From Candidatus Geothermarchaeota archaeon (GTDB lineage: Archaea > Thermoproteota > Nitrososphaeria > Geothermarchaeales > JDFR-13), in NCBI GenBank assembly GCA_015523545.1, contig WAKB01000001.1, positions 66,159 through 130,158 of the forward strand: a stretch of 64,000 nt of DNA. The letters run 5' to 3'. The notes beneath the pieces were generated by a model, which saw only the letters and a program-made list of their open reading frames with translations, ran no database searches and had not been told where the DNA came from. This document shows, in pieces, positions 1 to 64,000 of this stretch (position 1 is its first letter; the number at the start of each line of letters is the position of its first letter). The position numbers and the translations under genes were made by a program.

Positions 1-194
1 TTGTTCTCAGACTTAGGCTCCTTCCCCGCGAATAGTAGGCTGTAGGACTCCCCCCTCACCCCGTCATACCTGTTTATAATGTCTAGTAGGGCCTCGGGGG
101 TCGGCTCCTCAATAACTATCATCCTCCTATGGAACTCCCTAAGCGCGTTCCCAAATATCTCCTCAGGCCTATATACCTCGACCTCCCTCTTCAT
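1..194 (-). CDS. hypothetical protein, N-terminal part only (gene runs off the left edge of the window)
   Basis: Hand translation of the minus strand from the ATG at 194 gives MKREVEVYRPEEIFGNALREFHRRMIVIEEPTPEALLDIINRYDGVRGESYSLLFAGKEPKSEN..., and the frame is still open at position 1. It starts 32 nt downstream of the stop of the preceding minus-strand gene. No family recognised. Confidence 0.35.
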   Translation of the reverse strand, partial: MKREVEVYRPEEIFGNALREFHRRMIVIEEPTPEALLDIINRYDGVRGESYSLLFAGKEPKSEN

Positions 195-226
195 CTCCGC
201 CCAATATAGGATTATAGATATGTGTA

Positions 227-1369
227 TTAAGCCTCGGCAACCGCTATCCTCGTTATCAGCTTACCATGTAGGACCTGTAGATTCTCGAGGATCCTATATC
301 CCGACGCCTCCAACGCATCCCTTAGGAGGCGGTACTCACTCGTTATGGCTACGATCCTACGGATACCCAGGCTAGACAGCTCGTCAACCACATCCCTATA
401 TAGATCCTCCAAGACCTTACGACGGGTCATCCTGATCCCATAAGGCGGGTTGAAGACCGCTACACCACCCTCGAGGCTGGGTAGGTGGCTGGTCAGGTCA
501 CGGGCATCCACACACATAAACCTTATAGCCCTATCCACACCCGCCGACTCCGCGTTCCTCTCGGCGCCCGACATGTATCTACAGGAGATGTCGTTATAGA
601 TTATCTCTGGCCCCTCCTCAAACGGGAGCCTAGCGTTATAGGCCTCCTCACGGGCCTCTAGATAGGTCTCCAATGGGTAGTAGGGAATCCTAGTTATCAT
701 GTGGCTCGGCCTATAGAGGCCCGGGGCATATCTATACCTATATAGAGCCGCCTCAATAGGTATGGTCCCACCACCAGCCATAGGGTCTATAAGTGGCACG
801 TCCCAGAACCCGCTCAGCAGGACCATAGCGGCTGCCAGGCTCGTCTTTATAGCTGCTGGATGGTTCCACACCCTATACCCCCTTATGTGGAGGCTCTCAC
901 CCACCAAGTTTACCCCGAAGGTATACCTGTCATCGACTATGCGGAGGATATACTCCCTATCGGGGCTGGTCAGGTCTACACTAACCTTATACCCAGCCCT
1001 CTCCAAAGCCCTATAGACAGCGGCGCCCACCACCCTATTGGCGTCCAGGCTTGTGAAGCCGTGGCTCCCATACCTACTCGTCCTAAGGGCGAAGGAGCCA
1101 TCCCCACCGAAGAGCCTCAGGTCGAGGGACTCGACACGCCTAGCAATATCATCCAGACTATTGAACACACCATCGTCGAGTACATGTATCACCTTATAGA
1201 TAGTCCTTCCCCACAGGATCAGCCTAGTGACAGCCTCCACACCCAGCCTGACCCTAAGCGTATTCTCAGCCTGTATAGGCGTAACACCGGTGATATCCCT
1301 AACCTCCTCAGCAGCAACCCTCGCAATCCCCTTCGTAATCGTGATCAGTATATCAGCATCGCCCGCCAA
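227..1369 (-). CDS. THUMP-domain SAM-dependent RNA (guanine-N2) methyltransferase, Trm14/RlmL-like
   Basis: 380-aa ORF with an N-terminal THUMP-like region. SAM motif I is DPMAGGGTIPIEAA and catalytic motif IV is FNPPYG. Confidence 0.8.
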   Translation of the reverse strand: MAGDADILITITKGIARVAAEEVRDITGVTPIQAENTLRVRLGVEAVTRLILWGRTIYKVIHVLDDGVFNSLDDIARRVESLDLRLFGGDGSFALRTSRYGSHGFTSLDANRVVGAAVYRALERAGYKVSVDLTSPDREYILRIVDDRYTFGVNLVGESLHIRGYRVWNHPAAIKTSLAAAMVLLSGFWDVPLIDPMAGGGTIPIEAALYRYRYAPGLYRPSHMITRIPYYPLETYLEAREEAYNARLPFEEGPEIIYNDISCRYMSGAERNAESAGVDRAIRFMCVDARDLTSHLPSLEGGVAVFNPPYGIRMTRRKVLEDLYRDVVDELSSLGIRRIVAITSEYRLLRDALEASGYRILENLQVLHGKLITRIAVAEA

Positions 1370-1404
1370 TTTTATCCACCATCTCCTCTAGTTAATATTC
1401 GGAA

Positions 1405-2241
1405 ATGGAGCTGGATAGGATTTATAGCGAGGCTAATCAGGACCCCGTAGGTAGTCTTGAATGGGTCCTTGAGAAGTGGATAGATAATTCTAGGGGGCTC
1501 CAGGGTCGTAGGGGTGGGGTGGTCTACCTCGAGATTGATAGGTGTCTAGTCATAGGCGATATACATGGTGATCTAGATACGCTCCATAGACTCCTCTCCA
1601 AGGCCTGGAGGGGTGAGCCACTACTCTTCCTGGGCGACTATATAGATAGGGGGTTCCAGCAGCTGGAGACCCTTAAGTATATAGCCCTCCTCATGGATCA
1701 TGCCGAGGTGGTGACGCTCAGGGGTAACCACGAGCCGCCTAGATGGCTACCGGTATATCCCCACGACTTCCCCCATATCCTCAGGACACAGGGGGTGCAC
1801 CACCTCTACGACCATGCCCAGGAGATGTTCGACAGCCTACCCATAGCCGCTGTGCTCAATGGTGAGGCCCTAGCCATACACGGCGGGATACCGGTCAACA
1901 TATCAAGGGTGGAGGAGCTTGAGAGGCCTAGGAGAGAGGTCTTGGCAGAAGCATTGTGGAACGACCCCTTCGAGGGCGTTGGTATAAGGCCCAGCCCAAG
2001 GGGTGTGGGACACCTCTATGGGATCGACGTGACGAGGAGGTTCCTAGGCGCTAATGGGCTTAGATACCACCTCAGGGGGCATGAGGCTGTGGATGGATAC
2101 AAGGTATTCCATGAGGGGTTGGGGATAACCCTATTCTCAAGGCTAGGCATACCCTATGGAAACTCTAGGGCCGCTGTATACGTCTATGAGCCTGGCGGGA
2201 ACCACCTGGATCCAGGTAGGTTCATATACGTGTTCCGATGA
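1405..2241 (+). CDS. PPP-family serine/threonine protein phosphatase (metallophosphoesterase)
   Basis: Carries the canonical motifs GDIHGD, GDYIDRG and RGNHE in the expected order. 278 aa. Confidence 0.85.
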   Translation: MELDRIYSEANQDPVGSLEWVLEKWIDNSRGLQGRRGGVVYLEIDRCLVIGDIHGDLDTLHRLLSKAWRGEPLLFLGDYIDRGFQQLETLKYIALLMDHAEVVTLRGNHEPPRWLPVYPHDFPHILRTQGVHHLYDHAQEMFDSLPIAAVLNGEALAIHGGIPVNISRVEELERPRREVLAEALWNDPFEGVGIRPSPRGVGHLYGIDVTRRFLGANGLRYHLRGHEAVDGYKVFHEGLGITLFSRLGIPYGNSRAAVYVYEPGGNHLDPGRFIYVFR

Positions 2242-2799
2242 TCAGCACTGCGACAATTGTCTAGACGCCTCTTCCAGGAATACCCTGTAGATATCATCTG
2301 TATAGAGGACGAAGATAACCCTCTTCACACTGCCCGGGTCCCTGGAGAAGTCCTTCACAGCCCTTATCATCCCCCTGGCGGAGACCTCCGGCTCCACCCT
2401 ATAGACCCCTGTAGATATTGCTGGGAAGGCTATAGACTCGAGGCCCTCGGACTTCGCTAGGAGCAGGCTGTTCCTAACGGCTCGGTAGATCTTACTCTCC
2501 TCGTCACCCTCCCCCTTGATCGGGCCGACCGTATGTATCACCCACTTGGCCCTTAGCCTGCCAGCAGTGGTCTTGACGGCGTCACCCACCTCTAGGGGTC
2601 CACGCTCCCTGATAATCCTGTCCGACTCCTCCTGGATAACCTGTCCACCCCTCCTGACTATGGCTCCGGCCACACCCCCACCATGCTGTAGATACTTGTT
2701 AGCCGCGTTGACGATCGCGTCAGCCTCCACCTCTGTTATATCACCCTTCATAAACAGTATCTCGAGGCCTCCACACCTAAACCTCTCCATAACCAACAC
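2242..2799 (-). CDS. macro domain protein (ADP-ribose binding / O-acetyl-ADP-ribose deacetylase-like)
   Basis: Contains GDITEVEADAIVNAANKYLQHGGGVAGAI and FPAISTGVY, both typical of AF1521-type macro domains. The true start may be Met4 (2790). Confidence 0.88.
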   Translation of the reverse strand: MLVMERFRCGGLEILFMKGDITEVEADAIVNAANKYLQHGGGVAGAIVRRGGQVIQEESDRIIRERGPLEVGDAVKTTAGRLRAKWVIHTVGPIKGEGDEESKIYRAVRNSLLLAKSEGLESIAFPAISTGVYRVEPEVSARGMIRAVKDFSRDPGSVKRVIFVLYTDDIYRVFLEEASRQLSQC

Positions 2800-2864
2800 C
2801 CCAGCGACAGTAATACCATCCCCTTAAATCCGTTAAAATGGGATTCAATGGTGGTGCCTAGGGG

Positions 2865-4469
2865 ATGAAGGTATACGAGGCCGTCGCCGATGCATTGGTC
2901 AGCCTCGGATATAGGAGGGCCTATACCATACCAGGGACACACATATACCATTTGAACCACGCCCTGGGAGACAAGGTTCAGCAGACGGTTTTCAGGCATG
3001 AGATGGGTGCAACCTTCGCGGCAGATGCCTATGGAAGATTAACTGGCACTCCAGGCCTAGCCATAGTGACGGCTGGCCCCGGCATACTAAACGGGTTATC
3101 AGGGCTTGGACAGGCATATGCAGAGGCATCACCACTCCTCTACATAACCGGCGAGGTAGCCAGGGGTGAGAGGTACGGATTCCACGGGGTGGACGACCCA
3201 TTAGCAGTCACCTACTCCTCCATACCAGTGGCTAAGCGCGTATACCTTGTCGAGGATCCAGGCAGCATATGGAGCGTGATGGGTGAGGCCCACTACACAG
3301 CGCTTTCCGGCAGGAGGGGGCCTGTCCATGTATCCATCCCCTACGACGTACTGCAGAGCGAGGCTGGTGAGGGGAGGCTGGAGCAGAGGGAGACGGATGG
3401 TGTAGCTAGATGTGTAGATGTTATCAATGAGGGGCTAGGAGACGGTGTGAGGGGCGTCTTGATAATAGGTATGGAGCTATACCCCGAGCTCGCCGTGCAG
3501 TTGTTAGACCTCTTCGTGGACTGGCCATACATAGCCACAGTGGGGCAGATAGGGATGGGAGGGCTCAGGAGAGATAGATATGCGGGCCACATAGAGAAGA
3601 AGTTCCAGGTACACCCAGTAGCAGAACGAGTCCTGAGGGAGGCGGAATATATACTAGCCATAGGCATCCCGCCAGACTCACCAGAGGCGGAGCAGATATC
3701 ATTACTGAATGGAGACGCCAGGATAGACTATCTAAGGCCGGGCGAGTCCGGCTGCATGGTGGAGAAGATAGGTGGGGGCTACCACGTACTGGCACCCCTG
3801 AGAGAGGCTGTAGACCTGCTCAGCCCTGGCAGGAACGGTTTAGACCTAGACATAAGGGGGTTGATGGAGAAGCGTCTCGAGTGGGCGAGGGAGACGGTCT
3901 ACTCGGAGAAGGACAGCATGATACACCAGGGAGTGGCCGCCCACATGATATCCCAGCTAGAGATAGACGGCTACACAGTCACCTGTGACACCGGGGGTAA
4001 CGAGCAGTGGATAAGGGAGTTCATACCACCCATCCGCGACGTCAGATATCTATACTCGGGGAGCTTCGGATCAATAGGGTATAGCCTACCAGCATCTATA
4101 GGTGCCTACGACGACTGGCCAGAGGTACTTGCCGTCACCGGGGACGGGAGCCTGATGATGAGCCTAGGCGAGTTGAAGACTGTGGTGGAGCATAGCTATA
4201 ATGTGAAGATAGCCGTCTTCAACGACTCTACCTATGGGATACTAGAGATGCTCAGTAGGAGCGATATAGGGGAGGAGATCGAGGGAGGTATAGGGAGCGT
4301 CGACTTCGCCAAGGTTGCGGAGGCGCTGGGTATGGAGGCCATGGCTGTAGACACATATGAAGATCTTGAGGAGGGGCTTGAAGAGCTCATGTATAGTACT
4401 GGGCCATTCCTCCTAGACATCAGGTGTAGCCCAGAGGAGATCCCTACACTCCTGAGGAAGAATAGTTAA
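2865..4469 (+). CDS. thiamine-pyrophosphate-dependent enzyme (acetolactate synthase large subunit / benzoylformate decarboxylase family)
   Basis: 534 aa with the TPP-binding motif GDGSLMMSLGELKTVVEHSYNVKIAVFND and an N-terminal Pyr domain (GPGILNGLSGLGQAY). No small-subunit gene is adjacent, so the exact activity is unclear. Confidence 0.78.
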   Translation: MKVYEAVADALVSLGYRRAYTIPGTHIYHLNHALGDKVQQTVFRHEMGATFAADAYGRLTGTPGLAIVTAGPGILNGLSGLGQAYAEASPLLYITGEVARGERYGFHGVDDPLAVTYSSIPVAKRVYLVEDPGSIWSVMGEAHYTALSGRRGPVHVSIPYDVLQSEAGEGRLEQRETDGVARCVDVINEGLGDGVRGVLIIGMELYPELAVQLLDLFVDWPYIATVGQIGMGGLRRDRYAGHIEKKFQVHPVAERVLREAEYILAIGIPPDSPEAEQISLLNGDARIDYLRPGESGCMVEKIGGGYHVLAPLREAVDLLSPGRNGLDLDIRGLMEKRLEWARETVYSEKDSMIHQGVAAHMISQLEIDGYTVTCDTGGNEQWIREFIPPIRDVRYLYSGSFGSIGYSLPASIGAYDDWPEVLAVTGDGSLMMSLGELKTVVEHSYNVKIAVFNDSTYGILEMLSRSDIGEEIEGGIGSVDFAKVAEALGMEAMAVDTYEDLEEGLEELMYSTGPFLLDIRCSPEEIPTLLRKNS

Positions 4470-4489
4470 AAAGGGGGAAGGGGTTTAGA

Positions 4490-7400
4490 CTAGTCCTCAA
4501 GCCTAGTCCCACAGCTCATACAGAACTTGGCTGTAGGCCTATTCACATGGCCACAGCTGGGGCAGACCTTGCCAGCCCTCTCCATGCGTCTAGTCATACT
4601 TCTCCTCGGGATCTGTGGCCTGGGAAGGCCTCCCATTCCACGTCTATAGATGAGGAACCCGGCTATGGCGATTCCTAGTACCACTACTACGGTGACGCCT
4701 AGAGAGGCGGGTGTAAACATGACGCCCATCTCTAGACTGGTAGAGCCCCTAGCCAGCGTAGCGGTGCTAGTAGTAACGAAACCGGTCTCCAGGACTAGAT
4801 CCCTATCCGGCAATAGGAGTGTAAATCGGCCTGAGCCGTCTGTCTGGGCTGTGGCCACCACCTCGCCTGTAGATGGGTCCACCGCCCTCACCTCAGTCGA
4901 GGCCAACGGTAGGCCTAGGAAGTCCCTTACAGTCCCAGTGACCCTCTTCACCTCTGTAGATATGGTCACCGTAGAGTCTGATCCTAGGCCTACCTCCTGG
5001 CTACCCACTAAATAGCCTAGGTAACTAATCTCGACTCTATAGCCTCCTGCAGGCAGATTATTGAAGACGACCTCTCCACCAGCCTCCCCAGATATTACGC
5101 TCCCGTTGGGGTGATAAACCTTATAGCTGAAGCGCTCGAGGGCTTCTCCATCCATCGTCTCTGGCCTGATGACTAGGTCGTATATAGCCAGCTGGATAGT
5201 CTTCTCCCCAGGCGAAGACTCTGCTGAGTATGTGGTTGGGAGTAGGACCCCCTGATACATGATGTTCGTTATCGATATCGTACCCTTGGGTAGGAGTAGC
5301 TGTGGATTATCTACTGGGACCTCCCTACCCTGTATCGATAGGGTGAAGGAGACCTTCCCGAAGGCTATCTCCTCCCCATCGGCATCGACGAATCTGAGGC
5401 TGACGCTGTATACAGCCGCCTTGATCGAGAAGGACTGATCCCCACCCGTGAACTGGATCGTCCTCTCACTTGAGAGGACGTCGAAGCCCCTCCAACTTAG
5501 GCTCTCAAGGGTATAGGTACCCGTGACGGCGTACTCCAGGACGAGGCTACCCGTAACCGTATACCTCTTACCACCCGGACCGATCAAGACTGCCTCCACA
5601 TCATCTAGGACTATTGATCCAGAGGAGTCGGATACGCTTATGCCCAGCCTACCTACTGGGAGCTCAACCTGGACATCCCTATTCCCATCGAGCTGTACAT
5701 CGATGCCTAGGCCATACTCCACGCCGTCGATATAGACAGCCTCTACACGCCAGAGCCCCTTCACCGCCTGATCAACAGTCAGTCCACCGGTAAAGGTTAT
5801 GGTAGACCCGTTGGGGTGTCTAAGCACGAGCCTGAAGTCGAGGCCTGAGCCGGATAGATCCCTTCCAAGGGTGTCCCTAGCGTCGAGCCTGAGCCTATAT
5901 ACAGCGAGGCCCACCTCCATGGAGACGTCCCCATCCACCTGTATCGACACAGGGGCTGGCAAGACGTTCACACCCTCCATGTAGACACCGACTAGCCTAT
6001 GAGTACCCTTCGGCATCTGATAGGCTGATCCCCTAGCCTCTAGACTAATCACCCTACCCGCCACGTCCAGCTCTAGCCTAAGGGCCCTCTGTATAACCCC
6101 TCCATTAGCGTCTCTGAAGGAGAGGCTTAGATGGTATACCTCGAGATTAACGACCACCTCTCCGGGGCCCTCAACGTTGAACGTGTTGTCACTAGGCGTC
6201 ACGTCTACACCTAGGTATACCACCCTCTCAACAGTGATCCTTCCTGGGACTAGGGCTACACCATCGGGTGAGTAGTTCAGGCTACCCAGCCTCTCATGCC
6301 TGATACTGACCTCCTCCGGAGGCGTAGCCAGTGGCTCACCATCCCTATCCCTGAATACTAGGGTTATCCGGAAGACACTCGTCTCAATGGTCCTCGTGCC
6401 GCTACTAGTCTCCCTGATGCTGGTGTTCGCCACCTCTACACCAGACCACATAACCCTGATCCTATAGTCTCCCCATGGTGCACGGTCAACCGTTATCCTA
6501 CCAGCCTCATCAGTCCTGAACATCCTCACTGTGCCGTTTGGATAGGTCACCTCCACATCTACATTGGGCAGTGGCTGTCCCGTCTGGTCAACAACCGTGT
6601 AGCTCAGGCTCAATAGGTAATCCTCAACATTGAAGGTTGCATTACCCATATTCTTATATGCGTTGATTGCATTAGCCAACGCGTTCTCATAGTTCCCTGC
6701 ACCAGACCTGATTATGTTGATGGCGTTGGTGAGGCTCTGGTTATACTGGCCAATCTGGCTCCACACATCGTCGGGTATAATGGTGAAGCCATACCGCTTG
6801 AAAGGCTCAAGAGCCGTGTCAAGCTTACCATAGGCCTTGTCGATATAGTATAGTGCGTAGAGCATGCTGGCCTGCTCGATTTGGAAGACATCGTTCCTAC
6901 CCCAGCTGTGGAGATACGTCATGTAGCCCCAAGTCATACTCCATAGCCAGAAGACGTCAAGAGCCCTACTCGGGTTACGTGTAGCCATCAACTCCCGCCA
7001 ACTAATCCCGTTGTGGGGATGGTTAAGTGAGAGGATGTGCCCCGCCTCGTGGACCAGTAGAGGGGTTAGGCCTAGCCATGGAGGGACCTTGCTAAGTATC
7101 GTTATGTTCACATAAGTGTCGAACCATTCATTGTTCTGGACAAGGACGACATAGGTATCCCCTATGCCACGGGGCTGGACACGGGCATTCACCACCCCGT
7201 TGAAGGTCTGCCGATATATGGGTGTGGGGCTACCACCGTCCAGGAACTCCCTATACCCGGCTCCGTCTAGAACAATAATATCCACCTCTCCGAATGTGAA
7301 GCCCTGTATAATGACCTCGCCACCCGTGACCCTAGGGAATACGGGCACCTGCTGAGCCGCTATCTGGAATGCTGGTAGATAACCTATCACCGGCTCAGTA

Positions 7401-8731
7401 GCGATATGCCCACCTACAAGTGCAGGTGTCTGTAGAACCGCTATGATATGGGAAGGGATGGTATTCTCATCTGTAAGAGCTATGCCACCCGCATATGCAA
7501 TCCTAACATCTAGGAAGATGAACATGGGGATCTCATAGACTGGATCGGGATCCCTGAACCTATCAATATTTTCCATGATCCAGTTATGTACAACATCGAG
7601 CGGGGCTCCCTGGCCGAAGTACATGTTATACAATATCTCATCCCTCAGGTCGGGGAAGTCGTCCAGGGTATATAGCCCCCTATCAACATAGGATATGTTC
7701 AGAGCGTCTCCGAAGAGGTTCCTAATCTCTGATATAAATACCTCGGGTGTGAAGAAGTTCCTTGGGTCTAGCTGCGTACTGTTGACTATGTAGTATGCCT
7801 CGAAGGATAAGCTCAGGGCGGGTATCGGTGGATATACAGCTGTATGTACAAATTTGAAGATGACGGCCGAGTCTATAACCCTGGCCAGTTGCTGGTTAAG
7901 AAGCTGTTTATCACCAGGGAGGCGTAGAAACCTCATCGGCCTGATCTCTACCGAGACGTTGTTGAAGGAGGTTGGACCGGCGCTCATGTCGAAGAAGATT
8001 AGTCTTGTCGAACCTCCCCCAGCCACCGACTGCATGGAGTCCTTCCTTAGATAGACGTTCCACCCCTGATCAGGGTCTGGGAGCGTTATGTTGTAGAAGT
8101 ATAGGTATGAGATGTCGGGATAGGTGTTTATGATGACAAGGGTATACTTTCCCTCGGTCTCGGGGAACTCCTGCCTAACCCTGTTGACCAGCCACTCCTC
8201 GAACTCCATGGCGTTGATATAGGCGGCGTCCCTCTCACCAGTCTCGAGCTGAGCCCTGAATGGGGCCTCTCCCCAGACCCTGTTGTTATTAATGTAGCTG
8301 ACGATATCGCTCTTCAGCTGGTTGGATGCGTATAGGAACCGGTAGTTCAGGGTGAAGTTAATATAGATATAAGCTTCACCCTTCTCAAGGATTCTCTGTA
8401 GATCGGCCCTGGCATACCACTTATGGACATTCGAAAGTATATAGTCCTCATCGACAAGGTCTTGACCAAGGCCTACAAAGACAACATAGATGTCCAGTGG
8501 CACCCCGTTAAACAAGTCCCGTAGAGTACCCGAGACCCACTCCAGCTTCCTGAGGCTTGTAGCCATCTCATCGCCCTGGGCAACCAGGTCTAGGAAGCTA
8601 TTGGCAGCATACTCAGAACCTGTGCCCCCCACATATCCAGACGAGTCTATAGATGGCGGTATCGGAACGAGAAGAAGAATGAGGAGGGTAAAAAGTAGTG
8701 GGAGTGGGGATCTCCTAGGCCCGACACCCAA
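4490..8731 (-). CDS. giant membrane-anchored surface protein: signal peptide, about 700-aa N-terminal domain with a zincin motif, 8 tandem beta-sandwich repeats, one TM helix, cytoplasmic C-terminal zinc ribbon
   Basis: 1413-aa ORF. It has a hydrophobic N-terminus (PLPLLFTLLILLLVPIPP) and the motif VHEAGHILSLNHPHNG (HExxHxxxxxH). The repeats are about 75-90 aa and resemble CarboxypepD_reg/PEGA domains. The TM helix is LGVTVVVVLGIAIAGFLIY and the tail is CPSCGHVNRPTAKFCMSCGTRLED. Confidence 0.85.
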   Translation of the reverse strand: MGVGPRRSPLPLLFTLLILLLVPIPPSIDSSGYVGGTGSEYAANSFLDLVAQGDEMATSLRKLEWVSGTLRDLFNGVPLDIYVVFVGLGQDLVDEDYILSNVHKWYARADLQRILEKGEAYIYINFTLNYRFLYASNQLKSDIVSYINNNRVWGEAPFRAQLETGERDAAYINAMEFEEWLVNRVRQEFPETEGKYTLVIINTYPDISYLYFYNITLPDPDQGWNVYLRKDSMQSVAGGGSTRLIFFDMSAGPTSFNNVSVEIRPMRFLRLPGDKQLLNQQLARVIDSAVIFKFVHTAVYPPIPALSLSFEAYYIVNSTQLDPRNFFTPEVFISEIRNLFGDALNISYVDRGLYTLDDFPDLRDEILYNMYFGQGAPLDVVHNWIMENIDRFRDPDPVYEIPMFIFLDVRIAYAGGIALTDENTIPSHIIAVLQTPALVGGHIATEPVIGYLPAFQIAAQQVPVFPRVTGGEVIIQGFTFGEVDIIVLDGAGYREFLDGGSPTPIYRQTFNGVVNARVQPRGIGDTYVVLVQNNEWFDTYVNITILSKVPPWLGLTPLLVHEAGHILSLNHPHNGISWRELMATRNPSRALDVFWLWSMTWGYMTYLHSWGRNDVFQIEQASMLYALYYIDKAYGKLDTALEPFKRYGFTIIPDDVWSQIGQYNQSLTNAINIIRSGAGNYENALANAINAYKNMGNATFNVEDYLLSLSYTVVDQTGQPLPNVDVEVTYPNGTVRMFRTDEAGRITVDRAPWGDYRIRVMWSGVEVANTSIRETSSGTRTIETSVFRITLVFRDRDGEPLATPPEEVSIRHERLGSLNYSPDGVALVPGRITVERVVYLGVDVTPSDNTFNVEGPGEVVVNLEVYHLSLSFRDANGGVIQRALRLELDVAGRVISLEARGSAYQMPKGTHRLVGVYMEGVNVLPAPVSIQVDGDVSMEVGLAVYRLRLDARDTLGRDLSGSGLDFRLVLRHPNGSTITFTGGLTVDQAVKGLWRVEAVYIDGVEYGLGIDVQLDGNRDVQVELPVGRLGISVSDSSGSIVLDDVEAVLIGPGGKRYTVTGSLVLEYAVTGTYTLESLSWRGFDVLSSERTIQFTGGDQSFSIKAAVYSVSLRFVDADGEEIAFGKVSFTLSIQGREVPVDNPQLLLPKGTISITNIMYQGVLLPTTYSAESSPGEKTIQLAIYDLVIRPETMDGEALERFSYKVYHPNGSVISGEAGGEVVFNNLPAGGYRVEISYLGYLVGSQEVGLGSDSTVTISTEVKRVTGTVRDFLGLPLASTEVRAVDPSTGEVVATAQTDGSGRFTLLLPDRDLVLETGFVTTSTATLARGSTSLEMGVMFTPASLGVTVVVVLGIAIAGFLIYRRGMGGLPRPQIPRRSMTRRMERAGKVCPSCGHVNRPTAKFCMSCGTRLED
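4493..4564 (-). other. C-terminal zinc-ribbon module of the giant protein
   Basis: CPSCGHVNRPTAKFCMSCGTRLED lies directly after a TM helix and an Arg/Pro-rich linker. Confidence 0.8.
4714..6619 (-). repeat. 8 tandem, diverged protein-level repeats (about 75-90 aa each) in the giant ORF
   Basis: Successive units begin YTVVDQTGQPL, RITLVFRDRDGEPL, HLSLSFRDANGGVI, RLRLDARDTLGRDL, RLGISVSDSSGSIV, SVSLRFVDADGEEI, DLVIRPETMDGEAL and RVTGTVRDFLGLPL. Each ends in a hydrophobic x-V/I-Y-type strand. Boundaries are approximate. Confidence 0.65.
7019..7051 (-). other. codons for the HEAGHILSLNH zincin/metzincin-like metal-binding motif within the giant ORF
   Basis: The reverse complement of 7019-7051 reads cac gag gcg ggg cac atc ctc tca ctt aac cat, which fits the pattern HExxHxxxxxH. 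Confidence 0.6.
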
Positions 8732-8737
8732 CCCGGG

Positions 8738-10435
8738 TCACCCCTCAAGCTTGGTGCCACACTTTACACAGAACTTGGCGCCAGGCTTGTTCGGATGACC
8801 ACAGCTTGGGCAGTACAACGCACCCTCCACAGGCTCAGGCGGAGCCTTCCTGGGAATCCTTGCTCCCAGCCCTCCCCTCCTAAGGAATATGTAGGATCCT
8901 ACTCCTATTAGAGCCAGTAGTGGCAGGGCGATCATCCATAGGGGTAGGCCTGGTGAAGCCACCTTTATCGTGACGGTGCTTGAGGCTGGGTTGAAGTCCT
9001 CATCACCTACAAAGTTAGCTGTGACCACTAGGTCTCCACCACTTGATGGGGTATATGTCAGGCTGAAGGTATTGTCCTCACCAACCCTCACTGTACGTGT
9101 CTCGGTATTGCCCCCTAGCTGAATGGTTATATCCACCAAGACATCCTTGAAGGAGACGTCTACGCCTAGTGGGTTGGGCCCGTCATAGCTGAGCGACCCT
9201 GTTATAGTGACGGTCTCACCAGCATTCACCTCCGTTGCATTGGCCTGTAGAGATAATGTAACGTCCTTCTTAGCACCCTCGGCCAGCTTCGACTGGGCCT
9301 TCTGGATCATGTATGACGCATACCAGTTGAAGGGGTAGAGGCTCCTTACATCCTCGAAGACCTTCTTGGCCCTAGAGTAGAGCCCTGCATAGAAGTATCC
9401 TACACCCTCCTCCCACATCTGGTCAACCGGGCCACGGGTATTGTAGCTCACACCCTGCTCCGCCAGATACTGTTTAAGTAGATCTCCCGGTATGAAGAAG
9501 TTGAAACCTGCCACAGGCTCCAGGTTCTCATCAACAGACCCCATATTGGTTACTCCTATGACCTCACCCATCTCGTTAACCACTGGCCCACCACTATTGC
9601 CTTTACTGATATCGACATTCATCTGTATTGCCCTCACATCTGTAATCGTCCTCCTCTCACCGCTGATGATACCATTTGTGTAGGAGGGGAATAGCAAAGT
9701 ATCCTCGCTCAGCATAGTATGGAAGTTAACAACACCTGGATAGCCAAACGCATATATCGTCTGTCCAGGTTGATACTCATCCACCTCACTAATCTTAAGT
9801 GAAGGTGTGTTCGCCACATCAATCTTGAGAACGGCGAGGTCCCTGCCAACTAGGAAGGGATCGGGAGTACCTACAACTCTTGCTATTATACCGTCCTCCC
9901 TGATCTTTCCGCCACTAGACTCGCCAACCAGGACATAGACTATCCTTATAGCGTTTCTTACCTCCCCGTAGGTCAGGACATGGTTTATAATGAACTCTAT
10001 GTCCTCCTGGGTAATGTTATAGCCACTCTGTATAAGGTTGTTAATGATGTCGATCGCGGCACTCCTAACAAGCTCTGTTTTCACAAAGATATCCTCGAGA
10101 TAGTCTGAATGGGTCATGGCGAAGACTACATGCCCATTAGTCACTATGTAGCCATCGTTATTCACGAAGAATCCACTCCCAATACCCCCAATCATCGAGT
10201 TAACTGTGAAGAAGTCGGCTGTCGGTCGTCCATACCTATCGACATAGGGAACCTTTATCTCGGCCTCTATGATCGTAACTATGAAGACGACTCCGGGTAA
10301 AACTAGGTCATAGATAGCCTCTGGACTGATAGCCTCCTGGGCTGCAACAGGCTCCACGACAGGCGTATATGGATTCGCAATCGGGCCAAGGAGTATTCCC
10401 AGCAGAATCAATACGATTATCCCATGCCTAACCAT
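8738..10435 (-). CDS. membrane-anchored trypsin-fold serine protease (S1C/HtrA-like) with an Ig-like domain, TM helix and C-terminal zinc ribbon
   Basis: 565 aa with an N-terminal hydrophobic signal/anchor (IIVLILLGILLGPIA). The triad context is GSGFFVNNDGYIVTNGHVV, DLAVLKI and GNSGGPVVN. The TM helix is WMIALPLLALIGVGSYIFL and the tail is CPSCGHPNKPGAKFCVKCGTKLEG. Confidence 0.88.
   Translation of the reverse strand: MVRHGIIVLILLGILLGPIANPYTPVVEPVAAQEAISPEAIYDLVLPGVVFIVTIIEAEIKVPYVDRYGRPTADFFTVNSMIGGIGSGFFVNNDGYIVTNGHVVFAMTHSDYLEDIFVKTELVRSAAIDIINNLIQSGYNITQEDIEFIINHVLTYGEVRNAIRIVYVLVGESSGGKIREDGIIARVVGTPDPFLVGRDLAVLKIDVANTPSLKISEVDEYQPGQTIYAFGYPGVVNFHTMLSEDTLLFPSYTNGIISGERRTITDVRAIQMNVDISKGNSGGPVVNEMGEVIGVTNMGSVDENLEPVAGFNFFIPGDLLKQYLAEQGVSYNTRGPVDQMWEEGVGYFYAGLYSRAKKVFEDVRSLYPFNWYASYMIQKAQSKLAEGAKKDVTLSLQANATEVNAGETVTITGSLSYDGPNPLGVDVSFKDVLVDITIQLGGNTETRTVRVGEDNTFSLTYTPSSGGDLVVTANFVGDEDFNPASSTVTIKVASPGLPLWMIALPLLALIGVGSYIFLRRGGLGARIPRKAPPEPVEGALYCPSCGHPNKPGAKFCVKCGTKLEG
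8741..8812 (-). other. C-terminal zinc-ribbon module of the serine protease
   Basis: Sequence is CPSCGHPNKPGAKFCVKCGTKLEG. By hand count, 57 of 81 aligned nt are identical to the corresponding segment of the giant ORF. Confidence 0.8.
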
Positions 10436-10439
10436 CTAA

Positions 10440-10892
10440 TCACCTCTTGAAAATCTTCTTGACACCACCTAGGAGACCCTCATCCTCAGCGAGCTTAGCT
10501 CCACAGTTCTCACAGAACCTATTACCGACAGCATTGGGGTGTCCACACTCGGGGCAGTACACAACATTACCTGTGTGGCTATGCCTAGCTGTAGTCGCAC
10601 TGGTAGGCTCAGACTGCTGAACCTGCTGGGTAGGTGGCTGGCTCGATACACCTCCAGACCCGCTCAGCCCACTGGTCTTCAAGAGTACAACGTCACCAAC
10701 GGCCTGGATATTGCTGAAGAAGACATAGTTCTGCTCCTCACCCTCGCCTATGACCATCACTAGATTGCCCTTAAGGTCGAAGCCGATATCACTGACCTTG
10801 CCCAGGATCTTCCCGTTGGCGTCGACGACCGTCTTACCGACTACATCCTCCCTTCTGAAGAAGGAAGTCATGTTATCACGAAATAGAATCAA
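10440..10892 (-). CDS. PRC-barrel domain protein with C-terminal zinc ribbon
   Basis: The N-terminus EDVVGKTVVDANGKILGKVSDIGFDLKGNLVMV is typical of PRC barrels. A Ser/Gln/Thr-rich linker follows, then CPECGHPNAVGNRFCENCGAKL. The codon at 10892 is TTG. The ATG at 10871 (MTSFF...) lies about 30 nt downstream of a TATA-like box and is the more likely start. Confidence 0.85.
   Translation of the reverse strand: MILFRDNMTSFFRREDVVGKTVVDANGKILGKVSDIGFDLKGNLVMVIGEGEEQNYVFFSNIQAVGDVVLLKTSGLSGSGGVSSQPPTQQVQQSEPTSATTARHSHTGNVVYCPECGHPNAVGNRFCENCGAKLAEDEGLLGGVKKIFKR
10491..10556 (-). other. zinc-ribbon module of the PRC-barrel protein
   Basis: Sequence is CPECGHPNAVGNRFCENCGAKL. By hand count, 41 of 66 aligned nt are identical to the protease tail. 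Confidence 0.8.
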
Positions 10893-10900
10893 TCCTCAAA

Positions 10901-10909
10901 TTTATATAA
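10901..10909 (-). promoter_or_regulatory. TATA-like box for the PRC-barrel/protease/giant-protein operon
   Basis: The plus strand reads tttatataa. It sits about 30 nt upstream of the ATG at 10871, which fits a leaderless or short-leader archaeal promoter. Confidence 0.45.
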
Positions 10910-10980
10910 CTAGTATTTCAAGGGGCGCGGATTTTCAGCCAGTGGTTTTTAAATCCTCAAAAACTTAAACAACTCAATTT

Positions 10981-11361
10981 TTATACCTCTACACCATGAT
11001 CCTTCAACATTTTCGAGAGTTTTGAAACTGTGTTAATGATATAGTCCACCGCCCTATCCATATCTATTATCCTGACTAGCATCCTGTGCCGCCATAGTAT
11101 CCTCTGGTTGTTATGATCTATGAAGCGGGTGAAGACCCTCTTCAGCTCGTCGGGAACCTGTATATCATTCTTCTTTAGGAAGAAGTCTACGTAGCACCAT
11201 GTATAGGCATCCTCCTTATAGTCACTGGCATGGGCTAGGTCGAAGGATATGTAGAAGGGTATCCCGTCGGAGACAGTTATCCTGTCCTCGCTACCCTCAA
11301 TGGGGAACTCAACCTCTTTGAGGCCGTAGCCCTTCAAGTCGTTCCTGACAAGGAATTCCAC
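10981..11361 (-). CDS. hypothetical protein
   Basis: 126-aa ORF with coding-like composition. No motif recognised. Confidence 0.55.
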   Translation of the reverse strand: MEFLVRNDLKGYGLKEVEFPIEGSEDRITVSDGIPFYISFDLAHASDYKEDAYTWCYVDFFLKKNDIQVPDELKRVFTRFIDHNNQRILWRHRMLVRIIDMDRAVDYIINTVSKLSKMLKDHGVEV

Positions 11362-11539
11362 TATAGCCCTTCGCCGCTTCTTATTCAGCTCTGCTAGATT
11401 CGAAATCGCCCCTCCCCTCCCGACTCTCTGGGATCTCCATATTAGCCCGGTATTACCAATATCTAACTATATGGTTAATATATTACAAAAACACCCACCT
11501 TGACATATATGGCGCCCAAGAGGGGATGATGAGGGAGCG

Positions 11540-13231
11540 GTGCATACCATGTCGCAGGAGATAACCCTCAACAACCTTGTGAAGGAGTATTTCTCCAGCC
11601 TCCTACAGATATACCCCCATCTAGGCCTCGACCTAGACATCAATATTAGTACGAAGCTCCCCGACATGTCGATAGATGTCATCGAGAGGGAGAAGGGCCT
11701 AATAAAACTCACCCTAGAGAGGCTGGAGGATATCAGCTTCGAGGATCTAAGCCTCGATGGGAAGGTCCAGTACCTAAGCTTCCGCGACTACCTGAGGCTC
11801 AGGCTATTCTTCATCGAGGACTGGCAGTTGTGGAGGATGTACCCCGAGTCCCTAGATATCCTAATAAAGATCCTTACATACATACTCTACAACCCCAAGA
11901 TCAGCCTTGAGGAAAAGGTTGAGCAGATAGCCGAATATCTCGACGATCTACACCGGTTCCTAGAGCTCAGTAAACAGAGAATTAGAAGGCCCCTAAAGCT
12001 ACTGGTCGAGCTAGGCCTCCTAATGGTGACCTATCTAAAGCAGCTACTGACATATATTGAGGAGGAGGCCGGGAGGGACCCCAAGGCCACCAAGGTATTC
12101 AGCAAGTATAAGCAGAGGTTTGACAGGGCTATGGACTACCTGGACGACTACAAGAACTGGCTGACAAACCTGAGACAGAGGGAGCTCTTCGACATCTCAA
12201 TGGGTGAGCAGCTATTAGAGAAACTTATAAGGGTTAGGAAGTTAGGGTCAAGCGTCAAGAGAATACAGAACATCTTGAAGGCCGACATCCTGAAGATAGA
12301 GGAGGAGATAGAGAGGAAGCTAGCTGTTATGAATATGTCCAGCCTAAGGGACTACCTAGAGTCGGTGAGGGAGGTCACATATAAAGATCCATACATGATC
12401 TCCTCGAGGTATGAACAGGTATTTGTAGATACTAGGAGGCTACTCCTCGAGAACAACCTCCTAGAGCTGCCCGAAATAGAGCTAGACATCAACATAGTAC
12501 CCTTCAGGGCATATTACGTAACCCCCATATTCAGCTATAGAACAAATGTACTCGATGGAAAGCTGAAGATAGAGATCTATATCAGAGTGAAGGACGAGGA
12601 GGACGCTAAGTGGCACAACGAGTTCGAGAGTCAGCTAAGGATCGTCAGGGACATCATACCGGGCTCAGCCCTAATAAGCTACTACCTCAAGAAGTCGGGG
12701 AACCTGCTGCAAAAGATACTCGACATCCCCGAGTACCAGGTGGGTTGGGGATACTTCGTCCAGGACATGATGGTCGATGTAGGGATACTCAGCGGAGAGG
12801 ATATGGAGCTCCTAAACCTTGTGGAGAAGTATAAACTCGCCCTACTCGCCAAGATGGATCTCGAGATGAATCTGGGGAAGATAACCCATGTACAGGCTGC
12901 CAAGTTCCTGAAGCAGGCCGACGGGGTCTTCAGCGACGACGAGGTGATCATAGGGACAATGGAGATCATGACAACCCCCACGATGCACCTGTCAAACTAC
13001 CTCGCCTACAAATTCTATAAGAGGATGATTAGGATACTGAGGGGAATCTCCGATGAGGGGCCCTACGCAGCGGATAGGGACGCCGAGAAGGAGAGGGAGA
13101 CGAAGATCTTCAACTATAGATGGTTCGCAGAGAAGATCTTCAAGTATGCCGTGACCCCCCACAGGTACCTAGAGAGCCTACTCCTCAGAGACTACGCATC
13201 AGACAAGATTGACAGGGAGTTTAGAGGCTAG
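11540..13231 (+). CDS. hypothetical helical protein, possibly DUF885-like with a degenerate metal site
   Basis: 563-aa ORF with GTG at 11540 and ATG at 11549. From memory, the C-terminal third (VGWGYFVQDMM...ITHVQAAKFLKQ...) resembles the DUF885 pattern. The position expected for HExxPGH reads RDIIPGS. Confidence 0.6.
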   Translation: MHTMSQEITLNNLVKEYFSSLLQIYPHLGLDLDINISTKLPDMSIDVIEREKGLIKLTLERLEDISFEDLSLDGKVQYLSFRDYLRLRLFFIEDWQLWRMYPESLDILIKILTYILYNPKISLEEKVEQIAEYLDDLHRFLELSKQRIRRPLKLLVELGLLMVTYLKQLLTYIEEEAGRDPKATKVFSKYKQRFDRAMDYLDDYKNWLTNLRQRELFDISMGEQLLEKLIRVRKLGSSVKRIQNILKADILKIEEEIERKLAVMNMSSLRDYLESVREVTYKDPYMISSRYEQVFVDTRRLLLENNLLELPEIELDINIVPFRAYYVTPIFSYRTNVLDGKLKIEIYIRVKDEEDAKWHNEFESQLRIVRDIIPGSALISYYLKKSGNLLQKILDIPEYQVGWGYFVQDMMVDVGILSGEDMELLNLVEKYKLALLAKMDLEMNLGKITHVQAAKFLKQADGVFSDDEVIIGTMEIMTTPTMHLSNYLAYKFYKRMIRILRGISDEGPYAADRDAEKERETKIFNYRWFAEKIFKYAVTPHRYLESLLLRDYASDKIDREFRG

Positions 13232-14084
13232 CCAGTATAGCCGCCACGGTATAGACTATGAAGAGGTATGGACTCGTAATCTTGAAGAGTGTCCATACAT
13301 CCCTCATGTTGGGCCGGGTAACTACCCGATATGAATAGTATAGTACTAATACATTAAGAGCCGCGATGGTTCCTAGGAAGGCGGGATGTATATAGATACC
13401 CCCTGCAAAGGGGAGGAATAGGCTTGATACCACCAGTGCAACGGCTGATAGGCCTATGACCCTGATACTCTGATCCTCATCAAGTATTGATGTATACATA
13501 GGCACACCAGCCCTCCTATAATCATCCCTATAAACAAGGGCCAGTGTCCATATGTGCAGAGGGGTCCATATCACGACTAAGAGAAATAGGAGCCAGGCGT
13601 CGAGGGGGAGCGTCCCGTCATACGCTGCGTAGCCGATGAGTGTAGGCACACCCCCGGAGGGGGCGCCGAGAATAATATTGAGTGGGGTCCTCCTCTTACT
13701 CCATAGGCTGTATACAATTACGTTGTCGAAGAGGCCTATAGCCATTAGAATCGCTGAGAGTGGGTTTAGGAGGAGGGCTAGGGTTATGCTGGATATGGAT
13801 AGGAGAAGGCCGTAGTAAAGTGCATATCCAGGGTCGAGCCTCCCACTGGGTATCGGCCTCTTCATAGTCCTCTTCATAACAGCGTCTATATCCCTATCGA
13901 TATACCCCGTCAACGTGTTAGCCCCACCCGTGCCTAGGACTAGGGCTATGGTGAGTATGAGGAGCCTAGTATCTATAGAGCCACCGGAGGCTATCAGGTA
14001 TCCAGCCACACCGGTATAGACGAGGAGCGACCATATACGTGGCTTAGTAACCTCAATATACTCCCTAAGCCCCATTACAATCAA
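13221..14084 (-). CDS. ctaB: protoheme IX farnesyltransferase (heme O synthase), UbiA family
   Basis: Polytopic membrane protein carrying NTLTGYIDRDIDAVMKRTMKRPIPSGRL and a second Asp-rich region (YRDDYRRAGVPM). Confidence 0.85.
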   Translation of the reverse strand: MIVMGLREYIEVTKPRIWSLLVYTGVAGYLIASGGSIDTRLLILTIALVLGTGGANTLTGYIDRDIDAVMKRTMKRPIPSGRLDPGYALYYGLLLSISSITLALLLNPLSAILMAIGLFDNVIVYSLWSKRRTPLNIILGAPSGGVPTLIGYAAYDGTLPLDAWLLFLLVVIWTPLHIWTLALVYRDDYRRAGVPMYTSILDEDQSIRVIGLSAVALVVSSLFLPFAGGIYIHPAFLGTIAALNVLVLYYSYRVVTRPNMRDVWTLFKITSPYLFIVYTVAAILASL

Positions 14085-14138
14085 GTATTAAAGTCGGGGC
14101 TACAACCGTTAAATTGGGGTCGTATAATAGGATATATA

Positions 14139-15215
14139 TTGGCCTCCCGGGGGATGGGGCCCTTGCTAAACACGGTCTTCAACAAACAGGTGTTCAGACC
14201 AGGCGAGACGATAAAGGCCTACATAACGCTGAATATCCCGGACAGGATAGAGGTGGAGTATGGACAGCTGGAGCTTAAATACGTCTTCCGGTCCCGGGAG
14301 GTCGACGGTGGGTTCAAGAAGATCTATATCGACGAGAGCCTAGGCTTCATGAAGCCCGGCCCCTATAACCCCGGCGTCTACAGCTACAACGTCACATATA
14401 CAATACCCTCCAACGTCCCCCCATCCTTCAGGGGGAGGATACTGGAGGGGGTGCTCCGATACGAGTGTATCGTGAAGGCTAGGGGAGGCTTCTCACTCAG
14501 GAGAACGGGCGAACTCATCATCACCAAGGGGTATGAATCGCCGAGCCAGGAGACTCTCTACTCCATCTCCTCAGGCGATATACACCTCACACTACTCCTC
14601 GACAGGCCTGTGAAGGGGAGGATACTGAGGGGTGTACTAACCATCGAGGAGGGTAGGGAGCTGGTTAGGAGGATATTCCTTGACCTATGCATCTACGAGG
14701 GCTACAGGGTGCAGAAACTCCTATTCCTAAGGAACTTTAGGGAGACGAGTAGATGTATAACGATCCACTCGATAGGTGTGGATAGGCATGGAATGGGGAG
14801 CTATCCCTTCAGGGCCGACCTATCAAGGATGCTTGGCGGGAGGGCAATATATACAGCCCCCTATGCAGACGGAGACATCCGTTTCCAGACATACCTGAGG
14901 CTCAGGATGATCACCCGAGAGGGTATGAGGACATACTACCAGCCCATAGAGTGGTATCCATATGAGGAGAGTGAGGATACCCAGGTAGAGACAGAGGTAC
15001 TCACCATGGAGGAGAGGATTAGGAGGGCGATCATAGAGTTCTTCGAGGTGAATCTGGAGGGGGACATCATAGATATCCAGGAATACCTGGAGGTGAAGGG
15101 CTTCAGCGTAAATATCCATATGCTTGAGAGGTTGATGAGAGGGCTTATAGAGGAGGGCGTACTGCAGGAGGCTGATAACAACCCGATACTCAAGAAGTAT
15201 AGGCTTAGGGGCTGA
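14139..15215 (+). CDS. arrestin/Spo0M-like two-lobed beta-sandwich protein with a C-terminal winged-helix-like domain
   Basis: FRPGETIKAYITLNIPDRIEVEYGQLELKYVF ... YTIPSNVPPSFRGRILEGVLRYECIV matches the arrestin-N/Spo0M logic. A second similar lobe follows. The last ~70 aa (EERIRRAIIEFFEV...MLERLMRGLIEEGVLQE) look like a wHTH. The start is TTG 14139 or ATG 14154. Confidence 0.6.
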   Translation: MASRGMGPLLNTVFNKQVFRPGETIKAYITLNIPDRIEVEYGQLELKYVFRSREVDGGFKKIYIDESLGFMKPGPYNPGVYSYNVTYTIPSNVPPSFRGRILEGVLRYECIVKARGGFSLRRTGELIITKGYESPSQETLYSISSGDIHLTLLLDRPVKGRILRGVLTIEEGRELVRRIFLDLCIYEGYRVQKLLFLRNFRETSRCITIHSIGVDRHGMGSYPFRADLSRMLGGRAIYTAPYADGDIRFQTYLRLRMITREGMRTYYQPIEWYPYEESEDTQVETEVLTMEERIRRAIIEFFEVNLEGDIIDIQEYLEVKGFSVNIHMLERLMRGLIEEGVLQEADNNPILKKYRLRG

Positions 15216-16122
15216 GCCTCCTATATACAGTATAGGCCAGATAACCGTCCTGCACCGCTGTGCCGACACTCTTGAATATCGTCAGCTCATCCCTCGACAC
15301 CCTACCAGCTACACTTCCAAGTACGAGCTCCGAGAACAGGTGTACGGCATCCCTCGAGACCAGCCCCTCCCTAATGGCGAGTCCCACCTCACCGACCTCG
15401 TATAGGTCGGGACTGTCTATGAACACCTTATCGGCAGATGCCACTAGCCGTGGATCCAGCTCCGCACTATCCCTACCCATGTATCCCATACTCGCTATGT
15501 GCCGACCCCTCGGCGAGGAGTCTATGACCGGCCTACTACTAGTAGTGGCTAGGATAACCACCTCAGCCCTCTCTACAACCTCACCTGGGGAGGATGCCAC
15601 GTATGCCTCGACACCCTTTCTACCCAGCTCCTCAGCATACCTAACAGCCTTCTCCACACCCCTGTTATGGAGATATACACGCCTAATACCTGGGAACCAC
15701 TCTAGATGCATCTCTAGGCTGGCCCTACCTATACGGCCCACCCCGATGAGCCCAATATTCTCCGGCTCCCCGTAGAGCTCGATAGTTGATACTAGGGCCA
15801 TACCAGCCGTACGTAGAACAGTTATGGAGACACCATCGACGATGCATAGCGGCTCCATAGACCCCAGGTCATATACAAAGACGTATGCGTTGAAGGGCCT
15901 ACCGTCGAAGGGATAATCCACAACCTTCAGCGTATAGACCCCATACTCCCTAATGTGGCATGGCATAGCCCCTAGGAAGCGTGACCCACCCTCTATCAGG
16001 AGCTCCGACCTGGGCGGCTGATCGACACCCGGGTCTAGGAAGCCTCTGAACGCCCTATATACAGAGTCTACTACATCTCTAAGAGGTAGAGACTCCACCT
16101 CCTCCCTACTAATCACCCTCAT
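15205..16122 (-). CDS. ornithine cyclodeaminase / mu-crystallin family NAD(P) enzyme (archaeal alanine dehydrogenase-type)
   Basis: 305 aa with the Rossmann motif GLIGVGRIGRASLEMH and typical OCD-family length and layout. Confidence 0.75.
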   Translation of the reverse strand: MRVISREEVESLPLRDVVDSVYRAFRGFLDPGVDQPPRSELLIEGGSRFLGAMPCHIREYGVYTLKVVDYPFDGRPFNAYVFVYDLGSMEPLCIVDGVSITVLRTAGMALVSTIELYGEPENIGLIGVGRIGRASLEMHLEWFPGIRRVYLHNRGVEKAVRYAEELGRKGVEAYVASSPGEVVERAEVVILATTSSRPVIDSSPRGRHIASMGYMGRDSAELDPRLVASADKVFIDSPDLYEVGEVGLAIREGLVSRDAVHLFSELVLGSVAGRVSRDELTIFKSVGTAVQDGYLAYTVYRRLSP

Positions 16123-17069
16123 GGCTCCACTACACCCACATGCTCCATGAGCAGGGATCTATACCTCTCGGGATCCTCTACATAGCCCATATACACGTTT
16201 TTACCGCCTCCACCCCTACCTCCACACTCCCCACTTATCCTGGCCTTAAGCCCCTCTATATCCACCCCCCTGCTGGCTAGGAAGACCATATGCTTCTCGC
16301 CATCCCAGCTGAGTACCGAGAGGACATCTACTCCACGCTCATTCATAACGTTTCTAGCCCGGCTAGTGACCCTCTTCATGTCTAGGTAGGGAAGCTCTAC
16401 AGCTAGTAGGCTATACCTCCCTCTAAGCAGAGGCCACCTCGACAGGGCTGTGTCGACAACCTCCCTAGAAGCCTTCTCCACCCTAATCTCAAGCTCCTTA
16501 AGACTCTCTACACGGTTATAGAGATCCTCGAGGGAGGAGCCTAGTAGGCGCGTCATACTATATATGTTGGATGCGCTCTCTAGGGCGTAGTCGACTGCCC
16601 TCTCCCCAGTATAGAACTCAAGCTCATAGAGCCCGGAGCGAACCCTCCTGATCAGCCTGGGAACAACTAGCCGCACCTCTGACGCCCTCTCCACATGGGG
16701 GTTTATACATGCCGAGGCGTCGTAGTCACCTATCCTGACGACCCTGATGAACTCCTTATCGCCCAGCCTCTCCTCATATGCCCTGAGGCCGGGATACTTG
16801 GCCCTAGCCTCATCAAGGCTGCTGAAGACCTCCACGTGGAACGGTAGGTCATCAGCAATGGCCCTGTTAGCCATCCTCGCAGCCTCTATAACGGTCTCCC
16901 ATCCAATATCGCCGTCATACCTGAGGAAAGCCTTATCCACACCACTATCCTCATGGACGACCCTCACCACCTTTAGCCCGGGCACCAGCTTGTATAGACT
17001 ACCCACGAGGAGATGCTCCCCCGAATGTCTAACCCTTATATCCCCATTATCCACCTCGACACACCCCAT
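16119..17069 (-). CDS. alaX: AlaX-type alanyl-tRNA trans-editing protein with a C-terminal DHHA1-like domain
   Basis: Zinc motifs HSGEH (HxxxH) and CINPH (CxxxH) are present. The C-terminal glycine cluster GGRGGGGKNVYMG resembles the AlaRS C-domain. Its stop region overlaps the downstream gene start by 4 nt. Confidence 0.75.
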   Translation of the reverse strand: MGCVEVDNGDIRVRHSGEHLLVGSLYKLVPGLKVVRVVHEDSGVDKAFLRYDGDIGWETVIEAARMANRAIADDLPFHVEVFSSLDEARAKYPGLRAYEERLGDKEFIRVVRIGDYDASACINPHVERASEVRLVVPRLIRRVRSGLYELEFYTGERAVDYALESASNIYSMTRLLGSSLEDLYNRVESLKELEIRVEKASREVVDTALSRWPLLRGRYSLLAVELPYLDMKRVTSRARNVMNERGVDVLSVLSWDGEKHMVFLASRGVDIEGLKARISGECGGRGGGGKNVYMGYVEDPERYRSLLMEHVGVVEP

Positions 17070-19822
17070 TGGGACAAGCCATTATAAACACCCCAAGCCT
17101 GAATAATTATTTTAACACGCACCGAGGGGTGGTTACTATTGAATACAACATCAGGATCGGCCTCGAGATACACATCCCACTCTCAACAGTAGATACCAAG
17201 CTATTCTGCCAATGTCCAAACCCGTTTAAACATCCTCCTGAGATGCCCAACCAATATGTATGCCCCACATGCCTGGGCCTACCTGGAGCCCTCCCCAGCC
17301 CAAATAGAGAGGCTATTAGGAAGGCGATAATCCTAGCGAAGGCCCTGAAGATGGAGATACCCAGTAAGATACAGTTCTACAGGAAGCATTATCTATATCC
17401 AGACCTACCCAAGGGATACCAGATAACCCAGTACATGGCTGGTGGGGATCTCCCAATAGGTATTAGGGGAGGGATGCTCTTCAGGGATAGGTATATGGGG
17501 ATAAGGAGGATACAGCTGGAGGAGGATCCCGCCAGGCTGGAGCATCCAGGTGGGCTGGGCGAGTCTAGTAGGACGCTCATCGACTACAACAGGTCTGGAG
17601 CCCCACTTATAGAGCTGGTTACCGAGCCAGAGATATACAGCCCTAGGGAGGCGAGGATATTCATAGAGGAGCTGACCAGACTCCTTGTCACGATAGGAGT
17701 TATATCCGAGGATACCCAGCCAAAGGTAGACGCAAACATATCTATCGAGGGTGGGCCGAGGGTAGAGATCAAGAACATATCCTCCCCCAGGGATGTTGAG
17801 AAGGCCCTTAGCTACGAGGCCATGAGGATGGCTAGATACATGGAGGAGGGTATAGAGATAAGGCGGGAGACGCGGCACTGGGACGATAGGAGGAGGGTGA
17901 CAATACCCCTTAGGGAGAAGGAGTATGAGGAGGAGTATAGATATATACCCGACCCCAACCTACCACCGATAGACATATCCGACATGATAGCCGAGGTCGA
18001 GGAGCCGGAGACCCCCCTGAAAATCCTGGAGAGGATCATCAGGGATGGGGTCGATGTGTACCCGGCCAAGATCATAGCATCGGACAGGAGACTCCTAAGA
18101 ATCTACCGGGAGGCCTCGGAGGGACTTGGGAGAAGGGCTAGGACGGAGCTGGCCAAGACACTTGTAAACGAGGCTAAACACATGCTAAACACCGGGAAGA
18201 CCGTGGAGGAGCTAATAGAAACCATGAAGCCCCTATACCAGCTGGTGGATAAGGGTATCATCACACCGGCCGAGGCTAGGGAGAAGCTCCTAGGAAGAAG
18301 GGGGTTGAAACTGGCCGATCAGGAGGAGATACTAAAGACGGTTGATAAGGTTCTTAGAGAGGTTGATACTAGTAGGAGGAGGAGTATAGACTACGTGGTC
18401 GGTACCGTTCTTAGAAGGCTTAGGGAGAGGGGTCTCGATGCGGACCCGAGGAGTATAGCCGAGTATGCCCGTGGAAAGATCGAGACAGCCAGGAAGATAG
18501 AGGTGAGGAGGGCTAGGGATGGAGAGGATAGGATGTATAAGGGTGTCGCGGAGGCCCCTAGACCAGTGGATCCTAGCGAGTTACCCAGCCTAGTCGGATC
18601 TGAAGTGGTTATAGGTGGCTGGCTAGAGACGAGGGCATATGTTGGGGACAAGCTCTTCCTACGGCTCAGGCATTGGAGAGGCACTGTACAGGTAGTGGCT
18701 CATGGAGATAGCCCGGCCTACAGAGAATTGTCGAGGCTCCCCAGAGAGGCATATATAGTCGTGAGGGGCAGGGTAGTCAGGGACTCAAGGGCCCCCGGCG
18801 GGCTAGAGATCCACGCATCAGAGGTAATCCCCGTAGGTACATCCACCGACCCACCATTGACACTGATGGACCTGGCTAGGTCAAGCCTCCCAACCAGGGT
18901 CAGGCATAGATACCTCGACATAAGGCGGCGTAGGGTGAGGGCTGTCCTATACATAAGGGCAAGGCTACTAGAGATCGTGAGGAGCCTCCTAACCAGGAAG
19001 GGCTTCGTAGAGATACAGACACCCACGATAATAGCCTCGGCCACAGAAGGAGGGGCGGAGCTATTCCCACTGATATACTATGGTAGGGAGGCCTTCCTAG
19101 CCCAGAGCCCCCAGCTATATAAACAGATGGCTATAAACGCCTTCGAGAAGGTCTTCGAGATCGATAGCTACTACCGGGCCCAGAAATTCGACACCCCACG
19201 CCACCTAGCAGAGTTCTGGTCCCTAGACGTCGAGGCCGCCCACCACGGGCTGGGAGACCTGATCAGCCTAGCTAGGGAGATACTTCTCGAGATACATAGG
19301 ACGCTCCCCTCAAAGGCGGGTGACGAGCTCATGCTCCTAGGGGTCGAGCTTGAGCCAGAGCCTAGCTTCGCGGAGATGAGTTATGACGAGGCTGTGGAGA
19401 TATCGGGGACGAGGTATGGCGAGGACATCTCTGCAGAGGCGTTAAGAGAGGTGTATAAGGAGGCGAACGCTAGATACCTGTTCATAACCCACTGGCCAGA
19501 GGAGACCAGGGCCTTCTACTACCGATCGATAGACGGGATAACCAGGAGCTTCGACCTAGTAGGACCCTTCACAGGGACGCCTATAGAACTTGCCAGTGGT
19601 GGGGAGAGGATAAACAGCTATGACGAGCTCGTCAGGAGCATTAGGCGTAGGGGGCTTAGGGAGGAATCGTATGGATGGTACCTAGAGATGTTTAGGTATG
19701 GAATGCCCCCACACGGAGGCTTCGGGTTGGGGATAGACAGGCTACTAGCATCCATCCTAGGCCTCGACTCCGTCTTGGAGGCAACCCTAATACCCAGGAC
19801 ACCCAAGTACTACGTCCCATAG
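17069..19822 (+). CDS. gatB-aspS: fusion protein: Asp/Glu-tRNA amidotransferase subunit B (GatB) joined to an archaeal-type aspartyl-tRNA synthetase (class IIb)
   Basis: Residues ~25-488 carry GatB hallmarks: IGLEIHIPL, TKLFCQC, CPTCLGLPGALP, YLYPDLPKGYQITQ, RIQLEEDPARL, NRSGAPLIELVTEP, EIKNISS, and a helical YqeY-like tail. Residues 489-917 form a full AspRS: the OB fold GSEVVIGGWLETRAYVGDKLFLRLRHWRGTVQVV, then FVEIQTPTIIASATEGGAELF, AQSPQLYKQ, YRAQKFDTPRHLAEFWSLDVE and GMPPHGGFGLGIDRL. The frame is uninterrupted. A likelier start is the GTG at 17129. Confidence 0.85.
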   Translation: MGQAIINTPSLNNYFNTHRGVVTIEYNIRIGLEIHIPLSTVDTKLFCQCPNPFKHPPEMPNQYVCPTCLGLPGALPSPNREAIRKAIILAKALKMEIPSKIQFYRKHYLYPDLPKGYQITQYMAGGDLPIGIRGGMLFRDRYMGIRRIQLEEDPARLEHPGGLGESSRTLIDYNRSGAPLIELVTEPEIYSPREARIFIEELTRLLVTIGVISEDTQPKVDANISIEGGPRVEIKNISSPRDVEKALSYEAMRMARYMEEGIEIRRETRHWDDRRRVTIPLREKEYEEEYRYIPDPNLPPIDISDMIAEVEEPETPLKILERIIRDGVDVYPAKIIASDRRLLRIYREASEGLGRRARTELAKTLVNEAKHMLNTGKTVEELIETMKPLYQLVDKGIITPAEAREKLLGRRGLKLADQEEILKTVDKVLREVDTSRRRSIDYVVGTVLRRLRERGLDADPRSIAEYARGKIETARKIEVRRARDGEDRMYKGVAEAPRPVDPSELPSLVGSEVVIGGWLETRAYVGDKLFLRLRHWRGTVQVVAHGDSPAYRELSRLPREAYIVVRGRVVRDSRAPGGLEIHASEVIPVGTSTDPPLTLMDLARSSLPTRVRHRYLDIRRRRVRAVLYIRARLLEIVRSLLTRKGFVEIQTPTIIASATEGGAELFPLIYYGREAFLAQSPQLYKQMAINAFEKVFEIDSYYRAQKFDTPRHLAEFWSLDVEAAHHGLGDLISLAREILLEIHRTLPSKAGDELMLLGVELEPEPSFAEMSYDEAVEISGTRYGEDISAEALREVYKEANARYLFITHWPEETRAFYYRSIDGITRSFDLVGPFTGTPIELASGGERINSYDELVRSIRRRGLREESYGWYLEMFRYGMPPHGGFGLGIDRLLASILGLDSVLEATLIPRTPKYYVP
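17102..17114 (+). promoter_or_regulatory. TATA-like box upstream of the gatB-aspS ORF
   Basis: aataattatttta lies about 20-27 nt upstream of the in-frame GTG at 17129, which immediately precedes the conserved GatB N-terminus (IGLEIH). This suggests 17129 is the real start rather than the ATG at 17069. Confidence 0.4.
18533..19822 (+). other. aspS: AspRS module of the fusion ORF, beginning at the in-frame Met489 (possible ancestral or alternative start)
   Basis: The ATG at 18533 is in frame: (18533-17069)/3 = 488. The 429 aa from here (MYKGVAEAP...) match the length and N-terminal style of stand-alone archaeal AspRS. Confidence 0.7.
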
Positions 19823-21250
19823 GTGGTGCACGTGCTCAGACTACTAGACCTGTTCGAGGCGGACGACCCGATAAGCCTAAGCGAGAAGTATTACGAGAGG
19901 CTCAGAAGGTGGGAAGGGAGGCTAAACATGTTCATAACACTTAGGGAGTGGGGCGAGATCCAGCTAGTCCACGAGCCAGGTAAGCCCCTCTCAGGAGGCC
20001 TAATACCTATAAAGGACAACATATCCACAAGGGGTCTGAGAACCACATGTGGAAGCAGGATACTCGAGAACTATATACCCCCCTACGACGCCTACGCCGT
20101 GGAGAGGCTGAGGGAGATAGGTCTAGAAGTGGTTGGTAAGACGAACATGGACGAGTTCGGGATGGGGAGCACCGGCGAGAATAGTGGCTATGGCCCAACC
20201 CTTAATCCATGGAACACTGGCCATGTCCCCGGAGGGAGCAGCTCAGGGAGTGCCGCCGCTGTAGCAGTGGCTGGAGGAGCCGCCCTCGGAAGCGATACCG
20301 GTGGTAGCGTCAGGCTACCCGCGGCATACTGCTACGTACTAGGTCTTAAGCCGACATATGGACTCGTGAGCCGCTACGGACTAGTATCCTACGCCGACAG
20401 CCTTGAGCAGATAGGGATACTTGCCAGATATCCGGAGGACATGGCCTACATACTATACCACATCTCCAAGCTCGATACTAGAGACATGACCATGTCACGT
20501 ACAGAGGCTAGGGAGGAGCTTAGAGAGAGGCTGATAAACCTCTACACTGGAGGGCCCAGTGGACTGGACGGGTTAAGGATAGGCTACTCACCAGAACTGA
20601 TTGAGATGGCCGATGATGAGGTAGCGGGGGAGGTATACAGGGCACTTGACAAGCTGGTGGAGCTGGGGGTCAAAGCCGAGGAGATAGATCTCGGATTCAT
20701 GGAGGCAGGCCTATCCACCTACTACGCCATAGCGATGGCCGAGGCATCATCAAACCTTATGAGGTACGACGGCGTCCTATACGGCTCCATGGAGAGGGAG
20801 GGGGACTACTGGAGCAGCGTATACAGGACACGGGGGATGAGGCTCGGAGAGGAGGTCAAGAGGCGCATCGTCTACGGCACCCTAATAACCTCCGCGGGCT
20901 ACAGTGGGAGGTACTACATCAAGGCACTCAGGATAAGGAGGTGGATAAGGGATATGCTGATAGAGAGGCTTGGGAGGGTCGACGCCGTGCTGATGCCAAC
21001 ATCACCCTCCACACCACCCAGGCTAGGAGAGGTTGAGGGTGTAGACATGTATGCCCTCGACCTATACACTGTGATACCCAACCTCACCGGCCATCCAGCC
21101 ATAAACATCCCCGCCGGATTCGTAGGCGGCCTACCTGTGGGGATACAGCTAGTAACACGCTACTTCAATGACGATCTATTGATAAGGATCGCCAGGGGAC
21201 TAGTGGGTGTCTTATACGACCCTTCGAAGGAGGTGGAGATGGATGGATAG
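19823..21250 (+). CDS. gatA: Asp/Glu-tRNA amidotransferase subunit A (amidase signature family)
   Basis: Amidase signature GGSSSGSAAAVA...GSDTGGSVRLPA. The GTG start directly follows the TAG of the fusion ORF (tagGTG). Confidence 0.92.
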   Translation: MVHVLRLLDLFEADDPISLSEKYYERLRRWEGRLNMFITLREWGEIQLVHEPGKPLSGGLIPIKDNISTRGLRTTCGSRILENYIPPYDAYAVERLREIGLEVVGKTNMDEFGMGSTGENSGYGPTLNPWNTGHVPGGSSSGSAAAVAVAGGAALGSDTGGSVRLPAAYCYVLGLKPTYGLVSRYGLVSYADSLEQIGILARYPEDMAYILYHISKLDTRDMTMSRTEAREELRERLINLYTGGPSGLDGLRIGYSPELIEMADDEVAGEVYRALDKLVELGVKAEEIDLGFMEAGLSTYYAIAMAEASSNLMRYDGVLYGSMEREGDYWSSVYRTRGMRLGEEVKRRIVYGTLITSAGYSGRYYIKALRIRRWIRDMLIERLGRVDAVLMPTSPSTPPRLGEVEGVDMYALDLYTVIPNLTGHPAINIPAGFVGGLPVGIQLVTRYFNDDLLIRIARGLVGVLYDPSKEVEMDG

Positions 21251-21509
21251 ACAGGACGTGGAGAAGGCGTTGAGACTGGCTGGTATAGGGGACGATCCCG
21301 AGAAGTATATGGAGCAGCTGGAGAAGGTTGAGAGGCTCTTCAGCCAGCTAGACAGGTGGCTCGACGAGGCTCCTGATGAGCCTCTCTACCACCCCCTAGA
21401 CATAGATACCGAGCCTAGGAAGGACGAGCCCATCACCAGTGATGCCAGGGACTGGATAGAGGGGGATGAGGAGGGCTATGTAGAGGCCCCACCCCTAAGA
21501 CGTAGATAG
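21243..21509 (+). CDS. gatC: Asp/Glu-tRNA amidotransferase subunit C
   Basis: MDRQDVEKALRLAGIGDDPEKYMEQLEKVERLFSQLD fits the GatC pattern. The ATG at 21243 overlaps the gatA stop by 8 nt. The longer ORF starting at 21207 is unlikely. Confidence 0.8.
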   Translation: MDRQDVEKALRLAGIGDDPEKYMEQLEKVERLFSQLDRWLDEAPDEPLYHPLDIDTEPRKDEPITSDARDWIEGDEEGYVEAPPLRRR

Positions 21510-21974
21510 GCCCTCCAATAGGCTCTCCACATAGCCCTCCTTGACACCCTCCGAGACGATGTTGAGTATGAGCCTGGTATGGGTCCTGTCGACATACTCG
21601 ATCCTCTGAACCTCCTTTATGAAGCTGTCCAGCTCACTCCTGGTGCGGAACCAGGCATACAGGGTTATGTCATACTCACCAGTGATGTCGTATACAGCCT
21701 GGACATTAGGCATAGATGCCAGGCGCTCCTCAACCTCCCTGAGGAAGCCTCCCCTCACCTTGACATCGATCATCACTGGGAATATGTAGCCAAGCCTCTC
21801 CAAGTCGATATCCACGGTATACCTCCTTATCACACCCATATCCTCAAGCCTCTTCCTCCTAGCCTCGACAGTCCCCACAGAGACGCCGAGCCTCCTAGAG
21901 AGTTCACGGCTACTTATACGGCCCTCCCTAAGGAGGATGGAGAGTATCTTGAGGTCTAGCCTATCCAGCTCCAT
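21495..21974 (-). CDS. Lrp/AsnC family transcriptional regulator
   Basis: From the internal Met the sequence reads MELDRLDLKILSILLREGRISSRELSRRLGVSVGTVEARRKRLEDMGVI, an HTH, followed by a RAM/ACT-like C-domain. The 73-aa N-terminal extension in the ORF track has non-coding-like composition. Confidence 0.85.
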   Translation of the reverse strand: MELDRLDLKILSILLREGRISSRELSRRLGVSVGTVEARRKRLEDMGVIRRYTVDIDLERLGYIFPVMIDVKVRGGFLREVEERLASMPNVQAVYDITGEYDITLYAWFRTRSELDSFIKEVQRIEYVDRTHTRLILNIVSEGVKEGYVESLLEGLSTS

Positions 21975-22119
21975 ATGTATTTCTATATACACCGCGAGAC
22001 ATAAACAAATGTCCAATTTGAAACGTGTTGGATGGATAAACATTAAACAAGTGTCAAGACCTGTTTTATGGCTGACCCGTGGGAAGCTCTTTACATATAC
22101 ACTCATGAGGTGGTAATCC

Positions 22120-23523
22120 TTGGACGAGGTTGTTGAGAAGGTATTCGAGGATATGGAGCTGAACAAGGTGAGATGGGTAACACTCACCTTCACAGACCTA
22201 CGAGGCTACCAGAAACAGGTGACTATCAAGAGAAAGCCAGAGAAGGAGTGGCTGGAGAAGCTCTTCACGAGAGGGGTGGGGAAGCTTGACGGGAGCAGCA
22301 TCGAGGGGTTCCAAGATATATCGGAGAGCGACCTGATGCTGAGGCCCGACCCCACTACCTACGCTATCCTCCCATGGTCAGGCGACACAGCCAGACTAAT
22401 ATCCAACATATTGATCAGGGGTGAGGACTATCCCAAGGATCCCAGGGGAGCCCTGGCCAAGACGGTGGAGAAGATGGGGCCATACATCCCCTTGATGGGT
22501 GCAGAGGTAGAGTTCTTCATACTCAACGGCCTATCCACGATCGTCAACGACCTTGAATATACATTCCTGACCAGCCTAGAGACGCTTGAAGCCCCAGTTA
22601 CACAGGGATACCCCTACAGGCCGAAGACTGGGTACTACATGGAGTGGGGTCTCGACACAGTGATAGGCTTCAGGAGGAGGCTGGTCGAGGTGCTGGAGGG
22701 GTGGTTCGGGATGGAGGTTGAGAGCCACCATCACGAGGTCGCCATAGCGGGGCAGAGCGAGATAAACATCAGGTATGGAGACCCCGTATCCACTGCTGAC
22801 AACGTCATGACCCTGAAATACGTGGCCCGTGTATTGGCTAGGGAGGAGTTTGGAGGCATAACACCCCTATTCATGCCCAAGCCCATACCCACAGACAACG
22901 GTTCAGGCCTACATATGCATATAAGCCTGGTTAGGAATGGTAGGAACGTATTCTACGACCCAGACGACGAATATGCACATCTAAGCCAGGAGGCGAGATA
23001 CTTCATAGGTGGGCTTCTCGAGCATGGAAGGGCATTATCAGCACTGGTCTCACCCACCGTCAACAGCTACCACAGATTGGTGCCAGGCTATGAGGCACCG
23101 ATATACCTGACATGGGGCAGATCCAATAGGAGCGCCGCAGTCAGGGTCCCATTCTACGACCCTGAAAGCAGGAATGCGAAGCTTGAGTATAGGCCTCCCG
23201 ACCCATCATGCAACCCATACATAGCGATGGCGGGGATACTAGCGGCCGGGATGGACGGTATAAAGAAGAAGAGGGATCCAGGGCCACCTGTAGATGAGAA
23301 TGTCTATAAGATGCCTAAGCAGAGGGTTAGGGAACTGGGTATAAAGACCCTACCAGCCAGCCTACTAGAGGCCCTTGAGGAACTTGAGAGCGACATGACA
23401 TTCCTAGAGAAGTACATCCCCAAGGAGCTGCTAGAGAGCTATATAGAGCTTAAGAGGGAGGAGGCCAAGACACTGGCTAAGTATCCGTCCCCAGCCGAGT
23501 TCCAGCTATACTCCACGCTCTAG
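22120..23523 (+). CDS. glnA: glutamine synthetase type I
   Basis: 467 aa with a beta-grasp N-domain (VRWVTLTFTDLRGY), GSGLHMHISL and the NRSAAVRVP region. The start is TTG 22120 or a downstream ATG. Confidence 0.92.
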   Translation: MDEVVEKVFEDMELNKVRWVTLTFTDLRGYQKQVTIKRKPEKEWLEKLFTRGVGKLDGSSIEGFQDISESDLMLRPDPTTYAILPWSGDTARLISNILIRGEDYPKDPRGALAKTVEKMGPYIPLMGAEVEFFILNGLSTIVNDLEYTFLTSLETLEAPVTQGYPYRPKTGYYMEWGLDTVIGFRRRLVEVLEGWFGMEVESHHHEVAIAGQSEINIRYGDPVSTADNVMTLKYVARVLAREEFGGITPLFMPKPIPTDNGSGLHMHISLVRNGRNVFYDPDDEYAHLSQEARYFIGGLLEHGRALSALVSPTVNSYHRLVPGYEAPIYLTWGRSNRSAAVRVPFYDPESRNAKLEYRPPDPSCNPYIAMAGILAAGMDGIKKKRDPGPPVDENVYKMPKQRVRELGIKTLPASLLEALEELESDMTFLEKYIPKELLESYIELKREEAKTLAKYPSPAEFQLYSTL

Positions 23524-23543
23524 AACACCCATACTCTTAATAC

Positions 23544-23548
23544 TTTTT
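23544..23548 (+). terminator. T5 tract downstream of glnA (possible archaeal oligo-T terminator)
   Basis: tacTTTTTag lies 21 nt after the glnA stop. Confidence 0.3.
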
Positions 23549-23626
23549 AGACCCGCACCACACCCGTCTAAACGCCTTATTTATAGAGTTGCCCCCGTAT
23601 AATCTTGTTAGTCCACGTCCAAGGAG

Positions 23627-24076
23627 TTGAAACGAGAGATGCCGAACGTATTCGTCTTCAACAGCCTGATGAGCACCTACCGCCACCCATGGCGGGAGAG
23701 CGTGGAGGACGGGAAGCTAAAGATACTGCTAGGAGCCTACAAGAGGAGTGTCGGGGTACTCGACGAATATATAATAGTCTGGAAAAAGGACAGCTCCTAC
23801 CCATACCTCGTCAGAGATCCGGAGGGACTCGTCATTGGAGAGGTGATATTCGACGTCCCCCAGGACGTGATAGGCGTCCTGGATGAGTATGAGATGAGCC
23901 CAAGGAAGAACTATAGGGTTGAGGAGCAGATACGCCTCCCAGATGGACAGGTTGTAGACGCATTTGTATATGTGTGGAAAGGCGAGGACACCCATGAGAA
24001 GGATGAGGAGTTCAGGACGCTCCTACCTGCAGATAAGATCCCGGAGGAGCTGAAGAGCGAGGTAAAGACCGACTAG
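23627..24076 (+). CDS. gamma-glutamylcyclotransferase / AIG2-like family protein
   Basis: Pattern VFVFNSLMS ... YPYLVRDPEGLVIGEVIFDVPQDVIGVLDEYE ... YRVEE ... AFVYVW. Confidence 0.65.
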   Translation: MKREMPNVFVFNSLMSTYRHPWRESVEDGKLKILLGAYKRSVGVLDEYIIVWKKDSSYPYLVRDPEGLVIGEVIFDVPQDVIGVLDEYEMSPRKNYRVEEQIRLPDGQVVDAFVYVWKGEDTHEKDEEFRTLLPADKIPEELKSEVKTD

Positions 24077-24078
24077 AG

Positions 24079-25071
24079 ATGCTACGTAGGATAATCGAGA
24101 CCGTAGGTATAACCATACTCCTACTATTTATCCTTATAGTCCTGGGAGCCATAACCTTCTCACTCATAGAGGGGAGGAACCTACTAGACTCCCTCTACTA
24201 TATGATAACCGTCCTAACCACGGTGGGGTTTGGAGATATAACCCCTCAGACCGAGCTTGGCAAGATACACTTCATGATAACCATCTTCCTAGGCCTAGCC
24301 CTATTCGGATACTTCATATCCAGCGTATCCTCAATACTATCTGAGGATAGGCTGGCCAAGCTATTCCCCGGCCTCGTCGGATATGGAGTGGAGGGGGAGA
24401 AGTTGAGGGACCACGTGATAATCATTGGGTGGAACGAGTTCGCCAGCAACGCGTATCAAGAGGCGACGCTCAACGGTCTTGAGGCAGTGGTCTTAGTCCC
24501 GAGCGAGGAGCAGGCTAAGACACTGGCTAGGGAAGGGATAACCACGTATCCAGGGAGCCTAGACGATCCAAAGACGTATGAGGAGCTTAAGATGGAGGAG
24601 GCGAGGGGTATAATACTTACGGAGCCCGATCCTACCAGGCTAATCATAGACATCCTTAAGATTAGGAAGCGGGTTAGGAATACCCCGATAACCGTTCTGG
24701 TATATAGCTCCGAGCTAGAGGACATACTTAGACAGGCGGGGGCCAACTTCGTCCTTAATATTGCGGAGGTAGGCGGTAGACTACTGGCCAACAGCGTGAT
24801 AGAGCCCAGGGCGACACATATAGAGATAGACATGCTGAAGAGGGGCGGCCTAGACATCATGGAGTACGAGGTTAAGGACAACCTCACCGGTAAGACCATG
24901 GGGGAGGTGGAGGAGGAGATCGGGAGCGACGTACTGGCACTGGTCCGGGGCGACGAGTATATCCTCAAGCCAGACAGGAACACCAGGCTGAAGCAGGGAG
25001 ACAGGATAATACTGATGGGCTACAGCGACCAGATGCAGAGGGATATGGAGAGACTGGATAGGAAGGACTAG
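24079..25071 (+). CDS. two-TM potassium channel with cytoplasmic RCK/TrkA domains (MthK-like)
   Basis: Selectivity filter TTVGFGDITP, RCK Rossmann HVIIIGWNEF, and a C-terminal TrkA-C-like region. Confidence 0.88.
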   Translation: MLRRIIETVGITILLLFILIVLGAITFSLIEGRNLLDSLYYMITVLTTVGFGDITPQTELGKIHFMITIFLGLALFGYFISSVSSILSEDRLAKLFPGLVGYGVEGEKLRDHVIIIGWNEFASNAYQEATLNGLEAVVLVPSEEQAKTLAREGITTYPGSLDDPKTYEELKMEEARGIILTEPDPTRLIIDILKIRKRVRNTPITVLVYSSELEDILRQAGANFVLNIAEVGGRLLANSVIEPRATHIEIDMLKRGGLDIMEYEVKDNLTGKTMGEVEEEIGSDVLALVRGDEYILKPDRNTRLKQGDRIILMGYSDQMQRDMERLDRKD

Positions 25072-25158
25072 ACGCATCTACGGACACAGTAATTTATGTG
25101 GAACACTTTCACACTACACATCACCTAGATGATAAACAGCTAGGCTCCCCATACACTA

Positions 25159-25803
25159 TTGATGAGGAGCACCGGTGTATGGTTCCTAGACAAGATATTC
25201 GGCGGTATAAGGCCTGGGAAGACGTATGAGGTGGACGGCTATCCATGGAACCTCTTAAAAGAGGTTATGCACCGGGTGGTGGCCCACCTATCCATGGAGG
25301 GCCGTGTAGTCATCATATATGGGCAGTACTTCGACGGGCTAGACCCATACCTCCTGATAAGGATTGGGCGTGAGGAGGGGCTGGACACGGGCCTCCTGAA
25401 GAGGAATATAAGGCTTGCCCGCTGCTTCAAGGGGGAGGACATGGCCACAAATATTAGGCGGGGTGTCAAGACGGCTGGATACCTAGTCGTGGTAGACCCC
25501 TACCTACACACATACATGACTGAGAGGTCGGATCTCTACCCCATGATAGCCTCCGAGCTATACAGGGCCAAGATGAGGGGTAGGGGGATACTCATCTTCA
25601 ACAGGATAAGGTGGGATGGGAAGCCCCTAGGCGGGAGCCTCCATAGACACTCCCTCGACTATGTAGCCAGGCTCGTTATGATGGATAGGCTTATACACGT
25701 GGAGCTGGTCAAGGCGCTGGATAGGCCACCGATAAGCTTCGCCGTCGACGCGTCGAACCCCTGGAGAAGGAGGGTGCAACACCTCCTCGACAGGTGGATA
25801 TGA
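25159..25803 (+). CDS. RadB/RadA-paralog-like RecA-fold protein with a degenerate Walker A motif
   Basis: From memory it aligns end to end with the RadB pattern: TGVWFLDKIFGGIRPGKTYEVDG..., LVVVDP (Walker B position) and KPLGGSLHRHSLDYVARL. The P-loop position reads GYPWNLLKE instead of GxxGxGKT. TTG start. Confidence 0.6.
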   Translation: MMRSTGVWFLDKIFGGIRPGKTYEVDGYPWNLLKEVMHRVVAHLSMEGRVVIIYGQYFDGLDPYLLIRIGREEGLDTGLLKRNIRLARCFKGEDMATNIRRGVKTAGYLVVVDPYLHTYMTERSDLYPMIASELYRAKMRGRGILIFNRIRWDGKPLGGSLHRHSLDYVARLVMMDRLIHVELVKALDRPPISFAVDASNPWRRRVQHLLDRWI

Positions 25804-25804
25804 G

Positions 25805-26071
25805 ATGGGGAGGTCTATACCCAGCCCAACCAGGCATATAGACCGTGAGATAAGGAGGATTAGGAGGCTGGCCAGGAGATACCCGATGTATAGGGAGGGG
25901 CTAGAGAGGCTGGCCAGGATACTGAGACGGCGTAGGAGCATAGTATACCTCCTAACCGACCCCGAGGACGTGGCAGACCTACCATACCTAGTCGCCGCAT
26001 CGGTGCTACAGGGTGGTGAGGATGGGGACGGGCTGGATACTCAGGGTATTGAGAGACCTCGAGAGGGATAG
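25805..26071 (+). CDS. small Arg-rich hypothetical protein
   Basis: 88-aa ORF whose ATG follows the upstream stop by 1 nt (tgagATG). The N-terminal half is very basic (REIRRIRRLARRY...RILRRRRS). Its 3-prime end overlaps the polB frame by 50-59 nt. Confidence 0.4.
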   Translation: MGRSIPSPTRHIDREIRRIRRLARRYPMYREGLERLARILRRRRSIVYLLTDPEDVADLPYLVAASVLQGGEDGDGLDTQGIERPREG

Positions 26072-28025
26072 ATACGTACTCGTCATCAGGGAGTTTATGG
26101 GTAGGAGGATCCTCAGGGACCTGGTGCACCACCCCTCGATATACGTCAGTGGGGATAGGGAGGATCTGAGGGAGCTGCTTAGGGGGCTAGAGGCCTCGGA
26201 CTACCTAGTCGACTATGCATATGAGGAGTGGCTCCTCCCACCCTGGTATAGGAGGAGGGGGAGGATACTGAGGATAGACCTGCCAGGCCCTAGGGAGTAT
26301 GACGAGGTTCTTAGACACCTGAGGCTGGATGGGAGGTATAGGCTTTGGAACACCTATCCAAGCGATACCCAGATGATGATGTATAGGATGGGTATAGCCC
26401 CCTCACTACTCCTAAGGACCATGGATCTCCACCCCATAGACAATCCATGGGAGATGAACTATCTAGAGCCCGGATTCAGAAGGGTGGTCATAAGGCTCCT
26501 AGACTGGTACGGAGAAGTGGTGAATCCATGGGCTAAGGAGCCGATGATCTACGAGGTGTCCTACAACGTGGATGGCTACTGGGACGAGGCTATATATAGA
26601 GGCCTGGACAGCCTCATAGACGACCTGAGGGAGTATGACCCCGACGTGGTGGAGTTCACCTCTACATCAGCATATGTATGGCTGAGGGAGAGGGATGGAT
26701 TCTTCAGGGACACGGCGAGGGCATATATAGACTATGAGAGGAACGTCCTGGAGCCCCATGAATACCACGGCTTCATAGAGCTGAGCAGGCTAAGCAGGAC
26801 AGATATACACGAGGTATCGAGGTACAGCATAGGGAAGATACTCACCACGATAGAGGCCTACGAGGCACTATCCATGGGGCGTGCCATACCCGAGGTGAGG
26901 ACTGAGTGGGAGGGCTACAAAGACATCAAGCTCCTAAGCAGGGTCGACAGGGGTGGATACATAGCCAGCCCCAGGCCCGGTCTATACTGGAACGTGGCCC
27001 AGTGCGACTTCACAAGCCTATATCCCTCCATAATCGTGAGGTACAACATTGGGAACGAGACCGTCAACAGGCCTGGCTGCAGCAGGGAGATAAGGGTTCC
27101 AGAGGCGGGGCACAGGATATGCCTAGACACTAGATCTGTGGTGGCAAGCACACTAGAGAAGCTCTTGAAGAGGAGGATAAGGCTTAAAGACATGGCTAGG
27201 GAGACCGGCGACCCCATCCTAAATAGTCGGCAGAACGCCCTGAAATGGATACTCGTAACATGCTTCGGATATCTGGGCTATAGGAACGCCCGGTTCGGGA
27301 AGATAGAGGCATATGAATCGGTGACCTCCTATGCGAGACACATAATGTATAGAGCCGCCGAGATAGCCAGGGAGATGGGGCTGGAGGCTATCCACATACT
27401 CGTAGACAGTATATGGGTCTCGGGGGGAGACGAGAAGACCTATAGAAAGTATTGTATAAGGGTTACACGGGAGACGGGGTTCAGGATGGAGCTCGAGGCA
27501 CTCTACAGGTGGCTATACATACCCCCAAACAGGTCCGGCATGGGGGAGGCGGCGATAAACAGGTATGTAGGCGGACTGGTGGATGGGGGCTACAAGGCCA
27601 AGGGGGTAGAGATGGTTAGGAGCGACGTCCCAAGGATAGTAGCCGAGTTCCAGCGCCAGGCACTCGCACTACTAGCCAGGGCGGAGAACCCCGAGGAGAT
27701 GGAGCGTATAGTAGGCAAGATACCCAGGCTGATAGAGATATTCAGGAAAGCAATCATGAAAGGCGAGGTGGAGCTGGAATACCTCGTAGTAACACGTAGA
27801 CTCTCCAAGAAGCCGGGTGAATACCTATCTAGACAGCCACATGTAGAGGCGGCCAAGAAGCTGGGTAGATGGGTTGGTAAGGTGAAGTATATACTTACAT
27901 CGAGGGGGGCTGTGCCGGTAGAGCTATGGAAGCCCTCTATGGGCTACGACGTGGACAAATATGTCGAGATGATGGTTAGGAGCCTAGCCAGCCTACCGGT
28001 ACCACTCGAGAGGCTTGGACTATAG
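26013..28025 (+). CDS. polB: family B DNA polymerase, PolB3-like (exonuclease motifs not recognisable, motif C degenerate)
   Basis: Motif A is QCDFTSLYPSII and the motif B region is NSRQNALKWILVTCFGYLGY. Motif C reads HILVDSIWV instead of YGDTDS. I could not find Exo I (DxE) or Exo II (NxxxFD); the expected Exo II site reads DPDVVEFTSTSAY. Start candidates are GTG 26013/26016 and ATG 26022. Confidence 0.8.
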   Translation: MVRMGTGWILRVLRDLERDRYVLVIREFMGRRILRDLVHHPSIYVSGDREDLRELLRGLEASDYLVDYAYEEWLLPPWYRRRGRILRIDLPGPREYDEVLRHLRLDGRYRLWNTYPSDTQMMMYRMGIAPSLLLRTMDLHPIDNPWEMNYLEPGFRRVVIRLLDWYGEVVNPWAKEPMIYEVSYNVDGYWDEAIYRGLDSLIDDLREYDPDVVEFTSTSAYVWLRERDGFFRDTARAYIDYERNVLEPHEYHGFIELSRLSRTDIHEVSRYSIGKILTTIEAYEALSMGRAIPEVRTEWEGYKDIKLLSRVDRGGYIASPRPGLYWNVAQCDFTSLYPSIIVRYNIGNETVNRPGCSREIRVPEAGHRICLDTRSVVASTLEKLLKRRIRLKDMARETGDPILNSRQNALKWILVTCFGYLGYRNARFGKIEAYESVTSYARHIMYRAAEIAREMGLEAIHILVDSIWVSGGDEKTYRKYCIRVTRETGFRMELEALYRWLYIPPNRSGMGEAAINRYVGGLVDGGYKAKGVEMVRSDVPRIVAEFQRQALALLARAENPEEMERIVGKIPRLIEIFRKAIMKGEVELEYLVVTRRLSKKPGEYLSRQPHVEAAKKLGRWVGKVKYILTSRGAVPVELWKPSMGYDVDKYVEMMVRSLASLPVPLERLGL

Positions 28026-28123
28026 ACCCCCAACAACGACCCTGCCGCCAAGTATAAACTGAATCTCTGAATATATATTCAATAAGCAATATACAATGGA
28101 TACAGAGATGCATGTGATGCCTC

Positions 28124-30202
28124 TTGAATAGATATCTCTACCTTCTACTAACCATCCCACTACTCCTCCTAATACCACAGACAGTAGCGACGGCTAACAC
28201 CTATCTAGTGCCGATAGACTATCCAACCATACAGGACGCAGTGAATAACGTCCCCCCAGGATCCACGATAAGGATACTTGGGACAGTGGTGGAGAACGGG
28301 ATAGTGATAGACAAGACCCTGACTATAGAGGGCGGAGTGGTGGACTATGGTGATGACTGGGGCTTCTACGTAAGGCGGGGAACGACGACGTTCAGAGACA
28401 TCACTCTCAAGGCTAGGTATCTATGGTACAACGGTATAATTTCACCTACATTTACCTACTCATCCTCAGTAGGGATAATAGCGATGGACTCTGAGGTCGT
28501 GATAGACAACGTCACTATCTATACTGATGGCCGTATAGAGGATAGGTCGGAGAAGATCTCCTACTACTACGGCATAGTCGGTAGGGATAGGAGCATAGTA
28601 AGGGGCTACGGCCTCAACATATCCGGGATGGATATAGGGATTGAGATGAGCGACACACAGAGATCCATAACCCCTCAATGCTACCTGATATCCACTTCAT
28701 ATACGAAGTGCCTCATAGGCGGAGTCGACAAGATGGTTACCCTAGACATCTCCAACGCCACGATCCAAAGCGAGATAGGCGTAGCCATATTCAGCACATA
28801 CCCCAATGATTACTACAGGGTAAGGGACTTCAACATCACCAGTGAGATCCCGATCTACATACGGAACATATTCAAGGACTCCAGCAAGACCGACTACTCC
28901 ACATACACCTTCTCTGGCGGAGAATTGAGGAGCAGCCCTGATAGGGGCAAGTTCAACCAGCCATACGGAACAGGTGTATACATCATATCCATGGGGATGA
29001 CCGACTTTACACTTAGCCAAGCCCTGGTATATGGCGAGAGGTATGGAGTACAGCATCAGGAGGCGGGTGGAGAGGTCAAGTATACACGTTGGCGCATAGC
29101 GGTGGAGAGGAGCAGTATACTGGCCTATACAAATGGATTCAGGTATGACTCGGCCCAACCAAAGGCAACCGTATCTAACGATGTAGACGTCTTCATCAGG
29201 GACACACTAATAAACTCTTACTCCAACACGACAAGTGAGGGGATATTGATAACCTCTCTGAACCCATTGCGGAACTACCTACATGTAGAGGTGATCAACA
29301 CAAACATCAGCGGCTACGACATAGGCATATCATTCCAGTTCAACGTGATAAACACATTCAACTTCACGATGCACCGCCTATTCTTCCTCAACCCGAGTGG
29401 CTACGGACTCAGCGTACAGACGGTGTCCTTCGAGAAGGGATATCTATGGGCTGGATATAGCCTACTATACAGCATAATAGTGATTACAGAGACAGACTAT
29501 CCCTTCTACCTATATGAGACTGTCTATGACGAGAAGAACTCCCTGATCTGGGGCAAGATCGAGATCGAGGTCTGGTGGACACTCCTGACCGAGGTGTTCA
29601 GCAGCTTGACTAACAACCCGATCCAGGGAGCCACAGTGACCTATAACTGGGACATAGGTACAGCGTCTGGCCTTACAGACTCCGCTGGGAGGTATACCTA
29701 CCAGTTCCACTATAGATACGGGGTTGGCCCAAGATATGGGCCTAGTTACACCTTTGTAAACACTATCTGGGTGGGTGCCAACTACTACGGGGTATCAGGA
29801 TCCACGACCCATCAACTATACTTTGGAGACACGTTGACAAGCCCCAGCTGGTTCCGACACATAGACTTCTACCTACCAGCCCTTATCCTAAAAGTGCTCG
29901 GCTTCAGCCACGACATGGGTACGACATACCTAGTCATAAGAGGGTTGGAGGGAGCCTTCATAGGCTACTATAGCTACACACCCGATGAGATAAAGGTTCC
30001 ACCGAGCATCCAGGACATGTCTACAGGGTTTAGAAGATACCCACTGAGGGTGACCTCGATAGTCTTCCAGGGCGTCTATACCAGGGTCGATGCACAGATA
30101 TTCTACGACGGCTACTGGCAGCCAACCACGATATATATTGGACGGGTGACCGGGATGGTCTGGAGCCCTGGCCCGGTGGACTTCAGGGGCTGGCTAGGAT
30201 AG
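28124..30202 (+). CDS. secreted right-handed parallel beta-helix repeat protein (NosD/pectin-lyase-fold-like)
   Basis: Signal peptide MNRYLYLLLTIPLLLLIPQTVATA. YPTIQDAVNNVPPGSTIRILGT...IDKTLTIEG is typical of PbH1 proteins. Many N-x-S/T sequons. TTG start. Confidence 0.55.
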   Translation: MNRYLYLLLTIPLLLLIPQTVATANTYLVPIDYPTIQDAVNNVPPGSTIRILGTVVENGIVIDKTLTIEGGVVDYGDDWGFYVRRGTTTFRDITLKARYLWYNGIISPTFTYSSSVGIIAMDSEVVIDNVTIYTDGRIEDRSEKISYYYGIVGRDRSIVRGYGLNISGMDIGIEMSDTQRSITPQCYLISTSYTKCLIGGVDKMVTLDISNATIQSEIGVAIFSTYPNDYYRVRDFNITSEIPIYIRNIFKDSSKTDYSTYTFSGGELRSSPDRGKFNQPYGTGVYIISMGMTDFTLSQALVYGERYGVQHQEAGGEVKYTRWRIAVERSSILAYTNGFRYDSAQPKATVSNDVDVFIRDTLINSYSNTTSEGILITSLNPLRNYLHVEVINTNISGYDIGISFQFNVINTFNFTMHRLFFLNPSGYGLSVQTVSFEKGYLWAGYSLLYSIIVITETDYPFYLYETVYDEKNSLIWGKIEIEVWWTLLTEVFSSLTNNPIQGATVTYNWDIGTASGLTDSAGRYTYQFHYRYGVGPRYGPSYTFVNTIWVGANYYGVSGSTTHQLYFGDTLTSPSWFRHIDFYLPALILKVLGFSHDMGTTYLVIRGLEGAFIGYYSYTPDEIKVPPSIQDMSTGFRRYPLRVTSIVFQGVYTRVDAQIFYDGYWQPTTIYIGRVTGMVWSPGPVDFRGWLG

Positions 30203-30293
30203 CCCCGACCCCAAAACCTTTTTAACCATACCCCCAAGACACTCCTCCCGAGCCAAACCATTTAATCCCCATCATATAGGGATTATTATCCAC

Positions 30294-32207
30294 ATGGAGG
30301 AGTTTTGGCACCCGCCCCAGGAGCTCGTTGAGAACAGTAATGTGATGAGAGTTGTCAGGGAGCTTGGACTTGAGAGCTACGAAGACCTCCTTAGGAGGAG
30401 TATTGAGGATCATGAATGGTTCTGGGGATGGCTCCCCGATCTACTTGGCATAGAGTGGTTCAGACCCTTCGACAAGGTGGTCGACTATAGCGAGGGTGTA
30501 GAATGGGCTAAATGGTACATAGGCGGCCTAATCAACGCGACATACAACGTGCTGGATAAACACATGGGTAGTGAGGTGGAGAGGAGGACTGCCTTCATAT
30601 GGCAGGGTGAAGACGGGTCCGTGGTGGAGTATAGCTATAGGAGGCTCTACAGCGAGGTCAACAGGCTAGCATCAGCCCTCAAGAGGAGGGGTGTGGAGAG
30701 GGGGGAGACCATAGCCATGTATATGCCGATGATGCCCGAGACAGTGGTCATCCTACTAGCCGCTATGAGGATAGGGGCGGTGCCCACACCCATATTCTCC
30801 GGCTTCGGGCGTGAGGCGGTTAGAACCAGGGTGGAGGACGCCCATTCAAGGCTCATATTCACCACCGACGTCAGCTATAGGAGGGGGCGTAGGATAGACC
30901 TCCTATCAACACTTAGAGATGCTGTTAAGGGCCTAGACTATGTAGAGGACATCATAATTGTTAAGAGGGCGGGCTCGGACGGGACTGACTATAGAGACTT
31001 CATAGGCGAGGGCGGGTCTTACCAGAGGCCAGAGGAGCTCGACCCCAACCATCCAGCCCTACTCCTATACAGCTCCGGAACCACTGGGAAGCCGAAGGGA
31101 ATAGTGATCTCACATATAGGCGCCTTGATCCAGCCGAGCAAGGAGATATACTTCAACCTAGACCTGAAGCCGGAGGACCTCTTCATGTGGATAACCGATA
31201 TCGGCTGGATGATGGGGCCCTGGCAGATAATAGGCGTTGGAAACCTGGGAGGAACCCACGCCATCATGGAGGGTGCCCCAGACTATCCAGGGCCCGACAG
31301 GATATGGAGGTTCGTGGCTGAGCATCGGGTAACCATCCTAGGCGGCTCGGCAACACTCTTCCGGATGTTCAAGAAGTATGGGAGGAGTTATGTAGAGATG
31401 CACGACACATCCTCAATAAGGATACTGGGCAACACGGGTGAGCCTATAGACGAGGATACGTGGAGATGGGTGATGGAGGTTATCGGGAGGTGGAGAGCCC
31501 CGATGATAAACCTTAGCGGAGGAACAGAGATATTCGGATGCCTAGTCCTACCCTCCCCGACAGTCCCCCTGAAACCCTCAACAGTCTATGGACCCGGACT
31601 AGGGATGGATGTAGACGTCTTCAACGACGAGGGGAGACCCGTCAGGGAGGAGGTTGGATACCTCGTCTGCAAGACCCCAGTGCCATCCATGACCAGGGGC
31701 TTCTGGCGAGACCCGGAGAGATACCTCAAGACCTACTGGAGCAGGTGGGAGGGCATATGGTACCACGGCGACTGGGCCTACATCGATGGGGACGGCTACT
31801 GGTTCCTACTGGGGAGGGCCGACGACGTCATCAAGATAGCTGGGAAACGTCTAGGCCCAGCCGAGGTGGAGACTATACTCAACTCGCACCCCATGGTGGC
31901 AGAGTCCGCCTGTATAGGCGCCCCAGACCCATTTAAGGGTGAGAAGCTAGTCTGCTTCGTAAAGACCGTTGGGGAACGTGGACCGGGACTGATCGATGAG
32001 CTTAGGGACATGGTGGGGGAGAGGCTAGGCAAGCCCTTCAGGCCGGAGGAGATATACATAGTCCCAGACCTACCCAGGACGAGGAGCGGCAAGATTATGA
32101 GGCGGGTGCTGAGGGCTATATACACTGATAGCCCGGTCGGCGACATATCGACCCTGGAGAACCCAGAGGCACTCGAGGGGGTCAGAGAGGCTCTAAGACA
32201 CGCCTGA
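30294..32207 (+). CDS. acs: AMP-forming acetyl/propionyl-CoA synthetase
   Basis: 637 aa with the AMP-binding motif LLYSSGTTGKPKG, the later YWFLLGRADDVIKIAG, and the C-terminal PRTRSGKIMRR. Confidence 0.9.
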   Translation: MEEFWHPPQELVENSNVMRVVRELGLESYEDLLRRSIEDHEWFWGWLPDLLGIEWFRPFDKVVDYSEGVEWAKWYIGGLINATYNVLDKHMGSEVERRTAFIWQGEDGSVVEYSYRRLYSEVNRLASALKRRGVERGETIAMYMPMMPETVVILLAAMRIGAVPTPIFSGFGREAVRTRVEDAHSRLIFTTDVSYRRGRRIDLLSTLRDAVKGLDYVEDIIIVKRAGSDGTDYRDFIGEGGSYQRPEELDPNHPALLLYSSGTTGKPKGIVISHIGALIQPSKEIYFNLDLKPEDLFMWITDIGWMMGPWQIIGVGNLGGTHAIMEGAPDYPGPDRIWRFVAEHRVTILGGSATLFRMFKKYGRSYVEMHDTSSIRILGNTGEPIDEDTWRWVMEVIGRWRAPMINLSGGTEIFGCLVLPSPTVPLKPSTVYGPGLGMDVDVFNDEGRPVREEVGYLVCKTPVPSMTRGFWRDPERYLKTYWSRWEGIWYHGDWAYIDGDGYWFLLGRADDVIKIAGKRLGPAEVETILNSHPMVAESACIGAPDPFKGEKLVCFVKTVGERGPGLIDELRDMVGERLGKPFRPEEIYIVPDLPRTRSGKIMRRVLRAIYTDSPVGDISTLENPEALEGVREALRHA

Positions 32208-32714
32208 AGCCAAGAATCTGGAGGCCTCCCTCCTAGCCACGACCCTATCCAGTAAGAGGAGAGCCACACCCACACCGATTATCGGCCCTCCAAAGACATA
32301 GGTAAAGTCGTAGTCGGGCTCGACCAAGATATCCAGCAGCATCCTCGGCCTAGAGCCATTCACCAATTCATTGGTCGGCATCAACTCGATATAGACGTAG
32401 TAGGAGCTGGGCACATCAGTAGCAAACTCCAACTTCTCCAACCCCTCGACCACCCTTTCAAACAGCTTCTCAGGCCCACCTCCAAACACACTTCTATAGA
32501 TAGTGACGTAGGCCTCCGCCTCACTAATGATGCTTATCCTAACAACACCTGAGGTTAGCGAGACATACTTAACGTCTCTTTCAGGCAATATCTCGTGGAA
32601 CTCGTAGAGGAAGCTCTCCGAGATAGGCTCCCGAACACCACCCAAGACACCCATCAGGACTATTGCTACACCGATGACGAGGAAATATATCGCCAACACC
32701 CTCAGCCAGATCAA
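32193..32714 (-). CDS. membrane-anchored hypothetical protein (last gene of the ABC-2 operon)
   Basis: 173 aa with N- and C-terminal hydrophobic helices. Its start overlaps the upstream permease stop by 4 nt. Confidence 0.6.
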   Translation of the reverse strand: MIWLRVLAIYFLVIGVAIVLMGVLGGVREPISESFLYEFHEILPERDVKYVSLTSGVVRISIISEAEAYVTIYRSVFGGGPEKLFERVVEGLEKLEFATDVPSSYYVYIELMPTNELVNGSRPRMLLDILVEPDYDFTYVFGGPIIGVGVALLLLDRVVARREASRFLASGVS

Positions 32715-33670
32715 TCCACCTCAACCCTCCTCAGGAAATAAGCGGTTAGGAGAACGATCAAGAGAGAGACTGCTATGACCACTATAATATAGATGGTAAA
32801 GACAACAAAAGACGCTTGAAGATCCACATGGGGTGATATCCCTAATCTTCCTCTTATAAGATCACCTATCACATCACCTGTTTCAATTTCGTCCAGAATT
32901 CCAAGGGAAACTATATATCCATACATGGGAGAGACTACAGGATCATTATTTGGAGGCCCATTCTCACTTGAGAGCCATCGGTTCAGACCCAAAACCAATT
33001 GTGTAAAGATAATATAGAGACCACCGCTAGAGAGTATAAAGGCCATCATCTCCCTCCTCACTACCAATGAGATGGAGAAGGCTATCGACGACATTAGGAG
33101 AAGCTCAGGGAGACTTATGAGGGATGCTAATAGAAGGGTAATGTCTGGACGATAAAAGATAGTACCTACTAAAAAGTAAGTAGTAACTACCGAGTATGCC
33201 ACCACAATTATATTAAATAGAATCTTACCAAAGATGTACTCCTCCCTAGTTATTGGCAGCGTCATATATCTCTTAAACACACCTGATCTTAACATTGATG
33301 AAGCCTCCATAGAGATATAGGCCGCCACTCCGAGCATTAGGAACAGAGGCTCTATTGAAGTCGTAAAAGACAGTATCGAGATATATGCAAAGTTAAAGAG
33401 CCCATTATCAATCAGCATGTAGACCTTTTTCTCGAGATAAGCTATCCTATTTATATCTATAATCACTTCATATTCGGGCTTATCATAGATAATGAGCTTT
33501 GCGAGTGATTCCAATCCTGCTCTATCCCCCATATCTATGAAGCCATCTGTAATCAGTGGATAGAACATCAGTATCGTCGACCCAACGAGGATCAGGAGGT
33601 TGAGGAGGTTCAGCTGGCCTACCTCCATCCTCATAACCCGAAGTACAGCCCTAAGCCTCATCCCCACCAC
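32711..33670 (-). CDS. ABC-2-type transporter permease-like polytopic membrane protein
   Basis: 319 aa with about 6 hydrophobic helices, located immediately downstream of an ABC ATPase. Confidence 0.65.
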   Translation of the reverse strand: MVGMRLRAVLRVMRMEVGQLNLLNLLILVGSTILMFYPLITDGFIDMGDRAGLESLAKLIIYDKPEYEVIIDINRIAYLEKKVYMLIDNGLFNFAYISILSFTTSIEPLFLMLGVAAYISMEASSMLRSGVFKRYMTLPITREEYIFGKILFNIIVVAYSVVTTYFLVGTIFYRPDITLLLASLISLPELLLMSSIAFSISLVVRREMMAFILSSGGLYIIFTQLVLGLNRWLSSENGPPNNDPVVSPMYGYIVSLGILDEIETGDVIGDLIRGRLGISPHVDLQASFVVFTIYIIVVIAVSLLIVLLTAYFLRRVEVD

Positions 33671-34610
33671 CCAGCCGGAAGAACACCTGGGTCAAAGGAT
33701 CCGGGTAGAGGGAGACCTCCCACATGTACACCCCTAGATCCCGGCAGAGCTCAAGGACCCCCATCAACGACTTACGCGGATCCCTCAGGAATATGTGGAG
33801 GCCGAGCTCATCAATATGATACTCCTCCACACCCTCTATGGTTGAGAGGCCCTCAACGAGGCCCTCAACATCCCCCTCCAGTCTTAGAAGGTAGTGGAAC
33901 CTATCTAGACGCGACAGGAGCTCCCTGAAGCCTCCAGATGCAACGATCCGTCCACTCCTGATGAAAACGAAGTCGTCGCATATCGGTAGGAGGTGTGGCA
34001 GAATATGAGACGCTATGATGAAGCTCTTACCACTCCTGGACAGCTCCCTGATCAGGCCTACAAAAGTGATTATACTCTCGACATCAACGTTTGAGAAGGG
34101 CTCGTCGAGGATAAATAGTTTGACATCAGGGTTCAGAAGAGTCCTAGCCATCAAGAGCCTCTTAAACATACCCGTCGAGTAGCCCCCTACCCGCATCCCC
34201 AATGCCCAGTCGATCCCAACCATCCTAGCAAGCTCTAGGATACGCGCATCATAATCATCTATACCCATGGCCTGGGCCTCCACCCTCAGCAACTGATAGC
34301 CAGTAAGCCACCCGGGAAACACAATCTCATCAGGCATGACACCCATCCTACTAAAGACCTCCGCCCTCTCCACCCAAGGGTCAAGGTCGAAAACCCTCAC
34401 TACACCACTATCAGGCTTGATAAACCCACTAATAATATTGATCGTCGTAGTCTTACCAGCCCCATTAGGCCCTATAAAACCTAGGACACCCCCATCAAAC
34501 TCTAGAGACAATCCGTCCAAAGCCCTAACCCCACCAAAACTCTTATACACATCTCTAAGCAGAAGAATCAAATGAAACCACCCCATCAAAACCAGTACCA
34601 TACATGACAA
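33651..34610 (-). CDS. ABC transporter ATP-binding protein (ABC-2/DrrA-like)
   Basis: Walker A GPNGAGKTT, signature YSTGMFKRL and Walker B LFILDEP. The true start is probably a few codons in (MGWFH...). Confidence 0.88.
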   Translation of the reverse strand: MSCMVLVLMGWFHLILLLRDVYKSFGGVRALDGLSLEFDGGVLGFIGPNGAGKTTTINIISGFIKPDSGVVRVFDLDPWVERAEVFSRMGVMPDEIVFPGWLTGYQLLRVEAQAMGIDDYDARILELARMVGIDWALGMRVGGYSTGMFKRLLMARTLLNPDVKLFILDEPFSNVDVESIITFVGLIRELSRSGKSFIIASHILPHLLPICDDFVFIRSGRIVASGGFRELLSRLDRFHYLLRLEGDVEGLVEGLSTIEGVEEYHIDELGLHIFLRDPRKSLMGVLELCRDLGVYMWEVSLYPDPLTQVFFRLGGGDEA

Positions 34611-34739
34611 AATAAAGCATTCATCAATGATCTAACTAAAATATTTAAATAAAGATTATACAACAAATCTCAGGTATATATAGAAAAAAATTAGATAAAT
34701 ACACTAACAAATAAAAAATAAAGGATCTATATAGATTGT
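34611..34739. promoter_or_regulatory. very AT-rich intergenic region with divergent promoters
   Basis: 129 nt, almost entirely A/T, with several TATA-like runs (aaatatttaaataaag, tatatatag, aaaaaataaag). It lies between the divergent ABC ATPase gene and the 34740 ORF. Confidence 0.5.
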
Positions 34740-35267
34740 ATGAGAGCTTTGATCGTATTACTGATAGTAATATCAAGTATGCTAATCATAGGCAACTTCT
34801 ATGTACAAGCGAGAACAGTGCCTAAATCCATTGACCCTCGATATGACTATGACAGTTACGAGTTGCTTGGGACTTACGAGAATGCAGAGTACTATATATT
34901 CGGATCTGTTAAGGCATGGTGGGTCCCGAGAGACTCGGGATATTTCAGGACAATCCACTATGGGCGTGCTGAAGACAGACCCTATTATACATCAGGGTTA
35001 TGGAGAAGTGAAGTGGAATGGATCAGAGTATGCTCTAGAACCTATGATTCCAGTGATGTAATGATCGTTAATTCATGTTCTCAGAAGATTGAAGTATCAT
35101 TACTTCTAAAGGGAGTTGAATATTCGATGACGCATGACTTTGGATCATACAGACCCTATAGAGCACAAACCAAGGTAATAGCTCATTTCCACTATCACTT
35201 CATGGCGTTCCACATTAGTGAGTTCACTGACGAAATACCTTACAGCTATATCGAAGTAAATTGGTGA
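34740..35267 (+). CDS. small secreted hypothetical protein (AT-rich island)
   Basis: 175 aa with a signal-like N-terminus (MRALIVLLIVISSMLIIGNFYV). Its composition is much more AT-rich than the flanks. Confidence 0.6.
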   Translation: MRALIVLLIVISSMLIIGNFYVQARTVPKSIDPRYDYDSYELLGTYENAEYYIFGSVKAWWVPRDSGYFRTIHYGRAEDRPYYTSGLWRSEVEWIRVCSRTYDSSDVMIVNSCSQKIEVSLLLKGVEYSMTHDFGSYRPYRAQTKVIAHFHYHFMAFHISEFTDEIPYSYIEVNW

Positions 35268-35276
35268 GAACATGAC

Positions 35277-36125
35277 ATGATGACCAGGGAAATTCTTGCG
35301 TACATCTCATTATCCCTAATCCTTTTTTATGGTATTACATATGCGGTCCCACTCTTTGAGGAAAGTACCTACTTTATATATGAGGGTATATTTAGCATAA
35401 ACTCAGTATTAGGCGGTAGGTATTTTGATAATCATGAAATAATTGGTTTTACATTTAAGGGTTATCTGATAATTGAAGTAAAGAAAAATATGGTCAATGA
35501 CATATTCCTTTCAATGAAAATATTGACTGAAAAAGAACTTTCTCAAAAAATATCAGCATTGATTCTTAGTGAAAAAACTATTAGAGTATCGAGGGAGGGT
35601 GTACTCGTCCATATAGATAACCAAGTTCTGCCATATCTACTTATTGTCGATTTTGACTATTTTACCAAACCTTCTGTAACTTTTAATATCTCTTTTGATG
35701 GCAAAACTAACATCTCAATGTATGATTTCAAACTAAGTGAGGAAGAAGGAGGAATAACTCTTAGAATGAAGTATTTTTTGTCAACAGTGGTTCCATCAGA
35801 AACAGATTATGTATATACTGAAGGCACATTTGATGGCTATGCTAAAGTCGCAACATATTCCCATTATGGGTATGCCAAGAGTTATAGCTTCTATATAGTC
35901 CCGTTCTTTGAAGAAGGACTTGCTATAGACTTTGATGGGAGGCTTGTCGATACTAATGCTGAGAGGGAGCCTGTGGATATGGTGGCGGCTCTCCTAGAGG
36001 GCTACCTTAGGTTCCTGGTGTTCAGCCTTGGGCCTCTGGGCCTCGCCATATACTATGGCACAATGATACTCGCCGCTGGTCTAGTGGCTGCTTTTGTCTA
36101 CTGGCTTGTCAGGAGGCTTAGGTAG
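35277..36125 (+). CDS. hypothetical type-I membrane protein (AT-rich ectodomain, GC-normal C-terminal anchor)
   Basis: 282 aa with an N-terminal signal and the C-terminal TM LGPLGLAIYYGTMILAAGLVAAFVYWLV followed by RRLR. Confidence 0.6.
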   Translation: MMTREILAYISLSLILFYGITYAVPLFEESTYFIYEGIFSINSVLGGRYFDNHEIIGFTFKGYLIIEVKKNMVNDIFLSMKILTEKELSQKISALILSEKTIRVSREGVLVHIDNQVLPYLLIVDFDYFTKPSVTFNISFDGKTNISMYDFKLSEEEGGITLRMKYFLSTVVPSETDYVYTEGTFDGYAKVATYSHYGYAKSYSFYIVPFFEEGLAIDFDGRLVDTNAEREPVDMVAALLEGYLRFLVFSLGPLGLAIYYGTMILAAGLVAAFVYWLVRRLR

Positions 36126-37023
36126 GGTTTTGGCGGGGCCTCCACCTCGATAACCTCCTGTCGAACTCCTCGTACTCCTCGTAGCCTATCAGCCTGTAGA
36201 ACTCCCTCCTCTCCATCAGCCTGTCTAGGAAGGGTTTCTGGGTCCCATGCTCCCTGAGGGCCTGGTATATCTCCAATGCGTTCTTGGCGTTGGCCCTGAA
36301 TACGGTGACTGGGAATACTACGAACTTAACACCCACACTCCTAAACTCCTCGTGGCTGATGTATGGCGTCCTCCCAAACTCCGTCATGTTGGCCAGGATG
36401 GGTGCGTCGACCTTCTCCACGAATATCCTATACTCCTCCAGGCTCTCCAGTGCTTCGGGGAATATTATGTCCGCCCCCGCCTCGACGTATAGCTTCGCCC
36501 TCCTCAGAGCCTCCTCCAGGCCGTAAACATTCCTGGCGTCTGTCCTCGCGACTATTAGGAAGTCCCTACTCCTCCTAGCCTCGACAGCCGCCCTGATCTT
36601 CCTAGCCATTTCCATCGGGTTCACCAGCTCCTTCCCCGAGAGGTGTCCACACTTCTTGGGGAGCACCTGATCCTCGATCTGTATCGCCGCTGCCCCCGCG
36701 TCCTCCAGCTCCCTAACAGCCCTGGCAACGTTCAAGACCTCCCCGAAACCCGTGTCGGCATCGACTATCAGGGGGATGCCCGCCACCCTGGTGATCAGCC
36801 GTGTGAAGAATACGAGCTCGGAGAGGGTTATGAGCCCGAGGTCCGGCATGGCTAGGCTCCCTGTCAGGGCGGCCCCGCTTAGATATATAGCCCTATAGCC
36901 CAGCCTCTCAGCCAGTAGGGCTGTGAATGGGTTGTATACCCCGGGCACTATATATGTCTCCCCATCCCCTAGAAGCCGCCGCAACACCGGCTTGGTATCA
37001 CCCGTGGGTAGGAGGTGCCTCAT
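36118..37023 (-). CDS. prpB: 2-methylisocitrate lyase (isocitrate lyase/PEP mutase family)
   Basis: Contains DADTGFG, QIEDQVLPKKCGHLSGKELV and ARTDA. It sits next to prpD. Confidence 0.85.
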   Translation of the reverse strand: MRHLLPTGDTKPVLRRLLGDGETYIVPGVYNPFTALLAERLGYRAIYLSGAALTGSLAMPDLGLITLSELVFFTRLITRVAGIPLIVDADTGFGEVLNVARAVRELEDAGAAAIQIEDQVLPKKCGHLSGKELVNPMEMARKIRAAVEARRSRDFLIVARTDARNVYGLEEALRRAKLYVEAGADIIFPEALESLEEYRIFVEKVDAPILANMTEFGRTPYISHEEFRSVGVKFVVFPVTVFRANAKNALEIYQALREHGTQKPFLDRLMERREFYRLIGYEEYEEFDRRLSRWRPRQNPT

Positions 37024-37024
37024 A

Positions 37025-38407
37025 CTAGATCACCAGTAGCTCTAGGAGCTCGTAGTAGTTGTGCTTCTCGAAGTTCATCGTGACCTTGATAATCTCCTCA
37101 ATCACGTCTTCTGGGTAGTAGGGCCTGAGTAGGCGGAAGACCTTCTCCCTGAGGAGGTCGTCGACGTTGTGTCCGGAGCCTGGGTAGCCCCTTGGCCTGG
37201 TTACGAGGCTCTCGAGGACTGTTCCATCCCTCAGCCTGACAACCACCTTGTTGGGCACCTCCCTCGGGTAGAGCCTGTCGAGCTCCGGGTCGACCTTGAC
37301 ATCCATCTTGGCCATCACCCTCTTGATATCCTCACTCCTAAGTTTGTCCATGCTGTAGGCGTCTAGCCAGATATCCCCGTGTAGGAGGGTGTATGCCACT
37401 ATGTATGGTAGGCTATGGTCAGCCGTCTCCCTATTCTCCGGCCTCCACTTCTCGGGGTGCTTAACGATTATGTCGTAGGTCGCCTGCACAGTATATACCT
37501 CCACCCTCTCGATCTCCTCAGGCCTGAGAGGCCTCCCACCCAGCAGCTCCAGCACAGCATCAACTGCCGACTGGGCATGGTACTCCACCGGGTGGAACTT
37601 CATATATGTCCTGAGTATCCCGGTGGGCTCAGGCCTCTCCCTAAGCTCCTTTATAGGGCTGGGGTCGAACTCTATGCCGAGCTGGTTTATAAACCCCATC
37701 TCACCTGTAAAGGGCTCCGCAGGCCCCTCATAACCAGCCCTGGCCAGGTATGTCGCGTACATCGCGTGTCTACAGGCATCGGCGGCTGCCGAGGCCTTCC
37801 ACATCGTTATCCTTCCTGCACGGGTCTGCCTAAGGGCTATATGTGGGACAACAGCTATGGCCAGGGCCTCCGCCGCCATCTCCTTAGAGAGTTTTAATAG
37901 GTTTGAGAGTGCCGCCACGGCCCCAATCATGGTGAAGTTTACGTGGTCCCACCCCTTCACACGTAGGGAGGCTGAGTCGCAGAGCCTGACACCCACCTCA
38001 TAACCCACTGCGATAGCCGTCAATAGGTCGCCCTCCGGAGCCCCAGACTCCTCCAACGCTGCTGCGAGTACACCTATCATGTCGCTGGGGTGTAGGGGCT
38101 CCTTCGATAGATAGGTATCGTTGAAGTCGAGGGCCCGGGTCATGGTGCTGTTCACGAAGCCCGCATACTCGGGGAGGGTGGTGAAGTGGGTGAACCATAT
38201 TGTCGAGCCGAGCTCCAAGGGGTATAGGCCTAGGAACGCCTTCCTTAAGACCTGGACTGGTTTGAAGGGTAGGGAGGCTGCCGACACGGCTATGGAGTCT
38301 AGGAGGCGTCTCTTAGCCTCCAGTATAGCCTCTATAGGTATGTCCTCCCAGGATATGCTCGTTGCATACTCCGCGATAGCCTCCTGTATATAGTCGTACC
38401 GACTCAT
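37025..38407 (-). CDS. prpD: 2-methylcitrate dehydratase (MmgE/PrpD family)
   Basis: 460 aa with PrpD-family length and layout. It ends 1 nt upstream of the prpB start. Confidence 0.8.
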   Translation of the reverse strand: MSRYDYIQEAIAEYATSISWEDIPIEAILEAKRRLLDSIAVSAASLPFKPVQVLRKAFLGLYPLELGSTIWFTHFTTLPEYAGFVNSTMTRALDFNDTYLSKEPLHPSDMIGVLAAALEESGAPEGDLLTAIAVGYEVGVRLCDSASLRVKGWDHVNFTMIGAVAALSNLLKLSKEMAAEALAIAVVPHIALRQTRAGRITMWKASAAADACRHAMYATYLARAGYEGPAEPFTGEMGFINQLGIEFDPSPIKELRERPEPTGILRTYMKFHPVEYHAQSAVDAVLELLGGRPLRPEEIERVEVYTVQATYDIIVKHPEKWRPENRETADHSLPYIVAYTLLHGDIWLDAYSMDKLRSEDIKRVMAKMDVKVDPELDRLYPREVPNKVVVRLRDGTVLESLVTRPRGYPGSGHNVDDLLREKVFRLLRPYYPEDVIEEIIKVTMNFEKHNYYELLELLVI

Positions 38408-38484
38408 GTAAACAGAATCCCAGACAGCGTTATATGAATAGTGGCTATCGAGGAAATAATTATAAAAGAGGTGGAGGATCGCGG

Positions 38485-39198
38485 CTATGCACGGAGCCCG
38501 CTTAGGAACTCGCTGAGTGGTACATCACTAACCTGGGTTGCCCAGCTGGGTACTGGGACGTCACCCGCGAAGGGTTTGAGGCTAACCCTGCCATCCTCCA
38601 CCTTGAAGACCAGGAGGTCTGGGATGTATATCGGCTTATCCCTGAGGAGGCCAGCCATAAACGCCATGTTGGATGGTATACCCTCAGGACCCAGCCTCCC
38701 GTTTATCGCCATTATGACCGTCTCCCCAGGCCTGTATAGGACATCCGTACTCTTCACAGCCATCTTCCCAGTATCGGGGTCGTAGCCATATGACCAGAGG
38801 AAGATGTAGAACCTATCCTCTGGTAACTCGCCCCTGAGAACCTGCTTCACCTCAAGGAGTACAAGTGTATTTAAACGCTTGACCTCCCGTGAGCCCAGCC
38901 TCTCAACAGTTATGTAGGTACTCAGCTCCCTAACCTCAGCCACCACGAGGGCTATACCCCTCTCATTCAGAAACTCCTCGAGATCCGCTGGGAAGGCGTC
39001 ATGCCTAATCAGTGGCTCCGAGGTCACCACGTATTCAGTTGGGAGTGGTCTCTCACCGATTAGGCTCGGCTCCTCCCCAGGACTATATTTATAGACAGCT
39101 ACGCTGGGCTGCCCCTGCTGGAAAAGGGGCATCCCTGGGAAAACAAGTATCATGGTGATGCTTGCTAGGAGCACTGCTATCAGTGGGAGTGTCTTCAT
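38485..39198 (-). CDS. secreted hypothetical protein
   Basis: 237 aa with the signal peptide MKTLPLIAVLLASITMILVFPG. No motif recognised. Confidence 0.6.
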   Translation of the reverse strand: MKTLPLIAVLLASITMILVFPGMPLFQQGQPSVAVYKYSPGEEPSLIGERPLPTEYVVTSEPLIRHDAFPADLEEFLNERGIALVVAEVRELSTYITVERLGSREVKRLNTLVLLEVKQVLRGELPEDRFYIFLWSYGYDPDTGKMAVKSTDVLYRPGETVIMAINGRLGPEGIPSNMAFMAGLLRDKPIYIPDLLVFKVEDGRVSLKPFAGDVPVPSWATQVSDVPLSEFLSGLRA

Positions 39199-39353
39199 CT
39201 AATCCCCACTACGTATCTATATCCCTCTAAATATATTAGTATAGAGATTTGTACACCGATAATTCTTCTATAGATTGTTAACTAATTGTTAAGCCATTTC
39301 CCAAGATAGTTATTGACCTAGCCTATACCCCGTAATATATTCCTGACCCGTGG

Positions 39354-40520
39354 ATGAATATCTACATGGCGGAGGAGAGGGTGTCTATCTATAGGGGGTT
39401 GAAGAACGTCTATGTGGCTGAGTCCAAGATCTGCCTGATCGACCATGAGAGGGGTAAGATCTACTACTATGGATATGACCTTGACGAGCTGGCACAGAAG
39501 AGTAGTTATGAGGAGGTCCTCTACCTACTCCTCCATGGTAGGCTACCCACAAGGAGGGAGTTCCAAGAGTTCCTGGATAGGATAAGGGGGTCTATGCGGC
39601 TCGACCCCGAGGTCCTAGAGGTTATGAAGCGGGTTCCAAAGGATATCGATATGATGGAGGCCCTACGCACAGTGGTTTCGTACATGGGGAACCTCCGGAG
39701 CCGTGGACCGGAGTATACACGTGAGGACGTCGTGGACTATACCATAGACCTCGTTGCCAAGATGCCGAGCATTATAGGTGGGCTATACAGGATGTGGAGG
39801 GGTGAGGAGCCCCTCGAGCCTAGAGAGGATCTAAGCCTGGCCGCCAACCTCCTATACCTCATAACTGGGAGGGAGTATGACGAGAGGGATGTCAGGGGCC
39901 TAGACATGAGCCTAATCCTCTATGCGGAGCATGGTATGAACGCCTCCACCTTCGCAGCCGTAGTGGTAGCATCAACAGGTAGTGACTACTACTCCTCCAT
40001 AGTCGCTGGTATAGGGGCTCTTAGGGGGCCGCTACATGGATACGCCAACACCGGTGCATTGGAGCAGTTCCTAGAGATAGGAGACCCCTCCAATGTTGAG
40101 AGGTGGTTCAAGGAGAATATTGAGAGTAGGAAGAGGAGGCTGATAGGGTTTGGCCACAGGCTATACAGGATACACGACCCCAGGGCGAAGCACTACAGGA
40201 GGTGGCTAGAGGAGAATAGGGAGAGGTTCGACGAGGAGACCCGGCGGGTATACGAGACAGCTATGAAGCTCTACGAGGTGGCTATGAACAGCTTCTTAAC
40301 CGAGAAGGGAATATATCCCAACTGTGACTACTGGAGCGCCCTACTATACTATGTCCTTAAACTCCCGAAGGAGGTCTACACACCAATATTCGCAATGTCA
40401 CGAATAGCCGGGTGGAGCAGCCACATAGCAGAGTACCGTGAGGACAATATACTGATAAGGCCTAAGGCATACTACATTGGCGAGAGAGACAAAAAATATG
40501 TGCCCCTCGATGAGAGGTAG
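39354..40520 (+). CDS. citrate synthase / 2-methylcitrate synthase
   Basis: Signature GFGHRLYRIHDPRA. 388 aa, with typical small-type citrate synthase layout. Confidence 0.9.
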   Translation: MNIYMAEERVSIYRGLKNVYVAESKICLIDHERGKIYYYGYDLDELAQKSSYEEVLYLLLHGRLPTRREFQEFLDRIRGSMRLDPEVLEVMKRVPKDIDMMEALRTVVSYMGNLRSRGPEYTREDVVDYTIDLVAKMPSIIGGLYRMWRGEEPLEPREDLSLAANLLYLITGREYDERDVRGLDMSLILYAEHGMNASTFAAVVVASTGSDYYSSIVAGIGALRGPLHGYANTGALEQFLEIGDPSNVERWFKENIESRKRRLIGFGHRLYRIHDPRAKHYRRWLEENRERFDEETRRVYETAMKLYEVAMNSFLTEKGIYPNCDYWSALLYYVLKLPKEVYTPIFAMSRIAGWSSHIAEYREDNILIRPKAYYIGERDKKYVPLDER

Positions 40521-40524
40521 CCGG

Positions 40525-41751
40525 TTACAGCCTAACCAAGCCTATGCTGGAGGAGCCTGTCCCGACCTTATATAACACCACATATACTTCTCCATTCCCC
40601 TCAGCCATGCCTAGCAGGTTATAGCTACCACTGATAACATCAGTATCAAGTACCTCTCCACCAGGCATCTTCACCAGTGCTAGATAGGTATTAGAGAAAC
40701 GCTGACCAACCAGTAGATAATGATCACCACCTACATGTATCATATTCCTCATTATCACTACCTCCTCAAAGGGATTTGGTAGGATTCCGACTGTAGGGGA
40801 TAGGGCCTCGAGATCTATGAACTGGACCTCGCTGCTTTCATCGGCATAGATCACAGTGAAGAATATCTTTCCATCGGAAGCTCCCAGGGGAAGTATGTCT
40901 ACAACGGGTGTGTCCCCACCTTGTATAGGGTATTCAAAGACTGTCTTGTTCTCGACAATGTTATACACCACAACCTTTAAGCCGGAGTCGTATCTAGTAA
41001 CCGCGATAAAGTAGTCACCAGCCACACCGAACCTTACGGTCCCATCGATCCTCGTCAGGAACTTCTTCCCCGTCTCATCAACAAGGTATATCTCGTCATA
41101 GGGATATAGGGACATGACCCTAACCAGCAAACCATCACCAACAGGATAGACGCTTATGGGTGAGACGCTGAAGTAGAAGGATCTCTCTACGACCAGATCA
41201 CCATCTACTAGGCGTAGGATACTAACATTACCATCGACCACGGCAATAATGCGGTTCCCCATGACGAAGACCCTTGGAGAAGCGCCGCTACCCAGTGTAA
41301 CAGATGCCTCCAACTCCCAGTCAACTCCATATACCCCGATCCATAGCTCGCTATCCAGGCCGTTTGATAATAGGGCTGGTACCACCACCATATCGCCTAG
41401 GAACCGGGGCTCTAGAAATCCTAGACTCGAATATCCGATAAGTGTTGGGAAACTCTCTAGAGAGCGTGTATCAACCCGACCATCACCGAGCCCGACAATC
41501 ACTATAGATACTCCGGGTTCACTACTTAGACCCACAACATATATCTTACCACCAACAATCCCGACGTCAGTGGGGATATGGAGGTTTTTAACAGCAATAT
41601 TCTCTAGAGTTATTCCTGAGGCGGGAGGCCCAGTAGCTGGTATGCCAGAAAATAGTGGGAGCCACTCCATCAGCATTATCAGGATGACTATTAGACCAAC
41701 GGCTACAAGGATAGCGATAGGAACCCTCCTATCCCTATGATTTTCACTCAT
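40525..41751 (-). CDS. N-terminally membrane-anchored hypothetical protein, beta-rich (possibly propeller-like)
   Basis: 408 aa with the TM helix VPIAILVAVGLIVILIMLMEWLPLF, followed by recurring short beta-strand/Gly-Asp patterns. Confidence 0.6.
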   Translation of the reverse strand: MSENHRDRRVPIAILVAVGLIVILIMLMEWLPLFSGIPATGPPASGITLENIAVKNLHIPTDVGIVGGKIYVVGLSSEPGVSIVIVGLGDGRVDTRSLESFPTLIGYSSLGFLEPRFLGDMVVVPALLSNGLDSELWIGVYGVDWELEASVTLGSGASPRVFVMGNRIIAVVDGNVSILRLVDGDLVVERSFYFSVSPISVYPVGDGLLVRVMSLYPYDEIYLVDETGKKFLTRIDGTVRFGVAGDYFIAVTRYDSGLKVVVYNIVENKTVFEYPIQGGDTPVVDILPLGASDGKIFFTVIYADESSEVQFIDLEALSPTVGILPNPFEEVVIMRNMIHVGGDHYLLVGQRFSNTYLALVKMPGGEVLDTDVISGSYNLLGMAEGNGEVYVVLYKVGTGSSSIGLVRL

Positions 41752-41887
41752 GCTTATCCCTATCCCTCTTACTAAAATTATATGTCATTAAGGTTTGTAA
41801 ATAATCGATACTGATGTCATTACTATACCAAGTAGTGAGGAATCACATCTAATAGTCGCTATGGATTGGCCAGCAACTACTGATAAG

Positions 41888-43120
41888 CTATGTGCCTCTA
41901 GGCAGTCCCAGTACGTGTCTCGCTATGTAGTTTAGGGCTAGTTGCTGGGTTACCGGTGCCAGTCTGAGTAGGTTTATCTCTCTCCACCAGCGCTCTACAT
42001 CGAACTCCCTAGCATAGCCGTAGCCCCCGAAGGTCTGCATGGCCCAGTAGACGGCCTCTATCCCCGCCTCTATAGCTACGTACTTCGCTATGTTGCTGTT
42101 CCTCCCAACCTCTGATAGGCCTGTAGACCTCGAGACGACCTCGTCGAAGCTCTTCGGATCCCTCGGCGGGGCCAGCCTGTCATACGTGGCTGCCGCCCTA
42201 TAGGCTAGTAGGCGTGCCCCCTCGAGCATGGCGTAGGACCTGGCTAGTGGGTGCTGGACAGCCTGGTAGGAGCCTATAGGCCGGTCGAAGACGACCCTGT
42301 TCTTGGCATACTCAACAGCCTTTGAGAGGGCTAGGTATCCAATGGCTGTAGCGCCTATAGCGAAGCCTATCCTCTCAGGGTTCAGTATATCTAGGAGGAC
42401 GTACCAACCAGCGTCGAGGGGGCCTAGGAGGTTCTCCTCGGGTATCCTGAGATCCTCTATATAGACCTCGCATGACTTGCTGTAGTTAATCCCATGCTTA
42501 GGGATCGGGCTATACCTAACATTCTTACTCGGCATATCCACTATGAAGAGTGATAGGCCTAGGCTCCTCCTCCCAGTCTCCTCGGGACTCTTTGTACGGG
42601 CCACTAGGATGAAGGCCCCCGCCCTATCGATCCCGCTTATAAATACCTTCCTCCCATTCACAACATACTCGTCACCCTCCTTCACGGCAGTCGTCTTTAT
42701 CAATAGGGTGTTGGAGCCTACATCCGGCTCGGTCAGGGCCAGGGCACCCTCTATCCTCCCCTCCGCTATGCCCGGGAGATACTTCTCCTTCTGCTCCTTA
42801 GTACCGAACCTGGTTATGGGGAGGGCCAGGAATATCTCGGTAAGCATTATATACCATACACCGGCCATCCCCGCTCCGCCCCTCACGAGGCCCTCTATAG
42901 CGACGGCCAGCTCCTCCAGTCCATAGCCGCTCCCCCCATACTCCTGGGGGATCACTATACCCATGAACCCCTGCTCGGCTATCGCCCTGAAGAACTCCTC
43001 TGCAAACTCCTCCTTAAGATCCTTCTCCCTCCAGTACTCGGGTGGGAACTGGCTAGAGACCTCGTAGGCAGTCCTATATATAAGCTCCTTATCCCCTGAT
43101 AGGTCGGGAGGTATCTCCAT
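41888..43120 (-). CDS. acyl-CoA dehydrogenase
   Basis: 410 aa with the three ACAD domains and the C-terminal motif QTFGGYGYAREFDVERWWRE. Confidence 0.88.
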   Translation of the reverse strand: MEIPPDLSGDKELIYRTAYEVSSQFPPEYWREKDLKEEFAEEFFRAIAEQGFMGIVIPQEYGGSGYGLEELAVAIEGLVRGGAGMAGVWYIMLTEIFLALPITRFGTKEQKEKYLPGIAEGRIEGALALTEPDVGSNTLLIKTTAVKEGDEYVVNGRKVFISGIDRAGAFILVARTKSPEETGRRSLGLSLFIVDMPSKNVRYSPIPKHGINYSKSCEVYIEDLRIPEENLLGPLDAGWYVLLDILNPERIGFAIGATAIGYLALSKAVEYAKNRVVFDRPIGSYQAVQHPLARSYAMLEGARLLAYRAAATYDRLAPPRDPKSFDEVVSRSTGLSEVGRNSNIAKYVAIEAGIEAVYWAMQTFGGYGYAREFDVERWWREINLLRLAPVTQQLALNYIARHVLGLPRGT

Positions 43121-43153
43121 AGGAGACTATATCCAGTTCGGATGATTTAAGCA

Positions 43154-43516
43154 CTAGGGGCCAAGGGCTAATAGGAGAAGCTGATAGGCGACGAACATTA
43201 TGGTAAGGGGGATCAGGAGATACTTAAGACTCTCCTTCAAGCCCCTATATTCTCTCCGGGCTAGGAAAGCGAGGTATATCCCGACCCCAACAAGGAATAT
43301 CATGACGAGTATATCCCCATCGACCCCGAAGGTATCCATGACCCATCTGGCGAAGAGGGTGTAGGTAATGAATAGGATTGAGAAGTGGACAGCCAGCATA
43401 GCCCCCTTCCTAGCTCCACCGGCCTCTGAACCCCTATAGATGGTTATCCACCTCCTAGGTGCCCAAACAATAAACATTGTACAATATAGATGTGGATATA
43501 AGGCCCGATTCCGCAT
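43154..43516 (-). CDS. small membrane protein (start uncertain, probably the internal Met at about 43399)
   Basis: The C-terminal ~80 aa form three hydrophobic helices. The N-terminal 39 aa of the ORF look non-coding. Confidence 0.45.
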   Translation of the reverse strand: MRNRALYPHLYCTMFIVWAPRRWITIYRGSEAGGARKGAMLAVHFSILFITYTLFARWVMDTFGVDGDILVMIFLVGVGIYLAFLARREYRGLKESLKYLLIPLTIMFVAYQLLLLALGP

Positions 43517-43658
43517 CTAGATAGCCATCGACCGAAGACCCTTTATGGATGGCTCGCCACATACCGACCAAGAGGTTTCCGGATAGAAGGGGACTGGCTG
43601 GACACCGGTGACTTTACATATATATATGTGGTGGATGAGATGATTAGGGTGGGTCTTC

Positions 43659-43823
43659 ATGATGATCCAGATTAGTTTCGACGATGAGGCGGATGCATTA
43701 TACATAAAGCTTAGGGACGATGCAGTTGAAGAGTCTAGGGAGGTCGCCCCAGGAGTCATAATAGACTTTAATAGGGATGGGAGGGTTGTCGGCATAGAGG
43801 TTCTGAGGGGTGTAGATGGTTAG
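43659..43823 (+). CDS. DUF2283-like small protein (antitoxin-like), missing from the ORF track because it is under 60 aa
   Basis: Hand translation gives MMIQISFDDEADALYIKLRDDAVEESREVAPGVIIDFNRDGRVVGIEVLRGVDG*. The pattern YDxExDxLYIxL...D...G.vvGIEvL is characteristic. An in-frame stop lies at 43641-43643 upstream. Confidence 0.7.
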   Translation: MMIQISFDDEADALYIKLRDDAVEESREVAPGVIIDFNRDGRVVGIEVLRGVDG

Positions 43824-43853
43824 AGACCTGTTTCTCGGTTGTTGGAGGATGCC

Positions 43854-44309
43854 CTATACAGGGATTATAGCGACATAGTGGTACCCCTCAGGCTCTCTCT
43901 GCCTAACCTCGAGCCTCACCTCCATATCAGGCTTCAGTGAGTCGAAGTCCGTCTCCACTAGGCCTAGGACCTTGAAGCCTCCTACCTCGGCTACGCCCAC
44001 TATGTAGTCTGGGTAGTGGCTATGTGTCTTGGGCTTAACATTTATCTCTGTGTATGTCAGGAGCCTACCCACCCCCTCTATCCTCCTCTCCTCCAGGTCT
44101 CTTGAGCTACAGCTCCTACATATGGGGCCGGGTGGGTACTGCCTATATCCACAGGCCCTACATACCTGTCCAAGTATCACGCCCTCCTCCAGCATCCTAT
44201 AATACTTCTCCAGGCCGCCTAGGGAGCTCCTCAGGCTCAGTGGGAAGACCCTCTGATCCTCGAGGACCGGCATACCAGTCTTCTCATCCCTAGAGATCCT
44301 ATCCATCAC
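43854..44309 (-). CDS. DUF35 OB-fold/zinc-ribbon protein (thiolase-associated scaffold)
   Basis: Rubredoxin-like CRACGYRQYPPGPICRSCSS followed by an OB fold. It lies directly downstream of a thiolase gene. Confidence 0.85.
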   Translation of the reverse strand: MMDRISRDEKTGMPVLEDQRVFPLSLRSSLGGLEKYYRMLEEGVILGQVCRACGYRQYPPGPICRSCSSRDLEERRIEGVGRLLTYTEINVKPKTHSHYPDYIVGVAEVGGFKVLGLVETDFDSLKPDMEVRLEVRQREPEGYHYVAIIPV

Positions 44310-44312
44310 GCC

Positions 44313-45488
44313 TCACCTCGAGAGGATGGATACATATGCGTACTGCCCGACACCACCTATGTTGTGGGTCAGGCCTACACCCCTCCTTATAACGGCCTGC
44401 CTACCCCTCTCCGCCTCACCACGGAGCTGCTTAACGATCTCTACATACATAGCCACTCCGGTTGCCCCTACCGGGTGGCCCTTAGCCTTCAGGCCACCGT
44501 CTAGGTTCACCTGCACCTCTCCCCCCACATATGTCTGCTCCTCCCTGATAAGCTCCACGCCACGCCCACGCTCGGCGAAGCCCAGATCCTCATAGGCCAG
44601 GATCTCAGCTATGGTGAAGCAGTCATGTACCGTTGCCACGTCTATATCTGACCTAGGATCCTCGATCCCCGCGGCTCTATAGGCCTTCTCAGCCGCCCTC
44701 CTGGCAGACTCTATTGATGTGTAGTCAGCCCTACCCGTAAGGCTGGCAGGCATGGATGAGTAGCCTATCCCCCTTATCCATATAGGGGTATCAACACCTA
44801 GCTCCCTGATCGAGTCCTCACTACTTATGACCACTGCTGCTGAGCCATCTGTGATAGGGCTACAGTCATAGAGCTTTATCGGCCTCGCTATATACCTACT
44901 CCCCATACACTCCTCGAGGCTTATCTCCCTCTGGTACTGGGCCTTCGGATTCCTAGCCCCGTAGAAATGGTTCTTCACAGCTACTCGGCAGAAGTCCTCC
45001 TCCGTAGCCCCATACTCATGCATATACCTAGTCATGAACAGGGCGTAGTAGCCTGGGAAGGTTATGCCGTAGTCCCTCACCTCCCAGAAGTATGATCCCA
45101 GCCTAGCCAGATACTCAACCGCACCCGGGGTCCCGAACTCGTTCATCTTCTCAAGCCCTATGACGAGCACGTTCCTAGCCGCACCACTACGAACCATGTT
45201 ATAGGCTGTGTAGATACCTGCACTCCCCGAGGCACAGGCCGCCTCCACCCTATGCACAGCTATAGGGTTGAGCCCTAGATGCTCGATATAGACCCCTGCA
45301 GGGCTAAACTCGGGTGTGAAACCCGTGCTCGTAAAGACGATGTAGTCTATATCCTCAGGCGATACGTAGCCCTCGTCCCACACCTCACGTACAGCCTCCT
45401 CCACAAGCTCGAATATATTGACGTCGGTCCTCCTACCGAAGCGGGAGATGCCTATTGATGCTACCCCTACCCTCATCCCAATCCACAT
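44313..45488 (-). CDS. thiolase (acetyl-CoA C-acyltransferase, SCP-x/archaeal type)
   Basis: 391 aa with active-site Cys context EAACASGSAGI and C-terminal GHPVGATG / NIGG. Confidence 0.88.
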   Translation of the reverse strand: MWIGMRVGVASIGISRFGRRTDVNIFELVEEAVREVWDEGYVSPEDIDYIVFTSTGFTPEFSPAGVYIEHLGLNPIAVHRVEAACASGSAGIYTAYNMVRSGAARNVLVIGLEKMNEFGTPGAVEYLARLGSYFWEVRDYGITFPGYYALFMTRYMHEYGATEEDFCRVAVKNHFYGARNPKAQYQREISLEECMGSRYIARPIKLYDCSPITDGSAAVVISSEDSIRELGVDTPIWIRGIGYSSMPASLTGRADYTSIESARRAAEKAYRAAGIEDPRSDIDVATVHDCFTIAEILAYEDLGFAERGRGVELIREEQTYVGGEVQVNLDGGLKAKGHPVGATGVAMYVEIVKQLRGEAERGRQAVIRRGVGLTHNIGGVGQYAYVSILSR

Positions 45489-45518
45489 GATTGTATAGGG
45501 GGTTTACAACCCATAAGT

Positions 45519-45953
45519 CTATACTGTGAATATCCATCCATACCCAAGGTATGCTAAGGCGAGTAGGATGACTACCCCCAATAGGAATCCCAGCTTCCTA
45601 CCGGATAGGAGCATGATACCAGAGGGTAGATGAACAGCCCCGAGGAGTGGTAGCACCGTGAACCATTCACGAGGCTCTAGAGTCATCAGGGCAGTATAGA
45701 CAGCCGGGGTCAGTATCAGAACTACCCCTAATGCCTTGGCCAATGCTCCGTCTCCATATACAGCTATGCTCCCTATCAGGATGAGGATCGATGAGAAGAG
45801 GTAGAGACCCCCTCCTATCAGGGCTATCACGAGGAACAGGCCTATAGCTCCAAGTCCACCCTTGAAGTCAGAGAGTCCTCTTAGGAAGTACCATCCAACA
45901 AGGGAGAGGATCTCCCCCGACACTATTAGGAGAATGCCTACCCGACGCGACAC
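45519..45953 (-). CDS. polytopic small membrane protein, hypothetical
   Basis: 144 aa with four hydrophobic helices. Confidence 0.6.
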   Translation of the reverse strand: MSRRVGILLIVSGEILSLVGWYFLRGLSDFKGGLGAIGLFLVIALIGGGLYLFSSILILIGSIAVYGDGALAKALGVVLILTPAVYTALMTLEPREWFTVLPLLGAVHLPSGIMLLSGRKLGFLLGVVILLALAYLGYGWIFTV

Positions 45954-45989
45954 ACCAAGTAAATGGGTTGGGAGGGATAAATTAATGGG

Positions 45990-47219
45990 TTACCCCCTGA
46001 TATACTCCCTCCCAATATAGTCCCTCGCTATGATGATCTTCATGATGTTCTGACCGCCCTCAGCCCCCACCAGGTAGCTCAGTATCCCTAGCCATCCACG
46101 GTAGACGTTGGACTCCTTCATATAGCTGTAGGCACCCATCCACTTCATAACCTCCTCATAGATCCGGGCAGCAGTCTCAGGCCCCTTATACTTCGCCAGT
46201 GCCACGGGGATATTAAGGTCCTTGGGGTTGAGGGTTGGGTCACCCTCACGGTATATCCTGTCAACCATCCAGGCGGCTCTGAGCGTGAAGAGCCTGGCGG
46301 CCTCCAGCTCGGCGTAGAGCTCGGAGAACCTCATGTATATCCCCTGGAAGGATGAGAGTCTACGCCCGTTGAAGAGCCGCCTATTACGTATCCACTCGAC
46401 ACCCTGGTCCAACGCCCACCTAGCACTACCTACACAGGCGGCTGCCACGAGGATCCTGGCTATGTTGAACCCCTCCATCAATATGTAGAAGCCCTTCCCC
46501 TCCTCACCAACCCTATACCTATCCTCTATAGGGAAGCCCTCAACCTTAAAGCCGCCCGTGGAGAGGCCTCCCCTACCGATCTCCTCAAAAATTGTGTAGT
46601 CTATCTCGCCTAGGAGCTCACCATTCCTCCTCGGGAGGAAGGCGAAGGTCGTTATGTTCCTATGCCCATAGTCGAGGCTCCCAGTCTTAGATACGAGGAG
46701 CCATCCACCACCGTCGAGCTGCTCCAAAACCTCGCGGACACCGCTTATATAGATCTTCTCACCACTAACCCTCCAGACCCCATCGCCCTTCTCAGCAAAC
46801 GTCTTTATCCCAGCCACGTCAGAGCCTCCATGGGCCTCTGTAGAGGCTATCCCGAAGAAATACTCCCCCTTAACCACCCTAGGCAGCACCTCAGCCTTCA
46901 CATCATCGTTGGCATAGAGCTGTAGGAGGTATGGCCACCCATTGTTCAGGAGTACATAGACCGCTATCGCCACTGCGGGGTCGTGATAGGCGAGCTCCTC
47001 TATCGCGAGGGCCGTCCTTAGATAGGTCTCGCCCAGGCCTCCATACTCCTCGGAGATCGGCATACCCAGGAGGCCCTGCTCCCCCATCCTCCTGATGAGG
47101 TCCGTGGGTATCACGCCCGACTCGTCGATCTCCACCCACCTAGGCTCTATATACTCCTTGGCAAACTCGGCTACATTCCTCTTGAAGAGCTCATCCTCCC
47201 TCGATAGGCTGAAGTCCAT
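45990..47219 (-). CDS. acyl-CoA dehydrogenase
   Basis: From the internal ATG at 47219 the sequence reads MDFSLSREDELFKRNVAEFAKEYIEP..., a typical ACAD N-terminus. The 34-aa extension to 47321 would overlap the upstream permease gene. Confidence 0.85.
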   Translation of the reverse strand: MDFSLSREDELFKRNVAEFAKEYIEPRWVEIDESGVIPTDLIRRMGEQGLLGMPISEEYGGLGETYLRTALAIEELAYHDPAVAIAVYVLLNNGWPYLLQLYANDDVKAEVLPRVVKGEYFFGIASTEAHGGSDVAGIKTFAEKGDGVWRVSGEKIYISGVREVLEQLDGGGWLLVSKTGSLDYGHRNITTFAFLPRRNGELLGEIDYTIFEEIGRGGLSTGGFKVEGFPIEDRYRVGEEGKGFYILMEGFNIARILVAAACVGSARWALDQGVEWIRNRRLFNGRRLSSFQGIYMRFSELYAELEAARLFTLRAAWMVDRIYREGDPTLNPKDLNIPVALAKYKGPETAARIYEEVMKWMGAYSYMKESNVYRGWLGILSYLVGAEGGQNIMKIIIARDYIGREYIRG

Positions 47220-47268
47220 CTCACGACACCTAGGTATTAGATCCCGGATCCCCGTATTTATTGCCAGC

Positions 47269-48129
47269 CTACTCGCCCCGCCTCCTATATGGCATGCCCA
47301 GCGTCCTAGGAGCCCCGACAAGCCTCCTTAGTCTGGGTATGTGGAGCATGGTGAGGAAGATTATTGTTGCTACATAGGGTGTGGTCGAGGCTAGGCGTGA
47401 GTCTATGGGTAGATCCAATACCTGGACGAGTATTCCCGCCTGGGTCAATAGGCCGAATAGATGTGAGACTGGCAGGGCCAACAATGGGTTCCATAGGGAG
47501 GTTATCACAAGTGCGAGGGCTATCCATCCCCTCCCACCAGATACGCCGAAGCTCCACACCGGGATGAGAGACAGGGTGAGCTTCGCACCCGCCAAGCCGA
47601 CGATGAACCCGCCTATAACGACTATGTAGAGCCTAAGCCTATACACGTCGTAGCCGAGGTAGTCCAGCCCCTCAGGATTATCCCCAAGACCCCTGATGAC
47701 GAGGCCGGCCTTAGTCCTACTCAGTATGATATAGAGGGTCGGAGCCAGGAGATATGCCGATAGCGTCAGGATGTCTAGCATAGGTAGGATGTGGGGAAGC
47801 TTCTCAACCTCAATACCCGTGAAACCACTTCCCAGCGCACTGCTCAGGCCTAGGCCTATGAAGAGGACGGCTAATCCGCTTAGGACCTGGTCGCCCCTGA
47901 GGTATATGCTTAGGAAGCCATGGATAGAGGCCAGGATGGATCCGACTAGTCCAGCCAGGATAATGGCTACCAAGTGGCTCCCAGTGGAGATGTAGATAGC
48001 TACCGCTGTGAGGGCGGATAGGGATATAATCCCCTCGACACCCAGGTTTAGTATCCCAGCCCTCTCCTTCAACAGCTCCCCCAGCGACGCTAGTAGGAGT
48101 ATTGTGGAGGAGTCTATCACAAGCTGCAT
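47269..48129 (-). CDS. ABC transporter permease (BMP/nucleoside-sugar type, BPD_transp_2)
   Basis: Polytopic protein. The Met at 48129 overlaps the upstream permease stop as TAATG, which I verified by hand. Confidence 0.85.
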   Translation of the reverse strand: MQLVIDSSTILLLASLGELLKERAGILNLGVEGIISLSALTAVAIYISTGSHLVAIILAGLVGSILASIHGFLSIYLRGDQVLSGLAVLFIGLGLSSALGSGFTGIEVEKLPHILPMLDILTLSAYLLAPTLYIILSRTKAGLVIRGLGDNPEGLDYLGYDVYRLRLYIVVIGGFIVGLAGAKLTLSLIPVWSFGVSGGRGWIALALVITSLWNPLLALPVSHLFGLLTQAGILVQVLDLPIDSRLASTTPYVATIIFLTMLHIPRLRRLVGAPRTLGMPYRRRGE

Positions 48130-49157
48130 TATAGCCTCCTGGCCAGCCATCCAATCCACCTCTCCATGTACTGGGTGGAGACGAGCATAGCGAGGAGGAG
48201 GCCTGTCATCAGGTATGTAGCCTCCGTAGGTATATCTGCCACTATAGCCAGGGTATATGAGCCGTATAGGAAGCCTGCGAAGAGTATAGAGGCTATGGGG
48301 ACTATCAGTGGATGGTTATAGGCTAGTAGGGCGACTATAATAGCCGTGTATCCAAGGCCGGAGGAGAACCTCGGCATCAGTCTATAGTAGCTTCCGAGGA
48401 AGTCCCCCGCTCCGGCCAGGCCAGCTAGGAGGCCACTTATGAAGAGGCCACCCACTATTATAGCCCTCCTGTCATACCCGGCATACTCAGCCGCCTCACG
48501 GTTGAGACCGTAGACCCTCAGTTTGAAGCCGTACCTCGTGTGGAAGAGGAGGTAGTATAGAGCAGGCGCAATTAGGAGCATGATGGCCAGGCCCCCGACG
48601 AAGCCACCTACCTCAGGCAGCCTATAGGCACCGGGTATCTCAGGCGTGACGGGGAACCCGGTCTGGGGATCCCTCCAGACGCCATAGACCACGTAGTAGA
48701 GGAGGTATAGAGCCACGTAGTTCAGCATGAGGGTCGTGAGCACCTCGTTGACGCCGAGCCTCCACCTCAATACTCCCGGGATAGCAGCATATAGACCCCC
48801 TGTCAACGCACCGATGAGGAGCGGCGCCAACGGCCCGCCTTGCTGGAGACCCAGTACATAGACTACATAGCCCGCGGCCAGCCCTCCAAGGACATACTGC
48901 CCCTCCGCACCTATGTTCCATAGACCCGCTCTGAAGACTATGGATAGGCCTAGGGATATTATCCCCAAGGCCGAGGCAAGCCTCATCGTCTCCCTCAGTC
49001 CATAGGGGTCTAGGAAGGCGTTCCTAAACATCTTGGTATAGGCCTCCACAGGGTCTCCACCGTATAGGATGATCACCCCGCTATACACAGCCACCGCTAT
49101 GGACACAGCCAGTATAGTGGCTACCCCCCTATATATCTGCATAGGGCTCAGCTCCAC
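48129..49157 (-). CDS. ABC transporter permease (BMP/nucleoside-sugar type)
   Basis: 342 aa, polytopic. NIGAEGQ is typical of this permease family. Confidence 0.85.
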   Translation of the reverse strand: MELSPMQIYRGVATILAVSIAVAVYSGVIILYGGDPVEAYTKMFRNAFLDPYGLRETMRLASALGIISLGLSIVFRAGLWNIGAEGQYVLGGLAAGYVVYVLGLQQGGPLAPLLIGALTGGLYAAIPGVLRWRLGVNEVLTTLMLNYVALYLLYYVVYGVWRDPQTGFPVTPEIPGAYRLPEVGGFVGGLAIMLLIAPALYYLLFHTRYGFKLRVYGLNREAAEYAGYDRRAIIVGGLFISGLLAGLAGAGDFLGSYYRLMPRFSSGLGYTAIIVALLAYNHPLIVPIASILFAGFLYGSYTLAIVADIPTEATYLMTGLLLAMLVSTQYMERWIGWLARRL

Positions 49158-50464
49158 CCTATCCCCGACATAAGCATCTTCAGACGATCCACATCAGCCT
49201 CATCAGCCGATACAGGCTCTGAGACCCGACCCCTATAGACCACCGATATCATACCACCCAGCATCAAAGCCTCCTCCATATCCTCCGTGAAGTATATGAC
49301 CTCACACCCCCGCTCCACAGCATCCCAGACCCTCCTATGGACTAGGGCCATACTCCTCATGTCAAGGCCCCGGGTGGGATACATCAGGACACACCTATCC
49401 TCGGAAAGCTCTACCTCCCTACCCACTATGAACCTCTGCATATTACCACCGGATAGACGGTCTATAGGGGTATAGATATCCCTAGCCACGACCTCATAGG
49501 ACCTTACAATCCTTAGGGTGAGACCTTCATAATCAATATCCTGGTCCAGAACCCTAAACCTCACGTTGTCGACTAGGGACATCCCTGGAACCATGGCGCT
49601 ATAGGGATTCCCGGGGACATAGCCGGTGAAGCCTCTTGAGCCCGATAGATACTTCCTAGCCAGCTCCTCCTGCCCGTTACCCTCGATTCCGAGAAAGACC
49701 CTCAACATGGGGGAGATACGCCTCATTGAGGAGGCTTCTAGATACTCCTCCCCCCTAAACATCAACCTGTATAGCTTCTCAACCTCATCCACACCACCGG
49801 AATAGGCTACCTGGCCATCCCTCAGTACAGTCACCCTGTCACATATCTCGACAACCTCATCCAGCCTATGGGATATGAATATGAAGGAGTATCCAGCCCC
49901 CCTCAACGTCTTCAATAGCCTGGATAGGTCCTCCACCTCTACGGGGGACATCACAGAGGTCGGCTCGTCAAGTATCACTATCTTGGCTCCAGTAGCGAGG
50001 GCCCTCAAAACCTCTATCTTCTTCACCATACCCCTCTCAAGCCTCTCAACAGGGGTATCGAGATCCACATCTATGCCCAGCTCATCAACCAATCTATAGA
50101 CCCTATCCACAGCCTCGGCACCATTGGACAGCCTTATGTTATCCAAGCCGGTCAGCGTAGGTATCAATACGTTGTGCTGGGGAACCATGAATATCCCGTG
50201 TCTCCGCGCATCCTGGGGACTCGCTATACGTGTCTTGACACCCTGTATATATATCTCACCAGCAGATGGCCGGACAACTCCATAAAGCACATGGACGAAG
50301 CTCGTCTTACCAGCCCCATTCTCACCAACCAGTCCGTGTATCTCACCCTCGTAGAGGGTTAGGGAGACACCCTTGTTCGCGACAGTACCGTCGCTATAGA
50401 CTACCCATATGTTCCTAGCCTTGAGGAGGGGGCTACTCCTCCCCTGGGAGGTCACCCACAACAC
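49148..50464 (-). CDS. ABC transporter ATP-binding protein with duplicated NBDs (second NBD shortened)
   Basis: NBD1 has GENGAGKTS and VILDEPTS. NBD2 has GIEGNGQEEL, LSGGNMQRF and VLMYPTRGLD. At 438 aa it is shorter than the roughly 500 aa I recall for this family. Confidence 0.8.
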   Translation of the reverse strand: MLWVTSQGRSSPLLKARNIWVVYSDGTVANKGVSLTLYEGEIHGLVGENGAGKTSFVHVLYGVVRPSAGEIYIQGVKTRIASPQDARRHGIFMVPQHNVLIPTLTGLDNIRLSNGAEAVDRVYRLVDELGIDVDLDTPVERLERGMVKKIEVLRALATGAKIVILDEPTSVMSPVEVEDLSRLLKTLRGAGYSFIFISHRLDEVVEICDRVTVLRDGQVAYSGGVDEVEKLYRLMFRGEEYLEASSMRRISPMLRVFLGIEGNGQEELARKYLSGSRGFTGYVPGNPYSAMVPGMSLVDNVRFRVLDQDIDYEGLTLRIVRSYEVVARDIYTPIDRLSGGNMQRFIVGREVELSEDRCVLMYPTRGLDMRSMALVHRRVWDAVERGCEVIYFTEDMEEALMLGGMISVVYRGRVSEPVSADEADVDRLKMLMSGIGWS

Positions 50465-51572
50465 CCTCTAGGAACCACTTCATGCTGAGGAGCTCCGACT
50501 TGGTCAGCTGCCTACCAGGCTCCGCCCTAACCCTCCCCCGCCTATCAACCAACGGTCCGGTGAACGGCTCAAAACTATTCTCAACCATTAAATCCCTGAT
50601 CCTAAGTATCTCCTCCTTAACCTCCTCTGGTACAACATCGGATATTGGGGATATCTCGACGGCACCCTCATAGAAACCCCACCAGTAATCCTTGCTCTCC
50701 CATACACCAGTATATGCCCTTATAAGCACATCCTCATAGATCACGCCCCAGTTTGCTAGATGCCCTGTGAGGTGGGCGTTGGGGCCATACCTAGACATGT
50801 CGCTATAGTGGCTAAAGCTATAAACACCGTTTTCCTCAGCAACCTGGAGAACGGTGGGTGTATCCTCTGTAAAGGCAAGAACGTCGCATCCAATGCCTAT
50901 TAGCTGCTCCGCTGCGGCACGGGCGGCCTCGGGGTTAAACCATGCGTTTATCCATATCACATAGGTCTCCACATCTGGATTAACCCTCCTTGCCCCTAGG
51001 TGGAAGGCGTTGATATGCCTTATAACCTCTGGTATTGGGTGGGCGGCCACATAGCCAAGTTTATTAGACTCGGTCACAGCCCCAGCAGCCAAACCGGTGA
51101 GGTAGAAGGGCTGGTACATACGTACGAAGTATGTACCTACGTTCTCCCTTCTCTTGTAGCCAGAGCAGTGCATGAATATCCTGTCTGGATATCTCTTACC
51201 AGCCTCTATAGTATCGTCCATATAGCCGAAGCTAGTCGTGAATATGACCTCATAACCCTCATTAACTAGCTGTGTAATCACCGGTAGAGACTCATTCTCA
51301 GGAACGGACTCCACATACTCAGTCTCGAGGAAATCCAGCCTCTCAGCTACGTATCTCCTCCCAAGATCATGGGCATATGTCCATCCAAAGTCCTCTACAT
51401 TAGATATATAGATCCACGCTGCTCGGAGGACGTCCTTCTCCCCAGCGGGTGAGGGAACCTCGGCAACCTTACTTTCAGCGGATAGGGCTCCAGCCAGATA
51501 TCCACCTGCCAAGCCAGCCACACCAGCACCAAAGACCTTTATGAACTCACGCCTATCACTCATCCTAGACAC
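50433..51572 (-). CDS. BMP-family (PnrA/Med-like) ABC substrate-binding protein with a twin-arginine-like signal
   Basis: N-terminus MSRMSDRREFIKVFGAGVAGLAGG, followed by a periplasmic-binding-protein type I layout. Confidence 0.8.
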   Translation of the reverse strand: MSRMSDRREFIKVFGAGVAGLAGGYLAGALSAESKVAEVPSPAGEKDVLRAAWIYISNVEDFGWTYAHDLGRRYVAERLDFLETEYVESVPENESLPVITQLVNEGYEVIFTTSFGYMDDTIEAGKRYPDRIFMHCSGYKRRENVGTYFVRMYQPFYLTGLAAGAVTESNKLGYVAAHPIPEVIRHINAFHLGARRVNPDVETYVIWINAWFNPEAARAAAEQLIGIGCDVLAFTEDTPTVLQVAEENGVYSFSHYSDMSRYGPNAHLTGHLANWGVIYEDVLIRAYTGVWESKDYWWGFYEGAVEISPISDVVPEEVKEEILRIRDLMVENSFEPFTGPLVDRRGRVRAEPGRQLTKSELLSMKWFLEGVVGDLPGEE

Positions 51573-51596
51573 CTTTACAAAAATGTTTAAAACAGG

Positions 51597-51624
51597 GATT
51601 TTAAATAAAAATGATTTTTAAATA
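51597..51624. promoter_or_regulatory. two direct A/T-rich boxes (gattttaaata / gatttttaaata) in the divergent promoter region
   Basis: The boxes sit at 51597-51607 and 51613-51624, inside the 147-nt AT-rich spacer between the ABC importer operon and the HTH-PRT regulator gene. Confidence 0.4.
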
Positions 51625-51719
51625 TATAGTTAAAGTGTTAGAGGATTCCCCAACAGCTTTAACGATATGCTTAAATAATGGGGGTGAGATTATTTTGGGA
51701 GACTGGATAATTTAAAGGG

Positions 51720-52460
51720 TTGTTTAAAATGAAGATGAAGTATGGATACATAGTCAAGACGATGTATTTCAGGGAGCTGCTGAGACAGGCTAAGAAGCTT
51801 TATAGTTGGGAGCAGATAAGGGAGAGGACTGGTATAGCCCCCTCCACCCTGAGTAGATATCTACATGGGCGGATCATTCCGAGCCCCGAGAGGTTAGACA
51901 AGCTGATAAACATTCTGGAGGAAATGGTTGATATTAAGGAGCTTATACTTAGCTACCTAGCTACGGATAGGTACGGATACCTCAACAACCAGAGAATTAT
52001 AAGCGACATAGGTCTTCTCAAGTTTATAGCAATAAAGACCAGCGTGAAATACGGCGGCATGCCAGACGTAGTCCTAAGCCCAGCTACAGATGGGGTTCCC
52101 TACGCAACCCTCGTGGCCGAGTATCTAGGAACCCCACTAGTCATAGCTAAGGATAGAAAGGAGGTGGGTGTCCAGAGACATATAGAGGCCACTGTCATCA
52201 ATGAGGACGGTAGTGTAAGGACGCTATACATAGCCAGGGGCCTGATAAACAAGAACTATAGAGTATTGATAGTCGACGACGTTATCAGGACCGGTGAGAC
52301 ACATAGAGCTCTGCTTCAGCTGGTGAAGAGAGCTGGGGCGATACCCATCGGTATCCACGTGATAGTATCTGTGGGAGAAAGGTGGAGAAGCCTAGTTGAG
52401 GAACACTCTATAACCGTGGACGCCATAGTTCAGATAGGTTCGCGGCTCGGACAAGGCTGA
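51720..52460 (+). CDS. HTH domain fused to a phosphoribosyltransferase domain (PurR/GfcR-like putative regulator)
   Basis: The HTH is YSWEQIRERTGIAPSTLSRYLHGRIIPSPERL and the PRPP-binding loop is YRVLIVDDVIRTGETH. TTG at 51720, ATG at 51729. Confidence 0.75.
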   Translation: MFKMKMKYGYIVKTMYFRELLRQAKKLYSWEQIRERTGIAPSTLSRYLHGRIIPSPERLDKLINILEEMVDIKELILSYLATDRYGYLNNQRIISDIGLLKFIAIKTSVKYGGMPDVVLSPATDGVPYATLVAEYLGTPLVIAKDRKEVGVQRHIEATVINEDGSVRTLYIARGLINKNYRVLIVDDVIRTGETHRALLQLVKRAGAIPIGIHVIVSVGERWRSLVEEHSITVDAIVQIGSRLGQG

Positions 52461-52642
52461 ATACGTCATCCCCCGGGGCAGGTCAGCTCCGGGTAGTGTC
52501 GTCATAGCCACTCATCAATATCTACAGGAGTTCCTGATAAGACTTCTACTCATTTTCAATACTGAAGACGAATACACTACCTTGATACATGAATAGCTGG
52601 ATACCCCGTTAAATCCAATCCAACCCTTACTATCTCTATGCG

Positions 52643-53242
52643 ATGAGGAGGAGCAAGTATATAGCCCTCACCTCAGTATTTGGAGGCCTAGCAATCCTAA
52701 CCTCTATCTCCGGCTTCTCTAGAATACTGGTATATCCCCTCGTCCCATACTTGAGGTTCGACCCTGCAGAGATCTTCATAGTTATCGCATATCTCATAGG
52801 AGGGATATCCATCGGGCTGACAACCTCGGTTATACACTTTGTGGGTCTCATGTTACTGGCGGATGAGCCTATAGGCCCAGTGATGAAGTTCCTAGCAGTC
52901 GGGTCTATGCTCCTAGGATTAGAGATGAGTAGAAGACTCGGCCTAGGCAGGTTGAAGACCTACGTCTTTACAACCGGTGTAAGGGTCTTCACCATGACGC
53001 TTGTAAATGCGGTTGTTCTATACATCCTATTCCCCAGCTTCCTAGATTTCTTCCACGGCTATGTATCTGGCCTAGGCCTTGAAGGTGCCCTCTCAGCTCT
53101 ATTCATAGCCCTCATACTCACAGGTATCTACAACGCGATACACACTGTATTTACACTCATACCCTCAGAGACTGTGGTGGCGAAGATAATACCCATCATA
53201 TCTCCTGTATCACCCTTACAACGTCGAGGCGACGAACCTTGA
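52643..53242 (+). CDS. ECF-transporter S-component-like membrane protein
   Basis: 199 aa with about 5-6 helices. LTSVFGGLAILTS...LRFDPAEIFIVIAYLIGG resembles the RibU-type substrate-capture subunit pattern. Confidence 0.55.
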   Translation: MRRSKYIALTSVFGGLAILTSISGFSRILVYPLVPYLRFDPAEIFIVIAYLIGGISIGLTTSVIHFVGLMLLADEPIGPVMKFLAVGSMLLGLEMSRRLGLGRLKTYVFTTGVRVFTMTLVNAVVLYILFPSFLDFFHGYVSGLGLEGALSALFIALILTGIYNAIHTVFTLIPSETVVAKIIPIISPVSPLQRRGDEP

Positions 53243-55565
53243 GATAGTTCACTATGTAGACCACTCCAAGAACTAGTAGGAATACTACTAGTATATTCCC
53301 ACTGATTAGAGAGTCTACTGGCCTTAGGGGCTCTACATAGCCGATAGCAGTAGCACCACTCCTGGATATTAGATCCGCCAGGAACAGCCCCACTCCAAAC
53401 GCTAGTGGAGCTGCTAGAGGGATTATAAGTATCAGTTGCAGGGCGTTCAGACCGGCTATCAAGCCGTTACCCATACCGAGACTCTTCATGATGGCGAGTT
53501 CCTTGTTACGGGCTTCCGAATCAACGGAGTAGATCGATGATAGGCTTATCAGGCTGGCTACTAGGAGGGCGAATACTATACCTGTGTTTAGCCCCAGTAT
53601 GAAGTTCATCATGAACTGGATATTATCGATGATCTCCTCTTTAGTCACGTAGTCCACGGAGACGAGTGGGTTCTCCTCTATCGCCTCCTTAACCTCCTCA
53701 GAGACCTCCTCAGGGTCTCCAGAGACATCGAGGTATGCCACTAGGGAACGCCTCCCAAGCTCCTCCTCAGGGGTGTCCGTCATGAGTATGTGCTGTTCCG
53801 GGGTGACGAGTAGGTAGTAACCGTTGTTAAGCCTCGAGATTGATATGCCGACTACCTCGAGCCTATATATGTCTCCGTCGATCGATGCCTCCAGATAGTC
53901 ACCCACATCCACACCTTTGAGGAGGGCTAGGCTCCTCGATATGACGGCCTCTCCAAGGCCTCTTGGATATCTGCCCTTCTCAAGTGGGAATGCCACACTT
54001 GGATCTCCAGCAAGGCCGGTGACTATCTGGGACACCTCTACCTGGCCAAAGACATCTAGAATAGTCTCCCTAGCTATCAGGTAGTAGCCGATAACATTAT
54101 CATTACTGGACACAGCCTCCTCCACTATCGATGGCAGGTCGTCCAGGACTATACCTGATGTGGTGGATACGAATAGGTTTGTGTCGAAGGGAATATCTCC
54201 CCGGTAATTCTCAACGATCCCGTGTAGGCCATAGGCCTCCATGTTCAGGGCTGCAACCGCCCCCCAGAGAATCACTATACTCAGTAATACCCCTACGAAT
54301 TTCCATGGCCTTGAGAAGAGGTCCCTCACACCTATGTTTATAGATGTTCTCAGGAGCCTGAGCCTAATCGGTGTCCTCACTGAGTAGAGCCCAGTTGTCG
54401 ATATGGATCTAACTATGTTTACCGAGGAGGCTATCGCGAAGGGTATCAACGCGCCTAGGCCAACCATCCCCATCACGATCAGGGTAATGGAGGCAATAAC
54501 ATCCTCACCAGCATAGAAGCCCAGGGTCGAGATCAGTATCTCAGCAATCTCCGAGTCCCTAACTATGAAGTTTACATAGATATACTCGGCGGCCATGGGG
54601 GCGAAGGCTACCCCGAGTAGCGTGCCTATCAAGCCCCTCACGATCCATGGGAGGCTGTAATACTTGAATATACCCGCCCTAGACATGCCCATCGACTTAA
54701 GCGTCGCGACTATCTTAACCTCCCTGATGACTAGGGTTGAGCCCGCCGAGGCTACCAGTAGGGGGATAAGGCCTATCACTATGGAGATGGGTATGGTTAG
54801 GATCGTGGATGCGCTCTCTAGGAGAACCACGACGGGGTTCGTCTCCTTCTTATTGACGAGGGTGAAGAAGTGCCTATACCCGTTCTCATCGACCAGGGCC
54901 TCGAGCCTCTCAGCTAGACGATCCAGATCAATATCGGAGTCGGGGTCTACATATACCCCTATCACAATCGCCCTATCACCAACCAACTGGTCGATAAACT
55001 CCTTGTCGAGGATTAGGGCATGGGACATGCCACCTAGGTGGGCGAATCCTCGGGCTACACCTACTATCTCAACAGTGGTGTTAACCTGCCTACCATCTGG
55101 TGAGACGGCGAAGATCTCTACCCTATCCCCAATCTCTAGGAGCCTCTCACCACCTGGTGAGGGGCCTGTCAAGGCGTAGTAGAAGACCGCCTCCCCGGTA
55201 TCCATAGGCATCGAACCGTTAAGGTCGAAGACCGTTAGGGGCTCGACATATCTCTCATCTGTGAGGCTCACCGCATATTTAGACCCGTTTATCTCGATAT
55301 CGCCGAACCAGACCTTGTATGACTTAACCGTATCAACACCAGCCTCCTCCCTAACAGTATCGACAAAGTCCAGTGGGAAGACCCCGAATATAGCGACGTC
55401 ACCGATCACCGCTCTGAACTGTTTATAGGCATGCTCTGACATGTTCTCCGCCAGTATGACGAGTGAGCCGTAGGACATTATCGAGACGAAGATGAGGAGT
55501 ATGATTGAGATGGTCTCTACCTTCCTCCTATATACTAGGCGGAGCCCTCCCTTGGCAATAGTCAT
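53196..55565 (-). CDS. MacB-like ABC permease with two FtsX domains and large extracytoplasmic loops
   Basis: 789 aa with two 4-helix FtsX-type bundles. Its start overlaps the upstream ATPase stop by 4 nt. Confidence 0.8.
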   Translation of the reverse strand: MTIAKGGLRLVYRRKVETISIILLIFVSIMSYGSLVILAENMSEHAYKQFRAVIGDVAIFGVFPLDFVDTVREEAGVDTVKSYKVWFGDIEINGSKYAVSLTDERYVEPLTVFDLNGSMPMDTGEAVFYYALTGPSPGGERLLEIGDRVEIFAVSPDGRQVNTTVEIVGVARGFAHLGGMSHALILDKEFIDQLVGDRAIVIGVYVDPDSDIDLDRLAERLEALVDENGYRHFFTLVNKKETNPVVVLLESASTILTIPISIVIGLIPLLVASAGSTLVIREVKIVATLKSMGMSRAGIFKYYSLPWIVRGLIGTLLGVAFAPMAAEYIYVNFIVRDSEIAEILISTLGFYAGEDVIASITLIVMGMVGLGALIPFAIASSVNIVRSISTTGLYSVRTPIRLRLLRTSINIGVRDLFSRPWKFVGVLLSIVILWGAVAALNMEAYGLHGIVENYRGDIPFDTNLFVSTTSGIVLDDLPSIVEEAVSSNDNVIGYYLIARETILDVFGQVEVSQIVTGLAGDPSVAFPLEKGRYPRGLGEAVISRSLALLKGVDVGDYLEASIDGDIYRLEVVGISISRLNNGYYLLVTPEQHILMTDTPEEELGRRSLVAYLDVSGDPEEVSEEVKEAIEENPLVSVDYVTKEEIIDNIQFMMNFILGLNTGIVFALLVASLISLSSIYSVDSEARNKELAIMKSLGMGNGLIAGLNALQLILIIPLAAPLAFGVGLFLADLISRSGATAIGYVEPLRPVDSLISGNILVVFLLVLGVVYIVNYLKVRRLDVVRVIQEI

Positions 55566-56230
55566 TGCAGGACACCGTCCCTGATCGAGATGATCCTATC
55601 TGCATAGCTGGCTAGCTGGGTGTCGTGAGTAGCAAAGACTACTGTCTTGCCCAGCTCCCTAGCCTTCTTGAGAAGCTCTACTATACGCAGTTTATTTGTA
55701 TAGTCCAGGTTGGCTGTGGGCTCATCAGCGAGTATCAGCTTGGGATCCCCTGCAAGGGCCCTGGCTATAGCTACCCTCTGCTGCTCCCCACCGCTCAGCT
55801 CGGAGGGGAAGCGGTCCATCTTATCCCCAAGCCCCACAAATTCTAGGAGCTCCCTAGCCTTCTCCATCCTCTCCTTCTTGGGTAGACCCGCGAGCTCGGC
55901 CTGTAGGAGTACGTTCTCATAGGCAGTCAACACAGGTATTAGGTGGAAGAACTGGAAGACTATACCTACGTTACGCCTCCTCCACATAGCTAGGCGTGAG
56001 TCTGAGAGGCCCGTGATATCCTCCCCACCGACACTTATAGAGCCCTTGGTAGGCCTGTCAAGCCCACCTATCAGGTATAGGAGCGTAGACTTCCCTGACC
56101 CGCTGGGGCCTACGAGGGCTACAAACTCGGACTCGCCTATATCTAGGGAGACGCCCCTCAGGGCAGGGACAACCACCTTACCGATCCTATACTCCTTCCA
56201 GACATCCCTTACCTCAACCATAGCCCCCAT
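55562..56230 (-). CDS. ABC transporter ATP-binding protein (MacB/LolD type)
   Basis: Contains [24 protein letters not shown] and LILADEPT. Confidence 0.92.
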
Positions 56231-56339
56231 GGCACAACCCCCAGCGGAGTATTCACTAAACCCAATGGCTACACGGATTATCTAGCCTAATATATATCCC
56301 TCTCAGACATCAAGTTGATTAAAGCCAAGGTAGGTCGTC

Positions 56340-56942
56340 ATGGCTAGGTACCTAATCCTAGGGGGTGGGGAGCCTAGATACACATATATCCTCATGGGTA
56401 TCAGTATAGGGGCATACATAGCCGGGGCCATAGCCTCGGGTAACCCTCTACAGATCTATAGGAGTGGATACTTCTATCTATACGCCTTCACCAAGACCGT
56501 ATTCGGAGGAATCTATCCATGGCAGCTCGTCACGTCCCTATTCATCCACCTCGACATCATACACATCATGTTCAACATGTTCTTCCTATTCCTACTAGGG
56601 ACACAGCTAGAGAGATTGGCGGGGAGCACTAAGCTCCTAGAGGTATACCTCATCTCGGGACTGGCTGGGAACATCCTCAGCCTACTAATGGCGCCTGGGG
56701 TCATAGTAGCCGGTGCAAGCGGGGCAATATTTGGGATCTTCGGCTACCTCATAATGTTCTCAGGAACCCTCGGTGGCCAGATAAGGACTATGCTGCTCTA
56801 CGCACTATTCATATTCCTGATAAACTCCCTGATACCAGGTGTCGATATAGCCGGGCATCTGGGAGGCCTCTTCGCAGGCCTCGTTCTAGGCTACATGGAT
56901 GGTAGGAGGTTAATATCAGAGATCCGCCGTTTCAGGTTTTAG
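56340..56942 (+). CDS. rhomboid family intramembrane serine protease
   Basis: Contains HLDIIHIMFNM, the catalytic motif GASGAIFG, and the downstream AGHLGG. Confidence 0.88.
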   Translation: MARYLILGGGEPRYTYILMGISIGAYIAGAIASGNPLQIYRSGYFYLYAFTKTVFGGIYPWQLVTSLFIHLDIIHIMFNMFFLFLLGTQLERLAGSTKLLEVYLISGLAGNILSLLMAPGVIVAGASGAIFGIFGYLIMFSGTLGGQIRTMLLYALFIFLINSLIPGVDIAGHLGGLFAGLVLGYMDGRRLISEIRRFRF

Positions 56943-56950
56943 ACACGGCT

Positions 56951-57850
56951 ATGAAGATCCTCTCGATCGACGGTGGGGGGAGCAAGACAGAGATACTCCT
57001 ATGGGAAGACGGGGAGGCCCATCTCGAGAGGCTTGAGGCCGGGATAAACCACCACATCCATGGAGGCGATGCAACGAGGAGGCTCCTCGGAATACTCGAT
57101 AGGTATGAGGCCGATATCGTCGTCCTGGGGCTGGCGGGCCTCGACACACCCAGGGACTGGATGCATTGGAGAGAGGCCCTAGGCGAGAGGTATGGCAGGG
57201 ACATCATCCTCGTCCACGACGTTGATATGGCCCTCTACGCAGGCGAGGGTAGGGGTGTTGGGATAGTCGTCATCTCAGGGACTGGATCGAATGTATACGC
57301 TAGGAATGGTGACGGGTGGCTCAAGATGGGGGACTGGGGCTCCCCCTATGGAGACGACTACTCCGCCCATGAGCTTGGCAGAATAGTCCTCAGGAGGTTC
57401 CTAAGGATGTATGACGGCAGGGCCCCAAGAACCGCGCTCTACGAATACCTGATGGATAGGCTTGGCCCCAGCCCGGTCGACACGATATATGACTTAGACA
57501 TACCCAGCGTGGCAAGGATAGGCGTGGAGACATGCATAGAGATGCCTAATGAGGTGATAGATGCCCTGGAGGAGATAGCCTATGGACTGGCCAGAACCGC
57601 CCAACTAGCTGCTGAGAGGCTGGGACTGTTAGACGCCAGGATCCACTACACCGGTGGGCTCTTTAGATGCCGGTTATACGCCAAGCTCTTCAAGAAGCAT
57701 ATTAGGTATAGGGGGCTAATACTAGGTAGGTATATAGGCCACCCCGTAGTAGGTGGGGTGGCGATGGCCCTCGAGAAGATGGGGCGACCAGTCGATCCAA
57801 GAATTATTGAGGAGCTGGATAAGAGGCTTGATCACTATGAGCAGGGCTAG
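56951..57850 (+). CDS. BadF/BadG/BcrA/BcrD-type ATPase (N-acetylglucosamine kinase-like)
   Basis: ILSIDGGGSKTE phosphate-1 motif and ISGTGS, with ASKHA-fold layout. Confidence 0.75.
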   Translation: MKILSIDGGGSKTEILLWEDGEAHLERLEAGINHHIHGGDATRRLLGILDRYEADIVVLGLAGLDTPRDWMHWREALGERYGRDIILVHDVDMALYAGEGRGVGIVVISGTGSNVYARNGDGWLKMGDWGSPYGDDYSAHELGRIVLRRFLRMYDGRAPRTALYEYLMDRLGPSPVDTIYDLDIPSVARIGVETCIEMPNEVIDALEEIAYGLARTAQLAAERLGLLDARIHYTGGLFRCRLYAKLFKKHIRYRGLILGRYIGHPVVGGVAMALEKMGRPVDPRIIEELDKRLDHYEQG

Positions 57851-58382
57851 GATGGCTGGCTACACGGCCTACACCGTGATATTCTTACTAGGCATCCTAC
57901 TCGGGGGTGGGATGCCGGGCGAGGCTATGGAGCTTGTCAGACTCATATTCGGAGAGGGTGGTGAAGAGACCCTCGAGCCCTATACACCCATACTCCTCAT
58001 AACAATTTTCCTGAGGAACCTTGCAACCGCTACATTGATACTTGCATCAGCCCCCTTCGCAGGACTACTCCCCGGCGTGATACTACTCCTCAACGGCTTC
58101 ATAGTCGGCGGCGTCGTGACATACTCAGTCACAGAGATGGGTAGGACACCCCTAGAGGTAGCCGCCCTCCTACTCCCACACGGAATAGTCGAGATACCCA
58201 CCCTAATCTATGCATCGACCCTGAGCCTAGAGGCGGGTCTAAAGATAGTTAGGGGATTGTTCACAAGGGAGGACGGCGAGGCCCTACTCAGGAGCTACGT
58301 CAGGGTCATACTACCCCTTATATTCATAGCCGCATTGATAGAGACATTTATAACCCCATGGATAGCCTCCCAAGCGGTGTAG
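57837..58382 (+). CDS. SpoIIM/DUF95-like membrane protein
   Basis: Pattern LLLNGFIVGG ... LLLPHGIVEIPTLIYAS. The start is probably ATG 57837 or 57852. The 57753 start would overlap the upstream gene by about 100 nt. Confidence 0.7.
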   Translation: MSRARMAGYTAYTVIFLLGILLGGGMPGEAMELVRLIFGEGGEETLEPYTPILLITIFLRNLATATLILASAPFAGLLPGVILLLNGFIVGGVVTYSVTEMGRTPLEVAALLLPHGIVEIPTLIYASTLSLEAGLKIVRGLFTREDGEALLRSYVRVILPLIFIAALIETFITPWIASQAV

Positions 58383-58386
58383 AACA

Positions 58387-59532
58387 TTGCTCAGGATAAC
58401 GAGGAACAAGAACCTCAGGGTAATGGCCATCTTCTACCTCGTCATGGGCCTAGTAATGGGCTTCGCAGCCCCATTAATACCCAGCCTGGTTATAGATGTG
58501 GGGCTCACCTTCACAGAGCTGGGTGGGGCCTCGTCACTCGCCGCACTACTGGCCGGGCTCGGACTCCCAGTCCTAGGATACCTGGGGGACAAGTATGGTA
58601 AGAAGAAGATGCTCATCCTAGCCACCGGGATAAGGATCTCCGCCTTAGCCATCTTCGCCGCCACGATGGATAGGGAGCTTATACTCCTGGCCTACATGCT
58701 CAACGAGCTCGGATTCATACTATACCTACCCTTCGCCAGAGCAGTCGTCAGCGAGGCAGCGGGTAAGGAGGAGATGGGTAGGGCCTACGGAGAATTGATA
58801 ACCATAGTGAGCTTCACCGAGGTGGTGGCACCACTCATCTCCGGCCAGATCTACAGGTTTGTACAGGACTATAACGCCATGTTCCTACCACTATTCCTAG
58901 CCAGCGTAGGAGCTACACCAATCCTCCTCCTACTAGACGAGGTCAAGGCTGAGAAGCCTATACACCCGAGGGAGATATTGAGGCTATCCAAGATGGAGAG
59001 GAGGGTCTACATACCAGCCATACTAGAGGCGGTTGCATGGAGGGTATGGATCTTCCTACTATATACTGCTCCTAAGGATAGGCTCGGTATAGGGCCCGAC
59101 TTCATAGGGATAGCCTATACAGCCCAGAGCGGGGCGTGGTTCCTCACCCAGTACGTAGCGGGCCACCTGACGGACAGGGTGGGGGCCAAGAAAATGTATA
59201 TAGTCTCCGACTCACTCATGATCCCGATGGCGCTACTCTACATCTTCTACATGTCTGAGGCCACCGTACTGATCAACGCCGCCCTATTCGGCCTAAGCAT
59301 CTCACTATGGATACCAGCCTTCAACAGGGTCGTCTTCGAGGCATCCACCCAGGAGACCAGGGCACTGACATATTCAAAGGTCGATAGCTTCCGATACCTA
59401 GCAAGTACGCCAGCCGCCCAGATAGGGGGTATGATGTATGAGGGGCTGGACCCTGCATCCCCCTTTATACTAGGAATCGCCCTGGTGGCTATAGATATAT
59501 ACCTAGAGTATAGGTTATTCCCCGATGTATAG
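58387..59532 (+). CDS. MFS transporter
   Basis: 381 aa with about 10-12 helices and the loop GYLGDKYGKKKM between TM2 and TM3. TTG start. Confidence 0.75.
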   Translation: MLRITRNKNLRVMAIFYLVMGLVMGFAAPLIPSLVIDVGLTFTELGGASSLAALLAGLGLPVLGYLGDKYGKKKMLILATGIRISALAIFAATMDRELILLAYMLNELGFILYLPFARAVVSEAAGKEEMGRAYGELITIVSFTEVVAPLISGQIYRFVQDYNAMFLPLFLASVGATPILLLLDEVKAEKPIHPREILRLSKMERRVYIPAILEAVAWRVWIFLLYTAPKDRLGIGPDFIGIAYTAQSGAWFLTQYVAGHLTDRVGAKKMYIVSDSLMIPMALLYIFYMSEATVLINAALFGLSISLWIPAFNRVVFEASTQETRALTYSKVDSFRYLASTPAAQIGGMMYEGLDPASPFILGIALVAIDIYLEYRLFPDV

Positions 59533-59546
59533 CCAATTATTAAGGG

Positions 59547-60776
59547 ATGATGGGGAGAGACCCGATAGACGAGATCAGGGGGACATATGGAGACGAGCTG
59601 AGGGATAGGAGGATCATGCTAGTTGTGACCGGGAGCATCTCAGCATATAAGGCTCCCGATATAGCTAGGGAGCTGATTAGGCATGGGGCAGAGGTCTACA
59701 TAGTGGCGAGCCAAGACGCCCTGAGATTCGCCGCTAGGGATACCCTGGCATGGAGCGTGGGTGGTAGGCTGATAACCGAGATGTCATACCTAGCAGAACA
59801 TATATACCTACTCAGGGATGCGGACCTCCTCCTAGTGGCGCCTGCAACGGCCAACACAGTGGCGAAGGCCGCCTATGGAGTTGCCGATACACCTGCGACA
59901 CTGGCTATACACTCTGCACTGGGGTATGGGAAGAAGGTCTTGATAGCCCCTGTGATGCATCTAAACATGATGGAGAACCCTCTGTATAGGGAGGCTGTGG
60001 AGAGGCTTAGGAGGATGGGGGCAGTATTCATAGATCCCCTCGTCGAGGAGGAGAAGGCTAAGCTACCACCCACTAGGGACATCAAGATGGAGGTCTTCAG
60101 AGCGCTATACCCAGACATATTATCGGGGAGAAAGGTCGTCGTCACGGCTGGCCCCACCATAGAGTATATCGACCCGGTCAGGATAATCACGAATAAGAGT
60201 AGTGGCAAGATGGGTGTCTACATAGCTGAGGAGGCCTACCTAATGGGGGCAGAGGTCACCCTGATACACGGGCCTATAAGGGTCGAGCCATATAGAAAGC
60301 TGGATAGGATACCTGTCGAGACTACTGAGGAGATGCTGGAAGCCACTATCGAGGCCCTCGAGGGGGCAGACATATTCATAAGCGCAGCGGCACCAGTGGA
60401 CTATAGGCCAGCCCTCCAGTGGGAGGAGAAGATAGATACCCGTAGCACGGGTGGGCTGGATCTCGAGCTAGTTCTGACACCCAAGATCGTGGCCGAGGCC
60501 AGGGAGAGGTTTCCCGACCTATACATAGTGAGCTTCAAGGCCCTGTACAACGTGGGTGACGAGGAGCTTATAAGAGCGGCGGCTGAGCATGCCAGGAGAT
60601 ATGGGTTCAACCTAACAGTGGCGAATGACGTGGCGCGTGAAGGGGCTGGGTTCCAGCACGAGACAAACGAGGTCTTCATAGTCGGTAAGAGTGGCGAGCT
60701 TGTGAAGAGGCTCAGGGGGCATAAGAGGGTCTTGGCTAGGGAGCTACTCAGGATTATAGCGGGAGAGCTGGGATAG
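59547..60776 (+). CDS. coaBC: bifunctional phosphopantothenoylcysteine decarboxylase / phosphopantothenate-cysteine ligase
   Basis: The flavoprotein domain has LVVTGSISAYKAPD and PATANT. The CoaB domain has VVVTAGPTIEYIDPVRIITNKSSGKMG. Confidence 0.92.
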   Translation: MMGRDPIDEIRGTYGDELRDRRIMLVVTGSISAYKAPDIARELIRHGAEVYIVASQDALRFAARDTLAWSVGGRLITEMSYLAEHIYLLRDADLLLVAPATANTVAKAAYGVADTPATLAIHSALGYGKKVLIAPVMHLNMMENPLYREAVERLRRMGAVFIDPLVEEEKAKLPPTRDIKMEVFRALYPDILSGRKVVVTAGPTIEYIDPVRIITNKSSGKMGVYIAEEAYLMGAEVTLIHGPIRVEPYRKLDRIPVETTEEMLEATIEALEGADIFISAAAPVDYRPALQWEEKIDTRSTGGLDLELVLTPKIVAEARERFPDLYIVSFKALYNVGDEELIRAAAEHARRYGFNLTVANDVAREGAGFQHETNEVFIVGKSGELVKRLRGHKRVLARELLRIIAGELG

Positions 60777-61493
60777 CCTATCCCTTATTCGCCTCAAAAC
60801 TGCTCCGAGAACAGCCTCATTATCATATTGAGCCAGTATCTCCCGGGCCTCCTCCCTACTGATCCTCATCATCTCCCTGGTCAGTATTGGGAAGACCCTC
60901 ACAAGGTTATCCACAATGGTTATATCAGAGTTCCTAGCCGTCCTACTCAGGGGGTTTAGATCGATCGATATGACCCTCTTCCCCAGCCTTCTAAGCCCCT
61001 CAGGCATATCTCCATCCTCGATCATCAGCATCACGGTATCTGCGGAGTAGATCCCCATGCTTGATACGAGTCTCCTCCTACTCGATACGGTGGGTATCTC
61101 CACATCATGGTCAGTATATACCGGTACAGATAGTCCTCGGAAGAGCCTAGCTATAGCCTCGACCCTCTCCCTGGAATAGTGGAAGAGGTTTATCTCGATA
61201 GGGATCCCAAACCTCTCGGCGAAACGGGCTATATCCTCATGGGCAAGAGCCGCAGCATTACCATTAACGGCTATAACCGGCCTCTTAGAGAGTTTTAAAA
61301 GGGCTGCTGCAGCCCTATAGGCTGGTTGGGCCTCCTCGGGCGTCTCCTCACCAAGGAGGTAGTCGAAGCACTCCCCCCTGCCATGGGCTATTAGCCCCTG
61401 GGGTACGACGACATCCCCAAGCATACTAACCAGTCGTTCACGTATGACAAGGCTCCTGTATCGGGGGTGGCTAGGGGGGATATCAGTCATCAA
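60744..61493 (-). CDS. archaeal phosphopantothenate synthetase (4-phosphopantoate--beta-alanine ligase)
   Basis: IPPSHPRYRSLVIRERL...GLIAHGRGECFDYLLGE is characteristic of the archaeal PPS (COG1701) family. It is adjacent to the pantoate kinase gene. Confidence 0.8.
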   Translation of the reverse strand: MMTDIPPSHPRYRSLVIRERLVSMLGDVVVPQGLIAHGRGECFDYLLGEETPEEAQPAYRAAAALLKLSKRPVIAVNGNAAALAHEDIARFAERFGIPIEINLFHYSRERVEAIARLFRGLSVPVYTDHDVEIPTVSSRRRLVSSMGIYSADTVMLMIEDGDMPEGLRRLGKRVISIDLNPLSRTARNSDITIVDNLVRVFPILTREMMRISREEAREILAQYDNEAVLGAVLRRIRDRLSQLSRYNPE

Positions 61494-62331
61494 TTATCCT
61501 TAATCCACACCTCGATATTTTAAGAACCTCTGTATAACCCATACCAGAAAGACTATCAGCCACCTCAGGGCCGAGGCCCTTATCAACATAGACTAGGACG
61601 ATATTCTTCTTCCTATGGAACCCGATGAGGGAGCCCCTCCTCATGAAGGTTCTCAGCCTCTCCGCCAATTCATCATGGAGAGTCTTATCCATAAGCCCCG
61701 TTAACAATGAGAATCTTTGACTAGCCTCCACAAACCTCTCTAGACTTGGGTCCTCGAGGAAGTATCTATGTATCTCGGGGCCCACAGCCGAGACCTTCTC
61801 ACCCACCCTCCGGAGCATCTCAGGCGTAGTCTCCGACCCAGTCTCGAGGGCCACCACATCGGGATCACCATCCACCCTGACCGACTCTACAACCGCATGT
61901 CCAGGCCCACCGGGGAAGCGCCTAACCTCGAGTCCACCCCTTATAATGGCTACCACGTCCCCATAGCCAGTCCTGTTTAGAACCTCCGCACTGTGGACAG
62001 CCCTACCAGCCTCCTCCACAGTGTGGACACCAGCTAGGAGGAGGCCAGCCATCGAGAGGCCCGCGCTCATGCCATAGCCAATACCTAGTAGTGGGCGTGA
62101 ATAGGCCTCTATAGCGATGGGCCTGAGCCCTAGATAGGAGAAGCTGTCCAGGTAGGTCTTGAAGACTATACCCTCAGTACCCCAGAAGTATACCCCGGGG
62201 GAGCCGTCTCTCGGGCCTACCCTTATAGGGGTCAGGTTCACCCCGGCGCCTACACTACCAGTCGTCTGGGGGTCATGCCCCTCAACAACATACCAATACC
62301 CAGTCACATGTCTAGGAACCTCTATGATCAT
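61483..62331 (-). CDS. archaeal pantoate kinase (GHMP kinase superfamily)
   Basis: VPRHVTGYWYVV...GSVGAGVNL, plus a GHMP-like Gly-rich loop (GIGYGMSAG). Its stop overlaps the PPS start region by 11 nt. Confidence 0.72.
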   Translation of the reverse strand: MIIEVPRHVTGYWYVVEGHDPQTTGSVGAGVNLTPIRVGPRDGSPGVYFWGTEGIVFKTYLDSFSYLGLRPIAIEAYSRPLLGIGYGMSAGLSMAGLLLAGVHTVEEAGRAVHSAEVLNRTGYGDVVAIIRGGLEVRRFPGGPGHAVVESVRVDGDPDVVALETGSETTPEMLRRVGEKVSAVGPEIHRYFLEDPSLERFVEASQRFSLLTGLMDKTLHDELAERLRTFMRRGSLIGFHRKKNIVLVYVDKGLGPEVADSLSGMGYTEVLKISRCGLRIIDD

Positions 62332-62376
62332 GACTAGAAAGAATATGGTGGTTCTCCAGGAGGTATAAAGAAGTGT

Positions 62377-63540
62377 TTAGTGGGTGGGTGACCTAACGAG
62401 TAGACCGTTCTCCTCGAGCCACCTCACCATGTTCTGGTAGGCCAGTATCCTGGATATCGACTTCCCACCCTTCGGCCCAGGCTTCTTCATGTAGAAGGCA
62501 TTTACCTCGTATATCGTACCTGTGTAGCCAGCGTCCAACGCCAGCCTTCCCAGCCTAGCAAGGTCGACCATGTAGCCAGCCAGTGCCGGGCTATCGTTGA
62601 TCCTCATGTTGACGTAGATACTGTCCCTAACCCCGTTGAAGCTCTTATATTCGATATGTATACTGACGAACTTCTTGTCGCCGAGAGGCTCCAAGTAGCC
62701 CGTGGGCTTGATATAGTGTGGAGCGTCATACCCAAGGATGTCCTCGACGATGCTGCTCTTCGTCTTCTCCTTCATCAGGTTCTTATCCGGATCGGTGAGG
62801 GCGTAGAAGTCTAGGTTACCCCCAATGTTGAACTGGACCACGAACTCGACATACCTATTCCTCTCACTGAGGTGCTCCAATACATCGGCGGTGAAGGGGG
62901 TCGCCCCTGTAGCGCCGTCGTCACCCAGTATCAGTCCACCAGCTTCCCTATACATCTTTACGTAGAGATCGTCATTAGCGAGAGGAGTGGGTATCAGATT
63001 TACGAAGGCGACTGGGCTATGCCTCCTACTATACTCTGCAGCTACATAGGCGTAGAACTGGCCAGCCGATACCCTACCCTCGGCCAGCCTCTCCTCCAAG
63101 ACCTCTATAGACCCTATCTCATAGGCATATTCCGTAGTAATCACGTTGATGATGACGTCGGGCTCCAGCTCCCTCCACTGATCGATCAAGGTCTCCGCAG
63201 CCTCGAGAAGACTCATCCTATAGTCGAGCCCCCTAGATCTGATGCCAAGCCTGTCCAGGTTGCCCAGATGGACACCCTCCAAGACCCTGAGCTTCTTAAG
63301 AGTGTCAGGTATAGGTACAACATCCCCAATCTGCCTCTCTGCAACCTCGTAGACCGTCTTCCCGACCTTAGACTCGTCGACGTCGTATGCAGCCACCACC
63401 TCGATATCAGATATACTCTTCTCCAGCTTACCCGCGAGCGGTACTCCATAAGGCTCTATCTCACCAGCCTTTATCCTCTCAAGCCCCACAACGAAGTGTG
63501 AGGCCGCCATACCCATACCCAGCAATACAACCCTTACCAC
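62377..63540 (-). CDS. myo-inositol-1-phosphate synthase (archaeal short type)
   Basis: 387 aa with an N-terminal Rossmann motif VVLLGMGMAASHFVVG, then LGDDGATGATP and NIGGN. The GTG start is preceded by GGAGGTGGTGA. Confidence 0.88.
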   Translation of the reverse strand: MVRVVLLGMGMAASHFVVGLERIKAGEIEPYGVPLAGKLEKSISDIEVVAAYDVDESKVGKTVYEVAERQIGDVVPIPDTLKKLRVLEGVHLGNLDRLGIRSRGLDYRMSLLEAAETLIDQWRELEPDVIINVITTEYAYEIGSIEVLEERLAEGRVSAGQFYAYVAAEYSRRHSPVAFVNLIPTPLANDDLYVKMYREAGGLILGDDGATGATPFTADVLEHLSERNRYVEFVVQFNIGGNLDFYALTDPDKNLMKEKTKSSIVEDILGYDAPHYIKPTGYLEPLGDKKFVSIHIEYKSFNGVRDSIYVNMRINDSPALAGYMVDLARLGRLALDAGYTGTIYEVNAFYMKKPGPKGGKSISRILAYQNMVRWLEENGLLVRSPTH

Positions 63541-63549
63541 TTCTCACCA

Positions 63550-63571
63550 CCTCCATAGGGATAGATGGAGG
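63550..63571 (-). promoter_or_regulatory. 7-bp inverted repeat (CCTCCAT/ATGGAGG) overlapping the Shine-Dalgarno sequence of the inositol-phosphate synthase gene
   Basis: The plus strand reads cctccat agggatag atggagg. On the mRNA strand the 3-prime arm AUGGAGG is part of GGAGGUGGUGA, 4-14 nt upstream of the GTG start. Confidence 0.4.
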
Positions 63572-63626
63572 AATATGGTTTAGGCGTGGAGCTAGTAGCC
63601 CACAGGATCCACGGAGTCCTCCATCC

Positions 63627-63633
63627 AAAAAAA
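63627..63633 (-). terminator. T7 tract on the minus strand downstream of the aminotransferase gene
   Basis: A7 on the plus strand (T7 on the minus strand) about 45 nt past the stop at 63677. It is adjacent to TATA-like tatat, so it may also belong to the promoter of the next gene. Confidence 0.3.
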
Positions 63634-63676
63634 TATAGTGATTATTTTTGTCAGATATAAATCCTCTCCATCGGCC

Positions 63677-64000
63677 CTACCAGTTCTCCACGTATGTCTT
63701 GGCCTCCGCCACCACCTTGGCAGCGTCGTTCAACGCCTCTATATGCGCCTCAATATCCTCCATCGTGTGCTGTACACTTATTGTCCACATCTCTTCAGGC
63801 CCTGTAGCCATGGGTATAACACCCCTGTTTAGCATTGCGTAGTAGTAGGGGTACCATAGCTCGAATGGGAGGTTTAGGAGGTCTCTGAAGCTGTGTACAG
63901 GTTCTGGGGAGAATAGGAATGCTCCTGAGACGCCGAAGGTCTCGACCACGACATCAACGCCATTCTCATGGAAGATCTTCTCATACCCCTTGCTGAGCTC
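63677..64000 (-). CDS. class-III PLP aminotransferase, glutamate-1-semialdehyde aminomutase-like (C-terminal part; gene continues past the window end)
   Basis: The frame stays open to position 64000 (ELSKGYEKIFHENGVDVVVETFGVSGAFLFSPEPV...). The C-terminal pattern FYYAMLNRGVIPMATGPEEMWTISVQHTMEDIEAHIEAL resembles the HemL/class-III end. Confidence 0.6.
   Translation of the reverse strand, partial: ELSKGYEKIFHENGVDVVVETFGVSGAFLFSPEPVHSFRDLLNLPFELWYPYYYAMLNRGVIPMATGPEEMWTISVQHTMEDIEAHIEALNDAAKVVAEAKTYVENW

What the first reader, a model, noticed from the sequence alone, without database searches (positions are those of the whole stretch)
4490..10892. Tight operon whose three products all end in the same zinc ribbon: PRC-barrel protein, HtrA-like ectoprotease, and giant metzincin-like repeat protein
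Seen in the sequence: three consecutive minus-strand ORFs are separated by only 4 nt (10440/10435) and 6 nt (8738/8731), with one TATA-like box upstream of the first.

All three proteins terminate in the same module:
- CPECGHPNAVGNRFCENCGAKL in the 150-aa PRC-barrel protein.
- CPSCGHPNKPGAKFCVKCGTKL in the 565-aa serine protease.
- CPSCGHVNRPTAKFCMSCGTRL in the 1413-aa protein.

In the two large proteins the ribbon follows a single hydrophobic helix and an Arg/Pro-rich linker, and both begin with a signal-like segment. The catalytic parts are therefore predicted to be extracellular and the ribbons cytoplasmic. Those catalytic parts are the trypsin-fold triad contexts GHVV / DLAVLKI / GNSGGP and the zincin motif HEAGHILSLNH. 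The third protein is soluble.

Established knowledge: short CPxCG...FCxxCG ribbons are widespread terminal modules without a defined function. PRC barrels are the adaptor fold used by crenarchaeal CdvA and by haloarchaeal CdpB division proteins.

Inference: the shared ribbon may be a cytoplasmic docking or assembly handle through which the PRC-barrel protein positions or controls two surface proteases, for envelope or S-layer remodelling, or for localised proteolysis. I know of no described system with this composition.
Basis: partly seen in the sequence, partly recalled or inferred. Interest (0 to 1): 0.8.

Follow-up and report, generated by a model that had tools for sequence, protein, structure and literature searches.

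The report
Archaeal surface-protease operon sharing zinc-ribbon tails
Three tightly packed genes of an uncultured archaeon encode a small cytoplasmic adaptor-like protein and two membrane-anchored surface proteases that all carry the same kind of tiny zinc-binding tail, and comparison with other genomes suggests, without proving, that these proteins work together across the membrane.

Summary
Three minus-strand genes, 4 and 6 nt apart, encode three proteins:
- a PRC barrel with a zinc ribbon (143 aa);
- a PDZ-less S1C serine protease (565 aa);
- a 1413-aa metzincin.

All three pass the Pfam Zn_Ribbon_1 cut-off. Both proteases have a signal-like N-terminus, one C-terminal membrane helix, a basic linker and then the ribbon.

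The full triad occurs only in one narrow, wholly syntenic clade. NCBI labels it Nitrososphaeria, not Thermoprotei. Two wider patterns support a functional link:
- A PRC-plus-ribbon gene sits directly upstream of an S1C ectoprotease in a second, divergent clade.
- Ribbon-tailed S1C proteases lie beside unrelated ribbon proteins in five different operon layouts. The background rate is 1 in 240 ORFs.

In the second clade the protease has no ribbon. So the claim that the ribbon is the PRC docking handle is not supported as stated.

The giant protein's head belongs to a rare family (64 representatives) with an intact metzincin zinc site. Its predicted structure best matches PIGS, the pseudo-metzincin subunit of eukaryotic GPI transamidase.

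My best reading is a cytoplasmic adaptor plus two ectoproteases assembled by their tails. That assembly is inferred, not shown.

The parts
10901..10909 (-). TATA-like box TTATATAAA upstream of the first gene
   Evidence: Read directly. It lies 30 nt upstream of the ATG at 10871 and only 9 nt from the TTG at 10892. That spacing favours the ATG start and a short-leader transcript.
10440..10871 (-). Gene 1: soluble PRC-barrel plus zinc-ribbon protein, 143 aa. The mechanical ORF extends to the TTG at 10892.
   Evidence: No hydrophobic helix. Only four 90%-identity clusters found, all in the same syntenic clade. Same-architecture relatives sit upstream of S1C proteases in L029, L031 and L036.
10677..10862 (-). 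PRC-barrel domain (aa 11-72 of the 150-aa ORF)
   Evidence: Pfam PF05239, E 1.4e-8, 35 bits against a cut-off of 21.2. The closest solved structure is the stand-alone archaeal PRC barrel MTH1895, 1pm3.
10491..10559 (-). Zinc ribbon 1: CPECGHPNAVGNRFCENCGAKL
   Evidence: Pfam Zn_Ribbon_1, 32.7 bits against a cut-off of 25. 78-91% identical among orthologs.
10443..10490 (-). Conserved basic tail after the ribbon: AEDEGLLGGVKKIFKR. Possibly an amphipathic membrane- or partner-binding peptide.
   Evidence: Conserved in all four lineages. Hydrophobic moment is 0.69, but 7% of shuffles reach it, so this is inconclusive.
8738..10435 (-). Gene 2: type-I membrane-anchored, PDZ-less S1C serine protease, 565 aa
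   Evidence: Catalytic His102, Asp199 and Ser281 are invariant or nearly invariant in the family alignment A2.
10337..10435 (-). Signal-peptide-like N-terminus of the protease (aa 1-33)
   Evidence: Hydropathy peak at aa 1-19, followed by AAQ. Present in all relatives.
9551..10180 (-). Trypsin-fold catalytic domain (aa 86-295), with a roughly 97-residue His-to-Asp spacing (helical insert)
   Evidence: Pfam Trypsin_2, E 1.6e-22. The best solved relatives are HtrA1/DegP catalytic domains, E 4e-14, matching aa 198-399 only.
8957..9247 (-). Ig-like Big_3_5 domain (aa 397-493)
   Evidence: Pfam PF16640, E 7.5e-7, below the curated cut-off. Conserved in the family.
8885..8941 (-). Transmembrane helix of the protease (aa 499-517), followed by RRGGLGARIPRK
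   Evidence: Kyte-Doolittle score 2.08. The basic cluster on the C-terminal side fits the positive-inside rule.
8747..8815 (-). Zinc ribbon 2: CPSCGHPNKPGAKFCVKCGTKL
   Evidence: Pfam Zn_Ribbon_1, 33.9 bits. About half of the protease family lacks this module.
4490..8731 (-). Gene 3: 1413-aa type-I membrane-anchored metzincin with a long repeat stalk
6896..8560 (-). Ectodomain head (aa 58-612). It belongs to a rare family, and its predicted fold best matches PIGS.
   Evidence: 64 representatives among 1.84 billion proteins. AF2 model pLDDT 87.3, pTM 0.88. The top four Foldseek hits are PIGS chains, E 1.7e-7 to 8e-6.
7019..7051 (-). Zinc-binding motif HEAGHILSLNH (aa 561-571)
   Evidence: H561, E562, H565 and H571 are invariant in 45 family members, with family consensus HExGHxxGLxHPHD. 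The profile matches serralysin, E 1.8e-8. This protein has Ser where the metzincin Gly normally sits.
6914..6922 (-). Met-turn M604-T-Y606
   Evidence: M604 is nearly invariant and Y606 invariant. The segment aligns with the serralysin Met-turn 'MSY'.
6614..6889 (-). Three long helices (aa 615-706) linking head and stalk
   Evidence: AF2 secondary structure H615-647, H654-676 and H681-706.
4742..6613 (-). Seven to eight tandem CarboxypepD_reg (transthyretin-like) repeats, aa 707-1330
   Evidence: Pfam PF13620, E 1.2e-18. An iterated self-profile finds repeats from aa 722 to 1308.
4649..4705 (-). Transmembrane helix of the giant protein (aa 1343-1361), followed by YRRGMGGLPRPQIPRRSMTRRMER
   Evidence: Kyte-Doolittle score 2.61, with a strongly basic C-terminal flank.
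4499..4564 (-). Zinc ribbon 3: CPSCGHVNRPTAKFCMSCGTRL
   Evidence: Pfam Zn_Ribbon_1, 30.2 bits. 70-87% identical among orthologs, while the head domain is about 42% identical.
4468..4472 (-). T5 run after the last stop codon. Terminator-like; the next gene is convergent.
   Evidence: Read directly. The convergent TPP-enzyme gene ends at 4469.

Best explanation
The region is one operon of an uncultured Nitrososphaeria-lineage archaeon. It encodes a cell-surface proteolysis module with a cytoplasmic component.

**The three products**
- A PDZ-less S1C serine protease held close to the membrane. Predicted type-I topology.
- A metzincin whose PIGS-like head sits on a stalk of 7-8 transthyretin-like repeats. 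Predicted type-I topology.
- A small soluble protein with a PRC barrel, a flexible linker, a ribbon and a basic tail.

Each protease leaves a short basic, proline-rich tail ending in a four-cysteine zinc ribbon in the cytoplasm.

**Proposed mechanism**
- The soluble protein acts as a cytoplasmic adaptor. It binds the cytoplasmic tail of the serine protease.
- Through ribbon-to-ribbon contacts or a common partner, it brings the metzincin into the same assembly.
- Adaptors of this fold are known to oligomerise, so the two ectoproteases could be clustered or positioned at one place on the membrane.
- The output is local extracellular proteolysis. Most likely this is protein degradation for peptide uptake or processing of envelope proteins.

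**Shown:** gene layout, domain content, catalytic motifs, hydropathy and charge pattern, and cross-lineage gene linkage.

**Inferred:** co-transcription, topology, any protein-protein contact, clustering, and the substrates.
For: **Operon signals.** Gaps of 4 and 6 nt with Shine-Dalgarno-like motifs, one TATA box and a terminal T-run.

**Domains.**

**Metzincin site.** HExxHxxxxxH and M-x-Y are invariant in 45 family members and match serralysin at E 1.8e-8.

**Topology.** Signal-like N-termini, a single C-terminal helix and basic flanks.

**PRC-ribbon and S1C pairing recurs.**
- The pair occurs outside the syntenic clade in L029, L031 and L036, with gaps of 2-27 nt.
- PRC scores E about 1e-8 there.
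- BLASTP against the window protein gives E 7e-11 and is collinear.
- L036 has different upstream genes.

**Ribbon partners in five layouts.**
- This clade.
- L007: an upstream Big_3_5-TM-ribbon protein.
- L018/L030: a multi-pass protein with an N-terminal ribbon, plus a soluble protein with two ribbons.
- L021/L042/L043/L046/L049/L050/L051: a 440-882-aa ORF immediately downstream ending in two ribbons, with a signal-like N-terminus, ectodomain and membrane helix where I inspected it (L021, L042, L049).
- L019: a two-ribbon ORF at position -3.

**Controls and background.**
- About 50 ribbon-less relatives have no ribbon neighbours.
- The background rate is 1 in 240 ORFs.
- At the level of 50%-identity clusters, Fisher p = 0.05: 3 of 6 against 2 of 22.

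**Conservation.** Ribbons are 70-87% identical among orthologs, against about 42% for the metzincin head.

**Nutritional hint.** In L035 a second-clade protease is followed by an oligopeptide-binding protein and a permease.

**Adaptor precedent.** PRC barrels act as polymerising adaptors in CdpB1/B2 and CdvA (bioRxiv 10.1101/2023.03.28.534520 and 10.1101/2023.03.28.534543).
Against: - No interaction was tested.
- The full triad exists only where the whole neighbourhood is syntenic.
- Distant relatives of the metzincin never neighbour S1C or PRC genes.
- The second-clade protease lacks a ribbon. The ribbon is therefore not needed for the PRC-protease link.
- Four ribbon-tailed protease lineages show no ribbon neighbour in the DNA available: L061, L098, L055/L072, and the short contigs L027/L028.
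- Cluster-level statistics are weak (p = 0.05).
- Sharing of the tail could partly reflect local duplication of a TM-linker-ribbon cassette, as seen in L007.
- The metzincin has Ser in place of the canonical Gly, and Asn in place of the family's Asp after HPH.
- Signal-peptide and TM calls rest on hydropathy only.
Confidence: 0.5

Rival explanations
1. The operon simply co-expresses two independent surface proteases for feeding on external protein. The zinc ribbons are generic small cytoplasmic end-caps of single-pass proteins, serving topology or stability. They spread between neighbouring genes by local duplication of a TM-linker-ribbon cassette. The PRC-ribbon gene is co-transcribed but does not touch the proteases.
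For: - About half of the S1C family, and most of the metzincin family, work without a ribbon.
- The three ribbons are near the Pfam consensus.
- In L007 the neighbouring gene shares Big_3_5, the TM helix, the linker and the ribbon with the protease. That is a clear partial tandem duplication.
- The S1C and giant tails share RRGGLG next to the membrane.
- The triad is clade-specific.
Against: - Soluble ribbon proteins need no topology cap, yet they are in these operons: the PRC-ribbon protein here and in L029/L031/L036, and the 287-aa two-ribbon protein in L018.
- The ribbon partners in the five layouts are non-homologous, so duplication cannot explain most of them.
- Ribbons cluster by orthology, with no sign of gene conversion.
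- The PRC-S1C pairing is kept in a clade with different flanks.
Confidence: 0.3
2. The Cys4 ribbons are regulatory sensors or tags, not assembly handles. They could report cytoplasmic zinc or redox state across the membrane to the proteases. They could also mark the tails for turnover by a cytoplasmic unfoldase or protease, with the PRC-ribbon protein acting as regulator or competitor.
For: - The ribbons are more conserved than the catalytic domains.
- Bacterial relatives of the protease carry a different cytoplasmic signalling domain, FHA, on the other side of a membrane helix. Cytoplasmic control of this protease family is therefore a recurring theme.
- Cys4 zinc sites acting as redox switches are established elsewhere (own knowledge, for example Hsp33 and RsrA).
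Against: - No kinase, phosphatase, unfoldase or redox gene lies in or beside the operon.
- A single-pass helix with a flexible 20-30-residue linker is a poor conduit for conformational signalling.
- Nothing here tests metal or redox response.
Confidence: 0.1
3. The PRC-barrel protein is a division or envelope-remodelling factor of the CdvA/CdpB kind. It would recruit the two proteases to the division site for S-layer or envelope cutting.
For: - The PRC barrel is the fold of CdvA and CdpB1/B2.
- Thaumarchaeal relatives divide with the Cdv system (PMC11188069).
Against: - No cdv, ftsZ or sepF gene lies beside the operon in any of the loci.
- The protein lacks the coiled coil of CdvA.
- Its best solved match is a stand-alone barrel, MTH1895.
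- Published PRC neighbourhood surveys list translation, RNA-processing, Cdc48, EngB and cdv genes, but no protease.
- The peptide-transporter neighbour in L035 points to nutrition.
Confidence: 0.05

Closest known systems
HtrA/DegP/DegS family (MEROPS S1C) and other membrane-anchored S1C proteases such as mycobacterial MarP
   Same: - Trypsin-fold catalytic domain with a His-Asp-Ser triad and the GNSGGP motif.
- Best solved matches are HtrA1/DegP catalytic domains.
- Located outside the cytoplasmic membrane.
   Different: - No PDZ domain.
- All NCBIfam HtrA, DegP, DegS and MarP models score far below their cut-offs.
- About 97 residues lie between the catalytic His and Asp.
- A helical region plus one Ig-like domain follow the catalytic domain.
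- The anchor is a C-terminal helix with a cytoplasmic zinc ribbon.
- A PRC-ribbon gene sits upstream.
Serralysin/matrixin-type metzincins (MEROPS M10)
   Same: - An HExxHxxGxxH-type zinc site followed by a Met-turn with Tyr (M-x-Y).
- The family profile matches serralysins at E 1.8e-8 across the motif and Met-turn.
- 13 of 45 family members hit Pfam Peptidase_M10 weakly.
   Different: - The match covers only about 70-90 residues.
- The window protein itself hits no peptidase Pfam model.
- Ser replaces the conserved Gly.
- The catalytic part is embedded in a roughly 550-residue multi-lobed head with an inserted beta-sandwich.
- There is no RTX or haemopexin domain.
- It is membrane-anchored on a repeat stalk.
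PIGS/Gpi17, the pseudo-metzincin subunit of eukaryotic GPI transamidase
   Same: - The AF2 model of aa 1-707 (pLDDT 87) has four PIGS chains as its top PDB matches.
- Those matches give E 1.7e-7 to 8e-6, probability 1.00 and about 735 aligned columns.
- PIGS residues 222-398 fold like the metzincin AmzA (PMC9098846).
- Both are extracytoplasmic, membrane-anchored and partnered with another protease.
   Different: - PIGS lacks the zinc site and Met-turn, whereas this family keeps both.
- TM-scores are only 0.34-0.44, at 9-10% identity.
- No sequence-level link was found. There is no Pfam PIG-S hit at E up to 1, and no PDB hit with the N-terminal profile.
- PIGS has two TM helices and no repeat stalk or ribbon.
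Archaeal PRC-barrel proteins CdvA and CdpB1/B2
   Same: A PRC-barrel domain above the Pfam cut-off. These are small cytoplasmic proteins acting as interaction modules next to the membrane.
   Different: - No coiled coil.
- A C-terminal zinc ribbon and a basic tail instead.
- Not encoded near division genes.
- Encoded upstream of an ectoprotease in two clades.
- The PRC-plus-zinc-ribbon architecture has been reported only as 'a few taxa', with no function assigned.
Zn_Ribbon_1 / DZR terminal modules (Pfam PF13240, PF12773)
   Same: All three tails pass the PF13240 cut-off and lie close to its consensus.
   Different: No function is defined for the family. New here is the repeated occurrence of such ribbons on several products of the same protease operons, on both membrane and soluble proteins.

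Membership tests
Zn_Ribbon_1 (PF13240) | Match to the family model above the curated gathering score | tested here: met
   32.7, 33.9 and 30.2 bits against a cut-off of 25 for the three proteins.
Zn_Ribbon_1 (PF13240) | Zinc actually bound by the four cysteines | not testable with these tools
   Needs metal analysis of purified tails.
PRC-barrel (PF05239) | Match to the family model above the curated gathering score | tested here: met
   35 bits against a cut-off of 21.2, covering aa 11-72. The closest solved structure is the MTH1895 PRC barrel.
CdvA | PRC barrel followed by a coiled-coil region and a C-terminal ESCRT-III-binding peptide, encoded in the cdv cluster | tested here: not met
   After the barrel come a Ser/Gly/Gln/Pro-rich linker, a ribbon and a basic tail. 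No cdvB or cdvC gene lies in the neighbourhood.
HtrA/DegP (S1C with PDZ) | Trypsin-fold domain with a His-Asp-Ser triad | tested here: met
   Trypsin_2, E 1.6e-22. H102, D199 and S281 are conserved in the family alignment.
HtrA/DegP (S1C with PDZ) | At least one C-terminal PDZ domain | tested here: not met
   No PDZ hit at E up to 0.1. NCBIfam degP_htrA_DO scores 74.5 bits against a cut-off of 416.
Metzincin clan | Extended zinc motif HExxHxxGxxH/D | tested here: met
   The three His and the Glu are invariant in 45 members, with family consensus HExGHxxGLxHPHD. The window protein has Ser at the Gly position.
Metzincin clan | Conserved Met-turn below the zinc site | tested here: met
   M604 is nearly invariant and Y606 invariant. 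Both align with serralysin 'MSY'.
Metzincin clan | Metzincin catalytic fold | tested here: inconclusive
   The whole-model Foldseek search returns the pseudo-metzincin PIGS, not canonical metzincins. Searching the catalytic part alone was not possible.
Metzincin clan | Zinc-dependent peptidase activity | not testable with these tools
   Needs an enzyme assay.
PIGS/Gpi17 | Overall fold of the luminal domain | tested here: inconclusive
   Four PIGS chains are the top hits at E 1.7e-7 to 8e-6 and probability 1.00. However, TM-scores are 0.34-0.44 and global rmsd is 23-26 A.
PIGS/Gpi17 | Sequence membership (Pfam PIG-S) | tested here: not met
   No PIG-S hit at E up to 1 in six members. The N-terminal profile finds nothing in the PDB.

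The most novel reading that the evidence does not exclude
The 1413-aa protein would be an archaeal, still catalytically intact homologue of PIGS. As PIGS grips the PIGK protease in GPI transamidase, its shamrock-like head would hold the co-operonic S1C protease outside the cell. The zinc-ribbon tails and the PRC-ribbon adaptor would clamp the same pair on the cytoplasmic side. That would make the operon a two-protease transmembrane surface machine of a kind not described in archaea, and a candidate relative of the ancestor of a GPI-transamidase subunit. More generally, terminal zinc ribbons would be heterotypic assembly handles that mark the members of one membrane complex.
Probability: 0.1. 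Interest if true: 0.9.

Novelty: new variant of a known kind. Interest (0 to 1): 0.6.

Why it matters
Terminal CPxCG...CxxCG ribbons are among the commonest unexplained modules in archaeal and bacterial proteomes.

- **A testable role for the ribbons.** Several products of the same protease operons carry them, both membrane-anchored and soluble. If the ribbons assemble or regulate membrane complexes from the cytoplasmic side, that can be tested directly.
- **A new partner for PRC barrels.** The PRC-ribbon and S1C pairing gives PRC-barrel proteins a possible partner class outside cell division.
- **A possible origin for PIGS.** If the structural match is true homology, a rare archaeal metzincin family from Nitrososphaeria and Bathyarchaeia would be the first prokaryotic relative of this GPI-transamidase subunit. 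No such relative is reported in the literature I could search.
- **Ecological relevance.** Surface proteases of these uncultured archaea also matter for how they degrade environmental protein.

Tried and rejected
- **Word-indexed homolog search.** With the giant's N-terminal 707 aa it found nothing. The exhaustive search later found 64 representatives.
- **Single-sequence AF2.** The model of the head was useless, with pLDDT 35. The 45-sequence alignment was needed.
- **Alignment A1.** It was too divergent for the locus finder, so I replaced it with A3.
- **Gene conversion between the three ribbons.** Rejected. Ribbons group by orthology at both protein and DNA level.
- **Membrane-targeting helix in the PRC protein's tail.** Inconclusive. 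The hydrophobic moment is high, but 7% of shuffles reach it, and my MinD controls were not discriminated.
- **Sequence-level link to PIGS.** Not found.
- **Upstream 126-aa ORF (10981-11361).** It has no significant family match. It is absent from the second clade, and a promoter-like gap separates it from the operon. I therefore left it out.
- **Fourth C4 motif (44109-44162).** It is internal to an unrelated frame and not a terminal ribbon.
- **Literature searches.** Searches for DUF7906, prokaryotic PIGS relatives and cytoplasmic zinc-ribbon tails returned nothing relevant.
- **Whole-genome ribbon census.** Could not be done, because only the window and its flanks are held.

Full report
**1. 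The observation**

- The gaps are 4 nt and 6 nt. Each is preceded by a Shine-Dalgarno-like GAGGTGA or GAGGGGTGA.
- A TTATATAAA box lies at 10901-10909.
- A T5 run follows the last stop, and the next gene is convergent.
- The TATA box ends 9 nt before the TTG at 10892 and 30 nt before the ATG at 10871. Gene callers and the orthologs start at MTSFF. The first protein is therefore most likely 143 aa.

Pfam confirms the following:

- Gene 1: PRC (35 bits, cut-off 21.2) plus Zn_Ribbon_1.
- Gene 2: Trypsin_2 (E 1.6e-22), Big_3_5 and Zn_Ribbon_1.
- Gene 3: CarboxypepD_reg repeats and Zn_Ribbon_1, with no model for its first 700 residues.
- All three ribbons exceed the curated cut-off, at 32.7, 33.9 and 30.2 bits against 25.

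A six-frame scan of the whole 64 kb finds only four CxxC...CxxC motifs. Three are these.

Hydropathy gives a signal-like N-terminus in both large proteins. Each has one C-terminal helix (aa 499-517; 1343-1361) followed by strongly basic linkers. The PRC protein has no hydrophobic helix. This fits ectodomains outside and ribbons inside, but it remains a prediction.

**2. Where it comes from and how far the triad extends**

- The window is contig JALSXJ010000015.1 of GCA_027060065.1.
- A 94%-identical species representative is titled 'MAG: Nitrososphaeria archaeon'. The lineage is therefore not Thermoprotei.
- The full triad recurs in relatives whose protease is 79%, 62% and about 60% identical (L004, L006, L009/L026). 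It also appears in a frameshifted old assembly, L011.
- In all of these the entire neighbourhood is also kept: DUF885, UbiA, a TPP enzyme and Macro. This conservation alone therefore says little.
- The PRC-ribbon protein has only four 90%-identity clusters in the word-indexed search, all from this clade.

**3. The giant protein**

*Family and active site*

- An exhaustive HMMER search with aa 1-707 finds only 64 representatives among 1.84 billion proteins.
- Nearly all full-length members carry HExGHxxGLxHPHD.
- In a 45-member alignment H561, E562, H565, H571, P572 and Y606 are invariant, and M604 is nearly so.
- The profile matches serralysins at E 1.8e-8 across the zinc motif and the Met-turn 'MSY'.
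- 13 of 45 members hit Peptidase_M10 weakly. 14 of 45 hit DUF7906 in their N-terminal part.
- The metzincin call therefore stands. The window protein differs in having Ser for the canonical Gly and Asn for the family's Asp.

*Stalk*

- Seven to eight transthyretin-like repeats follow, spanning aa 722-1308.

*Predicted structure*

- With the 45-sequence alignment AF2 gives pLDDT 87.3 and pTM 0.88.
- Foldseek against the PDB returns four chains of PIGS as the top hits, at E 1.7e-7 to 8e-6, probability 1.00 and TM 0.34-0.44. PIGS is the GPI-transamidase subunit.
- The published structure paper states that PIGS 222-398 folds like the metzincin AmzA but lacks the zinc site and Met-turn. It also states that PIGS holds the PIGK protease in two grooves (PMC9098846).
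- No sequence-level link to PIGS was found. I rate true homology at about even odds.

*Relatives*

- Distant relatives of this metzincin in Bathyarchaeia and Nitrososphaerales (L013-L017) have no S1C or PRC neighbour. Only one has a ribbon tail.

**4. The serine protease**

- The closest solved relatives are HtrA1/DegP catalytic domains, at E 4e-14.
- There is no PDZ domain, and every NCBIfam HtrA, DegP, DegS or MarP model scores far below its cut-off.
- The archaeal subfamily shares a common layout. It has a signal-like N-terminus and a trypsin domain with a long His-to-Asp insert. A helical region, Big_3_5, a TM helix and a basic proline-rich tail follow.
- About half of the members end there, and half add a ribbon.
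- Many bacterial relatives instead carry a cytoplasmic FHA domain.

**5. Evidence for a functional link**

*PRC-ribbon and S1C pairing*

- In three metagenome contigs of a second clade (L029, L031, L036), a 148-156-aa protein is encoded 2-27 nt upstream of the protease. Protease identity to the window is 38-41%.
- That protein has a PRC barrel (E about 1e-8), a linker and a C-terminal C4 ribbon.
- BLASTP against the window protein gives E 7e-11 and is collinear.
- L036 has different upstream genes from L029 and L031.
- In this clade the protease has no ribbon, only RRRK followed by poly-proline.

*Ribbon partners of ribbon-tailed proteases*

| Loci | Ribbon-bearing neighbour(s) |
|---|---|
| L007 | 273-aa signal-Big_3_5-TM-ribbon protein upstream |
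| L018/L030 | 612-aa multi-pass protein with an N-terminal ribbon; 287-aa soluble protein with two ribbons |
| L021, L042, L043, L046, L049, L050, L051 | 440-882-aa ORF immediately downstream with two C-terminal ribbons; a signal-like N-terminus, ectodomain and membrane helix were seen where inspected (L021, L042, L049) |
| L019 | Two-ribbon ORF at position -3 |

*Controls and statistics*

- Ribbon-less relatives stand alone, with no ribbon neighbour. They are L022, L024 and about 50 metagenome loci.
- Only 1 of 240 ORFs more than three genes away carries the motif.
- At the level of 50%-identity clusters the contrast is 3 of 6 against 2 of 22, Fisher p = 0.05. One of those clusters lumps three different layouts.
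- Ribbons group by orthology, with no gene conversion. They are 70-87% identical among orthologs whose metzincin heads are about 42% identical.

**6. Interpretation**

The best-supported reading is a surface-proteolysis operon with a cytoplasmic adaptor.

- The PRC-ribbon protein is linked to the S1C protease in two clades.
- Ribbons recur on several products of such operons, on both soluble and membrane proteins.
- This fits assembly or regulation from the cytoplasmic side.

The specific proposal that the protease ribbon is the docking site for the PRC barrel is weakened by the ribbon-less protease of the second clade. The conserved basic, proline-rich tail is an equally good candidate.

A peptide-transporter gene follows a second-clade protease in L035, which hints at a nutritional role.

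I considered three rivals:

- Independent proteases with generic ribbons spread by cassette duplication, as in L007.
- A redox, zinc or turnover function for the ribbons.
- A division-related role for the PRC protein.

No division genes are nearby. Published PRC neighbourhood surveys mention no protease. The PRC-plus-zinc-ribbon architecture has been noted for 'a few taxa' without a function.

**7. Verdict**

- The components are known families. The combination, the recurring ribbon co-occurrence and the PIGS-like active metzincin are not described in the literature I could search.
- All physical claims remain inference.

Noticed in passing
window 6896-8560 (aa 58-612 of the 1413-aa protein): The AF2 model (pLDDT 87) of the metzincin head best matches PIGS/Gpi17 of human GPI transamidase, with four chains at E down to 1.7e-7. 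PIGS is described as a pseudo-metzincin, whereas this rare archaeal family keeps the zinc site and Met-turn. It may be a prokaryotic relative of a GPI-transamidase subunit.
   Followed up: partly
window 17069-19822 (+) and 19823-21250 (+): One 917-aa ORF fuses a GatB/GatE catalytic domain (E 8e-81) to an OB fold and a class-II Asp/Asn/Lys-type tRNA synthetase core (E 4e-71). A GatA-type amidase gene follows directly. This looks like a natural transamidosome fusion, and it is kept in relatives L004 and L009.
   Followed up: partly
window 8885-8941 flank, 4649-4705 flank, 10443-10490; L031 3384-3839: A short basic Gly/Leu motif recurs on the cytoplasmic side. It reads RRGGLGARIPRK in the protease tail and RRGMGGLPRPQ in the giant's tail. 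It reads GLLGGVKKIFKR at the end of the PRC protein and RRGGLGRILSFRKR in the linker of the second-clade PRC protein. Its meaning is unknown.
   Followed up: partly
window 9551-10180 (protease aa 102-199): About 97 residues separate the catalytic His from the Asp, where HtrA proteases have far fewer (own knowledge). This is a conserved helical insert of unknown role, present across the archaeal subfamily.
   Followed up: no
L018 180-5637: An unrelated tight operon has four genes: a ribbon-tailed S1C protease, a DUF3179 protein, a multi-pass membrane protein with an N-terminal ribbon, and a soluble helical protein with two C-terminal ribbons. It is a second example of a soluble ribbon protein encoded with ribbon-bearing membrane proteins.
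   Followed up: partly
L035 1-5012: A second-clade protease is followed by an SBP_bac_5 oligopeptide-binding protein, which also hits Gins51_C, and an ABC permease-like gene. This hints that these ectoproteases feed peptide uptake.
   Followed up: no
window 10981-11361 (-): A conserved 126-aa ORF with no family match lies just upstream of the operon in all close relatives. It is absent from the second clade, and its function is unknown.
   Followed up: partly
protein hits P0028, P0047, P0053-P0119: Many bacterial relatives of the protease (Acidobacteriota, cyanobacteria) fuse a cytoplasmic FHA domain to the S1C domain. The cytoplasmic module attached to this ectoprotease family therefore differs between lineages.
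   Followed up: no

What the first reader, a model, noticed from the sequence alone, without database searches (positions are those of the whole stretch)
17069..19822. Complete GatB and complete AspRS encoded as one 917-aa polypeptide: a covalent transamidosome
Seen: one uninterrupted frame contains a full-length GatB, with all N-terminal cradle motifs and the helical YqeY-like tail (residues ~25-488). It is followed directly by a full-length archaeal-type class IIb aaRS: OB-fold anticodon-binding domain, motifs 1-3 and GMPPHGGFGLGIDRL. The junction sits at the in-frame Met489 (ATG 18533). The 429 aa from this Met have exactly the size and N-terminal style of a stand-alone archaeal AspRS, so this looks like loss of the gatB stop codon. 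gatA starts on the GTG immediately after the stop (tagGTG), and gatC overlaps gatA by 8 nt.

Established: Asn-tRNA(Asn) is made indirectly by a non-discriminating AspRS plus GatCAB, and in Thermus these form a non-covalent transamidosome that channels Asp-tRNA(Asn).

Inference: here channelling would be hard-wired by gene fusion. I am not aware of a described natural GatB-AspRS fusion. An alternative is that AspRS is also, or only, made from the internal Met.
Basis: partly seen in the sequence, partly recalled or inferred. Interest (0 to 1): 0.8.

Follow-up and report, generated by a model that had tools for sequence, protein, structure and literature searches.

The report
GatB fused to aspartyl-tRNA synthetase
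Two enzymes that normally only meet on a tRNA to make asparaginyl-tRNA, the synthetase AspRS and the GatB subunit of the amidotransferase, are here one conserved polypeptide in a clade of mostly hot-environment archaea, which I found described in no paper I could search.

Summary
One uninterrupted frame encodes a complete GatB followed by a complete archaeal-type AspRS, then gatA and gatC. The real start is most likely GTG 17129 (897 aa), not TTG 17069 (917 aa).

It is not an assembly artefact or a recent stop-codon loss:
- The identical protein occurs in independent assemblies.
- About 30 protein clusters, down to roughly 40% identity, keep the same open frame.
- The fused clade is monophyletic for both modules, with no stand-alone genes nested inside.

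Met489 lies in a variable, charged linker of about 22 residues and is not conserved (Val, Leu, Ile or absent in relatives). A conserved internal start is therefore unsupported.

The same GatB-to-AspRS polarity arose separately in Ruminococcus isolates, in bacteria with GAD-type AspRS, and perhaps in Baldrarchaeia.

Both modules keep their catalytic motifs, and the AspRS carries the Pro signature of non-discriminating enzymes.

Best reading: a covalently tethered Asn-transamidosome, (GatC-GatA-GatB~AspRS)2. No paper describing it was found, though the sequences sit in public databases under single-function names.

Channelling, and whether a second aspS or an asnS exists in the genome, could not be tested here.

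The parts
17129..19822 (+). gatB~aspS fusion gene. The likely start is GTG 17129 (897 aa). The mechanical ORF starts at TTG 17069 (917 aa).
   Evidence: Searches show the ORF. Searches show 897-aa gene calls, with the identical protein P0121 in independent assemblies. One search shows that solved GatB chains align from residue 6 of the 897-aa form. One search shows an A/T-rich TATA-like stretch at 17100-17117 just upstream.
17153..17989 (+). GatB catalytic cradle domain (GatB_N), residues 29-307 in 917-aa numbering.
   Evidence: One search gives Pfam PF02934 at E 8e-81. One search shows residues that are invariant across both fused and stand-alone GatBs. Searches show the match to GatB chains 3AL0_B, 3KFU_F and 3H0L_B.
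17990..18484 (+). GatB helical domain plus a divergent YqeY-like tail, residues 308-472.
   Evidence: hhalign against stand-alone GatB tails gives 99% probability, E 2e-18. PF02637 is only sub-threshold (17 bits); the model shows confident helices here.
18485..18550 (+). Inter-module linker of about 22 residues (473-494), charged and variable. It contains Met489 (ATG 18533).
   Evidence: Searches show variable length and sequence, with 31-48% charged residues over the 52-74-residue junction segment. One search shows pLDDT below 50 at residues 462-474 of the 897-aa model. One search shows that Met489 is GTG/Val in L001.
18551..19819 (+). Archaeal-type AspRS module. The OB-fold anticodon-binding domain is at nt 18605-18832 and the class II catalytic core at nt 18893-19801.
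   Evidence: Searches give the domain and family matches; best solved relative is 1WYD (E 1e-90), and it also aligns to 1N9W/3KFU; target-normalised TM 0.82-0.83. QSPQLYKQ, motif 2 and motif 3 (GMPPHGGFGLGIDRL) are conserved, with nearly all of their residues invariant across the family.
19823..21250 (+). gatA, the glutaminase subunit. An alternative start is GTG 19832.
   Evidence: One search gives Amidase at E 2e-117. One search gives TIGR00132 at 463 bits, just under its 481 cut-off. Searches show the start codons.
21243..21509 (+). gatC. It overlaps gatA by 8 nt and has a GGAGGTG Shine-Dalgarno motif 7 nt upstream.
   Evidence: Searches give only weak GatC matches (18.6 and 20.4 bits, below cut-off). 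One search shows its position is conserved in L001-L003. One search shows the junction sequence.
21495..21974 (-). Lrp/AsnC-family regulator, a conserved neighbour. The likely start is Met74 of the 232-aa mechanical ORF.
   Evidence: Searches give the family matches. One search shows synteny in L001-L003.
22120..23523 (+). glnA, type I glutamine synthetase, a conserved neighbour. It makes the amide donor that GatA uses.
   Evidence: One search gives TIGR00653 at 486 bits, above its 429 cut-off. One search shows synteny in L001-L003.
16119..17069 (-). AlaX-like gene (AlaRS editing plus DHHA1-type C-terminal region), divergently transcribed.
   Evidence: Searches give the family matches. One search shows it is conserved upstream in L001 and L005. 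One search shows a gene with the same Pfam families next to the stand-alone aspS in Nitrosocaldus.

Best explanation
This is a real, anciently fixed gene fusion. GatB (cradle, helical and tail domains) is joined through a flexible charged linker of about 22 residues to a full archaeal-type, probably non-discriminating AspRS. It is co-transcribed with gatA and gatC.

**Inferred assembly.** Class II AspRS is an obligate dimer and GatB binds GatA-GatC. The product should therefore be a (GatC-GatA-GatB~AspRS)2 particle, a transamidosome whose two enzymes are tethered covalently instead of being held together only by tRNA(Asn).

**Inferred mechanism.** The AspRS module aspartylates tRNA(Asn). The acceptor end then swings to the GatB site, where Asp is phosphorylated and amidated with ammonia from GatA, giving Asn-tRNA(Asn).

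**Why the polarity is fixed (inference).** The tether joins the two tRNA-body-binding modules: the GatB tail, which binds the D-loop/elbow, and the AspRS OB-fold, which binds the anticodon. That would explain why every independent fusion has the same GatB-to-AspRS order.

**Shown:** the architecture, its conservation, its recurrence, intact motifs, and the operon.
**Inferred:** quaternary structure, non-discrimination and channelling.
For: **The frame and its domains**
- The frame is open and all domains are present.
- The identical protein is found in NCBI assembly GCA_027060065.1 and in an independent Logan assembly of run SRR10312503.

**Conservation of the fusion**
- About 30 clusters at 40-99% identity share the architecture.
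- The frame is continuous in loci L001-L005.
- The fused clade is monophyletic in both the GatB and the AspRS trees, with no stand-alone sequence inside.
- The order [gatB~aspS]-gatA-gatC, then an Lrp-type regulator and glnA, is conserved at about 50% identity.

**Recurrence with the same polarity**
- Separate fusions occur in Ruminococcus isolates and Baldrarchaeia (operon order gatC-gatA-[gatB~aspS]) and in bacteria with GAD-type AspRS.

**Intact function**
- Catalytic residues of both modules are invariant across the family.
- Pro at the position aligned with T. kodakarensis Lys85 is present in all 17 archaeal fused sequences examined. My recollection of the literature is that this is the non-discriminating signature.
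- NF003483, aspartate--tRNA(Asn) ligase, scores above its cut-off.

**Structure**
- Both halves superpose on chains of the crystallised T. thermophilus transamidosome 3KFU.
- The linker is predicted to be flexible.
Against: - There is no direct evidence that the 101 kDa polypeptide accumulates, or that the modules cooperate.
- The model gives no confident inter-module geometry (pTM 0.48).
- I could not read the transamidosome structure papers or coordinates, so I could not check that a linker of about 22 residues spans the distance from the GatB C-terminus to the AspRS N-terminus.
- The second specificity position, His in known non-discriminating enzymes, is Glu here. Non-discrimination is therefore predicted, not certain.
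- The GatB tail is unusually divergent.
- In the three closest relatives the residue at the Met489 position is Val, which could in principle be a GTG start.
- RefSeq also holds a 437-aa AspRS-only protein, WP_242871986.1 (unclassified Ruminococcus), in the same 90% cluster as the Ruminococcus fusion.
- No tRNA(Asn) gene could be examined, and the genome-wide aaRS content is unknown.
Confidence: 0.7

Rival explanations
1. One ORF, two products. Besides or instead of the fusion, a free AspRS is made by internal initiation at Met489 (ATG 18533), or the linker is cleaved after translation. Either way the cell would have ordinary separate GatB and AspRS.
For: - The 429 aa from Met489 match the length of stand-alone archaeal AspRS (1WYD is 429 aa).
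- A GGAG lies 8 nt upstream of the ATG.
- This genome does use Shine-Dalgarno motifs inside operons, as at gatC.
- The closest relatives have Val at this position, GTG in L001, which could still initiate.
- RefSeq also holds a 437-aa AspRS-only protein in the same 90% cluster as the Ruminococcus fusion.
- The linker is charged and predicted to be disordered, so it may be sensitive to proteases.
Against: - Met is not conserved: it is Val, Leu, Ile or absent. 11 of the 22 aligned fusions have no Met anywhere in the 52-74-residue junction.
- GGAG/GAGG occurs 119 times in the 2.7 kb ORF. Of the 37 internal in-frame ATG/GTG/TTG codons, 6 have such a motif 5-10 nt upstream, so the one before Met489 is not special.
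- There is no TATA-like element in the 60 nt upstream.
- If separate proteins were the functional state, there would be no reason for the frame to stay open across a clade diverged to about 41% identity, nor for the fusion to arise again elsewhere.
Confidence: 0.15
2. The fused AspRS is a dedicated tRNA(Asn)-only paralogue, like T. thermophilus AspRS2 or fungal ErdS, and a second, free AspRS elsewhere in the genome supplies Asp-tRNA(Asp) for translation. This rivals the view that the fusion is the cell's only AspRS. It does not rival the fusion itself.
For: - In ErdS, an AspRS fused to the enzyme that consumes its product traps the tRNA, and all ErdS-bearing fungi keep a second AspRS (PMC13219428).
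- T. thermophilus uses an extra archaeal-type AspRS for the transamidosome (PMC3367201).
- The Ruminococcus fusion carries an archaeal-type AspRS, which in bacteria is typically a second copy (my knowledge).
- The fused AspRS clade sits on a long stem branch.
Against: - Most archaea have a single AspRS (my knowledge).
- In Nitrosocaldus a stand-alone aspS, the only AspRS-like gene within the 11.6 kb fetched, lies next to an AlaX-like gene and close to gatCAB. The window's fused gene also lies next to an AlaX-like gene and to gatA and gatC, which hints at orthology.
- No second AspRS or AsnRS paralogue is present in the 64 kb window. That covers only a small part of the genome.
Confidence: 0.35
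3. It is an assembly or sequencing artefact: a lost stop codon or an indel has joined two adjacent genes.
For: None beyond the prior that fusions seen in metagenome-assembled genomes are sometimes artefacts.
Against: - The identical protein is found on 4 contigs, including independent assemblies.
- More than 30 clusters from NCBI, ENA, JGI and Logan share the open frame.
- In five genome loci the two halves are separated by exact multiples of 3 nt.
- An isolate genome, Ruminococcus sp. YE71, carries an analogous fusion.
Confidence: 0.01
4. The GatB part is only a tRNA-binding appendage with no catalytic role, as with the YqeY-like domain appended to Deinococcus GlnRS.
For: The tail is divergent. 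Appended GatB-tail-like domains are a known phenomenon (PMC1865053, listed).
Against: - The whole catalytic cradle is present, with the residues that are invariant in stand-alone GatBs.
- It scores above the GatB equivalog cut-off.
- gatA and gatC sit in the same operon, and no other gatB is nearby.
Confidence: 0.03

Closest known systems
Thermus thermophilus Asn-transamidosome (ND-AspRS2 + GatCAB + tRNA(Asn); PDB 3KFU)
   Same: It has the same components: an archaeal-type AspRS without a GAD domain, plus GatB, GatA and GatC. Both halves of the model superpose on 3KFU chains, with target-normalised TM of 0.83 for AspRS and 0.70 for GatB. The sequences align as well. It performs the same two-step route to Asn-tRNA(Asn).
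   Different: There the enzymes are separate polypeptides. Assembly depends on tRNA and uses extra 'scaffold' tRNAs (PMC3367201). Here GatB and AspRS are covalently joined, which fixes a 1:1 ratio and should make assembly independent of tRNA.
Bacterial Asn-transamidosomes (Pseudomonas aeruginosa 4WJ3; Helicobacter pylori)
   Same: The pathway and the partners are the same. Some of the fusions I found (P0081, P0099, P0148, P0157, P0271) carry this bacterial GAD-type AspRS.
   Different: The H. pylori complex is dynamic and non-covalent (PMC3367201). The window's AspRS lacks the GAD domain.
Bifunctional AspRS/GatC (NCBIfam NF009460, PRK12820)
   Same: It is another natural fusion of AspRS to a GatCAB subunit, so covalent coupling within this pathway has a precedent in annotation resources (the model is listed).
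   Different: The partner is the small GatC subunit, named after AspRS in the family title, whereas here it is GatB, the tRNA-binding catalytic subunit, N-terminal to AspRS. The window protein scores only 118 bits against a cut-off of 1379.
ErdS (fungal AspRS fused to an aminoacyl-tRNA transferase domain)
   Same: An AspRS is fused to the enzyme that consumes its aa-tRNA product, and the tRNA acceptor arm shuttles between the two active sites (PMC13219428).
   Different: The second domain is C-terminal and transfers Asp to ergosterol. The tRNA is tRNA(Asp), it is sequestered from translation, and a second AspRS exists. Here the product, Asn-tRNA(Asn), must be released for translation.
Other fusions around GatCAB: the Deinococcus GlnRS with a YqeY-like domain, and the Mycobacterium smegmatis gatC-gatA fusion mutant
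   Same: They show that GatCAB parts tolerate fusion and that GatB-tail-like domains can serve as tRNA-binding appendages on synthetases (PMC1865053, PMC7541841; listed).
   Different: Neither joins a complete, catalytic GatB to a complete synthetase.

Membership tests
GatB (Asp-tRNA(Asn)/Glu-tRNA(Gln) amidotransferase subunit B) | Catalytic cradle domain scoring above the curated family threshold | tested here: met
   PF02934 at E 8e-81. NF004012 at 384 bits against a 338 cut-off, and TIGR00133 at 335 against 315.
GatB (Asp-tRNA(Asn)/Glu-tRNA(Gln) amidotransferase subunit B) | Conserved active-site residues shared with stand-alone GatBs | tested here: met
   26 columns are invariant across 53 fused and stand-alone sequences, for example E131, E132, D152, N154, R155, K215, N216 and E230. 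IGLEIH is readable in the window protein and in all full-length relatives. In FYRKHY.YPDLPKGYQI.Q every written residue is invariant in the fused family; the two dots are variable positions.
GatB (Asp-tRNA(Asn)/Glu-tRNA(Gln) amidotransferase subunit B) | C-terminal helical plus YqeY-like tail domain, which binds the tRNA D-loop | tested here: met
   Pfam PF02637 is only sub-threshold at 17 bits. hhalign against stand-alone GatB tails gives 99% probability, E 2e-18, over 169 columns with two short deletions. The model shows confident helices.
GatB (Asp-tRNA(Asn)/Glu-tRNA(Gln) amidotransferase subunit B) | Partner subunits GatA and GatC encoded | tested here: met
   gatA and gatC lie immediately downstream and this is conserved in L001-L003. 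The GatC match itself is weak.
Archaeal-type aspartyl-tRNA synthetase (class IIb) | N-terminal OB-fold, class II core with motifs 1-3, no GAD insertion, and Asp-specific QSPQ | tested here: met
   Pfam hits and no PF02938. QSPQLYKQ, motif 2 and GMPPHGGFGLGIDRL are conserved, with nearly all of their residues invariant. Best solved relatives are 1WYD, 3NEL and 1N9W. Target-normalised TM 0.82.
Archaeal-type aspartyl-tRNA synthetase (class IIb) | It is AspRS rather than AsnRS | tested here: met
   NF003483 at 397 bits against a 353 cut-off. The AsnRS models score 247 against 414 and 232 against 343.
Non-discriminating AspRS (charges tRNA(Asn) as well) | Pro at the position of T. kodakarensis Lys85 (L1 loop, 'APGG') | tested here: met
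   RAPGG aligns with KAKLG of 3NEL/1B8A and with KAPGG/RAPRG of 1N9W/1WYD. Pro is present in 17 of 17 archaeal fused sequences. That this residue marks non-discrimination rests on my knowledge of the literature.
Non-discriminating AspRS (charges tRNA(Asn) as well) | His at the position of T. kodakarensis Trp26 | tested here: not met
   It is Glu here (GWLE), Glu in 15 fused relatives and Gln in the Baldrarchaeia pair. 1WYD and 1N9W have His. By my recollection, either single change is enough to relax specificity, so this does not exclude non-discrimination.
Non-discriminating AspRS (charges tRNA(Asn) as well) | Aspartylation of tRNA(Asn), shown biochemically | not testable with these tools
   It needs an enzyme assay. 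No tRNA gene lies in the window.
Transamidosome (AspRS-GatCAB-tRNA(Asn) particle) | Physical association of AspRS with GatCAB | tested here: met
   It is met in the trivial sense that GatB and AspRS are one polypeptide, assuming the protein is not cleaved. Association with GatA and GatC is inferred from the operon.
Transamidosome (AspRS-GatCAB-tRNA(Asn) particle) | Hand-over of Asp-tRNA(Asn) between the active sites without release | not testable with these tools
   It needs kinetics or a structure. The single-chain model has pTM 0.48 and no reliable inter-module geometry.
Transamidosome (AspRS-GatCAB-tRNA(Asn) particle) | The indirect pathway is required (no AsnRS in the genome) | not tested
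   Only 64 kb was available. No AsnRS or second AspRS paralogue lies in it.

The most novel reading that the evidence does not exclude
The fused protein is the only AspRS of these archaea. All Asp-tRNA(Asp) and all Asn-tRNA(Asn) would then be made on a permanent, tRNA-independent (GatCAB~AspRS)2 machine, in which the covalent tether replaces the scaffold tRNAs of the Thermus particle. Selection for this design has produced the same GatB-to-AspRS polarity at least three times independently.
Probability: 0.4. Interest if true: 0.7.

Novelty: new variant of a known kind. Interest (0 to 1): 0.58.

Why it matters
Transamidosomes are the textbook case of two enzymes using a tRNA as both substrate and scaffold, so that a mischarged intermediate never reaches the ribosome. 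How much that channelling matters, and how the particle is held together, has been argued from complexes that range from stable (Thermus) to transient (Helicobacter).

A natural, conserved and repeatedly evolved covalent version bears on this in four ways:
- It is evolutionary evidence that keeping AspRS next to GatB is selected for.
- It fixes the stoichiometry and predicts a defined (GatCAB~AspRS)2 architecture.
- It offers a particle, apparently from thermophiles, that should assemble without tRNA. That would suit cryo-EM and kinetic tests of hand-over.
- It raises a sharp question: how is Asp-tRNA(Asp) supplied if this is the only AspRS?

It also flags an annotation problem. These proteins are currently named as either GatB or AspRS alone.

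Tried and rejected
- **Assembly artefact.** Rejected: identical protein in independent assemblies and a conserved open frame.
- **AsnRS instead of AspRS.** Rejected on family scores and the QSPQ motif.
- **Recent stop-codon loss at Met489.** Rejected: an old monophyletic fused clade, a different operon order, and a non-conserved Met.
- **Second aspS or asnS in the genome.**
  - tblastn of the window found none.
  - The sister stand-alone AspRS, P0153, comes from an unbinned JGI contig and says nothing either way.
  - The question stays unresolved.
- **Transamidosome geometry.** I tried to read the Thermus and Pseudomonas structure papers to check the GatB C-terminus to AspRS N-terminus distance. 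Neither is held.
- **Pre-fusion state (gatB immediately followed by aspS).**
  - The three closest stand-alone GatB loci I fetched do not show it.
  - Nitrosocaldus has aspS and gatCAB clustered but not adjacent in that order.
- **P0150.** It looked like a fusion by length but is a double class II core.
- **AlaX-like genes.** tblastn did not confirm homology between the window's gene and the truncated Nitrosocaldus one. Only the shared Pfam families link them.

Full report

Yes. The + strand carries one uninterrupted ORF, 17069..19822. Residues below are in 917-aa numbering unless I say otherwise.
- Pfam finds GatB_N at residues 29-307, the OB-fold anticodon domain at 513-588 and the class II D/K/N core at 609-911.
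- NCBIfam equivalog models place the N half above the GatB cut-off (NF004012, 384 against 338).
- The part from Met489 scores above the aspartate--tRNA(Asn) ligase cut-off (NF003483, 397 against 353). The AsnRS models stay far below theirs.
- gatA starts on a GTG directly after the TAG stop.
- gatC (ATG 21243) overlaps gatA by 8 nt and has a GGAGGTG Shine-Dalgarno motif 7 nt upstream.

Two corrections:
- The first 20 codons from TTG 17069 have no counterpart in homologues or in solved GatBs. The gene calls of other assemblies are 897 aa, so the start is most likely GTG 17129. An A/T-rich, TATA-like stretch lies at 17100-17117.
- Pfam's GatB_Yqey model does not reach its threshold (17 bits). 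A profile-profile comparison of the fused clade's C-terminal GatB region with stand-alone GatB tails gives 99% probability (E 2e-18, 169 columns). The helical and tail domains are therefore present but divergent, with two short deletions.

**2. Artefact or real gene?**

Real.
- The identical 897-aa protein (P0121) is on four contigs. These include NCBI GCA_027060065.1 (a 519 kb contig) and an independent Logan assembly of run SRR10312503.
- A search of 5.8 billion clusters returned about 30 clusters with the same GatB_N + OB + class II architecture, at 99% down to about 40% identity.
- In five genome loci the two halves lie in the same frame, with every offset a multiple of three.
- The genomes are uncultured archaea labelled Nitrososphaeria, Candidatus Geothermarchaeota and Thermoprotei.

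**3. The junction**

Aligning 22 fused proteins shows strong conservation in both modules. Between them is a segment that varies in length and sequence and is rich in Lys, Arg, Glu and Asp.
- The GatB tail ends near residue 472.
- Solved AspRS chains begin to align so that their residue 1 corresponds to about residue 495.
- The linker is therefore about 22 residues (nt 18485-18550), and Met489 lies inside it.
- The structure model has pLDDT below 50 at residues 482-494, inside the linker.

Met489 is not conserved. It is GTG/Val in the 93%-identical genome L001, Val in P0002 and P0003, Leu in P0004 and Ile in P0005. Eleven of the 22 aligned fusions have no Met anywhere in the junction.

The GGAG 8 nt upstream of the ATG is not distinctive. 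GGAG/GAGG occurs 119 times in the ORF, and 6 of the 37 internal in-frame ATG/GTG/TTG codons have one 5-10 nt upstream. No TATA-like element precedes 18533.

An extra internal start in this particular species cannot be excluded. The family gives it no support.

**4. Evolution**

Quick neighbour-joining trees of each module, with the best stand-alone representatives included, gave these results:
- The window's clade is a single fused group with no stand-alone GatB or AspRS inside it. That implies one old fusion and no detected fission.
- The Baldrarchaeia pair (P0029, P0031) is separate in the GatB tree but sister to the clade in the AspRS tree, so its origin is unclear.
- The Ruminococcus fusions and the fusions with GAD-type AspRS lie elsewhere.

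Operon orders differ. The window clade has [gatB~aspS]-gatA-gatC. Baldrarchaeia and Ruminococcus sp. YE71, an isolate genome, have gatC-gatA-[gatB~aspS].

An exhaustive profile search of 1.84 billion 50%-identity representatives found only about nine fused representatives, against 6,298 matching at E <= 1e-30. Every one has GatB N-terminal to AspRS. The fusion is therefore rare, recurrent (at least three origins) and always of the same polarity.

In Candidatus Nitrosocaldus, a complete genome of the same class, the same genes are clustered but unfused: AlaX-like, a stand-alone aspS (37% identical to the window module), one unrelated gene, then gatC-gatA-gatB. None of the three stand-alone gatB loci I fetched has aspS directly downstream.

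**5. Are both modules functional?**

The evidence says yes.
- Residues invariant across fused and stand-alone GatBs include the acidic and basic residues of the cradle.
- AspRS motifs 2 and 3 and the Asp-specific QSPQLYKQ are conserved across the fused family, with nearly all of their residues invariant.
- The AlphaFold model is confident within modules (mean pLDDT 83).
- Each half matches the expected solved structures: AspRS 1WYD at target-normalised TM 0.82, 3KFU AspRS chains at 0.83, and GatB 3H0L_B at 0.77.
- Full-length GatB chains align over about 495 columns. No PDB chain contains both modules.

For tRNA specificity I rely on my recollection of the literature. Changing Trp26 to His, or Lys85 to Pro, in the discriminating T. 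kodakarensis enzyme relaxes it towards tRNA(Asn).
- The window protein has Pro at the Lys85 position, as do all 17 archaeal fused sequences examined. Stand-alone relatives are mixed P/K/R.
- It has Glu, not His, at the Trp26 position.
- Non-discrimination is therefore likely but not proven.

**6. How it most likely works**

Established knowledge covers four points:
- Class II AspRS is a dimer.
- GatB binds GatA-GatC.
- The GatB tail contacts the tRNA D-loop, and the AspRS OB-fold contacts the anticodon.
- In Thermus the particle is stable and tRNA-scaffolded, whereas in Helicobacter it is dynamic (PMC3367201; PMC9499178).

From this I infer a (GatC-GatA-GatB~AspRS)2 particle. In it the linker joins the two modules that hold the tRNA body, and the acceptor end swings from the synthetase site to the GatB site. 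The tether would make assembly independent of tRNA and fix a 1:1 ratio. The invariant polarity of independent fusions fits a geometric constraint of this kind.

The conserved neighbours, an Lrp/AsnC-type regulator and glnA (glutamine is GatA's amide donor), fit a nitrogen-linked unit.

None of the quaternary or kinetic claims was tested here. The model's pTM of 0.48 gives no inter-module geometry.

**7. Open question**

The ErdS precedent matters. There, an AspRS fused to the enzyme that consumes its product traps the tRNA, and those fungi keep a second AspRS (PMC13219428).

Whether these archaea have a second aspS, or an asnS, could not be determined. The window has none and has no tRNA genes, and I had no way to scan the rest of the genome.

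**8. Novelty**

Full-text searches for the fusion under several names found nothing. Reviews of indirect aminoacylation, archaeal coding systems and aaRS diversification do not mention it.

Related fusions are known: the NCBIfam 'bifunctional AspRS/GatC' model, ErdS, and LysX.

The sequences themselves are public, but they are named as GatB (WP_072418784.1) or as aspartate--tRNA(Asn) ligase (MHA1595811.1) alone. RefSeq also holds an AspRS-only 437-aa protein in the same 90% cluster as the Ruminococcus fusion.

I rate it a new variant of a known kind: a covalent transamidosome. Subscription-only papers could not be searched, so prior mention cannot be fully excluded.

Noticed in passing
window 21495-23523; L001-L003: A divergently oriented Lrp/AsnC-family regulator gene and a type I glutamine synthetase gene (glnA) directly follow gatC. 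This arrangement is conserved in relatives where the proteins are only about 50% identical. Glutamine is GatA's amide donor, so the gat operon may be co-regulated with glutamine supply.
   Followed up: partly
window 16119-17069 (-); L012 1-559: An AlaX-like gene (AlaRS editing plus DHHA1-type C-terminal region) lies head-to-head with the fusion gene. A gene with the same Pfam families lies next to the stand-alone aspS in Candidatus Nitrosocaldus. tblastn did not confirm homology to that truncated copy.
   Followed up: partly
P0034 / P0141 (Ruminococcus sp. YE71/YE78; L007 6001-8871): Public annotation of the fusions is inconsistent. The same 90% cluster holds a 956-aa 'GatB' (WP_072418784.1) and a 437-aa AspRS-only protein (WP_242871986.1). 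The Baldrarchaeia fusion is named only 'aspartate--tRNA(Asn) ligase'.
   Followed up: partly
P0251 (589 aa, from the representative search): A GatC-GatB fusion (GatC at residues 21-90, then full GatB_N and GatB_Yqey). This is another covalent variant within GatCAB.
   Followed up: no
P0150 (914 aa, from the representative search): A protein with an OB-fold and two class II D/K/N catalytic-core matches in tandem and no GatB. It appears to be a duplicated or fused AspRS/AsnRS-like enzyme.
   Followed up: no
L004 5909-8650 (CBDULE010000036.1): This relative has the fused gene but no gatA within the roughly 2 kb downstream, unlike L001-L003. The operon is therefore not universal in the fused clade.
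   Followed up: no
window AspRS residue in 'GWLE' (nt ~18620-18631): At the anticodon-binding position that is Trp in discriminating and His in known non-discriminating archaeal-type AspRS, the whole main fused clade has Glu and the Baldrarchaeia pair has Gln. This could be a third way of reading position 36 of the anticodon.
   Followed up: partly
window 4490-10435 (-): Two adjacent large genes both end in a zinc-ribbon domain. One encodes 1413 aa with a CarboxypepD_reg domain, the other 565 aa with a trypsin-like peptidase and an Ig-like domain. This looks like a paired surface or secreted protease system.
   Followed up: no
window 26013-28025 (+) and 28124-30202 (+): A 670-aa ORF matches only part of the family B DNA polymerase profile (residues 313-455). 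It is followed by a 692-aa ORF with no Pfam match at E <= 1e-5.
   Followed up: no
window 1-64000: ARAGORN finds no tRNA gene anywhere in the 64 kb.
   Followed up: yes

Follow-up and report, generated by a model that had tools for sequence, protein, structure and literature searches.

A probable type-1a PolB2 mutasome operon and its conserved upstream box in a Geothermarchaeota-type archaeon

Three chained genes in a 64,000-nucleotide stretch of DNA (the window) from a Geothermarchaeota-type archaeon (GTDB class Nitrososphaeria) very probably form a type-1a PolB2 "mutasome" operon, iRadA-PPB2-PolB2, whose products work as in the published family. Documented below are what each protein is, how far the three genes stay linked in relatives, and a conserved box upstream of the operon. 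The linkage of PolB2, an inactivated RadA and arCOG07300 was first noted by Makarova, Krupovic and Koonin (2014; PMC4104785), and a PolB2-iRadA-(PPB2)3 translesion complex was modelled, and its damage induction described, by Timinskas, Timinskas and Venclovas (2025; PMC11791011), in whose survey type 1a is the commonest gene order. That a dead RadA paralog and a small helical protein go together with a PolB lacking exonuclease has been known since 2013-2014, and detailed models date from 2025. Because the window has gene order 1a and a polymerase with LVD, a listed variant of the DxD site, it represents a system already described, here in a lineage of Geothermarchaeota type. As a PolB2 mutasome it is one more ordinary example, and the shared promoter box is worth more than the linkage of the trio itself.

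Organization of the operon

The three open reading frames lie in the same orientation on the + strand, at 25159-25803, 25805-26071 and 26013/26022-28025. iRadA, an inactive RadA/Rad51-core paralog of 214 aa, occupies 25159-25803, starting at TTG 25159 or ATG 25162, and its stop codon (TGA, 25801-25803) is followed after one base by ATG 25805 of PPB2, an Arg-rich, helical arCOG07300-type PolB2 partner of 88 aa (25805-26071). PolB2, a Dpo2-type B-family polymerase, spans 26022-28025 and has 667 aa when read from ATG 26022; the alternative start, GTG 26013, gives 670 aa. ATG 26022 is the likelier start because it is preceded by GGTGGTGAGG and because the orthologue alignments begin there. Depending on this choice, the PPB2 frame overlaps the polB frame by 50-59 nt. 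These junctions confirm a first-pass annotation of the same DNA, which had described three chained frames with the small one running into polB.

iRadA and PPB2

The AlphaFold model of the 214-aa protein (pLDDT 93.9, pTM 0.90) has DMC1, RAD51 and RadA as its best Foldseek matches (E 6e-15 to 1e-12, TMq 0.73-0.80), and on this predicted structure the protein is a catalytically inactive Rad51/RadA ATPase-core fold. The full-length RAD51, DMC1 and RadA targets are about 310 aa long and give a TMt of about 0.55 against iRadA, which begins with the core at residue 1 and has no RadA N-terminal helical (HhH) domain. The true RadA of the genome is encoded within a 344-aa frame elsewhere. A profile search collected 33 iRadA family members at E<=1e-10, and the family member P0004 passes Pfam Rad51 with 28.7 bits. 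No RadB/RadA model, nor any Pfam or NCBIfam family, matches the 214-aa protein itself at E<=1. RadB was rejected as its identity for lack of such a model match in Pfam or NCBIfam and of a Walker A motif, and the protein belongs to the iRadA family. Of the earlier RadB/RadA-core assignment the core fold therefore stood, borne out by the Foldseek comparison, and the RadB label gave way to iRadA. The euryarchaeal RadB of Pyrococcus is likewise a short RadA paralog without an N-terminal domain that is linked genomically to a DNA polymerase gene; it differs in that the linkage is to the PolD operon, so that the partner polymerase is of family D, and in the failure of RadB/RadA models to match the window protein.

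The Walker A position of iRadA, placed by alignment and by the model, is degenerate and reads DGYPWNLLKE (residues 26-35; 25234-25263, + strand). GK[ST] occurs at the P-loop position in none of the 36 aligned family members, and in the model the loop between strand beta-1 (residues 22-28) and the helix at 30-45 is too short for a P-loop; the earlier reading of a dead ATPase site is upheld. A string overlooked at that time, GGIRPGKT at residues 15-22, matches GxxxxGK[ST] by chance. It was rejected as a P-loop, since it precedes beta-1, where RadA has its GGGhxxG turn, and since an 82%-identical orthologue has GRT in place of GKT, the string not being conserved.

At the C-terminus of iRadA lies a predicted PIP-like (PCNA-binding) box, QHLLDRWI (25777-25800, + strand). 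The corresponding family motif, Qxx[LIMV]xx[WFY]x, is found at or near the C-terminus in 26/36 members, with Q207 and W213 invariant (alignment A2). Clamp motifs (PIP boxes) have been described in iRadA (PMC11791011).

PPB2 contains 18 Arg among its 88 residues, in keeping with the Arg-rich character first ascribed to it. Its predicted structure is all-helical (helices at residues 8-25, 27-42, 44-49, 53-56 and 59-68) with a disordered tail (74-88); this moderate-confidence model (pLDDT 72) gave no significant Foldseek match, and no Pfam or NCBIfam model matches the protein. An orthologous small ORF follows iRadA in every locus that has sequence downstream of iRadA. The N-terminal arm reads MGRS (25805-25816, + strand), against a published consensus of MGRT; in 11 PPB2 sequences from different lineages M1, G2, R3 and P6 are invariant and position 4 is S or T. 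The MGRT arm and its role have been described by Timinskas et al., in whose models it inserts between PolB2 and iRadA, beside the DNA (PMC11791011). Judged by position, size, predicted helicity and the MGR[ST] arm, the 88-aa protein is of the PPB2/arCOG07300 type.

The upstream box and a candidate damage regulon

About 55 nt upstream of the operon stands a conserved box, AACACTTTCAC (25102-25112, + strand), that contains ANTTTC. Five upstream regions share it unchanged although the sequence on either side has diverged, and its consensus, AAYACTTTCAC, holds the DNA-damage-response element ANTTTC of Sulfolobales. Between box and operon, about 25 nt before the start codon, a TATA-like element, GATAAACA, can be read directly from the sequence (25131-25138, + strand), and orthologues have GATATAC or CATATAG at this position. 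Its placement suggests a leaderless or short-leader mRNA. In S. islandicus, ANTTTC was defined at -23 to -55; the induction of dpo2 after DNA damage requires Orc1-2, and the promoters of highly induced damage genes carry the element (PMC6061795).

In the genome of the window, the iRadA operon, EndoV, a BFN nuclease, an Orc1/Cdc6 paralog and two small ORFs all have the box 48-72 nt ahead of them. The Orc1/Cdc6 paralog, of 400 aa, has the box before its gene in this genome (G000), and so do orthologues with 53-69% identity from 7 other genomes (8 genomes in all). The 8-mer of the box is rare: it occurs 8 times, where words of the same composition average 61, and 5/8 of its occurrences are promoter-placed against a background of 6.6%. 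In a PolB2 operon interrupted by an insertion, both halves carry a box of their own. No clear box was seen upstream of iRadA in G010, G011 and G015.

Since the operon, the Orc1/Cdc6 paralog, EndoV and other repair genes have the box in common, an Orc1-2-type damage regulon outside Sulfolobales is suggested by sequence for this genome and its family. We add to the published scheme that transcription of the operon may be damage-inducible through the ANTTTC-type box at 25102-25112, and that the probable binder of this box is the Orc1/Cdc6 paralog with the same box in its own promoter. The wider proposal, to which we give roughly even chances, is that the Orc1-2/ANTTTC damage network also operates in the Geothermarchaeota-type family of Nitrososphaeria, where the box (G/T)A(A/T)TACTTTCAC, just upstream of TATA, would drive a compact regulon made up of the mutasome operon, the autoregulated Orc1/Cdc6 paralog, endonuclease V, the BFN-domain nuclease, an XPD-like helicase and a conserved 100-113-aa protein. 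To our knowledge, the Orc1-2/ANTTTC network has so far been shown experimentally only in Sulfolobales, and the box before the PolB2 operon looks unreported, no earlier report of it having been found in the literature. If the box is a damage element bound by the Orc1/Cdc6 paralog, the Sulfolobus circuit is older and more widespread than shown so far. It would then offer a sequence-only readout of damage regulons in uncultured TACK archaea and would point to the conserved 100-113-aa protein and a small membrane protein as new candidate repair genes.

The polymerase: active site and identity

PolB2 is matched by Pfam DNA_pol_B (PF00136) with 103 bits against a cut-off of 23, and its residues 255-625 align to residues 331-695 of Pfu/KOD PolB (E ~1e-37). 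Aligned to the PolB1 and PolB3 of the same genome, motif A, DFTSLYPS (27006-27029, + strand), keeps the catalytic Asp, and D329, F330, S332, P335 and S336 are invariant among the three. The motif B region is KWILVTCFGYLGY (27243-27281, + strand), with the PolB2 signature ALKWILVTCFGYLGYRNARFGK. Motif C is LVDS (27399-27410, + strand); because YIDTDGLY of Pfu PolB pairs with HILVDSIW in the alignments, the first Asp of DxD has been lost and the second kept. The exonuclease motifs DxE, NxxxFD and YxxxD were not found in PolB2, in an alignment to the genome's own PolB1 that is weak in that region; PolB1 itself carries LDIEV, NGDAFD and YAVTD. All motifs quoted in the first-pass annotation (GYPWNLLKE, DFTSLYPS, the motif B-like string and LVDS) are present in the sequence, and its remark that Exo I and Exo II could not be found agrees with this alignment.

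The KKRY-type primer-contact motif is INRY in the window enzyme, and together with the lost Asp of motif C this makes weak or no catalysis possible, judged from sequence alone. It also gives some room to the "inactivated PolB2" view, an improbable one here, by which the trio would be a non-catalytic structural or regulatory DNA-binding assembly, used at stalled forks or, with Orc1/Cdc6 paralogs, at origins. Roles of this kind were proposed by Makarova et al. (2014; PMC4104785), and they would suit the loss of the first motif C Asp, of the exonuclease site and of the iRadA ATPase site, the degenerate KKRY, and the promoter box common to the Orc1/Cdc6 paralog. However, the window enzyme still has the Asp of motif A, the Lys of motif B and the second Asp of motif C, and S. 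islandicus Dpo2, whose corresponding site reads IID, is active as a translesion extender and needed for damage-induced mutagenesis (PMC11791011). The Orc1 link, moreover, is better accounted for by transcriptional control.

Beyond the active site, the loop EGYKDIKLLSRVDRGG (26910-26957, + strand), identified by comparison with published PolB2, presents an aromatic-xx-aliphatic element, YKDI, followed by a D(K/R) motif (DR, 26946-26951) within VDRGG (residues 308-312), before the GG of the palm. The equivalent loop in published PolB2 fragments reads E(A/T)FKSAxELLVADRGG, with ADRGG at this place. In the published models, this loop docks iRadA by imitating the FxxA oligomerisation motif of Rad51, and DK/DR touches the PPB2 arm (PMC11791011). 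The presumed iRadA-docking element of the window enzyme is thus YKDI and not FxxA, a difference that counts against a full fit to the published model.

The enzyme had first been taken to be PolB3-like, with its two neighbours, one RadB-like and the other a basic peptide, as possible accessory factors of the enigmatic PolB3. It is indeed a divergent, exonuclease-less B-family polymerase, and the genes beside it do encode a small basic protein and a protein of RecA fold, but the comparisons make this reading very unlikely. As separate genes, the genome also encodes a PolB1 (NF004417, 948 bits, cut-off 780) and, in the PolB3 slot, a PolB3-like enzyme of 767 aa (L001) with an intact DTDS (YGDTDS). 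A maximum-likelihood tree, which holds one PolB3-like sequence and N-terminal fragments as its PolB2 references, splits the PolB1s and the PolB3-like enzyme from five published PolB2 fragments and the window clade with support of 100/99. From motif B to motif C, 31-37/61 residues are identical to published PolB2, against 24/61 for the genome's own PolB3 and 18/61 for its own PolB1. In BLAST, the match between the first 345 aa of the window enzyme and a published Bathyarchaeota PolB2 runs from end to end (E 3e-23), and that with the genome's own PolB3 covers residues 252-343 only (E 2.5e-9).

Besides this grouping, the window enzyme has features specific to PolB2, namely an xVD motif C, DRGG and the ALKWILVTCFGYLGY block, and its LVD, DRGG and ALKWILVTCFGYLGYRNARFGK agree with the published PolB2 table, where the word "LVD" occurs at least 30 times and is given as a variant of the DxD site (PMC11791011). 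The best NCBIfam model, NF004416, stays below its cut-off and is uninformative as a PolB2 marker. On these sequence comparisons, the window polymerase is PolB2 (Dpo2-type), and PolB3 was rejected as its identity. The proposed accessory role of the two small proteins survives as the current published model, though with PolB2 as the partner and without novelty. The hoped-for handle on PolB3 falls away; the window is silent on that enzyme, and the idea for PolB2 was already in print (PMC4104785; PMC11791011).

Conservation of the linkage and genomic context

The gene order iRadA-PPB2-PolB2 is found again in L006, L007, L008, G010, G011 and G015. In L011-L013, PolB2 is divergent and 1.8 kb from the iRadA/PPB2 pair, and in G005 it is on the same strand as the pair but 8.3 kb further downstream, where it has a GAATATTTTCAC box to itself. 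Because the trio, or the pair with a nearby PolB2, recurs in relatives whose iRadA is 29-42% identical, the arrangement is not due to chance; the linkage expected earlier is there, with PolB2 rather than PolB3 as the polymerase. The locus is flanked by glnA, a GGACT-family gene, a TrkA-type K+ channel and acetyl-CoA synthetase, in an order kept in relatives, and the GC content of the trio matches its surroundings. Within the family the distribution of iRadA is patchy, with members in genera g1, g4, g5 and g7 and none found in g2, g3 and g6 by a search of the same family. That the polymerase gene came from a mobile element or virus, as a casposon-type or protein-primed PolB with element-specific small genes, is scarcely credible: it could draw on this patchiness and on the inference of Timinskas et al. 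that PolB2 operons have often moved horizontally between archaea (PMC11791011), but no integrase, Cas1, terminal-protein or repeat signature was seen around the trio, the flanks are housekeeping genes in conserved order, GC is that of the surroundings, and the sequence is PolB2, not casposon or pPolB type.

Predicted assembly and comparison with known systems

By analogy with published family work, the products of this PolB2 operon would assemble as PolB2 : iRadA : (PPB2)3. The ATPase-dead iRadA would dock on PolB2 at the loop that imitates the oligomerisation motif of Rad51, one PPB2 subunit would place its MGR[ST] arm between PolB2 and iRadA, beside the primer-template, and the C-terminal PIP-like box of iRadA would tether the complex to PCNA. 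Multimer predictions for the published homologues reach an interface confidence of 0.8-0.9. PolB2, devoid of proofreading yet with the Asp of motif A and the second Asp of motif C in place, may then serve as a damage-induced translesion "extender". This is the role of Sulfolobus islandicus Dpo2, and activity is known only for the Dpo2 of Sulfolobales (PMC11791011).

Group 1a of the PolB2 mutasomes has the same three families as the window, in the same order and orientation. In both, PolB2 has an xVD motif C (LVD is among the published forms), the DR-GG motif in its loop and an exonuclease domain that has decayed, iRadA has a C-terminal PIP-like box and neither N-terminal domain nor P-loop, and PPB2 is helical, about 85 aa long, and starts with MGR[ST]. 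The window differs in its lineage, a Geothermarchaeota-type genus where the published table has other Nitrososphaerota, in its docking element as described above, and in a PPB2 that overlaps polB2 by 50 nt. The published enriched neighbours DUF72, SRAP and orc1/cdc6 are not adjacent in the window, where the Orc1 link is the shared promoter box.

The S. islandicus dpo2 locus (SiRe_0614/0615 with PPB2 and iRadA) also comprises the same three families, in the group 3a order PPB2-PolB2-iRadA in contrast to 1a. The first Asp of motif C is substituted in both, giving IID in S. islandicus Dpo2 and LVD in the window, and both have an ANTTTC core upstream, within the extended consensus AATAGTTTCRG in S. 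islandicus and AAYACTTTCAC in the window genome. The Sulfolobus/Saccharolobus Dpo2 system has been characterised experimentally, whereas that of the window is known from sequence and predicted folds.

A published comparison gives E. coli Pol V (UmuD'2C-RecA-ATP) the same architecture as the PolB2 mutasome. Each is a damage-induced translesion polymerase that binds a RecA/Rad51-family subunit through an oligomerisation-like motif, and in each a small subunit, itself oligomeric, reaches near the active site with an inserted N-terminal arm. The catalytic subunit is of the Y family in Pol V and of the B family in the PolB2 mutasome; the RecA of Pol V is the active cellular recombinase with ATP, whereas iRadA is a dedicated ATPase-dead paralog; and the small subunits are unrelated, a UmuD' dimer in Pol V against a PPB2 trimer in the published model.

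Identity of the Polymerase

Three co-oriented genes are chained in the window, as the first-pass annotation had described: a 214-aa ORF (25159-25803), an 88-aa ORF (25805-26071) and a polymerase ORF of 670 aa (26013-28025). The first junction reads TGG ATA TGA g ATG, in which one base separates the stop at 25801-25803 from the ATG at 25805, and the 88-aa ORF runs into the polymerase frame, with a 50-nt overlap if the polymerase starts at ATG 26022. This codon appears the likelier start, in view of the GGTGGTGAGG before it and of orthologue alignments that begin there. The motifs previously read from the sequence were all confirmed, namely DGYPWNLLKE at the P-loop position of the 214-aa protein, and DFTSLYPS, KWILVTCFGYLGY and LVDS in the polymerase. 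In an alignment with Pfu PolB, HILVDSIW stands opposite YIDTDGLY, and motif C therefore loses its first Asp only, the second (D462) being kept. The reported absence of exonuclease motifs was borne out, in that none was found when the window polymerase was aligned, weakly in that region, to the genome's PolB1 (LDIEV, NGDAFD, YAVTD).

The Pfam match of the polymerase is DNA_pol_B. The source genome (1.15 Mb, 17 contigs) encodes three B-family polymerases: a 930-aa PolB1 (NF004417, 948 bits, over cut-off), a 767-aa PolB3-like enzyme with YGDTDS and a PIP-like tail that fills the PolB3 slot, and the window enzyme. The same set occurs in three related genomes. PolB2 reference fragments were taken from the supplementary operon table of Timinskas, Timinskas & Venclovas (2025; PMC11791011). 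The N-terminal 345 residues of the window enzyme align end to end with Bathyarchaeota PolB2 (E 3e-23), whereas alignment with the genome's PolB3 is limited to residues 252-343 (E 2.5e-9). Over the 61-residue segment from motif B to motif C, identity is 31-37/61 to published PolB2, versus 24/61 to the genome's PolB3 and 18/61 to PolB1. A maximum-likelihood tree, in which the row for locus L007 was disregarded as a wrong frame from a neighbouring gene, separates the PolB1s and the PolB3-like enzyme from the published PolB2 fragments and the window clade with split support of 100/99. LVD is a motif C variant given in the published PolB2 table, where it occurs at least 30 times, and VDRGG represents the D(K/R) loop motif specific to PolB2. 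With this motif C, the enzyme falls outside the basal PolB2 group in which DxD is retained. Taken together, these sequence features identify the window enzyme as PolB2. The earlier assignment to PolB3 was not borne out, since the genome has a separate 767-aa YGDTDS enzyme and the tree places the window enzyme with PolB2. The best NCBIfam match, NF004416, was discarded as a PolB2 marker; it falls below cut-off here and in 14/14 control genomes, Sulfolobus included, and is therefore uninformative on subgroup.

The PolB3-like polymerase (L001:448-2751, on source-genome contig C15) keeps DTDS, and has LALEF at the Exo I position and GGNRVFYPY at the Exo II (NxxxFD) position. Judging from these residues, it may also be without proofreading. 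A lack of proofreading has been noted for S. islandicus PolB3 (PMC11791011).

Identity of the Two Small Partners

Pfam and NCBIfam searches with the 214-aa and 88-aa proteins returned nothing usable, and a PDB sequence search with the former gave no match at E<=10. Word-indexed homology search was insufficient, yielding four relatives of the 214-aa protein and two of the 88-aa protein; exhaustive profile search was used to find the former's family, which consists of ~215-aa proteins, one of which passes Pfam Rad51. The RecA-type fold was recognised only through family alignment and structure prediction. The AlphaFold model built on this alignment has a pLDDT of 93.9 and a pTM of 0.90, and Foldseek matched it to the cores of DMC1, RAD51 and RadA (E 6e-15 to 1e-12, TMq 0.73-0.80). 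The protein lacks the RadA N-terminal domain, and the true RadA of the genome is a separate gene with a 344-aa frame. Its C-terminus, QHLLDRWI, fits a PIP box, and Qxx[LIMV]xx[WFY]x occurs at or near the C-terminus in 26/36 family members. The loss of the P-loop had been correctly recognised: DGYPWNLLKE occupies its position, and none of the 36 aligned members has GK[ST] there. The protein thus has the defining features of iRadA, the inactivated RadA paralog; of the earlier RadB-like reading, the RecA/Rad51 fold stands and RadB does not. The stretch GGIRPGKT (residues 15-22) was rejected as a cryptic Walker A and is a chance fit to GxxxxGK[ST], because it lies before strand beta-1, matching the GGGhxxG turn of RadA, and is not conserved, reading GRT in the 82%-identical orthologue.

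Wherever a locus has sufficient downstream sequence, iRadA is followed by an ORF of ~80-88 aa. All these ORFs start with MGR[ST], with M1, G2, R3 and P6 invariant, at overall identities as low as 14-35%. In the window protein, 18/88 residues are Arg. Its model (pLDDT 72) is all-helical with a disordered tail; with this moderate-confidence model, Foldseek found nothing significant (best E 2.2) and the published sigma-factor-like resemblance was not reproduced. In position, size, predicted helicity and MGR[ST] arm, the protein matches published PPB2/arCOG07300. For one homologue (L005:1083-1331), the public gene call begins at an internal Met and gives 73 aa; the frame remains open upstream as far as an MGRS start (82 aa), and that annotation thus conceals the hallmark motif.

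Gene Order in Relatives and Comparison With the Published System

The trio, or the pair with PolB2 nearby, recurs in relatives at 29-93% iRadA identity. The order iRadA-PPB2-PolB2 is found at loci L007, L008 and L006 (iRadA identity 82, 93 and 34%, respectively) and in other genera of the family (G010, G011 and G015; 29-39%). A second lineage (L011-L013) has PolB2 on the opposite strand instead, 1.8 kb upstream. Within the window's own genus, the iRadA-PPB2 pair is not followed by PolB2 in two genomes, G004 and the 'Candidatus Geothermarchaeota' MAG WAKC01 (G005); in the latter, PolB2 is found on the same strand 8.3 kb farther downstream. In this split operon (L016, on contig C29 of G001/G005, and L009/L027), an unrelated 597-aa gene and others come after iRadA-PPB2, and an ANTTTC-type box precedes each part. 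Where PolB2 is divergent, PPB2 is followed by a gene (L011:7387-9858) for an 823-aa KaiC/RadA-like ATPase with GEPGTGKT, seemingly broken up by an intein-like insert.

Makarova, Krupovic & Koonin (2014; PMC4104785) described predicted operons in which PolB2 is accompanied by RadA-family ATPases that have been inactivated and by arCOG07300, whose product is small (~90 aa) and helical. Timinskas et al. (2025; PMC11791011) named the partners iRadA and PPB2, classed the gene orders (group 1a being iRadA-PPB2-PolB2) and modelled a PolB2-iRadA-(PPB2)3 heteropentamer, with ranking scores around 0.8-0.9. They described an MGRT arm and a PolB2 loop that docks on iRadA in a manner resembling Rad51 oligomerisation, found 'shuttling' clamp-binding motifs to be commoner in iRadA, and drew a parallel to Pol V. 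The window trio agrees with the published system in every tested feature. It follows that the first-pass annotation, which had proposed an accessory pair for a PolB3-like polymerase, rediscovered a known system; its interpretation is supported in part, with the wrong polymerase subgroup and RadA paralog. The trio is one more example of this system, for which the present analysis gives the identity of the three proteins, their conserved linkage and a conserved promoter box.

By analogy with the homologues, PolB2, iRadA and PPB2 would assemble at 1:1:3, with iRadA as an ATPase-dead adaptor on the PolB2 loop (here EGYKDI...VDRGG). QHLLDRWI of iRadA would tether the complex to PCNA, the PPB2 arm would reach the primer-template, and PolB2, having no proofreading, would extend primer ends that are distorted or mismatched. 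The main rival explanation, that the trio is a non-catalytic regulatory complex, has a low probability, because a motif C substitution of the same kind leaves the Sulfolobus enzyme active; this enzyme, Dpo2, is a damage-induced translesion extender (evidence summarised in PMC11791011). A mobile-element origin was rejected, since the housekeeping flanks (glnA, a GGACT-family gene and a TrkA-type K+ channel) are syntenic and the trio is therefore chromosomal.

A Conserved Promoter Box and a Candidate Damage Regulon

Alignment of five iRadA upstream regions, two of them from genomes with iRadA only 42% identical, revealed an invariant AA(C/T)ACTTTCAC amid diverged flanks in 5/5 regions (window 25102-25112), with a TATA-like element ~20 nt downstream. 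Its core, ACTTTC, fits ANTTTC, the element bound by Orc1-2 in S. islandicus damage-response promoters, where dpo2 induction depends on Orc1-2 (PMC6061795). The box is also similar to the extended Sulfolobus consensus AATAGTTTCRG (PMC6061795). In the source genome, the 8-mer ACTTTCAC occurs 8 times, versus an average of 61 for words of identical composition. Five of the 8 sites are followed at 20-150 nt by an ORF on the same strand (100-aa cut-off), against a background of 6.6%, and 6/8 lie 48-69 nt upstream of a start codon when a 99-aa ORF is counted in. Besides window 25102-25112, A(C/T)ACTTTCAC is found outside the window at C1:136305, C1:254405, C8:79241, C8:110911(-) and C10:34793. The sites stand 48-72 nt before the iRadA operon, an endonuclease V gene (PF04493, 180 bits), the gene of a nuclease with a BFN domain, that of a 400-aa Orc1/Cdc6 paralog (C10:34865-36064; the genome has three Orc1-like genes in all), a 112-aa ORF and the 99-aa membrane ORF.

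Upstream of the Orc1 orthologues, the box is conserved in 8 genomes of 5 genera (identity 53-100%). AWTACTTTCAC has 35 matches in the family versus 6 control matches, and outside the family it shows no excess over control. In relatives, the box also precedes an XPD-like DEAD_2 helicase, the small-ORF orthologues and, farther off, ribonucleotide reductase. Where the operon is split, in G005, PolB2 has its own GAATATTTTCAC ~55 nt upstream. More distant lineages (L006, L010, L011-L013) also have ANTTTC-type boxes before iRadA; none is clear before iRadA in G010, G011 and G015. The box genes are a candidate damage regulon in which the Orc1 paralog would control its own gene, in an organism known only from metagenome bins. 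The literature found on ANTTTC, Orc1-2 and DDRE consists of Sulfolobales studies, with no link to Thaumarchaeota, Nitrososphaeria, Aigarchaeota or Geothermarchaeota, and the regulon is a moderate, testable lead and possibly a new addition.

Several other genes near such boxes were observed. A conserved 96-113-aa protein (C8:79241 onward, L080; orthologues L076, L077, L082, L085, L094) is always downstream of the box, has no Pfam match and carries the motif ...YPIIYLEDSETTTFLY... In the source genome and G007, its gene directly follows a third Orc1-like gene, which looks truncated (363-aa frame), and in the former it lies a few kb from RadA. The box at L081 (G005 contig C8, position 18312) stands before the gene of a 293-aa protein that has a CxxC...CxxC zinc ribbon at its N-terminus and is not matched by Pfam. 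This protein might be transcription-factor-like, by analogy with TFB3 of Sulfolobus, which is damage-induced. A variant box, AATATTTTCAC, is located at source-genome C10:39489, 60 nt before a 700-aa ORF that seems to resemble MCM at its N-terminus and lies 4 kb from the Orc1 paralog.
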